NCBI GenBank assembly: GCA_001949185.1
Contig: BDGG01000011.1
Coordinates: 1,678,902-1,742,901, forward strand
Direction: 5' to 3'
DNA: 64,000 nt
Source of the DNA: Ramazzottius varieornatus
Taxonomy: Eukaryota > Animalia > Tardigrada
Shown here: piece after piece, positions 1 through 64,000 of the stretch
Position numbering within the stretch: position 1 is the stretch's first letter
How the letters are laid out: each line of letters begins with the position of its first letter
Program-made: the position numbers and the translations under genes
The notes under the pieces: generated by a model
What the model was told of the DNA's origin: nothing
The model's database searches: none
Seen by the model: only the letters and a program-made list of their open reading frames with translations

Positions 1-253
1 GCTTTTCCCTTTGGGAGGCTCCGACGGTTGAACCTTCCGTCACACGTCTGACCCGCTTTGGCGCAGGTAGTACAATCAAGCCGGTACTCCATGACACCGT
101 GGCCTTCATGCAACGAACTTCGCAGGCCGAAACTCGGCTGTATCGCAGAAAAGGCACACTGACCGTAGTAGGGCCATTGTAAAGAACATCCTTGTCCTTC
201 GAACGAAAACCACGGAAGGGCAGAATTCAGTACTGGGTCGCGGAGCAGAGCTC

Positions 254-260
254 TATATAA
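254..260 (+). promoter_or_regulatory. TATA box of the EGF/LDLa gene
   Basis: TATATAA about 100 nt upstream of ATG 360; Inr-like CCAGTC about 30-35 nt downstream. Confidence 0.55.
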
Positions 261-359
261 GCTGGCCAGACTCCCGAGTATCGGCTTTCCCAGTCTTCGT
301 TTTACATTTTAATCGTACTGTCCGTTGAGCTAGCAATTTAACAAATTTAAGCTGCAGAA

Positions 360-2380
360 ATGCAGGAAACCATGGGTGCTTCGTTGTGCGTAGTCATCTT
401 GATACTTTGCGTCTCGGTAAGAATTAGTCGTCCACATTCTTGGCTATCGATCTAATAAAATGAGGCATTTCTCTCCCCGTTTTAGGCCTGTAGCCTTACT
501 GAGCCACTCCAAGATGCGGTCATCAGTCGGCAGGAGCGCAGTATCGAAGGGCAGCCCTGCAATGCCGACAACAACTTTAACTGCAGCCTCTGCAACACCA
601 TCTGCAATCGGCGAACCGGCGTCTGCGAATGCGACCGTCGTCTTGCCGGTACGGCTCATATTTCCTCATCTTCAGCCACTGTATAGTCATTTGCTTACTA
701 CTGCATTTTGTAGTGCCGATGAAGATGCCACTCTTCCCGGAAGTGACCCAGTGCATTCCTTACGAGTACGTCAACGTCACAGGTGGTATGTGCCTGCCGA
801 CCAACCCCGACATGTGTACGCTGCTGGTTTCTGGCTCCTACTGTGACGTCTCTCAGCGAGATGGAACGGTTGGAAGAATGCGCTGTCGATGCAAAATTGC
901 TGGAACCTTCCCCAACTGCGTAGTCCGTAAGTACAAATTTGTCAAAAGTTTTTTTGGGCTCCTTGAAATTTTCAAAAATATCGAATATTAAATAAATACG
1001 AATATTATATAAATATGGCAACTGCGGAAATTTTTTGGTGTTTTCCATCGAATTCGACAAGCAAGATTTCCCAAGTGGCGCAGTCTTTCGGCAACAACAG
1101 CAGACGACGTGCCACTTGGAAAACACACGCACATGCATTGGGCCAGGTCACTCTTCCAAGTGGCGTACGGTTCCAGACGATAATAACGAAGAAGTGTGCC
1201 ACTTGGAAGCTCGGGTAGTGATCTAGTCTTGTGGAGGGCCCTCTCCGAGCTCGCAAATATTAGGAGTTATTCTTGTTTCCCGTCAGATTTTCCTGTTGAT
1301 TTTACAAGGCAATGTTTCTTGTGCGCGCCAGGTATCGGGACGGCCTGTCGACAGAACTCGACCTGCGAGAAAGACGTGGCCAACTCCTTCTGCGGTAACA
1401 TCACCAACGGTATCGGTCGGTGTCAGTGTGGACAGGTGGAGGGAGGTCGCAAGTACATTTCCAACCGTGATGGAACAGCCTGTCTGGCCATCAACTGCGC
1501 CACGAACCCCTGCAGTGGAGACCAGGCCTCCTCCACTTGCCGCGACACTGCCTACGGTTACGAATGCTCCTGCAACCCCAACACCAAAGGGAAGAGCCAC
1601 ACTTTCGACAGTCCCGGCATCTGTAAGTCCTTTTCTTTCTTGGAAAATCAAACGCTGTCAACATTATCCCGCAGAAGATATTTGGAGGGATTCCTTTTGT
1701 TCGAACTGTAGCCCTATTGCAATGCAAAAGTTATTTCCGGCATTTTTGTGCAGGCTGCCCAGCTGATCAAGTGGCTTGTGAGGACTTCACCAAATGCCTC
1801 AACGTAACGGACATTTGCAACGGCGTTGCTGATTGTCAGGTAATCATGACACTCTGTCGGACGACTGTCACTGTGCTGCGCATTTGATCGACATTCTTCT
1901 ACGAACGTTCGCAACAAAACCAGGTCTTTTCTGCTACAGGATTGTTCGGACGAGAAGCAGATCTTTTGCACCGGTCCTCTGCCCAAGACTAACCCGACTT
2001 GTCTGCAGATTCCCAGCACGCAGAACAGCCTTCGTTCCTCCAGCAACATCGGTTGCACCTCCGTCCCAGCCGCCACCACCGCCCAAGAAGCCTCGGCTCC
2101 CACATCGACCAACACCGTCAACCAGGTCGGTCCAGCATCTGCGCCAGTCACCACCGTCCTCCAAGAGGCCCAACCAGCTTCCAACGGCAATGGTTTCCCG
2201 GCAGTGACCATCCCTGATCCCGCACAGTTCCTGCCGGGCGCCTACAACGCCTTACGTGGAGTGTCCAGTGGAGTGCCGGTGCCGGCAGGCAGTCCGCAGC
2301 CACAAGCGAGTGTCATCCGAACCAACGTACCGACCTTGGCCATTCCCGCACTCGGCCTCCAGCAGCGCTCCCAAGGCTAA
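360..2380 (+). CDS. Secreted cysteine-rich protein: signal peptide, EGF/EB-like modules, one LDL-receptor class A domain, Ser/Thr/Pro/Ala-rich tail (6 exons)
   Basis: Phase-compatible GT-AG model: 360-416, 486-648, 714-926, 1287-1622, 1754-1839, 1940-2380. Starts MQETMGASLCVVILILCVS. EGF: CATNPCSGDQASSTCRDTAYGYECSC. LDLa: CPADQVACEDFTKCLNVTDICNGVADCQDCSDE. TAA at 2378-2380. Confidence 0.8.
1053..1236. repeat. Intronic array of 2 inverted-motif units (CAAGTGGCGCAC-N25-GTGCGCCACTTG family)
   Basis: TGGC/GCCA cores at 1076/1111 and 1161/1198; flanked by TTCGACAAG and TCTTGTGGAG; inside intron 927-1286. Confidence 0.85.
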
Positions 2381-2870
2381 AGACAACTCTTCGTCTTGTT
2401 TCAACCATAAACTCAACGTTTTGTTTTTTGTTTTCCAAAGTGAATTCCAACAGGGCAGAAAGCATCGTCCAGACAAGTTTATCCCTTTATACTGCGACAT
2501 CTTGTCGTTTATTAGTGGTTAAAGCCTTTGGCTGGTCCAAAAGCGACATGGTCAATCGAGTACCCTATCGCCAGATATTCCAGATTGTATTGTGAGGATT
2601 AGAAGATAATTTTGTGAGATTTCGCAAAGGCTTTTCATACAGTCACTTCGCGCATCGCTCTAAACATTTTTGTATAAACAACCAAAACTCCTTCGTACTT
2701 TTACACAGGAGTGCCATGGCTAATTTCCTTCCCTCCAGGCGACAAAGAAATATTAGTATTGGACGACAGCATAAGAAAACTTGAACCACTTCTAACTCTC
2801 CTTCTCGGTCATCCGAGCGTAGCAAAGGCTGCACTAAAATTCTCTTGCAAAGGGAAGGAGGGAGCCTTCT

Positions 2871-5800
2871 TCAGCGAGCCGACGGAACAAGCTTGCACAA
2901 GTAGTTCAACGGCACCTGTCGCACTTGATCCGAGTTCTCCGGCTTGAACACCGCATCCGTCCCTTCCTGCATCATCATCTTACCACAAACCTCCCTTTCA
3001 TCGCCCACGATAACCTTGACCTGCAACATAAAGTCCACGTCACTCAACGATGAAAACTTTGGCGTCGACAGAATCTCTCAAAACCTCGGCCAACAAACTG
3101 ACAAGAACATTTTTGTCAGGTGGCGCACGCTTCCAGCCAATAACGGTGAAAACATGCGCCACTTGAAGAAGCCATCTGTCCAGCTGTTTTCCCAAGTGGC
3201 GCAGTCGTCCGGTATTACTGACTACATAAGGTGCGCCACTTGGAAAACAGCGCAAACTCGACAAGAGGATCTAGCCAAGTGGCGCACTCTTGTCATCATT
3301 GAGACCGAGGATGTTCGCCACTCGGAAATCAGTCCTTTAGCCTTCGTTTGGCGGGCTGCCTCTTATTTGACATGCAATGTGACCTGATCGCCTTTGGTTG
3401 GTAAGATGGGCTGCAAGTGTCCGGCCACCGTATTAATGACTCGGTCGAGGTGGGGGAGGTAGATGGAGCACATCATGCCGCTGACGGAGCGGACATGTCC
3501 CACGGTGTTAACCAGAGCTGCATCCTCGTGTCGCGTGATGCGCACTTGGATGTCCGTCGTCACCCAATCACCGGGAAGCTGCTCGTCGCGATTACCCGGC
3601 GTCTGAGGATTGAAATGTCCACCTACAAAGCAAGAAAAGCATTTAGTTCAACATTCCACCCAAAGCTAACATTTCAGAAAGTAGTCCAAAATTTGAGCTC
3701 GGCTCAAAATCAAGTAATAAAATCATGCTTTCACCACGTCAATCCAACGTGGCAAAACATGTAATCCGTACACAACAAGTTCCTACCACGTTATGCAAAA
3801 CTGAAAAGGCGTGGTTTTAAGCCTATGTTTTGAGCCGGGTTTACGGAAAAGTCGTTTCCTATCGAAGGTTTACCTGGAGTGATGGGGTTAAAGGGCGACT
3901 GTAAATTGCCAGGAGCCGGTGTGTAGCCAGCGGGTGAGTCCAGGCTGTAGGGGTTGTAGGGCGTGTTGACCATGCCAGGAGTAGCGGGCATGGCGCTGCC
4001 ACCGTAGCCATATCCCGGGGTAGCTGGCGGTGCGAATGGAGTGTTGGGGTTATGGTGGATGGACGAGTCGGCGCTGGCCTCCAGCTGATCCGACGGTGGC
4101 GAACCTTCAGGATCATCTACAAAGGCAAAGAAAGACCCGTCAGAAAACCAACGAACAAAATTCGCACAAATCTAAACTTCACCTTGTCCAGTGCAAAATC
4201 TTTAAAAATTATTCACTATTTTCTGAAATGTTTTTCTATATTTCTAAAATTCCGAAGATAGTTTTGTGTAATTCAAAAATTTTAGAAACGTTTTTCGTTT
4301 ATTAAATAGATTTAAGAAAGATTTTTACCGAAAATGTTCAATTTTTTTAGGGATTTCCGGGAGTTGTAAGTTTGTCATTTTCTGGGAAGAGATTCTGACA
4401 GTTTCGGACCTGGGTCTTCCGGCATGGCATGTGGCCTGGGCGTCTGCAGTCCGCCATCTTGGACTCTGCCCCCGCCCCACTGGTTGCCTCCGCTGGAAGG
4501 CTCTTCATCCGCGTCGTCGTCCCACGTGGGCCGTGGCGTGGCCATGGCGCCTTCATAGCGCGGTGTCATGTTACCCGCTTGCATTTCATGTCGGGGAGTC
4601 ATACCACTCGCTTCAGGCGCATAGCGAGGCGTCATGGCACCCGCATTGTAGGCCGGCGTGCGCGAACCCCATTCCGAAGATGTGTTGTAACTGGGGGTCC
4701 GTGTGGCATCTTCGTAACGCGGAGTACGAGTTCCGTCTTCGTATCTTGGCGTCTTCGAGCCCGTCTCATACCTGAAAGACCATATGAGGATAAGATAAGC
4801 GGCAGTGCAATACAATGAGCTCGAGAAGACAAACTCAGACATACTAAGTCAAGCGGCGCACTTAGCCATCTTTTGTGAAGACAAAACTGCGCCACTACTA
4901 AACCCTAGCAGGAGCCCCGCTTTAGCAAAGCACTTAGCCGCGAGGAATAACCGAGTAAGTGCGCCACTCTTGAAACCACACGTCGACCCCGCAAAACTAG
5001 CGCATTTTCCCTTCCTGAATGAAGGACGAAGTGCGTCACTGATAATACGACCTCAAGATTTATTATTTGAATACATTCTCGATGGCAAAAACCATCTAGG
5101 GGATTCTCCGGAGATTTAAGTTTTGTACCTGGGTGTCTGAGGAACAGCTGACGGTGTTCTATTGCCCGTGTCGCCTCTCATCAGCATGGGTTTAGCTACC
5201 GCCGTCGAGGAAGCGCTAGGTGCCGCACCGATCTCCTGGACTCTCATCCTGTCCACCGAGATGGTTTGTGGAGAAGCGTGGAGCTCCACGCGGGCGGTGG
5301 TGTCATCACAGTCCTTGATGATACCAATGTGGCCTTTGAAGGGACCCATCGTGATCTTCACGGTCTTCCCGATCATACCGGTATCTCTTCTTCCGAACCT
5401 ACACAGGAAAAACAGCACTCTGAAACTCCAGCCAACCTTCCACCGTTTCCACAATCTCTCCCTGTCGAACTCGCGACCTCTATCTCCATTAATAACTCCA
5501 CCCTCGGGCCAGCGCTTCACCAACCTGCATACCGCTCACAGACAAAACATACGCAAAACAGCATGCAGGTTTGTGCACATAAATCTTTCACGAACTTGCA
5601 TACAGCCTGCTGGACAACTTCAGCGAAAGTTTGTACGCAGGGTCATAAGATACTGTTTTTTCGGTGTTAGATCGGTGAAAAAAAGAAGACAAAATTCTCC
5701 ACCTGTTGTTTCCGCCAAAGTTTGGATTACTCTGCGGTCGGTTCATGCCCGGTGACTGCTGAAGCGGTGTTCGGCCACTAGCGCTACGCGGACTGACGCC

Positions 5801-8800
5801 AGCGGCGTTGGCTGCGTAGCCGGCGCCGGAGCTGGGATGGGCGGGGCTAGCCGCCACCCGCGGCGACTGAGGAGCGAAGCTGTAGGAGGGTACTTGGGAA
5901 GGAACAGCACCCGTAGTCGAGCCCAGCTGCAAGGCGTTCTTGGCCATACAGGTGAAGATGCCGCCGTTCTCCGGGAAGAGCTTCGAGTAGAGGAAGAGTG
6001 TCGAGCGGTAGACGTGCTTGATTTCGCCTTGCTTGCCCGCGTGGACGCCGTCCACAACCTACGAAAACCCACCGTTCATTTCGGCTTTGTAGGTTTTCCT
6101 GAGCGTTATTTCTGCGCCAGGAACAGAAAATCGTCTCTCACCTTGACAGTACTCTTCACGGAAATTTGGTTTCCCGCACTATCTAATGCCTTCCCCTTGA
6201 AATCCTTCTTTCTTAGGATAGCTGCTGGTTTGACTTGGACGACGATACCGCGGTTATTCAGAATGTGAAACAGCGTCTTCTCCAACCTACCAAACCAAAC
6301 TCTACTATTTATGATCGAATAAATCCCGTACGGGAGCTCGAAACTAACTGGAAAAGTCCATTTCCCCAACTGGCGCAAACCTTCAGCCAAAAACACTGAG
6401 AAAGTGCGCCGCTTTGGAACATCGTCTGGCCAATTTCTCCAGCGGCACACGTTCCCGAACCAATTGGCTAGTGGCGTGCGCCACTTGAAAAATCTACTTT
6501 GTCGCTTTTACAACTGGTGCAGTTCTTCACTACTGCTGGCTAGTGGCCTGCGCCACTTGAGGAGGCAATGTTCTCGACTTTCTCTGATGAGTACCGAAGA
6601 GTGGAAAGTTACCTGACGATGACGCCGACAGTCTGAGCGTCCAGCTCGACCAAGTCGCCCCACTGGTACTGTCCCAGTGAGTCGATGCCCGTGGCTCGTT
6701 CGGCACTCAACTGAATGTCTTCCGGTAGGACTTTCAGCTCGTGGTTGCCCAAGTCGGACACCAGCACGATCCGGTTTTCCTCCACGCGGATGACCATACC
6801 CGTGCTGCCTTCATGATGACCACGCAAGACACGAACATGGTCACCCAACTTGAAGAACTTCTTCAACTCACCTGCAACGATGAAAACACTTCAACGTAAG
6901 CTCATCGTTGTGATATTCCCACTTTTTCTCCAATGATTTAAATTCGCAAGCTCGACAAGATGGTTTTCCCAGATGGCGCACACTACCAGACAACAACACT
7001 GTAAACGTGCGCCACCTGGCAGCTCGACAAGATCAGTTCCCAAAGTCGCGCACGCCACCAGATACTACCGCTGGAATAGGGCACCACATCCTAAAATTAT
7101 CTTGCCGAGCTTGTTCGTGGGTTTCTCATTTCACTTCTGGAATATCTGTTTTATGGCGAGATACTCTCTGGAGTGATACGTACGGGAGGGAAACTCGATG
7201 GGGTCTTTCAGCGCTTCATGTTCCGGTTGAATGACGACCTTCTTGCCGTCCACTCTGATCACCTTCCCCTTCAGATGGATCAGTTCGCCTTCACAGACTT
7301 CCACAAAGTCTCCATGAGCAAACCTCGAGCCGTCTTGGTTCTCTTCGGCCACATCCACTACCGCCTTCGTCAACTCCATCTGGTCCAACGACTCGTCGAA
7401 CTTCTCCAGTTCCGTCAGCGTCGGTTTCACGCCTTCGAGAAAAAAATCCAAACATTACAAAGTATACGTTTGAACTCAGAAAAGACACACTTCTTACCGT
7501 CGATGATGAGGGCGTTCAAGGGAAAGATTTTCAACATGAAGCCCGTCATGGTGAAGCGAGCTTGCTGGAAGACGTACATGTCACCATCCCGGCCGTAATC
7601 GCCTCCACAGTCGCGAATCATTTCGGGATCGAAGAGCTTCTGCGGAGGGCGCGCTTCCTTCCTTGACTTTAACGCTGCTTTATCCTCTTCACTTCCTCGT
7701 TTCAGGATCTTCAGCCGGTTGTAGTTGATGCGAGGGATCATGCGGAGCGTCGCTTGTCCTTGCGAAGGATCAACCCATTCAACCTGCGTAACAGACATGT
7801 GACATGACATAGCGCATATAACATTACCTGCTGATGATGTGAGCCGGACATGACATACTAGCAATACCTGGCTAAAAACTTAGCATGGCTTATCTGACAT
7901 ACCATGACATACCATGACATACCATGGTCTTACCTGGGCCAAGTCGTCCTTGTACAGTTGGCCTCTTCTGACGCGCACCCACTGCTTCGTCTTGACGCTG
8001 CCCGTGCTCCTGACCACCTTGAGGACATCCGTCATCTCCTTGATGGGTACCATCTGCTCCTTGTTCAAACCCATCCTCAAGTTCGAAATGTTCTCGATGG
8101 CTTGACGAACGTGGGTCTGTTTGAAGGCCTCAATGTAGACGTATCCCTTGACGCCTTCCACTGTCAAGACTGACTTGATCTGTAGCGGCTCTTCGGATCT
8201 CTCGTAGGCCAGAAACTTGCGCATTAGCTGAAGGCATGTCTCACGCTCTTCGCCCTGTCGACACTTCACCGTCCACAAGTTGGGATCTTTGACGTTGGGC
8301 AGGAGCGACTGGCGTGTAATATCTTCGGAGGTCTGGCTGTCGGCCAAGGCGCGATCTCGAGCTGAAGTTTCTGCATACTTCTTCCTAAAAGCACACATCA
8401 TACGTTCACCCAGGCTGCAAACGATTCCCATCCACTAAAGAAACCATTTTGTGCCAGAATAAAAAGAGAAACAAATTTATCCGAAATTTGGCAGGCCATG
8501 AGTGTCATCTACGGCTAAAGCCACACGCAGCAACATCATCCAGGCGGCTTGCCAAATATCGAAAACTAAATTGAATTTGAAACCTGTAATATTCTTCGAT
8601 CTCTTCTTCTTTCTCGCTGCTGATCATCTGTGCCAGTCGACGATGACTCTCAACATCCCGAGCTGACGGTCCACCTTCTTCGTCGTTGAGGTGCAGATCA
8701 TGGCGTCGAGCGTGATGGCGTTGGGTTTCTTTCAGCAGCTCTTCAGCCCCTTCCTCCCATTCGACGTCCTCTTCGTCGTCATCATCCACCTCAGCTTCGT

Positions 8801-9192
8801 CCAAGATGAAATCATTCACCTTGGCCTTACGTTTCTTCTTGGCTTTGGACTTTCCACCCTTCCTTCGGTCTCTCTTGGAGGTTGGCTGGTTCAAAGCCAA
8901 ATCACTATAATCCTGAAGAACAAACTCACGAGTTGGAATAACATTCCAAATGCTGGAGAAAGTCCATCAGTCAAACCTGGTCATCTTTTTCATCCTCATC
9001 CTCCTCGTCGTCCTCTTCCTCCTCCTCTTCATCCACCTCGTCCTCGTCCTCATTATTATCCTTGATCTTCTGTTTCTTGTGAGGAGTCTAGAAAGCAAAG
9101 GACTCAACACTCCATGCAGGCATGTACTGAAAATCAAACGAAATTCAGAGGCAGTCACTTACGAAGTCCGCATCTTCCTCGCTGTCGGACAT
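2871..9192 (-). CDS. SPT5: Transcription elongation factor SPT5 (DSIF large subunit), multi-exon
   Basis: Starts [10 protein letters not shown] then gtaagt. Acidic N-terminus with [10 protein letters not shown]; NGN domain ([15 protein letters not shown]...KGYVYIEA); several KOW motifs; C-terminal G(S/T)RTPxY-type repeats; final KOW; TGA at 2871-2873. Confidence 0.97.
3097..3327. repeat. Intronic array of 3 inverted-motif units
   Basis: Cores at 3121/3158, 3197/3235, 3280/3317 in SPT5 intron 3021-3383. Confidence 0.9.
4195..4350. other. 10-bp periodic An/Tn cluster (PATC-like) in an SPT5 intron
   Basis: T-runs start near 4201, 4212, 4219, 4231, 4241, 4250, 4262, 4272, 4280, 4291, 4302, 4311, 4322, 4342 with no repeated unit sequence. 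Confidence 0.65.
4819..5042. repeat. Intronic array of 3 degenerate inverted-motif units, 72-bp period
   Basis: Cores at 4854/4891, 4926/4963, 4998/5035 in SPT5 intron 4772-5128. Confidence 0.8.
5518..5647. repeat. Second, unrelated intronic inverted-motif family (CACCAACCTGCATAC-N28-GCATGCAGGTTTGTG), 2 units, about 71-72-bp period
   Basis: Arms at 5518-5532/5561-5575 and 5589-5603/5633-5647 in SPT5 intron 5399-5702. Confidence 0.55.
6336..6562. repeat. Intronic array of 3 inverted-motif units, 72-bp period
   Basis: Cores at 6371/6408, 6443/6480, 6515/6552 in SPT5 intron 6287-6612. Confidence 0.88.
6951..7109. repeat. Intronic array of 2 inverted-motif units, 72-bp period
   Basis: Cores at 6974/7011 and 7046/7083; CTCGACAAGA precedes each unit; TCTTGCCGAG at 7100-7109; SPT5 intron 6872-7183. 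Confidence 0.85.
7895..7926. repeat. 10-bp tandem repeat (TGACATACCA)x3 in an SPT5 intron
   Basis: Read directly; degenerate GACAT copies continue to about 7793. Confidence 0.85.
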
Positions 9193-9435
9193 GTTGGCGC
9201 AAGTTACTGTCCGAGATCAATCAGCTCCAAGAAGCTCCGTAACAGCTACCCCAGAAGTTGTGCAAACCAGAACTTGTATGACCTGTATCCACAAAATCGA
9301 CGCAGGGATCCTGCTGTCACAGCTGTGCAGTGGAAAGTTGCTAAACATCGTGTCCATCTGAGACCAGCTTGCTATGAAACTTGCTTGGTCATGATACCTG
9401 CTGTACTGCACGGAAAGGCGGTGACTTGGGCAGAG

Positions 9436-9456
9436 AGGACCCGGGTTCGATTCCCA
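9436..9456 (+). other. tRNA-like B-box/T-arm fragment (SINE head or tRNA relic) upstream of SPT5
   Basis: GACCCGGGTTCGATTCCC; no complete cloverleaf could be built. Confidence 0.3.
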
Positions 9457-9965
9457 CTGTGTCGACTCTATGTCTTACGGCACGTTGCAGATGGTCAAAT
9501 TCATAATTCAATCTTAAGTTACATATACTGTTATCTTTCGGAACATACGTTAAACGGAGAACAGAATGCGACAGAAGTCTGCGCTGGAAACTTGGATAAC
9601 CAAGATATCGTCAGCATGTGTTAGCAGTATCGTGAAGAGACGTCCAGCCTGTATATTTGCTTGATTACAGAACATGTCGAAGGCAACAGCCCATTCACCT
9701 CTGCGCCGGGATACCGCGCTCCTGCTCAGAATGCTGATTAAAGTAAACGTTCGCTCTGCGAGCTTGACTGCCGATCATAGAACCGTACTTTCAACTGGTA
9801 ACCGTGAACAAAATTCTAAACAGTCTATGTTTTTAGTACTCACGCATAATGACCTGTACCGTATAAACGCGTTTTGCTTCAACTGGTTGAAATGGGGCCA
9901 TCATTAGAGTATGTGTACTGAGCCACTCCGAGCTCGCCGTCCACTTATGCGAGACGCTGCGAGAC

Positions 9966-10250
9966 GTGACGGTTTTGTGGCTCCTAGCCGACAAAGAAGT
10001 TAGAGATGCACGCGTACGTGCAGAGCTCCAGCAAGAAGACCAGCGGCGCGCGGAAGACCGCGCTCTTGAGGAAGCTCGTGTTATGAACGATCGAAGGAAG
10101 GTGGACGAAGCCACGGCAGCTCGACGCCTCAACAAAGACCGCGTTCGGCAGGATGAGCGTAACCGCGAGAACGAGTTAGCTGCGGCCAGCGATCGAGCTG
10201 AGAGGTCACTGTATCGCCGAGACTTTCAGCAACGATTCTATCGTCGTTAA
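9966..10250 (+). other. Charged coiled-coil ORF fragment, possibly a transposon accessory-protein remnant
   Basis: R/E/D-rich helix (QRRAEDRALEE) resembling the C-terminus of the Harbinger partner ORF at 19329-19520. Confidence 0.25.
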
Positions 10251-10691
10251 GATGGTGAGGGCACTCAGCCTGAAAGCTCAACTTGACGTTACAGTCTTCG
10301 TGACGTGAAATCTGTTTTATGGTTTTTCACAGGTACATTTGGACAAGCCTTCGTCAAATAATACAAAGAGCTTCGTTTACTTTTTTTGGGTTTCCTGTCA
10401 GTTTCCGACGTAATCTCAGTAGTAAACCATATCTCGTCTTTTTTCGTTTTACTTCAATACGGTGTCTTTGAAGTGACTGCAGTTGTCGCTGAACGGTCTC
10501 CTGTCGAAGCTTCCTTTAACGCCCTTTACTGAAACTTTATCTTTCGGGCTCGCAGAAGACCGCACTCTGTTCTTTCTAGCAATCAGCTGAAGTCATTCCG
10601 TTGGTCAATTCGATTGAACCTACATGCTTCGGACCTCCATAGCTCTAATGTAGAATAGAATACTTGGAACTGAAAAACCAGCTTGGATCCA

Positions 10692-12150
<1,459 letters not shown>

Positions 12151-12156
12151 ATTAGA

Positions 12157-12828
12157 ATGGCTAACTGAGAGCAATTAAATTTCCAAAACAGGTTTTCACC
12201 TCTTATAGAACAGTTTATCGTTTTGCATGATCACATTTTATCTATTTTAATCCTTATTCAGTCTATTGTCGAATATAGACTAACTAAATTGTGCTATAAT
12301 AAATTTAGAGTCACTAAGCAGAGAGAAAATCACGAACTAGAAATTTTATGAACTTTTCTGCCCGGAATAGTTTTAATTATTATCGCCTTCCCGTCCTTGC
12401 GCTTACTTTACTTATCAGAAGAAAGAGAGAAATCGCCCTTAAATATTAAAACAATAGGCCACCAATGGTATTGATCTTATGAGTACAGAGATTTTAAAGA
12501 ACTTGAATTCGATGCTTTTATAAAGCCTGTCGAAAAAACAAGTTCTTTTCGTCTTTTAGAGACAGACAACCACACATGCATCCCAACAAATACACCTGTC
12601 CAAATATTTGTTTCTTCCACTGATGTTTTACACTCATGAACTATTCCAGCAATAGGAGTGAAAGCTGATTCTACTCCAGGACGTCTTAACATTATTAATA
12701 TTATAGCAATAAAGCCAGGTTTATTTTACGGTCAGTGTTCAGAAATTTGCGGAACAAACCACAGTTTCATGCTTATCACCCTTGACACGCGACCCATTTA
12801 CTTTTTTGAAGAATGAGTAAAAATAATA
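12157..12828 (+). pseudogene. cox2: cox2 (NUMT copy)
   Basis: ATG at 12157; [30 protein letters not shown]. Confidence 0.92.
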
Positions 12829-12956
12829 ATTAGCAGATAATTTAAAAGCTCTAATGCGTCGAGCTTTTAATTCGAAGATAAAGAATATTCTGTTTAAATT
12901 AGAAAACTTAATTAAAAAAAAAGTTATCAACTTTAAATTACTCGTACGTAATTTTC
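12829..12956 (+). pseudogene. mt trnK and trnD copies
   Basis: Anticodon arm tcgagcTTTtaattcga; position between cox2 and atp8. Confidence 0.55.
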
Positions 12957-12957
12957 T

Positions 12958-13612
12958 GTGCCCCGCATATCAAATTTACCGTGAATAAGAATTTATATTG
13001 TCATATCTGTTATTATTAACTTAATTTTTATATCTTCCTCGCACCCTGCTCAGAAAATTATAGTAAGAAAAACCCCAACAGAACTATTGTTTTATCAAAA
13101 TAAATGATTATGACAGTAAGATTATTTTCCTCTTTTGACCCAATAGGGGGTGTTTTTTCCATAAATTACGTTTCTCTTTTGACTTTTCTTATTAGGCCCG
13201 TTTTAGGAGACTTCATTTTTTTACAAAAAAGTCGAAAAAAACTTTTAAGTTCCGATATTCATTTGTCAATTGAAAGGGAATTAAATAGAACAATTTCAAA
13301 CCCCTTCAAAAAAGGAAAAACCAACCTTCTCATGGTTATTTTTTGTAGATTATCACTAATAAATTCAACAGGTTTGATACCTTATTTATTTACAAGGACA
13401 GCTCATATAGCTGTAAACTTATCGCTAACATTGCCGTTTTGATGAGGTTTTATCTTATTTAGACTTTTTTACAACACCGACCATTTTTTTAGTCAGTTGG
13501 TGCCTTTAAGTACCCCACTCCCCCTTTCACAGTTTATAGTAATTATCGAAAGAGTTAGTCAACCAATTCGTCCAATTACTTTATCAGTACGCTTAGCTGC
13601 CAATATGACAGC
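12958..13612 (+). pseudogene. atp6: atp8 and 3'-truncated atp6 (NUMT)
   Basis: atp8 (M)PHMSNLPW; atp6 LFSSFDP...RPITLSVRLAANMTA, then a break. Confidence 0.85.
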
Positions 13613-14250
13613 ATTAACTTATCAATACCTCCCAATGGTGACGAGATGTTTCACGAGAAAGATCTTACCAGGGTTACAATAGAAATTTAGTTATGAATGG
13701 ACTACGATGAGGAATACTGTTATTTATTACCTCCGAAATTTTTTTTTTTCTTTTTTTTAAAGTTTTCTCCGTAGAAGATTAGCCCCCAATATGGAGGTTG
13801 GACTTACCTGGCCCCCTTTAGGGATTGCAGCAATTAACACTTTCCAAGTTCCGCTTTTAAATACCTCCGTTCTACTCGCTAGGGGGGTTTTTGTAACTTG
13901 AGCCCACCATGGTTTAATTGAACAAAACAATAAAGTTAAAAAAGCAAATATATTAATCACAATTGTTATAGGTTTATATTTTACTACCCTTCAAGGTTGG
14001 GAATACTGAGAATCATCTTACTCAATCAGAGACTCAAGATTTGGTAGAACTTTCTTTTTAGCAACTGGATTTCATGGATTACATGTATTAGCAGGGACAA
14101 TTTCTTTGTTAGTGGGATTGGCGCGACACAATATGAACATATACTCCCTCACCCATCACTTAGGTTTAGAAACCGCCATCTGGTGTTGAAATTTTGTTGA
14201 TGTAGTGTGATTATTTCTCTATAGTTTTCTATATTGATGATGTTATTACA
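13613..14250 (+). pseudogene. cox3: 5'-truncated cox3 (NUMT)
   Basis: QWWRDVSRE, PLLNTSVLLASG, TWAHH, ATGFHGLHV. Confidence 0.9.
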
Positions 14251-15015
14251 CTTTTAATATATTTAGTATATTTGATTTCCAATCAAAAAGTTTCTTCTAT
14301 ATAGTGTAATTTTAGTACCAATATTTAGCCTTATTACAATTATTATATTTCTTATAGCACTATCCTATATATTAAAAACCCAAAATCAAATTAAATGACA
14401 AGAGAAGATGAGAAATTTTGAGTGCGGGTTTGACTCAAACCACACTAACCGGATAGCGTTCTCTTTAAGGTTCTTCATTATTACAGTAGTCTTTTTGGGT
14501 TTTGATATCGAAATTGCTGTAATTCTTCCAAGGCCAATAGTAGAAGAAAGTCTTTGTATTAAGACAAGAACACTAATTAACTGATCATTTTTCACTTTAT
14601 TGTTCGGGGGTTTAATTTTTGAATGACAAGGTGCTTTGGAGTGATCATGGGAGTGTATTTAATATAATAAAACTCAAATTGCAATTAAAAATTGTCAACG
14701 ACCTCACCCAAAAATAAGACATAAGTAGTTTCGACCTACCTTCTGATTCTTTAATCCTTATTTATTTTATTATGAATTGTGACTGAAACAGTGTTTAGAT
14801 GTTAACTAAAATTATAAGAAAACTTCTATTTAAAGAATTTAAAATGTAAAGCCGCTGACTTTAATAGTTGTGCACAGCATGAAAATTCTTTAAATAAATA
14901 ATGTAAAATATCATATTATAATTTCATTATAAAAATGCCAAAGGCTTTATTTTGTAAAAGAAAATTACTTTTATTAGATTCTTCAAATCTAAGCTTTAAT
15001 AGAAGCTACCTAAAC
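14250..15015 (+). pseudogene. nad3: trnG, nad3 and tRNA cluster A-R-N-S1-E (+), F (-) (NUMT)
   Basis: nad3 FECGFD...FDIEI; anticodon loops TCC, TGC, TCG, GTT, TTC and minus-strand GAA in the expected order. Confidence 0.8.
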
Positions 15016-16345
15016 AAATGAAATAAACTAATAACAAAATAAAGACTGCAAACGAATACGCCAACCTTCATCTTACAAAAGACACTATAAATACAGAAAC
15101 GAAATTGAAAGAAAAAAAATATTTTCGGGGCCCATAAAATTCTAGCCATCCCTGATTCACAAAACAAAAAATTTTATCGGCTATGATATAAAATATTTTT
15201 AAACCTCGAGCACTTACATTTTGATTTAAAAACCACACAAAACTAAGAACATCTAATTTAAAAAAAAATCTTCTTCAACAACTATATAAGACACCGACAA
15301 AATTATTATCAATACCAGATGAAAAAGTTTTCAAAGTGATAACAAATAAGTGAAAAAAGAAAATTGAAAAAAAATTCCCCTCAAAAAGAACCTATAACAA
15401 TAGAAAAAATAATTAATCTTCAAATGGGAAAAATCAAGTACTTCACATTTTCATAAACCCCCGATAAGGCTGAACGGTAAAAAGTCAAGGAGACGAGTAT
15501 ATAGAAAGAAAGTCGTAATGAATATGAGATGGTTAAAAAAACCCCGACTATAAAAAGAATAATAAATATCATCCTTCTAAACAGAGTATCCAAAATTAGA
15601 TCTTTAGAAAAAAAGCCAGACAAAAAAGGAAAACCACACAGGAATAGAATGCACACCATGAACGAAGACGCAAATAATTTTTTACTAGAAGAGAAGGGGG
15701 ATATATTACGGAAATCTTGTCCTCTATCTTCCCTATGAATAACCAGCCCTCCTCTTATGAAAAGGGAGGCTTTTAATAAAGCATGAGTCAACAGATGATA
15801 AAAACAAAAAATAATTAAACATGTTGAATAGGATAGTATCATGAAAGATAGTTGTCTTAGGGTAGAGTACGCAATAATTTTCTTTATATCCCATTCTACA
15901 TTATCTGTTGTCCCAGCTATCAATATAGTAAAGACTGACACAACTATGAGAAGATAACATACTTTCGATGTGAGTGGACTAATACAAATCAGAAGAAATA
16001 CACCAGCGGTTACAAGAGTGGAAGAATGAAGTAATGACGACACTGGTGTGGGGGCAGCCGTTGCGGCTGGGAGCCATGTCGAAAAGGGGATTTAAGCTCT
16101 TTTGGTAATAAAAGTAACAAGTAAAAAAAAGCTCCTAGCTGAGCAAATGCTTAAGCTTTTCTGTCAAAATACGAAAATCAGGAGAAAAGAGAAAACAAGC
16201 TGATAAAAAAAAGGAAACAAATATCCCCCACGCGATTTGCCAAAAAGGTTAATATCCCCGCGACTGAACTAGAAACTCTTATGTAATAAACTACTAATAA
16301 ATAAGAAACTAAACCCAGGCCGTCTCACCCAAGAAGCAAAAAAAA
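15010..16345 (-). pseudogene. nad5: nad5 (NUMT copy, 5' part deleted)
   Basis: PTPVSSLLHSSTLVTAGV, DIKKIIAYST, GFPFLSGFFSKD. Confidence 0.92.
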
Positions 16346-16349
16346 TTAA

Positions 16350-16600
16350 TACTATAAATAGGAGCAATCTTTAAAATTCTAAAGAAATAAAAACTGAAAG
16401 GAGATGGTCAAATTTTAATACAAGGAGCACTCCCATATAAATTAACATAAATGGAAAAAAAGAAATAGCTAAAATAGTTTAAATCAAAACACAGACCTTG
16501 CAGACCTTGTCTAAAATACTTTAAAGTTTTTAACTTCAGAAAGAGAATTACATCTTAGATCTCCAAACTTCAAATTTTATGGTTGAACTACTTCTGAGAT
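16350..16600. pseudogene. nad4L 5' fragment (-), trnT (+, with a 9-bp duplication), trnP (-) (NUMT)
   Basis: Minus strand reads HLLSVFISLEF; cagaccttg-cagaccttg tandem; minus-strand TGG anticodon. Confidence 0.6.
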
Positions 16601-18080
16601 GAAAAAAATCATAATCGTAAGAAGAATCACTTTATGATTTTTCAGTCTTTTTCAGCAGCCCCTAATTCTTGTAGATGTTTCGACCATCCAAAGTACCCCG
16701 GCAATTTATTCAGCTTTACACTCGTCACACAGAGGCTGAATAGCTTTTTTGCTGTTTCTAATTTTTTTAGGGTGCTTGTTAATTATTTTTGTTTATCTTC
16801 CAGCTCTAATCCCCAATGAAATTTTTTTACCCTCTCGTATAGAAATTATTACATTTTGTTTATTAGCACTCCTACCGATTCTCTGGTCAAAAAAACTGTT
16901 AAACTTAAATTTTTTGACCATAACCAAAGACCTGTAACAGATTTCGCCCATCTATTTTATCATAACATGTTTACATTCATACTATGCTACTTATTTATTT
17001 CTCTCACCGCTACGATATATATTACATCTAAATATAAGACGCCCATAAAAAGATCCTATTATGATGAATATCCGAAAAAATCACCCATTAATCAAAGTTA
17101 TAAATTCCGCTTTAGTGGATCTCCCAGCCCCTTCTAACATTACTCTTTTTTGAAACTTTGGGTCTCCTTTAGGAGTTTGTTTAATAACTCAAATTATTCC
17201 AGGAGATTTTTTAGCAATACACTATACATCAAGAATTGATTTAGCTTTTGATTGTATTAGACATTTAATGCGGGATGTAAACGGAGGCTGGCTAATACGA
17301 GTTACCCACGCGAACGGGGCCTCACTATTTTTTTTAGCCTTTTTTATTCACATCGGGCGGGGATTATATTTTAAATCATATGTATTAAATATAACCTGAA
17401 TAAGAGGGGTAGTTTTTTTTCAATGTCTATAATAACGGCATTTCTAGGTTATGTCCTACCTTGAGGACAAATGTCTTATTGGGGGGCAACGGTGATTACA
17501 GCTCTGTTATCAGCAATCCCATATATCGGGGTTCCTTTAGTCGAATGAGTGTGGGGTGATTTCTCCGTAAATGACGCGAGTCTTACTCGATTTTTTCCCT
17601 CCATTATTTTTTACCTTTTGCTATCAGATTATTAGTAATTACACATTTAACTTTTCTTCATGAACAAAAATCGAGTAATCCCTTAGGCCTGCGCCTTGGA
17701 ATAGACAAAATCACTTTTCACCCTTTTTTTCTCTATAAAAGATTTAACTTCCTTACTTTTAATTATATTTATGTTTATAATAATTAACTATACTTTTCCC
17801 TTTTCCCTCATAGACGCAGAAAATTTTATTCCGGCAAACCCTATAGTTACCCCTGTTCATATCCGACCTCAATATTTTTTATTTTCTTACGCTATCTTAC
17901 GAGCTATCCTTAACAAATTGGGAGGTGTCAAGGCACTTCTCCTTTCAATCCTTATGCTTATTCCTTTAATTTTGCAACCCTCAATAAAACAATTCAACAA
18001 AGAAAATCAAAAGAGCATGTTCTTTTGATTTTTTGTTATAGTTTTTCTAATTTCAACATGATTGGGAGTAAAACCTGTTG
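16600..18080 (+). pseudogene. cob: nad6 and 3'-truncated cob (NUMT)
   Basis: cob [46 protein letters not shown]; ends at WIGVKPV. Confidence 0.92.
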
Positions 18081-18224
18081 CCGTTGTTTCAACCAATCAA
18101 TATCGTTTCACGTCTAACTGAAAGCTCCCCCACTTACTGAGTTCTTCAGTTTCCACAGGTAGCTTGTTAAGTCATCTGCCGAAAGCGGTTATATGTCCTG
18201 TCCACCAACCACATCCACCTAGCT

Positions 18225-19197
18225 TTTTCATCGATTTGGATAACAGGTGCGATACGACTTTCGGATGGAGAATTATCAGGAGTTCTGCAGACTACGCGAT
18301 GCCTTACAATTACCGGAAGTCGTCATCGACGAAAACCGAGTCGTCGTCTCTAGAAGTCTCGCTTTAGCTGTGCTACTGAAGCGGCTGGCCTTCCCACATA
18401 GATGGGTCGACTGCATGGATATTCTAGACCAAGAAAGAACCCATCTGTTGCGCATCTTCAACACCACAGTTTCTGCTATATACAGGAAGCACAGTCACCT
18501 GTTAGAAAACATGGATCCACCATGGCTGACGAGGGAACGCGTAGATCTCCATGCTAATGCCATGCATCGGGTTTGTGGGTATTAAGGTGAGTCCTTGGCA
18601 ATCTGTTCATACCAGGAAAAATTCGGAAGTCGAGAGAATCTGTTTGTTACAGATAACTGTTGGGGCTTCATCGACGGAACTGCCCCAGCGATTTGTCGTC
18701 TCAAAAGACATCAGAGGGAGCAATGCAGCGGACACTCACGGAACTACGTCATGAAGTTTCAAAGTATATGCACTCCAGATGGTATAATCACGTATAAGTA
18801 TGGTCCCTGTGCAGGTCGCCGTCATGACGGTTTCATGTTGGGAGAAAGCAACATGCGCGAGCGACTGCGCCACCTCAGCAAAATGTGGTGAAGGGAAATG
18901 TGTCTCTTCGGCGACAAGGAACACTTTCTCAGTGAAGAGATTCAAGTTCCCTACAAAGGCAGCTACCTGACAGAAGAACAGACAGTTTTGAACAACACAA
19001 TGTCGCAGATTAGAGTGACTGTAAAGTACGGTTTTATGGCGATAGCACGCAAATTACGAAAAAATCAGAAAATATACTGGCAGCTGGTGGCTAAAACATA
19101 TTTAGTGTCTGCCGTTCTGACTAACTGTATGACATGCATGTACGGCTTTCCTCTTGTCCGGAAAAATTTGTCGTCGATCCTCCGCCTCTTAAAATAA
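18225..19197 (+). mobile_element. Decayed PIF/Harbinger-type (DDE_Tnp_4) transposase
   Basis: LLKRLAFPHRW, NCWGFIDGT, MKFQSICTPDG, GPCAGRRHDGFML, LFGD; internal stop near 18889. Confidence 0.85.
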
Positions 19198-19328
19198 ACT
19201 CGGGTTCTCTAGAAGAAAATTAGTTTGGTTTCCCGGCAGCAAGAAATCGAAATGAATTCGCAAAAACAGCAACCGTTTTTCGTTTCTCTCTACTTGAGGT
19301 TGGTCTACCGGCTTTCTACCACCGTGGA

Positions 19329-20877
19329 TTATTTCTTCGCGTAGTTGATTAGAACGTCTCGCAGAGTCGTAATAGTTTGAAAGAGAATCTGGCGATCTTC
19401 CGCACGTTCTTCAACTTCGTTCAGTCGGATTTTTTTCTCGATTTCCAGCTGTTTTTCTGTAAGCCCCTGTTCTTTCGCGAACTTTTCTTTCTGCCATTCA
19501 CGATCGTTCTTGCGCTCTTAAGTCACGCATGGCCTCGATTTGACTAGCAGCGGTGTTATACGTTTGGTGGTCCTCGAAGGGAGGGCTGACGAACCAGCGT
19601 CATTCACTTTGATAAACGTCTTGCCGAGAACAGAGCAGCATACTAAGGGCTGCGCCGGGAGTCCGCGCTTGAGACAAAGGCTCAGAAGGACTAGAAAGTT
19701 TTGTCTCGGACTTGCTGTATCATGAGAACGTTTCTGCGCGCATCAATCGTTTCGAACGAATCGCAGTAAACACAGGTTTTGCCTTACTTAAGGTGAAAAT
19801 TGTTCTCATCAAAATATTTTATAAAGTGAATTTCGCTGGTCGACCTTCGGGAAACTGTTGTTATCCTGCCGTCCCGTCTTTTGCCAGAGCTTTCCGATAC
19901 TCTGTCGCTATCGCAGCTGTTTTGGCTGCTTCGCTGGTCTCTGTAACAGACATAGCTCTGTTTCATCCGTTGCAGATGTGTGCAGTATCTCACTTTCGGA
20001 AAGGGTTACCTGTGGCTTCCGGTAAGAACTTGGCCTTTCCTCTGACGGGCTGAGATAAATCTTCCACTGAGAGGAGAAAGAACGGTCAAGCGCGGACGAC
20101 TGTCGCAGGGTTGTTGACTCGTCGTGAAAGAGTCTTATCCAAATTAGCTCGGACATCCTGAGCGTGTTCTTTGGCTACATCTGAGGTATCTTTGTCGCCG
20201 ACAGAACACAGTGGCTCTGTAGCCTTGTTGCCTGTGCTCATCCCACGAATCAGACTTTCGTCTCTGTTTACTGCTTCGGGGCTTCTTTGGTCGGCCTTTA
20301 GTACAGCCGAAGGCCGATTGTCTTTCTTCTCCGCAAGGAACTGAATCACTAGGTCGCCAATATTGACAGGATTCTCCTCATCGCCAGATTCTCGTAGGCG
20401 CTTCAGATGCTTCTCCTTGAACTCTTTCACTTCTTGATCAACAAGAACCGGAAGACTATGCAGAGCATCAGCGTCCTCCTTCTACTGTGCCTTGATTTCT
20501 TTCTCAGTTTCCGGCATGATTTCTGGTTCTTTCGGCTGATAAATGTTACTTGAGGAATGGCGTAAAGCTACCTTCAACGCGAGAGTACACTCTTTTCCGG
20601 GAGGATACTGATAAGGATTGATGCCATCCACGGCCAGCAGTCCCTCAAATGTTTCGTCTCCGCGGGTTAACTTCGCACGAGCCGCAGTAGTGTCGCTGTC
20701 CATTTCTTTCTCCGACCGTCTTTTCAGCTTCGGAATCTCTTTCACGTCGCTGTCGGCCTGCGTCGGAAGTCCATGGTTTGGAACCGCGCACTCTTTTGCT
20801 GTTGTTGGTCTCTCCCTGTTAACTAGAGCAGCTGAGGACGACGCTGATGTGGGAGAAGCTGATAGTGCGTCATGCAC
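19329..20877 (-). mobile_element. Decayed Harbinger accessory (Myb/SANT-like) ORF, tail-to-tail with the transposase
   Basis: GINPYQYPPGKE motif; charged coiled-coil C-terminus (REWQKEKFAKE...EERAEDRQIL); the convergent two-ORF layout is typical of this superfamily. Confidence 0.5.
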
Positions 20878-21879
20878 TTGCGCCGGACGTCCCCGCGTTA
20901 CAGACGGCCTGCTGCTAGTGCCGAATCCTTATGGCTGATTGCCCGGGGGAGTGATAGATAATCAGGTAAAGAGAGTAGGGTTACTGCTGGAGTGCTGGAG
21001 GTAATTTCGGAGCTGACGAGATCGGATAAGTCTGCATCACTCATGGGAAAGCGCTGCTTCCCACAGGAAATCGTGTCCCTTCCATCCATCGAGCGCCATT
21101 GCTGGCCAAAACGCACGAGCACAGAATTTTTCCACTATAGAAGCACCGAAAGATCAAGGATTGAAAAGGCGGCCTTCTTATTGCTATGGTAATACCGGTA
21201 TTTGAATCAAACTACATATCACAACTTGGGTACTTCCGTTGCGTCTAATTCCCGATGTTGCCGTTCTAACCACCGGAGTCAGCGGAAGTTCAAAAAGATG
21301 TGCGGGGTGGAAATTTCCGTTCGTCGTTCTTACATTTCATCGCCGAGTTTGTGAGCCATCAGCTGCTCACATGACGGCTGACGGCTCACATTTGGCCTTC
21401 GCCCAGTACCGAAGGGGTGGAGTCCGTCCGGACCAAATATGAGAGTCGTAATGTGAGAGGGCAAATGTGAGCGGTTGATTAATTTTGCGCACGAAGTTTA
21501 CTAGTCTTAGTAAATCGGTAATGCCCAATCAGTGCGCTGGCTCCTTCTTGACAGCTTGAATACAAACGTATAGGCTGCTGGTCAACCGCTCAACCAAGCG
21601 GCGCCTTCGACTGCTCAGAGATGTGGCTTGCTTGATCGGGACATCTGTTGCCACATTTCCAAAGACATTTCTGCTGTATAAACAAACAGCCTTGCGGATG
21701 AAGAAGAGCAGAATCCACCGTCTGGCAGAGACTGACATGCAGAGCGAGACAGGAAAATATCGCTTTTGGCCTCCCTGTGAAAAGATATTCTTCTACTTCT
21801 TGGCGTCGAACCGCTATTGTTTATCCCCAGAAGTTGTTTTATCCTGCAGCATGTCCGTGCTTTGAATGGCGCTTTTGCA

Positions 21880-24566
21880 ATGGACGCTTGCTCGTTTCTG
21901 ATCTTATCCTTGTTTCCGGTCTTCGCCGCCAGTCAGATAACGACCGTCCCGACCATTCTAGTAGCCATGATTGCCAGGAATGCAGAGAACACGTTACCCT
22001 ATGCCCTCGGAGGCTTGGAGAAGCAAAATTACCCCCCGAAACATTTGCATATTCGGTAAGATCGCCATAGTCCAGAAAAACTGTTCACTCTAGAAGGAGT
22101 TAGCGTGATGTCACGGAAATATTCCATGACCGATCACTTAATGTAACAGTTGCGCCCCGTACGCCGTGACGTCATGCGCTACTGAAGCATTGTTGTGGAC
22201 CATTGATTGATTCGAAAGGACTGTAGTGTCTGCTAACCACCTTTCTACCTGTCTGTTTCCAGCATACGGACGGACTGCAACATGGACAAGACCGCCGATG
22301 TCGCCAAGAAATGGACGGCTGCCGTAAAAGACAAGTACGGAAGTGTGGCCGTCATGGATTCGGAATGTCGGCAGGAAGTGAATCCTAAATACCCATTTAC
22401 CAAAGATCCCGAAAGACGACACCATGTCAATGCCATGCGCGACCAAGCACTTGTTGCGGCGCGCAACGAAGGCGTCTACGATTATGTACTGGTCAGTAAA
22501 TATATTCCTCCTCCTCACCGTCCGCTCTTAGAGCTTCAAACTTTCATCTGGTTTAAACTCTTCTGTAGTTTCTCGACTCGGATGCCTTTCTAGTGGATCC
22601 TTCAACCATATCGGATCTCGTCGCCACTCAAACGTAAGCCGCAAAAATCACTTCCGCTTGAAAAAGTAACGAAGCGTCTAGTATCATTTTAGGTTAATCG
22701 TTTCGCCATTTCTTCCTTCGTTGAACAAGTATGGCAATTTCTGGTGCAATTCAACTGAAGAGGTAAAATCATTCTAAGTGCAACTGGGAAATTAGGAGCG
22801 TGGCAAACAAACTCGATAATGATTGCCCAAGTGGCGCACTGTCTCGGACATCAATACCGAAAACATGCGCCACTTTGGAGAACGATTTTGTGGGGTGCGT
22901 TTGCTGACCTCCCATATCGACTTGGTTCAGAGTTTAAAGTGAATTCTTTTGTGATAGTTTCGGTATTATCCGACGTTGGACTGCTCGGCCATTTTCGAGT
23001 TCGAGTCCACCGGGATCTTCGAAGTGGCCCTCGTCCATACTGTCGTTCTAGTCGATGTGAAGGCTGTCGAGACTCAGAAGCTGAGCTTCCGGTCTTCCAA
23101 CGAACTGGACGAGTCTGCTCGACCATACCAGAATTTTGTTCGCGAAGCTCACAAAGCCGGCGTGTCGATGCATGTCATCAACAGCAAGCAGTATGGCTAC
23201 TGTCTACCTCCGCTAACCAACGGCAGTACGCTGGAGAACCAAAGCGACCTGCTAAAGAACCTCCTCATGGAAGTTCTCGGTAAGACTATTCCCTCGTCAT
23301 CAAAGACGGAATTTTTTTCATAATGTGACTGCTTGTAGTCAGTCGAGAGGAGATTCCGCGGTCGATCCATCTGCCCTTAAACCACGAAGATTTGGACACG
23401 CTAGGCTTCGACCACATGTATCTGATCAACCTAGATAGGCGGACTGAACGAAGAGAACGAATGGAGAAGACGTTCGATATTCTTAATTTGGAGGTCGAAC
23501 GTATCACAGCCGTCGATGGGACGTAAGCAGCAATATTCCCTTCGTTTAATTTGAAATTTGGAAGATAAGAAAAGCGACTCGACGAGATCGTTTTCTTTCA
23601 AGTGGCGTACCGTGCGCCCAAAAACACGGAGAATATGCGCCACTTAGCGAAAGAGGTGAACTTGGTAATTATGCTCGTTTTCTCAATTGGCGCACCTTTC
23701 AGGCAATGACACTGAAAATGTGCACCGTTTGGGAAATAAACTCGACCCAGTTCGTTTTTCCAAATGGCGCACTTTCACAGCCAGTAATACCGACAACGTG
23801 TGCCACTTGGGAAACCGTTTGTAGAGGTTGTTCGCCGAGCTCTCATTCCTGGGATATTTTTGGCAGGAAATTGACGTTGACGGATCTGGACGATATGGGT
23901 GTAAAGATGCTGGAAGGTTACCTCGACCCATACAAGAAGCGTCCCATGACTATGGGCGAGTTTGGTTGTTACCTGTCCCACTACGCCATCTGGCGGGACG
24001 TCATCGACAAGGGCTATCAAAAGGTGCTGGTCTTTGAAGACGACATTCGCTTCGAGAACTACTTCCGCCAGCGCCTTCTCGATATCTGGAAAGACGTCGA
24101 CCGGTTAAAGCTCGATTGGGACCTGATCTATCTCGGTCGAAAGCGTCTCGCTGACGAGTACGAGCCGTTCGTCAAAGGTAGCCGGCAGATCGTGCATGTA
24201 GGGTACTCGTACTGGACACTGTGTTACATGTTGAGCGCGAGTGGCGCAGCCAAGCTGTTAAAGGGCGAACCGTTAGGGAAGGTCTTGCCGGTGGATGAAT
24301 ACTTGCCGATTATGTTTGATCGGCATCCGAATAGTGAGTGGAAGGAAAGCTTCCCTGAAAGGGACTTGTTGGCGTTTTCGGCGTACCCGTTGTTGGTGTA
24401 TCCCACTCATTATACCAAAGAGGAAGGGTACATCAGTGACACGGAGAACTCGGTCGTGTTCAGTGAAGTGGCGAAGGAAGTACCGGAAGGTTCGAGAGGG
24501 GATGAACGGATAAAAAAGAAGAAGGACAAAGAGATGGGCGACATCGTTGCTCATGACGAGCTATAG
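21880..24566 (+). CDS. COLGALT1: Procollagen galactosyltransferase (GT25 family, COLGALT/GLT25D-like), ER-resident, 7 exons
   Basis: Signal peptide; IARNAENTLPY; DSD motif; YGNFW; YLINLDRRTERR; GEFGCYLSHY; FEDD; YLGRK; PVDEYLP; C-terminal HDEL. Exons approx. 21880-22055, 22263-22491, 22569-22632, 22693-22762, 22958-23279, 23339-23522, 23866-24566. Confidence 0.93.
22811..22879. repeat. Single inverted-motif unit in a COLGALT intron
   Basis: Core at 22832/22869 (33-nt gap), preceded by CTCGATAA. Confidence 0.85.
23578..23838. repeat. Intronic array of 3 inverted-motif units
   Basis: Cores at 23603/23639, 23688/23724, 23765/23802 in intron 23523-23865. Confidence 0.88.
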
Positions 24567-24945
24567 AATGAAGGTGGCGGCTTTATATTTTACTATTCCG
24601 TGTGATTGCGACAAATGTGCCTCTTTGAAGTTTTTATTACGAGGATGAGAAATCAATCAAGGGTGTCGGTAATACTCAAACTTCTTGCATTGCCCGAATT
24701 ATGGTGCGAAAATGGCTATGCCCGAATTATGTTTTCTACCTCGTACGAATGTTTTTGTTAGATCTGACCTTGTGCTCAACTGTTTTTTATCGTTTCTTTT
24801 ATCACCTTGCCGTTTTTCTACCCACTGATCAACCTCGTTGTTTCTAACTTTTAGCTCGGTCGAAGTTTAATAGGGCGCATCTAGGAATTCGAGTACCAAT
24901 TGGCCAAGGACAATCGATATCCGCACTGCAGTGCGCGACTTTACG

Positions 24946-24982
24946 GTTCAGCATAGGCCAGCGCCACTGGCCTATGCTGAAC
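24946..24982. repeat. Perfect 16-bp-stem hairpin
   Basis: GTTCAGCATAGGCCAG-cgcca-CTGGCCTATGCTGAAC. Confidence 0.85.
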
Positions 24983-26116
24983 AGTGCCAAAACTCATCAG
25001 TGAGCCGCAAAGATATTTTTAGATCAGGCTGGGCGCTGTTTACCTTGTGAGGATGGAATGCCTTTGTCTTATCGGAGGATGTGAGAAACACTCACTGACA
25101 CGTTTTGTCACAAACGAATTCTTTGGTGAGTACAGCGAAGGTCTGTTGCTGAATTTCGAATGCAGCACGATGGCGTGCTAGTGTGAGAGCTTCGGGTTGT
25201 TGCTCCTGTACACGTCTATGCAAACTGTCACGAGGCGGGAGCCCGCAGCTTCGAACAGAGTTAGGTACGTGCTATTGCTCTGCGCCTATCGTCTACAACT
25301 TCATAAATCGTAATTCGGCAACCGTTTTCTGCTGTCTAGTCGGATTATCCTCGGGATTTTAGGGACCCAGTTTTTGAGTATTCAGGTTGTTTTGACGCAT
25401 GGGTCGTCGCAAGAAAAGCGAAGCATGGACGGATGGGCCAAATTCTCCTGGTTTTCCCGTGAAGAGATTACGGTACGATTCCGCACCGATTCAGCATGGT
25501 TCTATCGGTACAAATCTTCGATGGTGAATGCTTAGAGTATCTGCTTTTCCCGGAAAGATGCGAAAGGGAGGAGGAAGTCAAACGGATGTCGGGAGCGGCA
25601 GTGAGGCTAGTGACTGGGAGACGTCACAGTGGAAGCCGGTTATGTGTTATGCGCATGGAAGAATGGCGGACAATGAGAAACACGGTGGAAAGGATTCTGT
25701 CAAACGCTTCTTCGAACCTATCGAACCGAAGGAGATCAGGAGAGATGTCAGCCACGGAAAACGTCGGGCAGTTGAAATTTCCTTCCGGACGGGAGCTGGC
25801 TTTATTCAGGCATTGGAAAAAAGTAACATCGATCATGTGGTATGCCATGCACTACAATAACGTTTACATACTTTTCTTTACCTTTGTCATTGCGAATTAT
25901 AAAACGTATGATTAGAGAAATTCATTCTTCACCTGTTGGTTATCGGTAGGTCTCAGACAGGGCCAGAATCACTCTGAAGCGTCCGGAAGAAGCGTTGGAA
26001 GAGATGACGAGCACCGAGTATTTCTGGACGATGGACGAGATTTTGTGGCAGTTGGTGCCGTTCTACTGGGGACGACTTTTTAAAGGGTGCGTGCACGCAT
26101 ACTTGAACGAAACTTA

Positions 26117-27083
26117 GGCTGCGTTTCGTAAGTGGTTATCAACCCTGGTCGACTATAATATTATGATGAACTGGCGTTCACAAAGCCACTCTTCAGTAAC
26201 TCAACCCTGGTCAACGAAAATCAACCCAAATGCGTTCAGAAAGTCCATACGTTATAATCAACCCGCTGCAACCCAATGTAGTTGTTAGCCGTGGTTGATT
26301 TATGAACAATTCGAGTCGTCAACCCGAGTTATCAACCACATCCCATTGAAAAGAGCCTACCCGCTTAACTAGCATAAATATGCTAGTAGACCCCTACCCC
26401 GCTCCTCTTCTCAATTCTCATGACAATTTTCCATGGTGTGTCGATCATTGAGTGTTTGACTTTTTCCCGTGTTCGCTAGCTTTCTAAACGAACTGTGGAT
26501 CTTCTGTCCACACAACTTTTCGCCATCAACATCGCCGTTACGGCAGCATCCCAATGTCCACCGGAAGCCGACCACAAAACCGTTCTGACGGAAAGCCAGA
26601 TTTCAGCTGCAGTCGAATTGATCTGCACTGTTATTCGTGTGCCACTGCTTCGTTGGCTCGTCGCTACTCTACTCATTGAATCTTCAACTATCATTCTACA
26701 AGGTCCGGGTACTACGGAGACAGGCCTTCTGGGTGCTCGACAGTGACGACGACGATCTGAAGGAAGTTTTCGGAGTGCAGCGTTCGACTTTCACCAAGCT
26801 GCTACGAGATCTCAAGCTGTACAGAAATTTCTGTACAGTATTTAATGTGGCAGTAATCATATTGACGTAATGCAGCTGTCGCTGCGGGTTGATGGTATGT
26901 AGTTGATGACATGACATCACACTTTGTGAACGCTGGTTAAGCTGAAATATTACACACAACCTCGGGTTGATCATAATTTCATCGCCCACCTCAACTCGCT
27001 CGGTGGCGCGTTCATTATGTCTACTAGTGATTCACAATTTTGGGTTCATCATAACAACTAGGGTTGAGATACAAAACGCAGCC
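26117..27083 (+). mobile_element. Non-autonomous PIF/Harbinger deletion derivative, 967 bp
   Basis: TTA duplication on both sides; TIR GGCTGCGTTT(C/T)GTA; many subterminal TCAACCC/GGGTTGA; transposase N-terminal relic FWVLDSDDDDLKEVFGVQRSTFTKL. Confidence 0.9.
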
Positions 27084-30000
27084 TTACTCTGGAGCTAACT
27101 TAAAGGTCACGTTACAGTGAATTGCTCGTCCTTCTGCCAACACTAAACTTAATGAATTACAAATTACTTTGCGAACCAGGCTCTAATTTCTACTGTCTTA
27201 CAGCGTCAGCAGGAGCTGGAAGGGATCGCTTGAGAGAGAAAGGCGTTCTTCGGGTGGGCTGTTCGTGGTACCAGATTACTATGAACATGGAACTATCAAG
27301 TAGTGCGACCCTTCCAACTTCTCTTCCTTATACCTGGTTAGAAATATTATTAAGATGGACGAAACTCTCACAAGAATTGTCCTGAACGGCGGTTCCGCTA
27401 ACCTGAGCGAGTGGAAAAAGATTCTGGAGGCGAACAAGCAGATCAAGAATTTGACGGTCATCGGAAACAACCAGGACGTGAAAATGGAGGAGATGGACTT
27501 CGGCAAGCCATACTACCCTTTTGAACGAATCTGGGAACAGGTCGAGACTTTCACCTGCATTGACTCCTTCGTCCATTTCAACTTTGGCTATATGGGGAAT
27601 TACATCAGCCGAGGCGAGTACTTTACCGACTTGTACTGGAATCCGGCTATATTGAACTTGTGCCACGCCTAGATCTGGTCCATCCCAAAGACCGGATCAG
27701 CCGAAAAGAAACATGAGATCTTCTTGGATCAGGTTATGTCCGTGATGGAGAAGTTTGACTTGTAATGGCCGTATCCCGCCGAGCAAAGCCAGTGACTGCA
27801 GACCAGTTTTGACCGGCTTCATGAAAAGTATCGAAAGAATGTCCAGACATAAATGGGCAGCAACGATCGGGACAGTCACCGAGCAAAGTACGAAAGAGCG
27901 TAAGTGTGACTGGCATGCTTGTTTGCGTTAGCCTGCACGTTGCGGAACCATTCAGACAAGTTAGACAAAAGGACAAATGATTTAAGGCGTCGAATGGCGC
28001 TGTGGGTGTTCGGCAGGATACCACGGATGTCGTTTTCAACGGGGAGAAACTGGACAAAATGGACTGCGTGGTCCTTGGACACTAGATGGCTGAGAGGCGG
28101 ACGATAAACTTGTGGGACTTGCGCTGTCATGGTCAGAAAATCACGGCGGCGCCCTGTCAGTGACGAAACAGTTACTTTCACATTGACCGGCTGGGTGAAA
28201 GAATGCTTGGCGCCAGATTGGATGAAGTGCGAACCGCATCGCGAGAAAGACCAGCCGAACCAGATAAGGCACCAAGTTCCAGCGATGAGGATGGGTTTGC
28301 GTCAGACAAATGGGTATCGGCGGCCCAATTCTGCAACAATGATTCCTGTTTCCAAACTACGCTGTTTTGACATGAGGCTGTCAAGAATGTCAAAGGGTAT
28401 CACGTGGTGAGTTTACCGTATCCCGCCGTGGCTCAAAGTCTTGGAAGAATGTTCGCCCTTTTGCGAAGATTTCCCGAAAATTCTACGGGCGTTTGCTCCT
28501 GAATTTCCCCCAGACAGCATAGTACGGTAGTCTAGCACACGATGTGAGGCGGAATGAGCTGGTTCCGAATCTTGTGACGCCGATGGCGCAACTTCGAAAC
28601 TTAAGAAAGGAATCTTTGTGTAGTGTTTGTTTGTTATTTTTCGCTGGTTCCCCTTTTTTTGAGTGTAGATTATTGTCTTCAATAACGATTTCCCAAAACA
28701 CTTCTTGTTGGTGATCAGAATGAGACGAGTCCACAATCACATATGGATTATGGAGTTCGCTAAGTCTCAAACTGTGGAACACCAGACATTGCTGCTGTTC
28801 TAAAAAGGGTATCAAAAAGTCGGCCAGCAGATCATTAAAAGTTGGCCTGATACAGCCGTTAAATCGCGATTAGTCTTAATTAGCTGTGCCATCAGGACAC
28901 TTCCTAATGACCCTTGACCAAACAAAGCATTTCTCAGTGACCACTGGTCAGACAGGCAAATGGACTTCAGCATCTTGTTCTTCGATGTTTGATCCACCAG
29001 ATTGCACCAGCAGTTCAACTTTGCCCTTGGGGTCCCAAAACTTAAAAGTCAATTCCTGAACAATTTGGTCGGAAGCCCATTGTTACAAAATTGGGCCGTC
29101 GATATCCAGATGCTGGACCAGAAAGAAAATATTCAGAAACTTAATGATTCGTGATTAGCTAATGCCTCGTACGAAAATGGTCCTGGCGGTCGGCCTAGCA
29201 TCTTGCTTGAATACAGGACTTTTTGAGTGACAAGAATCCTGGCCTCAAGCCTGGCAGCTCGAGGATCAAAACCCACGTGGGTTGGTGCCTACACTTATTC
29301 CCCGCCTTGAAACGTGTCGTGCGCTCGCTGGTCGAGCGCGGTCCCAGCCGCCAGGTTTTTCGATCAGTGGGTTTCACCGTTCGAAACGCAAAAAAGAAGC
29401 GATGAGGCAGGTCTGACCGCGGATCCGACCACGAGCTGCAAGGCAAGGATTAACACTCTCAGCACGAAGCTTTTCGTGTTCGGAGAATACTACCGTCCTC
29501 ATCGTGTATACAAGGGTTTGATTGGCTAGAAGCACGGGATGAAGGCGGCCCTAGCCAATAGCCAATTCCCCAAATTTTGAAATTAGGAAAATTGGCAGGC
29601 CGTGAGGAGCAACTTTCACAAAGTAGACTGAGCCATCTTATTTTTTTCTGAATGCCGTGATGGTCGTCAGATTTCTTCCAGGCTTGGTTTCGGTAGAGGA
29701 CTCTGTCCTCTGTGTTTCAGATTTTTGGTGGACGGATTCCGTAGATGAGTGCAGAGTGAGGAGATGAAACCTGAAATTTCGCCAGTCCCCCCGGAAACTG
29801 GAGAACTTCTCTCCAACGTCCGAGGGTTTCGCTGACCGCTGGTCATCCGTCTCATTTTGGGGATAAGACCGAGCTAGAGGCAAAAGAAAAATCCCAGCTA
29901 GAAAGACCCAAGGGTAACACCAGGAGGCGAAAAACGCGGACGATTGTATACACAAAGAGGATGGTCGTACGCAGAGCGTGAAACACCTAAGTTGAGGACA

Positions 30001-31489
30001 ACTGTCACACCACTGAGCCAGAGCACTTACCATTCTTACCAACTTAGACAGGCAATTTTCTCTCCCGGAATTGAAATAACGTTTCGACTTTGGAAACTTT
30101 TCAACCACACCTCTAGAGGCGTCACCAGACTGCTGGTGACGTATTCCTGGCCCGAACCGCTACTTAACCTAGAGTATTGTCCAGGCAATGGCCTAGCAAA
30201 GACCTGGTGCAAACTGCTCGACTCATTTTCGCACGAGAGCGTTCAACATGAGCCATATTCTTTAGTAATAGCAATCAAGGAATTCGAAGCAAGATCTTTC
30301 ATTTTTTGTACGACTGCTGGAATAGCTGAAACGGAATTCTGAAGGTCTGCTCGTACAAAAATGCTCACTCCATATAGTGTGTGTTAGGTGTGTGACCACT
30401 GCATAATCAGGTACAGTATCATCAGGTCTCCATCAGGTATGCTGCGCTTGCTCCATTTGTCGCGCACTCAGTTATGCTGGCTGTTTGATGGGAGTCGATA
30501 CGAAGTCTATTTCAGCCAAATTGATCCCTTAACTTCAAAGGCGTATCGGAGGGGGAGCAACTTTGCAATTGCGGAACTTTCGCGATTTCAGAATTGCGGA
30601 GCTGGAATAACTGAAAACTATCCGAGAGATGATGCAGATCTGCAGTCTTGAAACAAAAATTTTGAGAAATTGCAGAGGTTATTTTACAGAAAAGGTATTA
30701 TTTCCAGAAGGTTTTCAAAGGCTTTTCTAGAATCTACACTTCTGAACCGCCGTAGCACATTCCGATAGGAAAAAACGTCTAACTTTTCAATTTTTTGAGC
30801 ATTTAGAATTAATTTCACCAAATTGACCCCGCAATTTGCAAAAGTTTTCGGGGAAAAAGTTGCGGATCTGCAAAATATTGCGACTCCCACAGGCAACCTT
30901 AACGCGTCTTTGCCCCAGAGCCACGGAATTAGGTTTTGGATTTTCGACGCAGCCAGAACGGACGAAAATTCGTAATTGAGATTCACCCGAAGGGTTGCCC
31001 TGAATCAAGTGATATATGGGTTCATGGGTGATCAGGGTACGTAAGTCACAAGATTGGTTTACTGTGTCACCGCTTGTTTCTTTGTTCCTGATTCTGAATT
31101 TGCTGCACCTTCCTGCATGGAGGACTAGCTTGCGCCGTCAAATCTTCGGGCCTTCGGATACCCGTCTGGAAATTCGAAAGACCTTGCACAATATTTCCTC
31201 GGCATCAAAGTCCAATCTTTCCGTCGACACTCGCACACAAGACCGAACTCCATTTCGGCCTCGTCGAAGCACTTTGTCCTTGCATTATTCACACCCTTCC
31301 GGGACATCCACTAGCGATCTGGATCAACAGCAATCTCCTTGTTAGCTGTTTTTCTGTTCTGCCGTCATGACGGCAGAACCGGATGACCATAGGATGTGGA
31401 ATACATTGTATTTCAATGTGGGAGACGATTCCCTGTTAGCTCATCCCGCACTGAAAGCCAGGCTGTTTGGTTTACATCCTATTTTGACA

Positions 31490-33020
31490 TGTAATCCCGT
31501 ACTGAATTTTCCCATGCTTGTCCCTTCCATATTAGAAAAAGGGGTGATCCCCTACTGAATGCGAGCCATGATCAAAACATAATGGTACCACGGTATGGTG
31601 CTGCCACCTACAGGTGTGACGTCATGTGTCCCGTCCTGTCTCCACTATAATATACAAGCTGATCTCTCCCACAATAAATTCGCAATGGACCAATACTGCA
31701 GTGCTGCCCTCTACAGGTGTGTCGTCATTGTGTCCCACATTAGAACCGTTTTACTCTGCACGATAGTGTTGGTACCACAGATCCCGTACTGATATCGATC
31801 CCATTCAAAATCCGTACTTCCGCAAGTACGCCAGAAGAACCATACTGGACAGCTCGGAAGATGAAGAAGCAGTCGAAGAACCATCGCCTGAATCAAGATG
31901 AAAAAAGCTAGGGAGCGGTTAGAAAAGCTGACTCCGGATCCAAAGGCAGGCACCAAAGGCCAAATGACTCGAGTTGGTGGTAGCGACGGAAGTTCGGGAA
32001 GGGGTGGCAGCCAAGATGAGGGAACACGTGGACCCAAGAACAAGATGCAGAAACGATCTTCCAAAAGAATTACTGACATCGAACAGTCGGACGATGAATA
32101 GACCGATAGCTGGGGGGAAGAAGTGCCAGGAGCTGAAGCAGACCAGTACCTGTTTCTTCCAGTAAATAATTTTTTGTAGTTGTTTTGCTCAACATGCGCA
32201 AAGTCCGATGACTCTTTTTGTAGCCTACCTCGAACTCTTTTACTGTCTCAACATTTTCAACTTGTTACATAATGTTATTTGATTATGTGGCGGTTTCCGG
32301 CATTGTTGCACTTGTTTAAATTAAGAGTTTTAGGGCATTTCGCTCTGGTGGTGTCTAGCTGTTCCTGGCTCATGTCTTCCAGGTGTTTTACGTCCGTTTA
32401 ATCCCCTTTAGCCTTTGAATGATATTTTGTTACCGTATCAGTCTCGTCTCTTGCGATCAACTTCAGTACGGTACGAAACAGATTTCAGCTCGACAAATAC
32501 TAGGGAAACTTAATGGGTTCAGGTTGTAAACTAGCACGGCGGAGTAATTGGATCTAGTGCGGTAACTCCATCACCTCGAACATGTTACAGTAACGGCAAA
32601 GCAACAGGTAACAGACTGGCGGTAGGCGTAAGGTAAACGCGTTACTGAGTTGGATTACACCATGTCTTTGCGGTAACACCGAGACTGTACTCGGTAAGCA
32701 ACTAGTATGCCAACGGAGTGGGCTGAAGTCCGGCGCAACCACCTACAAGAGCACCATAATTAGCGCGATGACAACATGTCCGTAACATGAATTAAGTCAG
32801 GAAATCAGTATGGGACTCTCCCACGCCGATCCCACATCGAACGCCACCTCGTTCCACCTCAGAACTGAGTGTATTACAACCATTTAGATCAGTACGGGAA
32901 GCAAAATACCATACTGATTTACAAGCTGGTACCTACCGTGGAATGGGCAAACGCCGGAATGGTGGGACCGCCATGTTGACCAAAGTGGGACCTTCTCCAT
33001 GGGCAGAAGTTACAGTACAG
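31490..33020. mobile_element. Probable decayed TIR element with subterminal ATCCCGTACTGA repeats
   Basis: ATCCC(G/C)TACTGA at about 31494, 31547, 31781; inverted TCAGTA(T/C)GGGA at about 32805 and 32889; termini not resolved. Confidence 0.4.
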
Positions 33021-33192
33021 TACGTGTACTGGTACTCTTTCGCATAATCTATGTACTATCAAGATATTATCAACGGTTGAGTCTAACGTCTAACGAAGCA
33101 TCTAACGTCACAAGTTACAACTACGAAGGGACGAGATAGCCAGTTAGGTTTCAACCTGTGTCACTCGTCGACACAAAAGCGTCGCTAGCGAA

Positions 33193-33275
33193 ATGCTTCA
33201 CAACTCCTTCCTAGCAATTGGAATTGTAACAGTCTTCTGCGTTCTCTGCATCGATCCTAGTTCTCTCGTCGCATA
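33193..33275 (+). pseudogene. Putative signal-peptide exon of the GH16-RTK gene, separated from the rest by the TE nest
   Basis: ATG 33193 gives MLHNSFLAIGIVTVFCVLCIDPSSLVA, ending at the maT TA target site. Confidence 0.5.
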
Positions 33276-35082
33276 CACCCCGCTCGCACCAACTTGCTAC
33301 CACCTCTTAGAAAAATTCCTGTACATTCCAGAATGAAAATAGAATTCTCAGTCTAATTCTATATAATCCCCCTTCTTGTCCAGCATCTTCTGAACACGAC
33401 TCTCCCAAGACAAGAGTGATCGGCGGATAACTCCGAGGTCGAAGTTGGCACACACCTCATGAAGGACCTTGCTCAGACCAGCGATCGTGGTAACCTTCCG
33501 TTCACCTGAATTTTTTTTCAAAATCCCGTTGATGGCATAATCCAAAGGAGCTAAGTTAGGGCTGTTGGCCATCCAGTGGTCCTCCGGAATGTAGTTCGGA
33601 TGGTGCTCTTCCATCCAGTTCTGGGTCAGCATCGCCACATGAGACTTCGCTCTGTCGAAGTGCACCCAGATATCCTGCGGATTTTTCGGGTAGAGTCGGG
33701 GAATGTCTTTATGCACCATCGACGACAGGAAATTGTCGATCAAGTACTGCGCTGTGACTTTACATTGCCATCAACAACGTAGGGCTTTGACATTCCGTTC
33801 CAGCAGATCCCAATTGCGACCATGATCTTTTTTGGCCACTGCTTCACCGGCTTTTTGCGCCAGTCATCCGGAACCTCCATAAATCCGTCAGTGTAGAAAT
33901 ACTCGCCTTCGCTGTTGCAATCATCAAGAGTGATCCACGTTTCATCCATCGTGAAGATTTTCTTGACTCTGTTGCCCCACAGATACGGCCCGTTACAGCA
34001 AAGTTGTCCCCGCCGCTTGCGCGCCTTTGCCTTAAAAATTCAGATCATTACTTCTCGCACTATCTCAGCTGGTTTCATAAAATTAAGCGTCTCTTCTGAA
34101 CTGTTAAACGTTATTTCAAGAGTGGGAGGCTCAAACTGATTCGACAACTTCGTTTTGAAATTTGGTTCAGAAACGTTTTTATTTTCTGCTTGTGCTATCG
34201 AAAAAGTATTTTTTGGTCAATAACTAGAATGTCAAGAATGCTCTGATGTACCTATTCCGGTAGCCAAATAAATTGTCTCTAGTTCACAGCAAAAATTGTT
34301 GGAAACAACGCAAAACTTTGTGAAATATAAATTTTCGAATGGAAATTTGAAGGTGCTCTCCGGTCACTTGGCGTGCGCGTTTTTACCAAATTTCAAAAAG
34401 GAAATGGCTAGTCACCCACTAAAACCCAAAAAGACTATTGTCACCCACCGTAATTAATTACTGAAACCCACTAAAGCTATTGTCACCCACCAGAATTAGA
34501 AAATAATTATCCTCAAGCAAACCCGAAAAGACTGTTGAAACCCACTTTTTTTAGAAATTTGTTCCTATGGTATCTTCTTTCAAAAACCATGCGAGATGGG
34601 CATTGTGTAAAAAGAAACGCTGTTTGAATCGAGATTCTGTACTGTGTGCTAAGTACTCCTGTAGTATGTCCCGGTCTAGTACTTCCGACAGTGAGCACGA
34701 TGAGACTTCTGACGAGGATGGTGACCAGGATCAAGACGGATTCATAGTCCATGAACCCGAAGTCATTCCCGAACAAGACCTCAAGAACAAGTTCAAGAGT
34801 AACAACGAGTTCGAAGTAGCTTTTCGGACGTACAACAGGGCGAAATTCCAGACCTGGGTAACGGGAAGGGCCGATCGAATCAAACCCGTGGACAATGTCT
34901 TCGTGTCGACGGATACGTTCCAAAGGGCACAGGCGCAAGGACCTTCACTTTGTCTGTCGTGTTCTATCCTTTCACATCCTTTCTGTCTCTGAGCCTAACT
35001 CAGTTTCCGACAACAGGTGGAAGGCCAAGAGTCGCGTCCAACAATATCGTTGCTACATTCACTCTTTAGAATTCGGCAAATA

Positions 35083-36838
35083 CTGTACTCCCGCGATACA
35101 CACGCCATACTTCCCTCTGTATTAGGAAAAGTAGTACTGCAAGTAAAAAAGTACCGTAGCGTTAACTGAGCTGATTGTCTGATCAGCTTGTTCTTTTGAC
35201 CTGTTGAATTTCTGTTTTCTGTGTTTCCGGTGAAAGAGTCTGAACACTGCTTTACTTTGGTATCCTCCCTTGAACTCTACCTTTTTTGCCTATCATAATG
35301 GGGACATTTAGAACCCGCTCGGTGTACAGAGTATCGGAAGCTGTAAGGAACTTGAGAGCTATGGCGGAAAGCGGGATGTCGATGTGGTCTTACGCGAAGG
35401 TGGTGAAAATTCCAAGGACAACGATCAGAGATTGGAAGTGAGTGACTTCGATGATCAAATATTTTGAAATGGAGTTGTCTCTTATGATGACAATATTTCA
35501 GAAAAAAGCTACCGGAAGGAACTTTCAAAGGCCGCAGAAAACCCATGTTTCAAGATGTGGAAAAGCGAGTGTACCACGAGGTGATCAAGACTAGAAACGT
35601 CGGCTTACCTGTACGCGACTCCGACCTTCGAAAGTGGGCAGCGCAAATCGCGAAAGATTTGAACGTGAAAAATTTCAGGGTATCAAACGGTTGGATATAT
35701 AGCCTGAAGAAGCGATACCGTCTGAGTTATCGGGCAACAACAAAAGTGAGCAGAAAAACGACGAAGACGGCAGCGGATGAGGTACAACAATAGTTTGCTT
35801 TTGTACCAAAATCTTGATGTTCTGTCAGGCTTTCTTATTTTCGAAATTTAAACGTTTAGCTGAAGATCTGTTCTTACAGCTTGAAGAACATGTCTTCATG
35901 GAACGCGTAGAGGAAATTGTTGGCGTAAACAATACTCATCCTAGCCGGATCAACTTCGACCAGACAAGCGTTCTTCTGCAAAATACTTACGGGAAGACGT
36001 TGTCTCCTATTGGAGTGAAGCAAGTGCACGTCATTCAACCTCCAGGGGAAAAGGAACGGTTTACTGTTGGGCTTGCTGTAACGGGAGACGGACAGAAGTT
36101 TCCTGCTGCCATCGTCTTCAAAGGCGGCGTGAAGACTGGACAGTTGTCGGCGAACATTCTAGGAAAACTGAAAATTCCTGATAACGTTCGCGTTTTCAGT
36201 ACGCGTACTGCTTGGTGGAATTCGAGGATCGATCACGAATGGATAAAGCAGTCGTTCGAGGAAGATACTCAGAACACCTTGTACCTCATTCGAGACCATT
36301 TTGCAGCTCATCTGAAATTCGAAAGCAGAGAACTTCTAGAAAGCAGGAACGTCGATCAAGTTTTCATTCCTCGAGGAATGACTGGCACTTATCAGCCGCT
36401 AGACGTGGGCATAAACGCTCCATTTAAGGCTAACCTGAAGCGAGCGTATCATGAATGGCGAAAAGAACGAGCAGAGTTGACAGGTAAAGGATACCTTCGT
36501 AAACCCTCCCGACAGGACTTCATCGACTTCGTGTCTCAAGCTTGGGCAGATGTGAATCCAGAAACAATCGAGAACGCGTTCGTGGGGGCTCAAATTCTAC
36601 CTGAACCAACATATATGATTGCTAATGAACAAACTTCTGTAGAGAATGATGAAGCGCCATTGGAATTTAGCTTTAGTTCGATCGAAGAGAACAGTGGTGA
36701 CGAAGTGGCGGAAGATTCCTCTTTAGAGTACAGCTTTTCGACTGATTATTGATTCAATAAAGTTCAAATTTTCTGCCCCCGGGAGGTGCACATTCCTGAC
36801 GTACGTACGAGTATGGCGTGTGTATCGCGGGAGTACAG
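35083..36838 (+). mobile_element. pogo-superfamily transposon (DD35D) with perfect TIRs
   Basis: TA duplication; 29-bp perfect TIR CTGTACTCCCGCGATACACACGCCATACT. Confidence 0.95.
35298..36752 (+). CDS. pogo/CENP-B-type transposase (HTH + HTH_Tnp_Tc5 + DDE_1), about 430 aa, 3 exons, apparently intact
   Basis: Exons 35298-35437, 35502-35781, 35880-36752 join in frame; FRVSNGW; NFDQT, RDHFAAH-35aa-QPLDVGIN. Confidence 0.85.
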
Positions 36839-37782
36839 TAAAATGAAGTAAAATTCGGGTGCGGTGGGTCTCTATAGCTTTTTTGGGTTTGGGATTATCT
36901 GTCTGCAAATTAATTTCACTGGGTGACAATAGTCTTACTGGGTTTCAGTCCAAATTTCAGTGGGTGACAATAGTCTTTTTGGGTTTTACTGGATGACAAT
37001 AGCCCCACCCTTTCAAAAAACACGGGTGAAACTTTTTCTCGAATCTTTCGATGCGTTTAATCTCAACGATTCTTCTTGTGTTCCGATGATACTAGAGAGC
37101 TTAAATAACAAGAATAGACGTGTTTTAACTGGTGAATTCGACCCGTGCCTGGAAACAAAATTTTCTACAAAACGGGGACAACTTTGCTGTAACGGGCTGT
37201 ATGAGATAAACAGCTTTCCGCGCTCGTACCTTTGTTTCTTCTGTGCATCCGTCAGGTGGTGCAACTTCTTCTTCTTGCGCGCGTCCAACCCCAAATCTTG
37301 GTTGATGATCTTGGCCACAGTGCTCCGAGAACATCCTAGCTTACGAGCAAGCTGTCGTTGGGAGTCCGGACGCTTCTTGAGGATTGCTCTCTCCACTTTC
37401 CTGATCGTGTTCTTGGTACGCACCGAGGGAAGGTTTTGCGGAGGAAGTCGTTTCGCAGATTTGGCCCATCCGATTCCATCCGTTCCTTCTTTTCTGATCA
37501 GCCTACCAATTGTTTTATAATGGATATGAGTTCCGAGGCTCAGAAGCTGCTCAGAAATTTGCTTGTACGACAAACGTTGGCCATGCAGCGCTACAACCAT
37601 CGCCTTCGTTTCAGAACTAGTTTCTGAACCCATTTCGGAAACAATCTCAACAAGTAATATCTTAAAAGATGCGGCATTAAAAATGAGTTCTGAAGTCAGC
37701 TGAGATGACAGAAAAGCATGTACAGGAATTTTTGTTTACAGCCAAGTTTCAGGTGGTAACAAGTTGGTGCGAGCGGGGTGTA

Positions 37783-40672
37783 AATGCATTGATTCACGTG
37801 CCTTTTGCTGACACTGCTTTTGTGCACCTGGTTCGATACATGCCGTAAATACGAAGGTTTGGCGTGAGATACTGCGAGACGACTTCAGTTCATCAAGACA
37901 ACCCTCACCGTACCGCTGGATCGCCTTTGAGGAACTTGAGGTTTACATTACCCCACCCGACAAGGTATACCGTGGATTTAAATGGTGATTACGTGGAAGA
38001 TGGTTGCCTGAAGTTCTCTGTCAGTAGTCCAAAGACGATGGCCGACACCATCGGCAAGTTTCGTTTTCGTTATGGCGAAGTGGAAGCTGGCTTGCGTGCT
38101 CCCCATGAAATGGCACTAGAGTCCAGGTTCGTCCTGGTTACAGACAGCTGCAGCCTGCATTCCTGCACAAACATTTTTGAGGGTGGTTACCCGCGCATCC
38201 ATATCGCGGAATTCACTGGATTACCTCGTGTGGACGCAGCCAATGTGCAAGTGCGCTCAGTTTTCGGTAACTACTCAGACGGAGACTACCTGTACCGGAC
38301 GGTGGATCTCAAAGGCCTAAGTCTGTTTAGCGGTTTCCATGTTTACCTAGTGGTATGGAACAGTGGCAGTCTGACATGGTTCATCGATAATGAGACAGTA
38401 TTTGAAATCACAGACCAAATGGCCATCGCCCACAATTTTACGCGCTTACAACCTTCGACGTACACAGGGACGGGAATCAGTCGACGTTTATGGCCTGGTC
38501 CCGCTGAGTTTGAGATCGACTACATTGTTGTTCGGCAAGAAAATCCGCACGCAGAACCCGACCTTCTGTTTTTTGCGGATTTCACCAGAATGAAAATGAT
38601 TCTTCAAAGTTTCTTCAAAATCACTTCGTTTATGGATTAGCCGGCGGTCAAAAACCTCTCCAAGATTAGCCAGCCGATACGGTGAAATCACAGACAGGTC
38701 GTTGCGGATGGCTTGTGTTCGTGATCCGCAGATGAAGATCCAGACGACCATCACACTGGGCACTGTGAACCATTTTGACTTCCTTTATGGAGAGTTTGAA
38801 TTTCGAGAGCGCTTCCCCAAGCCGTCTATGGGAAGCGTGTTCGTCGTAGCCGGACTGCGAAATTACCTATGTGATTTGGATGGATCTAAGTGCGATACCC
38901 GTAACAAAGTACCAGACGTTTCATTCTGGCAAGCAGCTTTAAAACTGACGCGCGGGACAACCCAGAATCCGGTTCGGCTGACTTATAGAACTGCGAACTC
39001 AGTTGGAAGTACTGTTAAGTCAGAGCTAACGCTGTCAAAAGAACTCGGTCTGTCGGACGCCTTCCATACGTACAGGACATCGTGGACTCCTTCTAGTTTG
39101 ACGCGGTTTGTGGACGACGAGAAAGTGTTCGCCGAAGACGATACCGAAAAGATTCCAAAGATACGAATGCACTTTTACTTCAATTTGGTTTGCGACCTGC
39201 TCAACTATACGGAAAACACTTTGGATACAAGCCAACTGCTGATTGAATCAATAACTGTTCGACAGCTGAATTCTTCATACGACACCGATCAGCTCCGTAC
39301 ACAGCCTTCTAAATCTGGAGGGGAAGGGTGGAGGAACGAAATCTTGTATTGTATTCTTGGGGTTGCTCTGTTACTGTATTGTTGACGTCATATACTCCTT
39401 GTTGATACTAAAAAGACGGGAGAAAGAACGCCTTGGATGCAGGAGCAGGGACGATTCATCGCCAGTCTTTGTTACCAGTGGAAATTATCAATTTGCCCCG
39501 TATACTACCGGCACCATCCTGCGCGGACATCTTTGTTGTACGGCCGGAAACCTTTCGCGAAGTACTAGTTTCTTTTGAAATATCTGTCTGAAATGTTCAT
39601 GGGGCTCTGCAGCTCAAAGCCATAAATGATTTATTTTGGCAGGTGATGAAATTCTGGGGCGAAGCGAGCACGGTATCGTCTTTATGGAAACCGACACCGG
39701 ATTATACGGCAGAGCCGGTCCAACCCTAGTAGCGGTCAAGATGTTGTTCTCCGCAGAAGAGAACTCTTATGCGGGCGACTCTTTTCTCAAGGAGCTAACC
39801 GTTCTAGCGTATTGTGGTCACCACTTCAATATTGTGAATCTACTGGGAGTTGCTAACAAAGGTCGTCCATCCCTCCTTCTCGAACATTGCCACTACGGAT
39901 CTCTTCTCGGTTTTGTTCGCGAACACCGTCCGCCATTCTACTTCAACCACGTTGATCCAGAAGGACACCTCTTGCCTTTGGACAAAGTAGCGTACGCGCA
40001 AGACAGCAACGATCAGTACGAACAACTGGAAGATGAAACTTGCGATCATGCGTTACTGTCGACCAAAGACCTGATCAACTTCGCCTACCAAGTAGCCCGC
40101 GGTATGGAGTACTTGGCTTCTCGGCCCATCGCGCACCGAGATCTAGTAGCGCGGAATATTCTAGTGGACAAGGGGAAGATTGTCAAGATATCCGATTTCG
40201 GTATGGCTCGACAGGAAGGAGAGTACGTCCTTCAGGATGACAGAATTGCGCTGCCTATACGATGGATGTCGCCCACCTCCGTTCTCAGCTCGACGTTCAA
40301 CGAAAGTAGCGATGTCTGGTCTTATGGAGTCTTACTATGGGAGATGTTCACTCTAGGCGAAGTACCTTACGGACAGCGGACGAATGGTGGGAACGTCGGA
40401 ACATTTCTGCAGGAAATCTTGCAGAAGGGACTACGCTTGTTGAAACCTGAGTACTGCCTTACCGACCTGTAAGTCCCGTCGATCTCAACCAAGTTTCTTC
40501 GAGACGGGCCACTTGTCAATTTGACATAGGTGTATCGTCCTGTATTTCCAGGTATAAACTGATGAGGGACTGCTGGGTCGGGAGCACGGATACGCTTAGC
40601 CCGACATTCAAGGTTTTGAAAAATAGACTGGATGACCTGATCACGCGGGATGTGGCGGAGTATTATGGCTAA
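37783..40672 (+). pseudogene. Receptor tyrosine kinase with two GH16 (beta-glucanase/ConA-like) ectodomains; frameshifted
   Basis: GH16-1: VWREILRDDF, FRYGEVE, FHVYLVVW...WFID, FEIDYIVVRQ. GH16-2: LLFFADF, FLYGEFE, FHTYRTSWTP. Hydrophobic TM then KRREK. Kinase: VAVKML, insert, HRDLVARN, DFG, LPIRWM, SDVWSYGV, last exon YKLMRDCW. Frameshifts or stops near 37900, 38580-38690 and 39380. Confidence 0.85.
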
Positions 40673-41721
40673 TGCTATTTTGCCTGCCCACCGTTTTGGT
40701 GCAAAACAGCTATTTGGCTATTTTGCCCACCCTTTTGGGCAAGATAGTATTTGGCTATTTTGCGCGCCCTGGTGAAAACAGCTGATGTCTATTTTGCTCC
40801 CCCCCCCCCCCCCNNNNNNNNNNNNNNNNNNNNNNNNNNNNNNNNNNNNNNNNNNNNNNNNNNTTATTTTGCTCCCCCCCCCCCCCCTATATCGCGCCTT
40901 ATTTCTCTAAAATCAAGTTCGAGCTTCAAAGAATGAAGACCCGTGTTTGAAATTTGGGGGTTGCGGCGGCGAAGTGTAAGCTAGGCCGCTTAGATTTCTC
41001 TAGATTATTACTCTACACCGCAAGAAAAATTGGTCCTTCAGTTTACCAACGTTTCTCTGCGGCGTCGCGGTCGCGGCGGACCTGCCCGTGAATTTTCAGC
41101 CGCCTCAGGAAAGAGTACATAAAGGTAGCTGGTGCAGCACAGTGTTGGTTAAGGTGAGCTGGCGAATCCGTATCCGTGAGGATGGACCTCCGGTTGAACA
41201 GCCCAAATCCAAGCCGTCTAGACGCTCTAGACACGGTTATCGACCACCGAGCCGTCACAATACCAACAGCAGACATCCCTTTTCCACAGAAAATAGCGAT
41301 TGTCGCTGGCAACGTGGTTCCAAAAGCACAGTAGAGAAGCTAGCGTTCGTTCCAACGGAGACGCTGGTGGCGGAATCTGACGTGGCGCACGCAGCGGTCG
41401 AGGTGGTAGGTAGCGGTAGTAGCGGTGGTCGCGGTGATAGATACGATTTCATAGTGGTGTTCAAATGCCGCGGTCGAGAAAGAGGACCCTTGTTCTGGAC
41501 AAGATGGGTAAAACGATAGCGCATGAAGATATCGATAGAACTCGTGAGTCCAGCCAAGACCATGAACCTGCTTGACGATACCCTAATACTTTCCTCATCG
41601 AGAGGTCTTGCTGTAATTTGCTAATCATGATTCAAGGTCGCAGCGGCGGCCATGGTCGTCCACGGAATTCAAAACTTGGCTCAAGGCAGGCGGGGGGGGG
41701 AGGGGGCAAAATAGCCATTCC
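40667..41721. mobile_element. Probable TIR element (MULE-like ends) spanning an assembly gap
   Basis: Repeated GCTATTTTGC(C)n at left; inverted GGGGGCAAAATAGCCATTCC at right, similar to the terminus at 34400; weak Ulp1-like peptide (SIDIFMRY) on the minus strand. Confidence 0.4.
40814..40863. other. Assembly gap (50 N) between poly-C tracts
   Basis: Read directly. Confidence 1.
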
Positions 41722-41921
41722 GTTTCTGGATATCCGGTACGTTGTTTCTACCGGTACGCTGTTTTTACCGTGATATTGTTTTGTGCAACAAGCGACCTAT
41801 TAGACTATCGAAAAACAAATTTGACGAATATTTGGTCCACACTCATTTTTACACCTGGTGATCTACGGGTACAAGCAGTTGTTTTGGAGAATTTAATGCG
41901 TCCGCTAGGCGCTAGGCAGAC

Positions 41922-42452
41922 GAATGCAGCAATGGGCTGAGCAGTCCGTGCCCAACGCAACATGGCATTGCGGCGGCTTCGCCTCCTCCGTGCTATGGCA
42001 CCGCCGGTTCGGTCCCAAACACTTCCACTCGGAAGCCCAGTAGTCCAAGACAGGTCACACGCACTCGACGTTTGCGCTTACATCAGCGAGCTGCAACCCT
42101 AAATCGCCTGCCGCATCGCACTCCAGCGGCTTCGCCGCCTCCGTGATCCGGAATCATCAGCTCGATTGCGCGCCTTCAGATACTGGGCTTTCAGGTGGCT
42201 GTGTGAGAACGAGTAGATGATTCCGGATCACGGAGGCGGCGAAGCCGCTGGAGTGCGATGCGGCAGGCGATTTAGGGTTGCAGCTCGCTGATGTAAGCGC
42301 AAACGTCGAGTGCGTGTGACCTGTCTTGGACTACTGGGCTTCCGAGTGGAAGTGTTTGGGACCGAACCGGCGGTGCCATAGCACGGGGGAGGCGAAGCCG
42401 CCGCAATGCCATGTTGCGTTGGGCACGGACTGCTCAGCCCATTGCTGCATTC
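41922..42452. repeat. Long near-perfect inverted duplication (237-bp arms, 57-bp spacer)
   Basis: 41922-42158 is the reverse complement of 42216-42452 with one visible mismatch. Confidence 0.95.
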
Positions 42453-44969
42453 TAAACCAAACATTCTGTGACTGTGCTAACCAGAAATTCCTCGGAGTCG
42501 TTGATCTTCATCACTACACTCAATGCCATCCACTCGACAAAGAGCAACCGGAGGGTCAGAAGGTAACGTGCACGGTATGGGCCAACAAGAAGCCTGTGAC
42601 AACCTGGTCTGCGACCGCATGCAAAGTGTGGTCGGATGAGGTTGTTGTTGAGTCATTTTTTGGGGGCCAGAAATACCATTTACTCAACTGTTCCCCGTTC
42701 CATCTCCGTGAATGATTGTACTCGAATGTCGGCAACGCTTGAATGTGCTGGAAACATACCACTCCGTGTCTCTGGATCTGATTCCTCGTCGTTCTTGCAG
42801 AAGCCCGTCGAAAGGCTCTAGAACAGGAAGTCCCAGGTCAGCCAATCAACAGCATGGTTCGAAAAATCGGCACAGATAAGGACAACGGATGGGCATCACA
42901 TTATTACACCTAGGCGAGCCGAACAGTCTCGTTACCCCAGTTTCCTGCAAGCGGTCCACGATGTGCGGGGATTTAGTCATTTGGTGCTAAATTTTGTTGC
43001 GCAGGGCGAGTTAGAGGCGTTAGTGGAGCGTGCATCAACATTTCATCCACCCATCTTCTTTTTTACCTGTAAGTTCCCTCCAACCTCGATTCGCATCAGA
43101 AAATGTCTTCAAGCCTGCGGAAGCACGTACAAAGCATCAAGTAAAATCCCAGGATTTGGTCAAAAGACCCAGGAGTATGAAATCCCGGGGAACCCTGATC
43201 TCGTGATTGGTATATTCCGCGATCACAAATTCCGGGATTTGTCGAAACAATCTGGGAGGAGGAAATCTTAGAGGAAGCTTAATTAGACCCGGTATGCATG
43301 TCCTGAAGAACCATGAAATATCACCGGGCACTGTACTCCCGGGATCCTCAAAATCTCTTTACGCCCCTTGTCGGACAAAACCCATTTTTGGAATAGTATT
43401 TCGTATCCTTTTTGGGAAACATGGAGTTCAACTTTCGTTAACACATTCGAAGTACATCGGTAAACATATCCGCAGCGTTATTTTGCGCCCATCGCACTAC
43501 AAATATTCGGAACTTTTCCGAAAGCGTTTTCGTGTCCTCAGTCAGAAACTTCTACCGGACATATTCTTGCTACCACTACCATCGTATTTTTCAACGTAAT
43601 ATCGCCAGCTCTGACAACGAACACTTGAGACTTTATTTCACGGTGATGAAATGAGAGACAGAAAAGCGAAAGAAGGAAACTGCTAACAGGAAGACCAAAT
43701 CCGCTAGACCAATCGCATGAAATTATGAAGTATCGTCGATCACGGAGAAACGGGCGCACGGCGGTCACAAGATCAATCTAAAGAGAATGGATGAGCATCC
43801 GTTAACTGAACACGACACGATCAGAAAGCCAAATGTTCCACGAGATACCGAAGGGTAAACCCAAATGGCACAATTGACGTCGCGAGTTTAAGTGCCTGCA
43901 AAGTCAAAAACAACACGTTTCGGCCACTTTTCACAACACAATATTTCCTAAAAGATACTTGAACGCAGCTTGTTCCTGCAGTTCCTTGGAGAAATGTAGG
44001 CATACCTTCAGAAAGCGGCGACGAGAGCAAGCAGGGGCTTGAACGACAGTCATCCATTCATGGTGACCACATCTGAAAATCAACAATCAAGCACCAGAAT
44101 ATGACTATAGCAGGTTGCGGTTTTCACATCTGCCCTGCACAAACTAACCTGACGGCTGATCGAATGGCCAGGATTCCATCGCGCAGACGTTGGAAGCTTT
44201 TCCAGGGTAAACAGGAGGCTGATTATGTGCCCAGAATATGGAGCAATGTCGAGTAAACCCAAAAAAAACATTGGAGTTGCAGGAAATCTTCCGGCGAAAG
44301 TTAAAGACTGAAATGCTGATGCAACGCAGGGTAACGCAGCCCGTCGCCGCACCCGCGCGCACGCAGTACGTACAGACTGACAGATCAATGGAACGGTCGT
44401 GTTACCGAACTGCGATACAACTTTGGACTTCAGTGCGTGCTAGAAAAAGCTCCACTTTTCCGCACACGGCGTTTTAGAAAATCGAACTCTTCCGCCGACG
44501 AAAGTCGGAATCATTACACTGGCTTCTGTATAGTGAGGTCGAATTAAGTATGCCTGTCGGGACGAGTTCGAAATACGAGCTTTTCTGTTCACGGATGTGG
44601 TCACAATTTCAAAAATGCTTACTTATTTTTCATGTTGTCTGACTAGGGCGCCTCATCTGAATATACTTTCGATTGTGTTTTACACACTTTTCTTAAGCCT
44701 TGACGGTTCGAACTCCCCCAGTCTGTCAGGTTTAGTCTCCGCGGATGCGTTTCGAATCAGCGCGCTCATTGCTCTTGTGTTGAGTGCAACCGTTGCAAGA
44801 TCGAGTTCGTCGTTCCACCCGGGTCTCTTGCATTCTGCCTCATTGCGTATTCTCAAAACGCTTTGCTGTTCTTTACCGTTTTTCGTTTGCTGCTCCTTGC
44901 CGAGTACTTTGTTTGAAATTTTTCTTCCGACTGGTTTGTAATATTGATAATGTCTAACGATAGCGTTTT

Positions 44970-46524
44970 GTGATGGCTAATGATAGCGCTGTGGAGATCA
45001 TGGAGGAGACGAATATGCCGTCTATTACTGCTGATACCGATAGCCCCACAGCTCTGGAATTCATCAAGTCACAGAAAGGTGAAAGCATTGTCCACGCTGC
45101 TCACACCTACAGCACGAACCGGAATCTCGTAAATGATTTGAATTGTGGGAAAAAGAAGACCTTTGGCTGCAAGGGATCCTTAACTTTGGACTCGTTTGAC
45201 AATACTGTGACGTTTTACCGAACACAATCATGTGGCCTACATCAGCGAAACGAAGACGGAACGAACCAAAGCAACTCTGCGGGAGCAGGCTCGGATGACC
45301 GTGGATAAGCCTTGTCGTTTGCTCAGCGACCTAGTTGAGAACATGCCTATCGAAGTCGTTGGACCTCTTCCATCGGTTCACAACTTTACCAGAATTGCTC
45401 GAAGACAAAGAGAAACACACATGCCTGACCCGGACAACCCCGCAGATATCGATCTGGATACCTATCTGGAGAAGAGTGAGCTTGGACGAAGTAGCGTCCT
45501 GTATGATTCCGGTCCGTTCGACACCAACCGCCTTATCGTTATCAAGGCGGAAGATTTCAACCTTCTGCGATATTCCGGCACTTGGATTATGGACGGTACC
45601 TTCAACATCGTTCCCAGATTATTCGAGCAACTCCACACCATCCACGTGGATCACTTTGGCGGAGTGTTCACTGTATCATTTGCGCTCCTGCCTAACAAAA
45701 CCACCGCCACGTACGACAGACGAGAGCTCTCCATCACAAGATTGTTGGTTTGGGTCTTTGGCCTCGAATGGTGTTAGAAGATGACTTCGGCCGCGCTGTT
45801 CGCATGGTCTACGATCTAGCGTACATTCCAAGGAAAAAGATTGCGGAGGCGTCTCGAACCGTCTTGCAGCTCAACAACTTTCCCATCAAGCCCAATTCGG
45901 AATTTCCGCTGGTGCGTTTGGTACTATAGTACTACCAAATTATAGTGCACTGGACCACGTGATGAGTCATCGCTGCCCGGTGTGATCAGATGTTATCAGC
46001 TTAGCCTGGCTGGCTCTCACCCGGGCATCATTTACTGTTCACGTGGTTGAGTGCGCGATAATTTTGCAGCACTACAGTATTGTTTCGAATGCCGCTCAAC
46101 CGTGGTGACTAAAATTTACCGAAAAGTTTCTTTGTAGTACCGGGACGGCATTGAGGTTGCAGCGAAGTTTCCACCGGAGCTATGGGGCGCTTCTGAGAGG
46201 ACCCTGCACGGACTTTGGTGCACATCCAATAACATAGAAGCATGGCATGGGGCATTTGGGAGGCATGTGAACTGTTCTCATCTTGGAATTTACAAGTTCC
46301 TAGATGATATCAGCAAGGAGCGGAAATATATCGCCAGTCGTGTGGAGTCTCTGCGCACCGGCAGCAAGCTTCTCATTATGTACGAGACGCAGGCTGCAAA
46401 ACTGACCGAAATCTGCAGACTGTACCCCTCGGCTCCTCGCAGCACAGAAGATTGCCGGGAACTGGTTGCTCGCCAAATTAGCATCATGGTCAATAGGAAG
46501 AAAAGACAAGCCGAAACCGACTGA
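44970..46524 (+). mobile_element. Decayed MULE transposase (FLYWCH + MULE DDE); element probably extends about 43140-46920
   Basis: FIKSQKG...C...CKGSL...HNH; WIMDGTFNIVPRLFEQLHTIH, FALLPNKT; SNNIEAWH; frameshifts. Degenerate inverted AATCCCGGGGAACCC near 43180 and 46835. Confidence 0.85.
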
Positions 46525-49500
46525 AGAATTTACTTGCTAACAGCTTGTTTGTGCTGTTCCATACTCGACACTGTAGCATTCTTGTCATAATTTATGGGAG
46601 GTTTCTGTCCATCGCCTTTTGCTGTTCTGCCCATGTTGTAAGCTTGCCGGGATATTTTATGCATTTACAATGATAAATTACGTCATGCGAACATTCCATC
46701 TGCAGTCTAAGGGTAATGCACAGTCTAAGGGTAGTTCATTTCAGTTTGCCGGGATTTGAGAGGATCTTCCGGGATTCCCCGGGATTTGCTGCCACCGGGA
46801 TGTGCTACGTCAAAGATTTAAGTTCACGGGATTCGGGTTCCCCGAGATTAACTACCAACGAGATTAACTACCAACGAATGGATCGTGGGATCTTGGAATC
46901 CCTGGATATCAAACCGGTACCTCTCAACCAGCCACCCCCACAACAGGCATTATTAAGTCGCAGGCAAGACGTAACTGTCCCGAGACCAGTCTACAAAACC
47001 AAGGTAACCGAGCGTACCGACTTAGTGACAACCAGAACTACGGTTTCGTATCCAGAGACCAGAGAAATGCTCAGGCTTACTTTGAACCTGCATAGACCGC
47101 CGTGAGTCGTGAGACATCGTCCACCCCTTCGAATGAACACCATCGGGACAGTCCGCGACACGGTTCGGAAAGGGTTATGGTGACTCATGCCCTTGTGCAA
47201 CAGCCTCGTGCTCCTGTGGAAGAGGTTCCTGCTCCTATGAAGAAACACCGCGCTCCTCGTTCAGTACCCGAAACAACTGCTTCTCCAGTCTGCTCGGTAG
47301 GGCGTCTTAGTATAACAATGGGAAAGCTCACATCAGCAGTACGTATCCGACAATGTGATGGACGAGATCAATGTCGTCCATCGGGAGCGACACGCAGGTC
47401 CCGACATCATAGGACAACTTACAGCCATCTTGGACACGCAGGGCTTCTCCGAAACTAACAAGCTTTTTGATGGTGGTAAGAGTAACAGCCAATCTCGATT
47501 CCTGGCATCGTCACAGCTGTCCAAGAGTACTTTATGGGTGCGAAGGTGTTCTTTACCGTCGGTTCGGTGGTTCTGGTCTTGATCGAATCTACATATTGTC
47601 TTGGCATCAGCATCGGCCCAAAGAAGATGATGCAGTGCGGCAGGAAGAAGCACCGTAAGATCTACAGTAGTCCCTCAGCTCCACTGCACCCGCAACCTGA
47701 CGGGGAGACAAGACCGAGAGCCCATCGTCAGCCCGCGCCGACCGCCGCTGGCTTTCGAACAAACGAGGACGGAACATCGCTGAAAGCATCTCAACAGCCG
47801 CACCATACATCCCACATCAATTCAGCTCACACAGATTTCGCTTACCCGGAACCGTGATCGTTACTAACATTTGACCGGAAACTATCCTTCACACAAAACC
47901 CGAAGAACAAACTTCTTCGAAATGTATCATCTATTAACAAAATCACATACGATGAAGAAAAACCCAAACTCGGTCTGTTTTCACTAATTTTAGGGTGCTG
48001 CGCCCCCTGAGCCCCCTGCCGGCTGGCACTCCGGCGCTTCGCGCCTCTGTCGTCGGTCGCTTATGACTTCAGGCGGCAACCGTGAGTGCACATGCCCGCC
48101 ATGCTCGGACTAATTTGGTCTAAGCACATACAGAGGCTGCGCCCCGTGAGCCCCCTGTCTGCTGACACTTCTGTACTCTGGAGTTGCTAGCGAGGTCCCG
48201 AAAAATGCTCTGTGACATTTTGGGGAAGCTCGATGGGGGACATTGTCCGACGGGATGCCAAAGAATGGTCTTGTTGTCCTCTAGGACGGTATCACATGAT
48301 GTGGTTGTCAGTTTGGGTCCGCAGGGCACGCGTCGTAATGGGAGCGAAAAAGTACTCTAGGTTCATGTTTTTCCAGGGGTTAAGTATTTTCGCATTGGGT
48401 TCGGTTTTCGGTCACGTGATCTCTGGATCTCGCTTCCTATGGGGAATTTGGGGGATGATGCCAGCAACAAGATATTGTATTGTTCAGGACATTCTTTTGA
48501 GTAGGTTTGACCGATTCGTTTTTGTGGAACGAAGAAACGTTATAAACTCTCCTTCCTCGTGCATTCTTGGGCCTTAAATCTCGGAAGCTGTAATTCTCGG
48601 ACAGAAATGCGATCGGCGAGTTGGAGTATGAATCGAAAACGATCGGGGTTGCCGATTATCATGCCTCGACCCTGCTGTGACGAACCATTACCTCCTGCAA
48701 AAAGTGACATCTCGCTTGTCCCAAACTTTTGTTCGGATAACATGATATAGGAATGACAATCGAAGAATCTTCTTCGTAATAATTGTCATCTTGTTTAGTA
48801 GGTTTGGTGCTTCATCCAAGACGACGAATATTTTAATCTAAGTCATGCAGCTAGCCTCGAAAATCACGTTCGAGTGATGCTTTCACAGATACCGTGGTCT
48901 TGTCAAACGTATTTCAAATTGGTTAACTTGCGGGGGCTTTTACTGTAAGACTACAGAACTAATTTCGCCGGAATGGAGGCACTCGTAACTCGGATGCGAA
49001 GCAAGTCCGAATACCACCTTCATTGAGTAGGAACCAGTACACAAAATTTGGGGTGGGCGGCTGGAAGAAACTCTTCTGGTGTAGCGACACGAGAAACAAA
49101 ATGAGTAAAATGAAGTTTGCCCATTGGCGTCAAACATGAGAAGTATGTGGGCTATGTTGTACAGAGAGGATGAAAGTACTGATAAGGAACCCGGTATCGA
49201 GTAACGAAAGGCCAATGATGCACAACGATACGAACGGAGCGTGAACAATGTATGAAGCTTGGGTGAGAAGGAAGAAATAGAATGTGGGGCACATGAAAGA
49301 ACAGTGGTCAGCCCATATTTACCAAAATCGAACTTGATTCAGTTTTAATTAAGTAGGGTAAAACCCTTTTCTGTCGGCGTTCGGAAAAAGATTTTTCTTA
49401 AAAAGAATCCATGCGAAAAGCGGTGAACATTTTCCGCACTCAGGGTTGCACTCGATGATGCCTGCTTGATGACGTTTTCTCGGGTTTGGGAGAAAGAACT

Positions 49501-52500
49501 CCACGGACTCAAAAAAACATTCGATTGATTCGCTTTATGTGGAATCCGTTAGACCTTTCTTTGGAAAGGTCTACACCCGGTATGGACACAACTGAGATAC
49601 AAGCCGGACGCGGATATCGAGCTTCCCTTAACCGACGACATGTGCGTACTTTGAAACTCAAAAGATCGCCTTCTAATAAAACTGCGACTTACAGTTCTCA
49701 CAGATGTGGTTAGTTTGGCCAGGATGTGCAACGTCCAGCATGGTCCAGCGTAAGCCGCTGTGTACTTTAGTTCGTTGGTGCTGTCTCATCCAAGCGCGCT
49801 GTGCGTTCAAGGTCAGACCTGACGTTAGGAGTCTCAACTTGTGCCACGTGCCTTCTTTCAGATTGATCAGGACGTCTCAATGCTGTGTACAGAATCATTG
49901 GATGAAGTGCGAGGGTTGTCGCAACGGGCGGGTCGCAGATGACGAAAGCTGCAACGATGGACCAGTCGCGCCTTCGTGACCCAAGGTAGCAGCGATGTGG
50001 CTCCAGAGACATTTTCGACGAAATCGAGTCTAGCTCAACTGCAGAAAACCACAAACAGGTGCACGTTGACGAACATACCCACGCATGTCATGAGCGGGTT
50101 TGGAATTCCCCTGGTCCGGCTGCACTAAAGGTTATCGGCGCATCATACAGCCCGATGCGGCAGAGAGATCCTGAAATACGGTTAAGTGTTATTTCCTTCA
50201 GGTGATATTTATGAATAGGCTAGACTAAGCTGGGCCCTTCATAGTCCTTTATCCTTGCCGCCGTGGGCTGCTACTAGTATAGGAAACCGCAAAGTCTGCT
50301 TGAACAGAAACGCCTAGTCCATGGAGCCACCAGGTTTGCCATAAAATTAGGCAACTGCCCACCATAGTTACTAGTCGATTTGGGTACGAGAAGTGAGGCC
50401 TTACTTCGTTCAGTCAAGTTCTGAAGATGGCGTTGCTGGTTGCGAAATCAAACCAAAATCAGCTGGCGCTCAGAAGGCAACTTAGCAGAAGTGGACAAAG
50501 TCTCTACCTTTCCGCGGATTTGGCCCACGGAACAGTGGTTGGACTAGGGTTTATTGATGGTTTCAGTTTTTAATTAATCAGTCAAATGAGACGTTGAAGG
50601 AAAGATGTCACTTAGGAGAGTAGAATCGCAAACGCAGACCCGGACCCCTGCCACTCGGTCAGCCTACTCAAATGCTCTGAAAACTGAAGTAATTCATTCC
50701 TTGCCACTGGCTACTATGCCACTATAGTCTCGGAGTGAGGGTTAACTGATTGTCTATGTAACATGCTGCGAACTTATCAGTGTGTTGCTCGACCCAGATC
50801 TAGCCCTGTGTTGCTGCGATTAACCTACCGTGAATATCTCATAGTCTCTCCCGAAGAAAGAGAGTACCTAGCAAAGTAGTAAGCGAGGTGTATTCCGTAC
50901 TTCCGTTTGGGCCAGACACGTATCTAGAGTATACTTATCTCAACCGGAACACACGTGGCCGAGCGCCGGCTGTGCGCCGGTATCTAGGTTAGCGACGCAC
51001 GCGCAAAATTATGGACTTGTAAACCTGTTTGACGATGGAACTCCAGCGCTTTCTGAATGCTCCCGTTATGTTTGACGACCGACCAATTTCCTCCAGGTTT
51101 GCCCACTCTCCTCGACTCTCAACTCTGTTGTTAATCCTGGCTTTTCCAGCCATCTGACAACATTGAAATCATACTGCGAGCAGCTGATCCCCACTACTTA
51201 GCAGACCTTGCTCCGCTAAATACTTTTGCCGTTACTGAACGGCTTCTAAATTCTACGATGCTTCAAATCGTTTGGTACTTGATAGCTTTGAGAACGAACG
51301 AAGCTGTACAAGTCCCTGGGCCGAAGCTATTCGAACGCCCTTATTATCAGGGTAGAAGCAAGAACATGATTGACGTTATTCTCTTGTGGAGGTGTCAACA
51401 CGCTCTCTTAGAAGTCCCAAAGCTTCAGGCATAAGCACTGGAAAAAATTATTTGCCATCTTTTTAAGCTTTGCTGTGGTGCCAAAGGATAGCGAAGTTGT
51501 CTTGCTCAGCTCTAGAATCTGTTTCAAGACATGGTGCTTGTTTTAGTGAAAGTGCTGATGAATCAATCTAAATGAAAATCCTATATTGAATATTCCGTAA
51601 AAGATGAATCTTCTTTTTCACAGGTAACCCCTAAACACCATAATGATGCCAGCATCATAATGATCAGCTGAACGGAGTTGGATCAGGAGGAGGTAGCAGG
51701 CGAGTTTTAGGAAACTCCCCTGCTTGGGAAAGTGGATCGGACGACAGGGCTAAGCGGGAGGATTAGACAGCCACGAGGTAAACATAAGACTTGTCAGAAA
51801 GTGTTATGACACTGCGTGACCGACCATCAGACTGTCATGTCAAACCAGATTCTGGCATGACAGCCTACGAGAAATCAATTTCAACCTATCTCCTTGAGCC
51901 CTTCGGTCCTCGGTCTTCGGCCTTGGACCGCGCGGCTTAGTGTCAGAACAAATACACGCCATCTGTAGACTTCGTAGCGAGATAGTTGTAACATTCAAAT
52001 TAAAATTGTGAGATTAAAATATTTCATATGCAGTTAAGTGAAGTCGCTTGTTGATATCATTTGGCTAGATGGCATTAGAAAAGGGACTCATGGTGGGCCA
52101 CACGGAGGAAATTTGATCAGAAGAATGGGTCGGGACGAGTAGAAAACAGGGTGAACTGGACGTGACTCGCGTTCGGCTGACTACGTGTTCTGCGAAGAGT
52201 AGTCACTCTTTTACACGAAACCACACCATACTGCTACCATTATTTCACAAAAAGCATTTCAAAAAAAAGACAAATTTGACAAAAATGAACAAAGTGTTGA
52301 TATTCTGACAAGTGCAGTTGTCCGACCAAAGGATCATGTCCGCAAAAGCCTGGTTTGTTTCCGCGCTTCGTCGCTGTGAGGGAGATCGAGATGACTGTCA
52401 AGCATTAATTCCTCCATCAGAAGAGCAGTGACATCGTCCCCAGCATAGCAAGTTAGCTCAGGTATAGTGGTAGCCATCTTGCACAAGAAGCTCATCTTTT

Positions 52501-54001
52501 ACGATCAAAAGAACAAACGCAATGCAGCAGTTGGTTATTCAACAGATCAACTTCTTAAACGGTTTCACATGGTGTGTGCTGCCATAGCTGTAACACATGC
52601 GCCTGCGCGCCTTGACATGGGAATGGCTACAGATGGACTTTACACCGCATCGGTGATGAGTCATTCCGCTTAAAGGCCCTTTTTTATTGCTCTTGAAAAA
52701 TTGTGCGAAAAATTATTAGCCTATGGCCAGACACGGGTGACTTTTCTAATGCTCTTTCGCCAATTGTAACATAAATCCTGAAAAGAGGCATAGATATGAA
52801 ACAGATAATCGAAAACTATTCCAAACGAATGGACAACTTTCGTGCACCAAACAAACTTCCGAAGTTAATAACCGTGAAAATGGAATCGGTATTATCGGTG
52901 GAACAATGGAACCGATAGTTTTTGAATCATGAATACATGGCTAATCAATCGGGCTGCTAGACCAGAGGTGCGGCTTTTCCAGTTTTTGTGTGTGTCGAGT
53001 CCTCGGCAGGATGGAAGTCGGGACCACAGGGCGATAAAAATGTGATTATGCACTCGTTGCACTCATTGAAATAAGCGATCTTGATTCATTAGTCTGAGCA
53101 ATGTGGCCGGTTCTTCGTAACTAGAACGATTTCATGGAAGTTTCACGTCGGACTGCGTTTTAGTTGGTAGTAATGAAGTTTTGGAGCTGGTGATCCGCCA
53201 GTGCACAGTCTCATGAATGTCCGATAGATGAAATGGAACGCCAGAACTTTCACGTCTGATCGTGTCCAAGCCGTATTCTCCTCCGTCATCGAAGACATGA
53301 AGGGTTCTTTCCTAATGTTGGTGATTTGTTGGATTTTCCCTTCTATAAATTTAAAAACCTCAGTGAACAACCGAAAACTCGGAAGACTGCACTGCAACAG
53401 ACCGTAAAGATATGTCAGAGTTTGTTACACAAAATGTGATATTTTCAGGGTACGTTAGTGACCGTTCCTGCAATAGCCGTACGAACGCATGCTTTATGCA
53501 GAGCCATTCTAGCAGAGGAACAGGCCCTGACACTAGTCATAAAACTGGTCTCTATCAAAAATAGTTGGGGAAGCAGCCACGCATTGTATGGGGCTCTTTG
53601 TGAGAGAGAAGATTTGGGGGCAGGTAAAGCAACGCTGATAAAGAGATGGGGAGACCAGGTTTCTACTCCTGGACAGACACACATTTGGCACAAGTGCACA
53701 TTTTTAGCTACAATTTCCCGAATAAAACATTTAGCAACAATCGTTCTGGAATTTCGTCGAACACTGACGCGTGGTCAGATACTGTATCTGCTGAATCTGT
53801 CGGTGTTAAAAAGCAAAAGAGTATCCGTAGCCTACTAAAGACTGAATTCAACCATGAGGACCGCGAAACTGAAAGAAAGCAGAGAGGCGTGTTTTTCGAA
53901 CAGAAGCAGAGAGTCTGGAAGTGGTTTCCCTTTTATAACTTGACGCCCGAATATCCTATTTTTTCACTCTTTCGCATGTGGATACCCGAAGGTATCTGGT
54001 A

Positions 54002-54123
54002 CTGTAATGCTTCTTGAACCTCACGCCCTGACTTCACTATGCGCGCCACTTTTACGGGTGTAGTGACTCATATAGTTCACGCGTGGTGTGACGTATATGC
54101 GTGAAATTCAAGAAGCATTACAG
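54002..54123. mobile_element. pogo-type MITE, 122 bp
   Basis: TA duplication; TIR CTGTAATGCTTCTTGAA. Confidence 0.85.
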
Positions 54124-54535
54124 TAGTCCATCTTCTGCTAGAATTTACCGTAAATAAAATTATGTGAATCGATCTCTGAAGAAATGCGCCACAGGAAACG
54201 GGTGCGGGTGAAAGTTCCTTTGAGCGAACTTGCCTGCTCTCTTCTTTCGCTCACAGTTCGCTTCCCCAAATCACTTAATTGAGGCACAAGAGTGTCAGGG
54301 CTTGTCCCCAGCTAGAATGGCTTTGCTTTATGCAGGTGCGTCGGCTATCGTTCAGGTTGGGCGGACTCACCTCGTAAATGCCATGGACGTACTGTGATGC
54401 TCCTGAATCAACGCGCACTCAACTCATTGGGATAAATGTTGCCGGGTGTGATTTATCAAAACCACATCTGACCACCCCGGGCAACAACGAATCAGCACGT
54501 GGTTGTGCGCGCGCTTTCTTAGGAGCACTGCAGTA

Positions 54536-54639
54536 TAATGTCGGAAGTGCATCGGTTCCCGTGATCACGTGGTCTTACAGTATTAGTCACCAGAAGGCAA
54601 ATCCACGTGACCACGCGAAGGGATGCATTTCCGACATTG
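54536..54639. mobile_element. About 104-bp hairpin/MITE, copy 1
   Basis: About 36-bp arms ending CGTGATCACGTG / CACGTGACCACG; 32-nt spacer. Confidence 0.75.
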
Positions 54640-55067
54640 CACGATGCAAACCAAAGTTTCCAAACCGATTCGAGTCTTGACTGATAATCGTAGCCACAAT
54701 ACGACATCAGATCTGTCACGCACTGAAAATCAGACGGCGTTTAATAAACCAGTCAAAACTTGGGTCGGATTGGAGACGTTGGTTTGCGTTGTAGATGAGT
54801 GAAACATGTACGCCGTGACTTTTGACTTGCATGCCGTCAAATCACTCAGAGGATTTCATCCTTAAGTTCGAGTTCAGCCGAACCCGTGTTGCAGTCCTTA
54901 CAACACTACATAGGCCGAACCAAAAACTGGTCGTTTCTTCGAGCAGACATTGATTCACACATCTGAATGGTGTGGAATGATGTTCAGGAGCTGATGCTTA
55001 CGACGAACGAACACAGATTTATCAAAAGAACTTGTCGTAGGTTTCGTGTACGACTGTTATGCTTATA

Positions 55068-55170
55068 CAATGAGAAAAGTGCTTCCCTGCTCGTGATCAC
55101 GTGAAGTAATGAATCAGTCAACGGTTACAGGCAGCACGTGACCACGGGCAGGAAAGCACTTTTTTCATTG
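55068..55170. mobile_element. About 103-bp hairpin/MITE, copy 2
   Basis: Same inner motif and size as 54536-54639; 31-nt spacer. Confidence 0.75.
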
Positions 55171-55952
55171 TGCTAGTACGTGTAAACGAGCCAGAAAACA
55201 CGTTTCCCTAAAAGTTATGTTTTTCTCTGTTCCCAGGTTATACGAGGTTTTAAACATCGCTTTACACCATTCAGTTGGCAGATTTACTGCTCGCTCGAAC
55301 AAATGACCAGTTTCGGCTTTTGTAGTGCTGTATGGACTAACACTGGTTTACAGTGGGCGAGAAATCTTCAAAATTTTCTGTAGCTCCAGAAAGCGGTCGA
55401 GGTGGTTTCTTCCTGACAATTCGTAGGTAGCTTATAGTCATAGCTATCGAGTAAAAGTGTTGATATTGCGGTCGGCGTATGACACGGTCTGAGGGCCCTC
55501 TCGTGAGTGAGTGGATGGTTCGGTTATACGGTTCTGCGATTGCGACCATCTGTACCGTGGGCCATGGTGATATTAGACACGATGCGCAACATCCCACGAG
55601 GATACGAAGACGAACGCACGACTACGGTGGAATCGCTGATTTGGGCGTGTGGAACGTTGAAAGCATGAGTGGAGCGTATAAAACTGCACATTGACGAGAG
55701 CTTCAGCCTACAACGTTACGACAGAACAGGCCCTCGGTCGTAACGGTGTCCACGTGCATTCGTCATCGTGTCCTAGTGATTTGTTGCGAATCGTGTGTAT
55801 TCTGCACTGACGAGACTTGTAAGGTTTGCGGGTTCCTTCTGAGTAGGAAACTGGACGGTGCTTCCTTTACATTTTGCGACTACGTGACATCAGAAACATC
55901 ATAATTTATTTGACCAGGGGGTGGACGCAAACGCATCATTTCAGCGATCTGG

Positions 55953-56489
55953 TCACCGCACTATTGACTTACTATAGTTGAAGAGCTGAATCAACGCCGC
56001 CTCGACGCTACGTGCGCCGTATTCAGAGTGTTCGTCGATGATGTTGAAATCCACCACAAATCCTTCAGTTTCCCAGATGCGACAAATTTTGTCATGTTTT
56101 GCGGTAACACTATTCTGGTCGATATACTTTATCGCTTTGCTTCTTTGCTCTGGTAGTCCAAACCAAGGACGAGATTCCGCCATATGGTCCTCCGGTCGTT
56201 CTTGGTTGGTCTTTGAGAAGCCCACGTAGAATATTCCATCAAAGAATGTTTGAAATATAGCCTGGAACTTGAATTTTAGTCGATCATCGTATCTTCCTAG
56301 CTGCAGAAGAGCGTCTTTAACGTTTTTTCCATCCACCAGAAGATACACCATCCCGCGATGCTCTTCATTCTTAGTTTTTTCCAATTCTTTTACCAATGTT
56401 GTGAACTTTGAATAGACTCGAGACGTCTCGTTTCCCTGTATTAGAAAGTCCCACTGATCCATCACGAAGTCCCACCCGACAAATTTCAT
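55953..56489 (-). CDS. LEM-3/ANKLE1-like GIY-YIG nuclease domain (partial, possibly a pseudogene)
   Basis: MVYLLVDG...IFYVG...ERPEDH...KICRIW...VEAALI parallels the ANKLE1/LEM-3 pattern YLLLDP, IFYVGKG, RP..H, I..IW, EAC. Confidence 0.6.
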   Translation of the reverse strand: MKFVGWDFVMDQWDFLIQGNETSRVYSKFTTLVKELEKTKNEEHRGMVYLLVDGKNVKDALLQLGRYDDRLKFKFQAIFQTFFDGIFYVGFSKTNQERPEDHMAESRPWFGLPEQRSKAIKYIDQNSVTAKHDKICRIWETEGFVVDFNIIDEHSEYGARSVEAALIQLFNYSKSIVR

Positions 56490-59400
56490 ATCCTTGGATT
56501 CGGGTATCAGCCCGCCTAGGAACCGAGGTATCAGTCAAGAGAAATGACCTCAAACACTGATAAGGGAATCTTCTGAAGTAAAACATCAGACCAGAATCTC
56601 GATATGCTCGAACGACAGCTGAAACATCTGAGAAACTTTCAACAAGCGACGGCGATCTCGTGCGTGGACCTACTTCGAGTGTTTGACAAATCTTAGAATG
56701 CGTGGGACTTCCGTACAACTCGTATGGGGCCATTGAGTTTTGTATATCTGGCGACTCTCGTTTGGTTTATAACTACGACTGGGTTTTTTAACGTCCATCT
56801 CTTCAGGCAAAAACTACTGATCAAATCGCGCGAAATTTTGTACACAACATCGGAGGACAATTTGTGGGTGGCTAAAGCAGTTGTCATTGCTTAAAGTTCG
56901 ATTTGACTTTCGTCTGGTCCATTTTCTTGGCATATAAAAGCTGTTTGAATATCCACTTCACCAGTTGGCTAGGGTCGAAATAGATTTTCTGAACATGACC
57001 TTCCCGAAATTGTGTGGTTGGCCACATATTAGAAACAGTCCCTCAGAAGGTCCTCATGAAGCTAGCTCACAGGTTAAAAGTGAAATAGGTTTCCGGTTCG
57101 GAAGGGCTCGCCGCATGGAACTGACAAATTGCTCCAACGGACCGCTAACCAAGTCATCCAGAACTGGAGATCATGTGCATCAGATTCAGAAGCTGGATTT
57201 CCACATAATACGGACTGCCGATCCCTCCTGAAGAGTCTGGTCGAACAGATGTGTGGCTCATCCTCAGCGGTCAAACGACCTACTTTTCGCGATTTTAGAT
57301 TTACTACTGTATCGTTATTCGATAAGCCTACGCAACGTGATCCGTGCAACACCACCTCTGAAACTGCGGTATTGGCCAAATTCACTATTCATTTTATCTG
57401 GTTTGAAAACTGCTATACTGCGAAAAAGCTAGCTCGTGAGTTGTCTCCTCAACACTCAGGGATCCACGGGTTACGTGCATTTTGTGGCACGATGGGTCCA
57501 AACTCACCCCAGTGTTTTAACTGACAGGAATGGAAAGGCGGTACTTGTTTCGGCCAATCAGCCCATTTTCATTATTCCATAGTTCTATGTTTGATTGCGC
57601 CCGCAGCCAGTAGCGGTTTTTCACACAAAGAGAAATGAATTTTCTCAAACTTCCGGATCAATGACCGACGCGGATCCGACTCACGACTTGGAGGTAGCAA
57701 CGAGTTTTGGAACTCGTAAATGTTCAGGCTGAACAGCAAGTGTCATTTTTTAGGTTTTTTTGAAGAAAGAGAGCAACTTACTGCATTGGTGGTTATCGGA
57801 TTCAACCTTGTAATAGAATTTCATCCTACACTCCGGGCATTCGTAGCCTCCTGTAATGAAACTACAGTAAGTTACAATGCGACTTGATATGCATCCATAG
57901 CGATATCATGTTAGTCACAGTCCGGATTTCACAGGTTTACCGGAATGATTACTCGTATAGGCGGTGAACATTACGTTGTCACAGACAGGACAGCTACAAG
58001 GGCCTTCTGTTTTGTAGGTCGGTGGTATTTCCAGAGGTTTTAACCTTCTCAGAAACAATCCGATCTACTTGTTTGTTTTCATCTACGGAATTATCGCCTG
58101 CGTTTGAACTTGGCGACATACGTCTGTTTCGGATCATCGTTCTTAATTCCTTGTTCGTCACTACGTCACACAATCAAACTTCTACACTGGGGTGGCTCTC
58201 AGTGTACGTCAGTTATACAGTTACCACTGTCCTTCTTTCCCGGTTTACCTCCTTCGTTCTCAAAGTCCCAATGACGTTTCCTGTAGTGCTCTCTCAGCCA
58301 CGTTGCGGAGTCGTTCTTATCGCACGTATCCCAGCAAGTACGGCAAACGGCTACATCATGCGGCTTTTCTGCAACCGAAAGATCAACACCATCTTGTCAG
58401 CAAGGTACTCACCCAGATTGCACTAACTTCCTTACCGTCGCAATTGGTGAGATAAACACTAGATAGTCTCAAAACTCTGCAACTCACCGAGGCACGGGCC
58501 ATGTGCTTTTAAGTTCTCTTTTGTCTTCAGTCTTTGACCACATTGCTTACAAGGAATCTTGATAGATGAGGCTTCTACAAAACAAAAGTATTGTTATCCT
58601 CCATATATCCTGCATAGTCCCGCAGCATTGAGTGTTCGAACGGGTAGATTGGAGACAGCTTTTGGGAAATCTCACATACGGCTGTGCCGCACCAGAGATC
58701 TCCGAAGATTTGATTGTTGGATTCAGTCTGATGCGGTATTGCATCAGACTTACCATGCTTCCAACCTTTTTCTTGTCTCCCGATGCTCCAGTCATACTGT
58801 CTCGCTTTTTCCTTGCTGTCCTAGATAAAGTAAGTGACCGTGCTTCACGGAACTCGTCTGAGGATGTATGGCGGATTACTAGCTACCCCACTGCTGTTGT
58901 TTCAGGTTAGTCGACAGAGCGTCGTGTTAGCCTGCCTGCCTCGTCCTGCCATCTCGTGTTTGGTGTTCCTGTCTTCTGGCCTCGCTTTCTCCCGGTTCTC
59001 CTTGTTCAAGTGGGTAATCGACTTTTTCGTGGCAGTCACCATGGGATGAATGGTGACTGCCACGAATGAATGAATGGTGGATCAGTTGAGTACCCGACTG
59101 CTCTAATCTCAGGCTAGCCGGTCGTAACCAAGTGTTTGCTTGCCTGCCTCCCGTCATCGTGTGCTTGGGGATTCCTGTCTTCTTGGCGGTACTGCCTCTA
59201 CCCTTCACATCCTTCGCCTCTTTCAGAGCTCCTCATACCTGCTGCTTGTTTTTGCTTGGTTGTCTTACAGGTTAGAGATGGTATTAGCAGGGTAACATAC
59301 TGATGGTGCACTTGGATGCAGGTGCGCGTCTCCGGTAGACATGCGCATTGTGATGCATGACGGTTCTGGCTTTTCAAAACGGATGCTACATGCAAGTGCA

Positions 59401-61419
59401 TACAACTTTTGAAGTGATGCTCTGTTCTTGTTTCACAATTTATTTTTCGGTAAAGTATGACGTCATCGGTTCTGATGGGCGTGTCAGTGATTCCCGCCTC
59501 CCCTAGTCGCTTTTGAGACCGCGTTTCCACTGATCTGATATCACCGTGCTGCACAGCTGCGCGACTATGCAGGATAGGGGCATCTCCATACGATAATGCG
59601 TCCAAAGCATGTCTGACCAAATTGTTCAGGAGAGCATTTTAAAGTTTTCGGACCTCAAGGGTAATCCTAATTGGAACTTGTACCTACATCAAAAAGACCC
59701 TAAGGAATACGAATTCGAAGTCAGAATCAAGTTTCGACCACAGCTCAGAAAGGTAGGAAGAACAAGGTGGAAGCCCCGAATTCCCGTGTATTACGTAATC
59801 AGCACGCGGATCGGTTGTACGCGCTGTGCGCAGTCATCTTAATTAATTAATCAAATAACAACAGTGCAGAGAAGACGTGCACCGGAAGTGCTCGCTAGCG
59901 CTCGTCTCTAATCAAAGCGCGTTGATCGTGTTAAGACTGGCTCCCAACACCCCTTTGTTTTTCGAATAGAATTCTCAAAACTATCAGCCATTCGTTTTAT
60001 CTTCATTACGGTAACAAATGGTAGCAAAATGAACCTGTGATGCACTTTGGTATTCCAAATGACCTGATGTCGGAAAAGACCGATTCGGAGAAAAAACACT
60101 TTGGACGCATTCTCGTATGGAGATACCCATATATTGACTCTGATACTGGCCCAGACTTTATCGTTGTGCGTATACCATTCCGCGTTTGAATGCAGCTGGG
60201 CATTGCCGTACGGACATCGACGCTATCAGTGGTCAAAAGTGGTAAGTGGTTAGTGGTGCGATGCAAGCATATAGTACTACAGCTCAGTAGAAATCCCTTT
60301 GTGTCCGACCACGAGATAAACGACATAATTCTGGCGTACCCGTTTTTCGGACGTAATTCTGACGGCGTAAATTATTTAAACATTATCATCAGTGCTTGAT
60401 TCATTTCTCATCGTACGCCTGTCGATACAAGTTCAGGCTTTTCAATATTAGACAAACCCCTCTTCCTCCCAAGACCAATTTCTTCGATCCTGTACCTATC
60501 TTCATTGTAAAACCTATCCAGAGCTCTGCGAGATAAGTTTGTCTACCTGGGAAACGAAAAACCAAGCTAATTGATGCAGCGAGCTCAAAAATACAGACCG
60601 TCGGGACTAGTCCCGAAAATAGGTACGGCCGAATTATGTCGTTTACCTCGTAATAGTTTTATATTATGCTTTCATGTGACGCACAGGTCATGTAAGCAGC
60701 CAGTGCTACGGACATTTGCAAGTGCGCGTAAACGTTACGGCTGCCCCCAGATATTTCATGTCGTTTGTCGAATTTCATGTTTGTGGTACATCGACCTAAA
60801 TCATTGCTCGCCGAAAACAGTCTGGAAGGCAGTGAAGAGACAAGAGGCGTCTGAAAATGACTTCCAAGTTATGTGGAATATCCTCCACCTTACCTAGACC
60901 TGGTCCAATTCAGTAGACCACGGTTTCAGTTTGTCAGACGGCTCGCTAACAAATTGCTGGTCTCCGATTGAATTTGGGCTCACGACCAGTTTCCAACAGC
61001 TGGGGGAAGACCGAGAGTCGCATTCTCAAAGGGTGAACCAGCCGCAGACCGCTTCAGAAAAGCCGTCGTGTGACGGACAGTGTCCTTCAGTGTTCTTCTT
61101 GTGTAGCTGCCACGGGCACAGCCGATGGTGTCCTCTAGTCGAACCCGAATGGGCGACCAAAACCCCCCACGAATTTTGCGTTTCCCGGAAACTTTTTAAA
61201 AAATTTGAACGATTTGTTTGCTCGCCTTTCACACACCTTACTTACCACATTTATAGTAGTGTGTCACAAGTGATCCGATATCGTCAAAAGACTCCAGACA
61301 TTGCTCGCAAGCATCAGCATCTGCAAGGAGAAGAGATTCTCATCTGTTACGAGTTAAACTCTGGACACCACAGAATTTGCCTGCGGGCGAATTTCTCTCA
61401 CGCCAGCTGCTGTATGTGC

Positions 61420-61616
61420 GAGGTAAACGACGCGATTTGGTCATAGCGAATTTCCCGTCACGATTCGGCCAGTCCCAGAAGTTTATGCTTTACAACCTAC
61501 GCTACCTTGATTGTTCATCGTACAAAACGCAGCGATTCCGTTGAGTATACACTGAGAAAAAACCTGACCGAATCGTGGGTTAAAATCTGCTATGACCAAA
61601 TCGCCTCGTTTACCTC
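61420..61616. mobile_element. About 200-bp MITE-like inverted-repeat element
   Basis: GAGGTAAACGACGCGATTTGGTCATAGC...CACGATTCGG mirrored at 61565-61616. Confidence 0.7.
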
Positions 61617-61699
61617 TTACCTTTAGCTTCCGTCACGAATTTATCAATACGGTCAGCCAGAGTTTTTGTAGCATCGGTGAGCTCCGGAAGAATATTCAA

Positions 61700-63400
61700 A
61701 CTCAGGGTCACCGTATCACCTATTATCATGGCATCTGGAACAAATAAAGCACACTTGTTTTACCAACCAAAATGAAACAAACGATTTACAGTAGTGGTAA
61801 GCTGGTTGTGGTAACAATTTTAGACTGGCGTCGCGTTCCATACTCTTTTGGTTTGTGAATGGCTCACACATGGTTGAACGGTAGCTAATATTGTATTTCT
61901 ATGGTGTCCGTACTTATTCCATTTTTTCCGTTTGCTCTGCAGCGGATTTCTTGTGTTTTTGGGCAAGCATCCCACCATTTTCCTGAGTCGTCCAGAACGG
62001 GTGGTGTCCAATTTTCAATACTTTTCCATAGCGAAGCTGCATCATTACTGCTTGTGTCAATACCAAGTTTTTCGCAGAGTATCTTTAGGTCACTCAGAGA
62101 GACGGATATCGTCGCTCCTAAAGCTTCGTTGTTGGTACTGCTAGAATCCAGTTCTGCTGTAGCGTTGTTGTTGGTGGTAGAAGGGCTCAATGGATCTGTA
62201 ACACTTGCTCTGTACAGCACTTTCGGCCCATCGCACTTTTTCAAACTCAGAACACACAAATTAACCATTTTGTCGTACCAGATGTAAAATATGTGTTTCC
62301 TGCACAATCTAAAGCTCATTTTCTAACTTAGCACTTGTAAATTTCGAGCATAACCGCGAGGAAAGCGTTTCAAGGTTAATTAGGCTCGTTAATGGACTCC
62401 ACTGTAGTAAAAGTCTTACCGGTCATGGTATTTTATGCCGGAAAACACAGCAGGCGTAAAACAGCTTTGAGGATGCGCAAAATACCACTTGAACTCGTAT
62501 CTATAAACAGTGCTAGTGGAAAAACAAAGGATCAGAAATACCAGTGTCGGCAACGGTAACTGTCAAGAGGGGATTCAACAGCAAGCGCATTAAACATCAG
62601 TGGACAACCTGCGTTCTTTACGGATTGAGTGTGTTGTGTAGCGTCAACAGTCTTACGCTGAAAATCCAGTAACGCTCGCCCGTCAACTTTCTGCAAACAG
62701 TTGAACGCCGGAAGGCGAGTCACAATTTTTTGCGGTATGAAAGCGCTTAAGGGGTGCGCTGAAGTTACCATTAGCCAACTTACCAGCGTCTAAAAGCCGG
62801 TTTTGCCGGCATCTGTCAGTACAATGTTAAGTCTCGGTGCATCGATACAAAATGGCGCAGTAATGCTTGGTACTGCTTGTGTCCGTTTAAATGTCTCTCT
62901 GATTAGTTTGGGCTAGATCGTTCAAGCAACTTTCTTAGTTCAGATAATGCCCGTGGCTCAGGCACCTGCTCGCATTACGGTGTCTGAAGATGCTCGCATG
63001 TGTTTAGATACCTCGTAATTTTTCTAAGCACTCATCAATGTACACGACTCGCGAACCAGAGCGCCTTAGCTACCCAAACACCACAAACGACGTTCCTGTT
63101 GCACGGTCCTTGTACAACAGACACAACACGAGGATGTCGACGAGAAAAGCGGTAATTCTAAAGCAAAAAGCATTACCGGCGTACCATACTGCACCAGTAG
63201 CATCCGAGCAAACTGGTCAGCGAAAAAGGAGAAGCCGGTGTTATTGAGACCTTGCTGAATCTGGTCCTGAAAGTCCAAGAAAGAGTGTCGATACTGTACT
63301 AGGTCCCCGCAATGTAGTCTGTACCAAGCGCCGGCTGGCAGCCTTTTGCGGTGTCACGACAAAACATGTTAAGTTATCTGTCCAGGCTGCCGCAGCTATG
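61700..63400 (-). mobile_element. Possible decayed KDZ (Kyakuja/Dileera/Zisupton)-like transposase with a SAP-like motif
   Basis: LSDLKILCEKLGIDTS...LWKSI (SAP-like); upstream FCIDAPRLNIVLTD; downstream K.WNKYG...PCVSH; heavily broken. Confidence 0.3.
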
Positions 63401-64000
63401 CTATAAGCCAGCAGAAGTATTTACTTACACCACTCATCTCACCTCACAGTAGGTTTCTAGCGTCAACAATAAACACTTAAGCTTTGGTCTAGCAATAATC
63501 TGTGGAACAATACAGTACTGTAAACTTAGAGCGACTCAGCGTAACACAAGCTGGACAACGTGTAAGTTAAATGCACCTGTCTGATCGTTGAGTTCAGTAT
63601 GACGGTATCGTACAAGTCTACAGCAAGCGGGGGTCCCTACTGCAGTTAAAAGAAAAACCGTCCTCAACATGCATTACAATTCCGAAAGGCTCATTATAGA
63701 TAACCGATCGATGTCCGACGCGGAAGGAGTGACGTCAAGTGGTGGGAATAGAAGCACTTCATTACGTGCAGAAGGAATGACTTTGCCATGGAAGTCTCCG
63801 AGGCAATCATCATAGCCCGGTGGGGATTCTTCCTCTTCCAGTAGAACAAAAGGTACAATGAAAATCTATGTAACAGTTTCGAGAGTTCGTTTGACACGCA
63901 GTAAATGTGCTCCACGTAGAGATACACGGGTTGGAGGAGGTGGGGCTGTTCCAACTGTAAACGGAAGCTCGACCGACAATATTTTCTGATCGTCGCTGTT

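What the first reader, a model, noticed from the sequence alone, without database searches (positions are those of the whole stretch)
33193..40672. Receptor tyrosine kinase with tandem GH16 glucan-recognition ectodomains
Seen: signal peptide, two GH16/laminarinase-like domains, TM, and a split (insert-bearing) tyrosine kinase, all colinear on one strand. The GH16 catalytic ExDxxE motif is replaced (PRIHIAE in domain 1; not recognisable in domain 2). Established: non-catalytic GH16 domains bind beta-1,3-glucan in arthropod GNBP/bGRP and horseshoe crab factor G, which signal through protease cascades rather than a fused kinase. I know of no characterised GH16-RTK. Inference: a lineage-specific receptor family coupling polysaccharide sensing (fungal or algal glucan, immunity or food) directly to phosphotyrosine signalling. 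The compact, intron-poor GH16 units might be of horizontal origin. This copy is frameshifted, so intact paralogs would be expected elsewhere.
Basis: partly seen in the sequence, partly recalled or inferred. Interest (0 to 1): 0.82.

Follow-up and report, generated by a model that had tools for sequence, protein, structure and literature searches.

The report
Dead copy of tardigrade GH16-ectodomain receptor kinase
This stretch of the Ramazzottius varieornatus genome is a broken copy of a receptor tyrosine kinase whose outer part is two inactive beta-glucanase-like (GH16) domains. Intact copies exist in this and two other tardigrade genera, so the receptor type is real, apparently tardigrade-specific and unstudied, but this copy is dead.

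Summary
The core observation holds. Window 37784-40672 (+) encodes, in order, a signal peptide, two GH16 laminarinase-like domains without the ExDxxE catalytic motif, a transmembrane helix and a PDGFR/Kit/FGFR-class kinase with a ~45-aa insert.

This copy is a pseudogene.
- Exon 1 has 7 frameshifts and 2 premature stops.
- A Tc1/mariner element, now holding nested transposons (33276-37780), sits one base upstream of the ATG.

It lies in the old 5' flank; the real start is 37784.

The genome is Ramazzottius varieornatus. Two intact tandem-GH16 paralogs lie on contig C3 (RvY_06820, RvY_06815). Three more GH16-kinase loci lie on C6, C9 and C19. Paramacrobiotus metropolitanus has at least 10 such genes and Hypsibius exemplaris at least one.

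No non-tardigrade example appeared in the best-hit lists, and no paper describes the architecture. Databases call these proteins "hypothetical" or "Kit/FGFR-like".

Glucan binding is only inferred: the catalytic residues and the WPAxW aromatic motif are both replaced. A horizontal origin of the GH16 units is not supported.

Verdict: a new variant of a known kind (a lectin-type RTK). The family is moderately interesting; this locus is a dead member.

The parts
37784..39561 (+). Exon 1 of the pseudogene: signal peptide, GH16 domain 1, linker, GH16 domain 2, TM helix and juxtamembrane segment. It carries 7 frameshifts (~37814, ~37956, ~38600, ~38689, ~39377, ~39486, ~39548) and 2 in-frame stops (37790, 38667).
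   Evidence: Frameshift-aware alignment to paralog B exon 1: 46% identity over 609 aligned residues. tblastn segments fall in frames 3/1/2/3/1. The last 1-nt deletion was deduced from the splice phase.
37784..37860 (+). Degenerate native signal peptide (MH*FTCLLLT...), with TGA at codon 3 and a frameshift at ~37814.
   Evidence: It aligns with the MHFLKCVLVILCVNSPALIH of RvY_06820.
37870..38590 (+). GH16-like domain 1 (approximate limits). The catalytic strand reads R-I-H-I-A-E.
   Evidence: PF00722 E 1e-07, 32 bits. It is 50% identical to domain 1 of paralog B.
38690..39330 (+). GH16-like domain 2 (approximate limits). The catalytic strand reads D-V-S-F-W-Q.
   Evidence: PF00722 E 2.8e-05, 24 bits. 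It is 37% identical to domain 2 of paralog B.
39340..39428 (+). Transmembrane helix and basic stop-transfer (…ILYCILGVALLL / IVDVIYSLLILKRREKE), split by the frameshift at ~39377.
   Evidence: The homologous TM of A and B is intact.
39562..39642 (+). Intron 1, 81 nt, GT..AG.
   Evidence: Sequence. The junction is homologous to the SRS|D junction of the annotated RvY_06820.
39643..40468 (+). Exon 2: tyrosine kinase domain with a ~45-aa insert. The frame is open, but it has private changes at conserved sites (Gly-loop GxGxxG to GxSxxG; HRDLAARN to HRDLVARN).
   Evidence: PF07714 E 1.4e-57. It is 70-71% identical to A and B. The best PDB matches are Kit, PDGFR, FLT3, VEGFR and FGFR.
40469..40551 (+). 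Intron 2, 83 nt, GT..AG.
   Evidence: Sequence. It is homologous to the DDL|YQLMKDCW junction of RvY_06820.
40552..40672 (+). Exon 3: end of the kinase domain (YKLMRDCW...) and the TAA stop. The tail is ~45 aa shorter than in paralog B.
   Evidence: B's tail is shown.
33276..37780 (-). Outer Tc1/mariner-type element with terminal inverted repeats CACCCCGCTCGCACCAACTTG.. and a TA duplication at 33274-33275 and 37781-37782. It is inserted one base upstream of the ATG. Its two halves (33276-33985 and 37199-37780) are separated by nested insertions.
   Evidence: In other genomic copies the two halves are contiguous, ~1.28 kb at 78-85% identity. The ends were read. Tc3-type HTH hits are on the minus-strand ORF 37013-37633.
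35081..36840 (+). Innermost nested element: a 1.76-kb pogo/Tc5-type DNA transposon with 31-bp inverted ends.
   Evidence: DDE_1 and HTH_Tnp_Tc5 hits. At least 7 other copies are 99-100% identical.
33193..33336 (+). Its first 81 nt are the former 5' flank of the gene and the rest runs into the transposon end. It is not part of the coding sequence.
   Evidence: It has no similarity to the N-termini of A or B.

Best explanation
Window 37784-40672 is a unitary pseudogene of a tardigrade-specific receptor tyrosine kinase family.

Shown:
- The intact form is seen in paralogs RvY_06820 and RvY_06815 on contig C3. It is a type I membrane protein with a signal peptide, two tandem GH16 (laminarinase-fold) domains without the catalytic Glu-Asp-Glu triad, one TM helix, a juxtamembrane segment and a PDGFR/VEGFR/FGFR-class kinase with a short insert and a Tyr-rich tail.
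- The window copy cannot make this receptor. A Tc1/mariner element landed one base upstream of its ATG and later collected three nested transposons.
- Exon 1 carries 7 frameshifts and 2 stops.
- The kinase has private substitutions at near-invariant positions, and the tail is truncated.

Inferred for the intact paralogs: the dead-enzyme GH16 domains act as lectin-like ligand-binding modules. The most likely ligand is a beta-glucan-type or other repetitive polysaccharide, which being multivalent would cluster receptors. Clustering would trigger trans-autophosphorylation and phosphotyrosine signalling. The ligand and the biological role (immunity, food sensing or cuticle/wall sensing) are not shown.
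For: Architecture and family:
- Pfam GH16 and PK_Tyr hits on the window ORFs, on paralogs A and B (84 bits for GH16) and on the annotated proteins.
- An AlphaFold2 model of the paralog B ectodomain (mean pLDDT 71; domain 1 blocks mostly 80-95) has GH16 laminarinases as top Foldseek hits, with E 4e-14, probability 1.00 and target TM 0.70-0.79.
- Kinase sequence matches to Kit, PDGFR, FLT3, VEGFR and FGFR at E 1e-43 to 1e-50.

One gene, not adjacency:
- Single open frames of 600 and 633 codons hold the signal peptide, both GH16 domains, the TM helix and the juxtamembrane segment in A and B.
- At the C6 locus GH16 and TM share one 431-codon frame that ends ~20 nt before the first kinase exon.
- RefSeq and GenBank models in Paramacrobiotus and Hypsibius carry both domains.

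Pseudogene status:
- Lesions in exon 1.
- Transposon ends and TA duplication next to the ATG.
- 6 private changes at 64 family-conserved kinase sites, against at most 1 in A or B.
- A kinase terminal branch of 0.29, against 0.13 and 0.10.
- The annotated model RvY_15312 is a chimera. It starts inside domain 2, skips the TM and runs into unrelated ORFs at 41043-42040.

Loss of catalysis: ExDxxE is replaced in every tardigrade GH16 domain examined.
Against: - All lesions lie in exon 1. Exons 2 and 3 are open and both introns keep GT..AG. A uniform lesion rate predicts ~4.8 lesions there, so P(0) is ~0.008. The kinase part may therefore still be transcribed or may have been constrained until recently.
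- No transcript data could be consulted.
- For the inferred mechanism, the WPAxW aromatic motif beside the catalytic strand, present in the active homologs, is replaced in both domains of A, B and the window copy. The canonical sugar cleft is therefore remodelled and the ligand may not be a beta-1,3-glucan, or not a glycan at all.
- Restriction to tardigrades rests on best-hit lists: 150 of 1442 ectodomain hits and 120 of 6434 kinase hits. It does not rest on an exhaustive architecture query.
Confidence: 0.85

Rival explanations
1. The GH16-like ectodomains of the intact receptors are protein-binding rather than glycan-binding modules. The fold would be kept only as a scaffold, for example for a secreted peptide or protein ligand.
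For: The catalytic triad and the WPAxW motif are both replaced in A, B and the window copy. The closest kinase relatives in tardigrades carry quite different ectodomains (LRR, C-type lectin/PAN, or none recognised), so ectodomains are swapped freely in this expansion.
Against: The other hallmark GH16 blocks are kept (FRFxYGxVExR, FHxYxxxWxxxxLxWFxDG). From my own knowledge, catalytically dead GH16 domains in crustacean LGBP and earthworm CCF still bind glucans. Several Paramacrobiotus members retain W..xxW at the motif.
Confidence: 0.3
2. The window locus is not wholly dead. Its kinase exons are still expressed, in a truncated or chimeric transcript such as the annotated RvY_15312, and are kept by selection.
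For: Exons 2 and 3 have no lesions against an expected ~4.8, and both splice-site pairs are intact. Pairwise dN/dS against A and B is 0.07-0.13, although dS is saturated. A gene model exists at the locus.
Against: Exon 2 has no in-frame ATG upstream of the Gly-rich loop. The second Gly of the loop and the Ala of HRDLAARN are replaced. The terminal branch is 2-3 times longer than in A or B. The C-terminal tail is truncated. The 3' part of RvY_15312 is low-complexity ORF read-through.
Confidence: 0.1
3. The frameshifts are assembly errors and the locus is a working third tandem-GH16 receptor.
For: An assembly gap (N run 40814-40863) lies 140 nt downstream of the stop codon, so local assembly quality could be questioned.
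Against: Seven separate indels and two substitution-type stops fall within 1.8 kb, while the adjacent 0.9 kb of coding sequence is clean. A transposon with a clean TA duplication lies next to the ATG, and there are extra changes at conserved kinase sites.
Confidence: 0.03
4. The GH16 units entered the tardigrade lineage by horizontal transfer from bacteria and were then fused to a resident kinase.
For: The best non-tardigrade ectodomain hits include multidomain GH16 proteins with bacterial modules (Big_7, RTX, Y_Y_Y) at 28-33% identity. In the GH16 tree, domain 1 of A, B and the window copy groups with catalytically intact unnamed sequences (SH-aLRT 95).
Against: Intron poverty is not special to the GH16 part, because the kinase of this subfamily is also one large exon. 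Tardigrades have stand-alone GH16-like genes that mix with the receptor domains in the tree. The tree has many long branches and open forks, and the unnamed relatives carry no taxonomy. GH16 genes are widespread in invertebrates (my own knowledge).
Confidence: 0.15

Closest known systems
PDGFR / Kit / VEGFR / FGFR receptor tyrosine kinases (split-kinase classes)
   Same: Single-pass type I receptor. The kinase domain is most similar to Kit, PDGFR, FLT3, VEGFR and FGFR (E 1e-43 to 1e-50), with HRDLAARN, DFG, a kinase insert and a Tyr-containing tail. Automated pipelines name the family members 'Kit-like', 'PDGFR-like' or 'FGFR3-like'.
   Different: The ectodomain has no Ig-like domains and carries one or two GH16-like domains instead. 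The insert is only ~45 aa. The tardigrade kinases form their own group apart from arthropod and fish sequences (support 84/92). The APE motif reads SPT in A, B and the window copy.
Arthropod bGRP/GNBP, crustacean LGBP and earthworm CCF (non-catalytic GH16-like pattern-recognition proteins)
   Same: A GH16-fold domain with the catalytic Glu/Asp residues replaced. A role in recognising polysaccharide is plausible.
   Different: Those proteins are soluble and signal through protease cascades to Toll or prophenoloxidase. Insect bGRP/GNBP3 bind glucan mainly through an N-terminal CBM39 domain (my own knowledge), and no such domain was found here. The tardigrade proteins are membrane receptors with their own kinase. 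Mapalo et al. 2020 (PMC7056985) found no GNBP1/3 homologs in tardigrades.
Plant L-type lectin receptor kinases (Lectin_legB + kinase)
   Same: A concanavalin-A-like beta-sandwich ectodomain, a single TM helix and a cytoplasmic kinase. These were the nearest named clusters by protein-language-model features (scores 0.88-0.89, a lead only).
   Different: The resemblance is analogous, not homologous. The ectodomain is a legume-lectin family domain rather than GH16, and the kinase is an RLK/Pelle Ser/Thr kinase rather than a metazoan tyrosine kinase.
Hydra 'Sweet Tooth' RTK with C-type lectin ectodomains, and discoidin domain receptors (recalled from memory, not tested here)
   Same: Animal RTKs whose ectodomain is a carbohydrate-binding-type module rather than Ig, FN3 or EGF domains. 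This is a precedent for lectin-type RTKs.
   Different: The lectin folds differ (C-type lectin, discoidin/F5-8C). None carries GH16. The tardigrade expansion also contains a C-type lectin/PAN member in H. exemplaris (P0193).

Membership tests
Glycoside hydrolase family 16 (Pfam PF00722) | Sequence match to the family profile above the curated cut-off | tested here: met
   Window domain 1 scores 32 bits and domain 2 scores 24 bits, against a 22-bit cut-off. Paralogs A and B score 84 bits with two stretches.
Glycoside hydrolase family 16 (Pfam PF00722) | Beta-jelly-roll fold superposable on solved GH16 enzymes | tested here: met
   AF2 model of the paralog B ectodomain. The top Foldseek hits are laminarinases 4dfs, 3azz, 3atg and 5wut, with E 4e-14 to 1e-11 and target TM 0.70-0.79. 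This was tested on the intact paralog, not on the broken window copy.
Glycoside hydrolase family 16 (Pfam PF00722) | Catalytic motif E-x-D-x-(x)-E on the central strand | tested here: not met
   Domain 1 reads R-x-(Y/H)-x-x-E. Domain 2 reads (E/D)-x-(S/A)-x-x-Q. Active homologs in the same alignment read E-I-D-I-M-E. These are homologs of the family but not predicted hydrolases.
Glycoside hydrolase family 16 (Pfam PF00722) | WPAxW aromatic motif flanking the cleft in laminarinase-type members | tested here: not met
   It is replaced by LVSKLI, LISKFI or LESRFV in domain 1 and by SYAVVG-type sequence in domain 2.
Receptor tyrosine kinase, PDGFR/VEGFR/FGFR-like | Tyrosine-kinase catalytic domain (PF07714; HRDLAARN, DFG) | tested here: met
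   Window E 1.4e-57; A and B E 4e-65 and 6e-66. A and B have HRDLAARN, while the window copy has HRDLVARN and a Gly-loop G to S change.
Receptor tyrosine kinase, PDGFR/VEGFR/FGFR-like | Signal peptide plus a single TM helix between ectodomain and kinase | tested here: met
   Met in paralogs A and B and in the C6 locus. In the window copy both elements are recognisable but broken by a stop and frameshifts.
Receptor tyrosine kinase, PDGFR/VEGFR/FGFR-like | Kinase insert splitting the catalytic domain | tested here: met
   273 residues align to 228 profile positions. The insert is visible between the hinge and 'LSTKDLINFAYQ' in the family alignment. It is shorter than in vertebrate class III/V receptors.
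Receptor tyrosine kinase, PDGFR/VEGFR/FGFR-like | Ig-like ectodomain repeats | tested here: not met
   No Ig-family Pfam hit appears in A, B, P0001, P0003, P0056 or P0180; only GH16 does. These proteins are not orthologs of PDGFR, Kit or FGFR despite their automatic names.
Arthropod bGRP/GNBP | N-terminal CBM39 glucan-binding domain, in a soluble secreted protein | tested here: not met
   No CBM39 hit appears in the Pfam scans of the full proteins. A TM helix and a kinase are present.
Pseudogene (unitary, non-processed) | Disabling lesions relative to intact paralogs, with the exon-intron structure retained | tested here: met
   Seven frameshifts and 2 stops in exon 1. Both introns are retained at positions homologous to RvY_06820. 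A transposon lies at the start codon.

The most novel reading that the evidence does not exclude
Tardigrades were reported to lack GNBP and PGRP recognition proteins and canonical NF-kB pathways (PMC7056985). They may have evolved their own expansion of PDGFR/VEGFR-class kinases fused to lectin-type ectodomains: GH16-like domains in at least 17 genes across three genera, plus C-type lectin/PAN and LRR members. These would act as direct cell-surface pattern-recognition or food-polysaccharide receptors, coupling glycan binding to phosphotyrosine signalling without a protease cascade. That would be an animal counterpart of plant lectin receptor kinases.
Probability: 0.25. Interest if true: 0.8.

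Novelty: new variant of a known kind. Interest (0 to 1): 0.5.

Why it matters
- Receptor tyrosine kinases are usually thought of as growth-factor receptors with Ig, FN3 or EGF ectodomains. A multi-gene family with dead-glucanase ectodomains, conserved across two parachelan superfamilies, would be a new way for an animal to couple a polysaccharide-type ligand directly to phosphotyrosine signalling.
- It offers concrete candidate receptors for an open question: how tardigrades sense microbes or algal and fungal food without the Toll/Imd recognition modules.
- It corrects annotation. Family members are currently named 'Kit-like', 'PDGFR-like' or 'FGFR3-like', or are split into chimeric models (RvY_15312, RvY_06815).
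- The window locus adds only a case history of gene death, in which a transposon landed at the start codon.

Tried and rejected
- **Signal-peptide exon at 33193.** Rejected after mapping the transposon ends and aligning the real N-terminus to paralog B.
- **Extra introns in place of frameshifts.** Rejected. The shifted segments stay homologous to coding sequence of A and B in the shifted frames, including the inter-domain linker that holds the in-frame stop.
- **dN/dS dating of the pseudogene.** dS is saturated (1.4-3.6 or undefined), so the result is only qualitative.
- **GH16 domain tree to decide the origin.** It has many long branches and 19 of 48 forks open. No conclusion on horizontal transfer is possible.
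- **Word-based homolog search with the ectodomain.** It gave only 5 hits. The profile-free HMMER scan was needed to see the family.
- **ESM Atlas.** It holds no large cluster with GH16 plus a kinase, only analogous plant lectin kinases at sub-threshold scores.
- **Literature.** Searches for GH16 or glucanase-like terms with receptor tyrosine kinase, and for a tardigrade kinome, found nothing relevant.
- **Joined spliced models.** Exons were searched separately by reference, and full-length comparisons used database proteins (P0001, P0003, P0056, P0180 and others).

Full report
**Source and locus.** The window is G000:C11:1678902-1742901 of a 55.8-Mb, 200-contig genome. Proteins encoded nearby carry RvY_ locus tags of Ramazzottius varieornatus.

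**What is encoded.**
- Three long + strand ORFs match Pfam. 37864-38640 and 38702-39385 match Glyco_hydro_16 at 32 and 24 bits (cut-off 22). 39636-40472 matches PK_Tyr_Ser-Thr at E 1.4e-57.
- Three-frame translation shows a hydrophobic segment followed by KRREKE between domain 2 and the kinase. A last short exon encodes YKLMRDCW... and ends in TAA at 40670-40672.
- The kinase exon aligns to 228 profile positions over 273 residues, which implies a ~45-aa insert.
- Its best solved relatives are Kit, PDGFR-alpha/beta, FLT3, CSF1R, VEGFR and FGFR.
- The colinear GH16-GH16-TM-split kinase observation is therefore correct.

**Intact paralogs show that this is one gene.**
- Searching the same genome with each window ORF finds two loci on contig C3 where domain 1 (48-52% identity), domain 2 (38-40%) and the kinase (70-72%) are colinear.
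- In paralog A (L015 5992-7791) one open frame of 600 codons holds a signal peptide, both GH16 domains, a TM helix and the juxtamembrane segment. In paralog B (L016 7825-5927, minus strand) the equivalent frame is 633 codons.
- The kinase exon and a short last exon follow small introns.
- Pfam gives 84 bits for GH16, in two stretches, on these frames.
- Paralog B is annotated as RvY_06820, 947 aa, with PF00722 and PF07714. Paralog A is annotated as the truncated RvY_06815.

**The window copy is a pseudogene.**
- A frameshift-aware alignment of paralog B's exon 1 to window 37700-39700 starts at ATG 37784. It runs at 46% identity but needs frame changes at ~37814, 37956, 38600, 38689, 39377 and 39486.
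- It also passes in-frame stops at 37790 (codon 3) and 38667.
- Comparing the donor region with paralog B shows one more 1-nt deletion at ~39548. This deletion is required to bring exon 1 into phase with exon 2.
- The shifted stretches remain homologous to coding sequence of A and B, so they are not extra introns.
- Introns 1 (39562-39642) and 2 (40469-40551) keep GT..AG at the positions used in RvY_06820.
- The tail stops ~45 residues earlier than in paralog B.
- The public annotation splits the relic in two. One model is a 200-aa domain-1 protein (P0007). The other is RvY_15312 (P0008), which starts inside domain 2, skips the TM region and reads on into unrelated ORFs at 41043-42040.

**The supposed signal peptide at 33193.**
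- A DNA search of the genome with 33000-37800 shows that 33273-33985 and 37199-37782 are the two halves of a ~1.28-kb element. These halves are contiguous elsewhere, at 78-85% identity.
- Its ends are inverted repeats (CACCCCGCTCGCACCAACTTG...) flanked by TA at 33274-33275 and 37781-37782. This is the hallmark of Tc1/mariner insertion.
- The element therefore sits one base upstream of the ATG at 37784.
- Inside it lie further insertions. The innermost is a 1.76-kb pogo/Tc5-type element (35081-36840; DDE_1 and HTH_Tnp_Tc5) with at least 7 copies at 99-100% identity.
- The ORF at 33193 is former 5' flank that now runs into the transposon end. With the element removed it would terminate in TAA immediately before the ATG.
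- The native signal peptide is the degenerate MH*FTCLLLT... at 37784, which matches paralog B's MHFLKCVLVIL.

**State of the kinase part.**
- All nine lesions are in exon 1 (1778 nt). The 944 nt of exons 2 and 3 have none. A uniform rate predicts ~4.8, so P(0) is ~0.008.
- Pairwise dN/dS against A and B is low (0.07-0.13) but dS is saturated. Most of the divergence therefore predates the loss of function.
- The window kinase still shows relaxation. At 64 positions conserved in at least 85% of 15 other tardigrade family kinases it has 10 deviations, 6 of them private. These include G to S in GxGxxG and A to V in HRDLAARN. A and B have 5 deviations each, at most one of them private.
- Its terminal branch is 0.29, against 0.13 and 0.10.
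- Exon 2 has no in-frame ATG before the Gly loop.
- I read the locus as dead, and I keep residual expression of the kinase exons as a 0.1 rival that only RNA-seq can settle.

**Nature of the ectodomain.**
- Sequence searches of the PDB with paralog A exon 1 and paralog B domain 1 hit only GH16 enzymes. Laminarinases come first (3azx at 1e-11, then 4dfs, 3atg and 4bow). Both domains contribute hits.
- An AlphaFold2 model of paralog B residues 1-520, built from a 51-row alignment, has mean pLDDT 71. Domain 1 blocks are mostly 80-95 and domain 2 blocks mostly 55-80.
- Its top Foldseek hits are laminarinases, with E 4e-14, probability 1.00 and target TM 0.70-0.79.
- In a MAFFT alignment with 30 unnamed homologs, 24 of which carry E-[ILVMF]-D-x-x-E, the tardigrade domains differ. 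Domain 1 reads R-M-Y-I-V-E, R-M-Y-M-T-E or R-I-H-I-A-E. Domain 2 reads E-V-S-L-N-Q, E-V-A-L-D-Q or D-V-S-F-W-Q.
- Every Paramacrobiotus receptor and the three tardigrade stand-alone GH16-like proteins in that alignment (two Paramacrobiotus, one Hypsibius) also lack the motif.
- The neighbouring WPAxW motif is replaced too, while the blocks FRFxYGEVE and FHxYxxxWxxxxLTWFIDG persist.
- These are GH16 homologs that are almost certainly not hydrolases and whose canonical cleft is remodelled. Glycan binding is a reasonable inference but is not shown.

**Extent of the family.**
- A PF00722 scan of the genome gives 13 matches.
- Besides A, B and the window copy, GH16 matches on C6, C9 and C19 lie upstream of kinase exons on the same strand.
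- At C6 one 431-codon frame holds signal peptide, GH16 and TM, and ends ~20 nt before the first kinase exon.
- At C19 a GH16 exon is followed by a 477-codon frame with an unrecognised domain and the TM, and then by the kinase.
- At C9 the kinase appears to lack the HRD-DFG segment.
- GH16-only loci lie on C8 and C5. Kinase relics of this subfamily lie at C3:1700923 and C3:1525110-1525797.
- An exhaustive HMMER scan of 1.84 billion representatives with paralog B exon 1 gave 1442 hits. Among the best 150, eight further proteins contain a tyrosine kinase after a TM helix.
- Seven of the eight are from Paramacrobiotus metropolitanus and one is the window's own model RvY_15312. They are named 'FGFR3-like', 'PDGFR-beta-like', 'Kit-like', 'Ror-like' or 'uncharacterized'.
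- P0056 also has two GH16 domains.
- A kinase-region search added Hypsibius exemplaris 'kita' (P0180, 911 aa, GH16 37 bits) and Paramacrobiotus 'ver-3-like' (P0189).
- No non-tardigrade protein in either list carries both domains. The ESM Atlas holds no large cluster with that pair. Its nearest named clusters are plant legume-lectin receptor kinases at 0.88-0.89, which is a lead only.
- These lists are best-hit samples and not an exhaustive architecture census.

**Evolutionary context.**
- In a kinase tree of 25 rows the 19 tardigrade sequences group apart from arthropod and fish VEGFR, PDGFR and Kit sequences (support 84/92).
- GH16-bearing receptors are interspersed with tardigrade receptors carrying LRR (RvY_02154), C-type lectin plus PAN (H. 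exemplaris P0193) or no recognised ectodomain. The GH16 label needs at least 3 changes.
- This points to a tardigrade-specific kinase expansion with ectodomain shuffling.
- The GH16 tree is poorly resolved. The window copy, A and B form 100%-supported triplets for domain 1 and for domain 2, so the tandem arrangement predates the triplication. Receptor domains mix with stand-alone tardigrade GH16-like proteins.

**Literature.**
- Full-text searches combining tardigrade, receptor tyrosine kinase, GH16, Glyco_hydro_16, glucanase-like and kinome returned no description of such receptors.
- Mapalo et al. 2020 (PMC7056985) report no GNBP1/3 or PGRP-SA/SD homologs in any of their samples and say tardigrades lack homologs of the canonical Drosophila NF-kB pathways. 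They ask whether tyrosine-kinase pathways serve immunity.
- That makes direct lectin-type receptor kinases an attractive hypothesis, though still an untested one.

**Verdict.**
It is unsupported on horizontal origin and unproven on glucan sensing.
- The receptor type is present in public databases but is uncharacterised and misnamed. I class it as a new variant of a known kind.
- The window locus is a transposon-hit, multiply frameshifted dead member.

- No transcript data were available.
Exons were handled separately by reference.
- The search of earlier findings returned only an unrelated note.

Noticed in passing
window 35081-36840: A 1.76-kb pogo/Tc5-type DNA transposon (DDE_1 and HTH_Tnp_Tc5 ORFs, 31-bp inverted ends). 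At least 7 other genomic copies are 99-100% identical, so the family looks recently active in R. varieornatus.
   Followed up: partly
window 33276-37780: Four-deep nesting of transposons. An old Tc1/mariner element holds a ~0.6-kb element (33983-34400 plus 37011-37202). That holds an element with 85-bp inverted ends (34406-34489 and 36920-37004), which in turn holds the pogo-like element.
   Followed up: partly
window 38708-42040: The public gene model RvY_15312 (P0008, 671 aa) is a chimera of GH16 domain 2, the kinase exon and unrelated low-complexity ORFs at 41043-41561 and 41879-42040. A separate 200-aa model (P0007) covers domain 1.
   Followed up: yes
window 40814-40863: A 50-N assembly gap lies 140 nt downstream of the pseudogene's stop codon. 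Near-identical sequence flanks it on both sides (…CSPPPP / …CSPPPP in translation).
   Followed up: no
window 12000-18000: A markedly AT-rich stretch (GC 0.30-0.34 against ~0.47 elsewhere) with no tandem repeats detected by TRF.
   Followed up: partly
G000:C3:1700923-1701378 (L020 1501-1956) and G000:C3:1525110-1525797 (L041 2110-2797, minus strand): Two isolated kinase C-terminal relics of the same subfamily, 59% and 40-64% identical to RvY_06820. The genome search reports in-frame stops in both. No GH16 part was seen nearby.
   Followed up: partly
L033 (G000:C9:1403001-1412000) 4341-7104: A GH16-TM-kinase locus whose kinase open frames jump from the insert region to ALPVKWMPPE. The HRD-DFG segment appears to be missing, so this may be a pseudokinase or a second decaying member.
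   Followed up: no
L035 (G000:C19:254001-264000) 4667-6097: In the C19 GH16 receptor, a 477-codon extracellular frame with no Pfam match lies between the GH16 exon and the TM helix. A second kinase gene lies tail-to-tail at 9599-8465.
   Followed up: no
P0193 (Hypsibius exemplaris), P0177 (RvY_02154): Close kinase relatives of the GH16 receptors carry C-type lectin plus PAN/apple domains, or LRR ectodomains. This suggests a wider tardigrade expansion of lectin-type and LRR-type receptor tyrosine kinases.
   Followed up: partly
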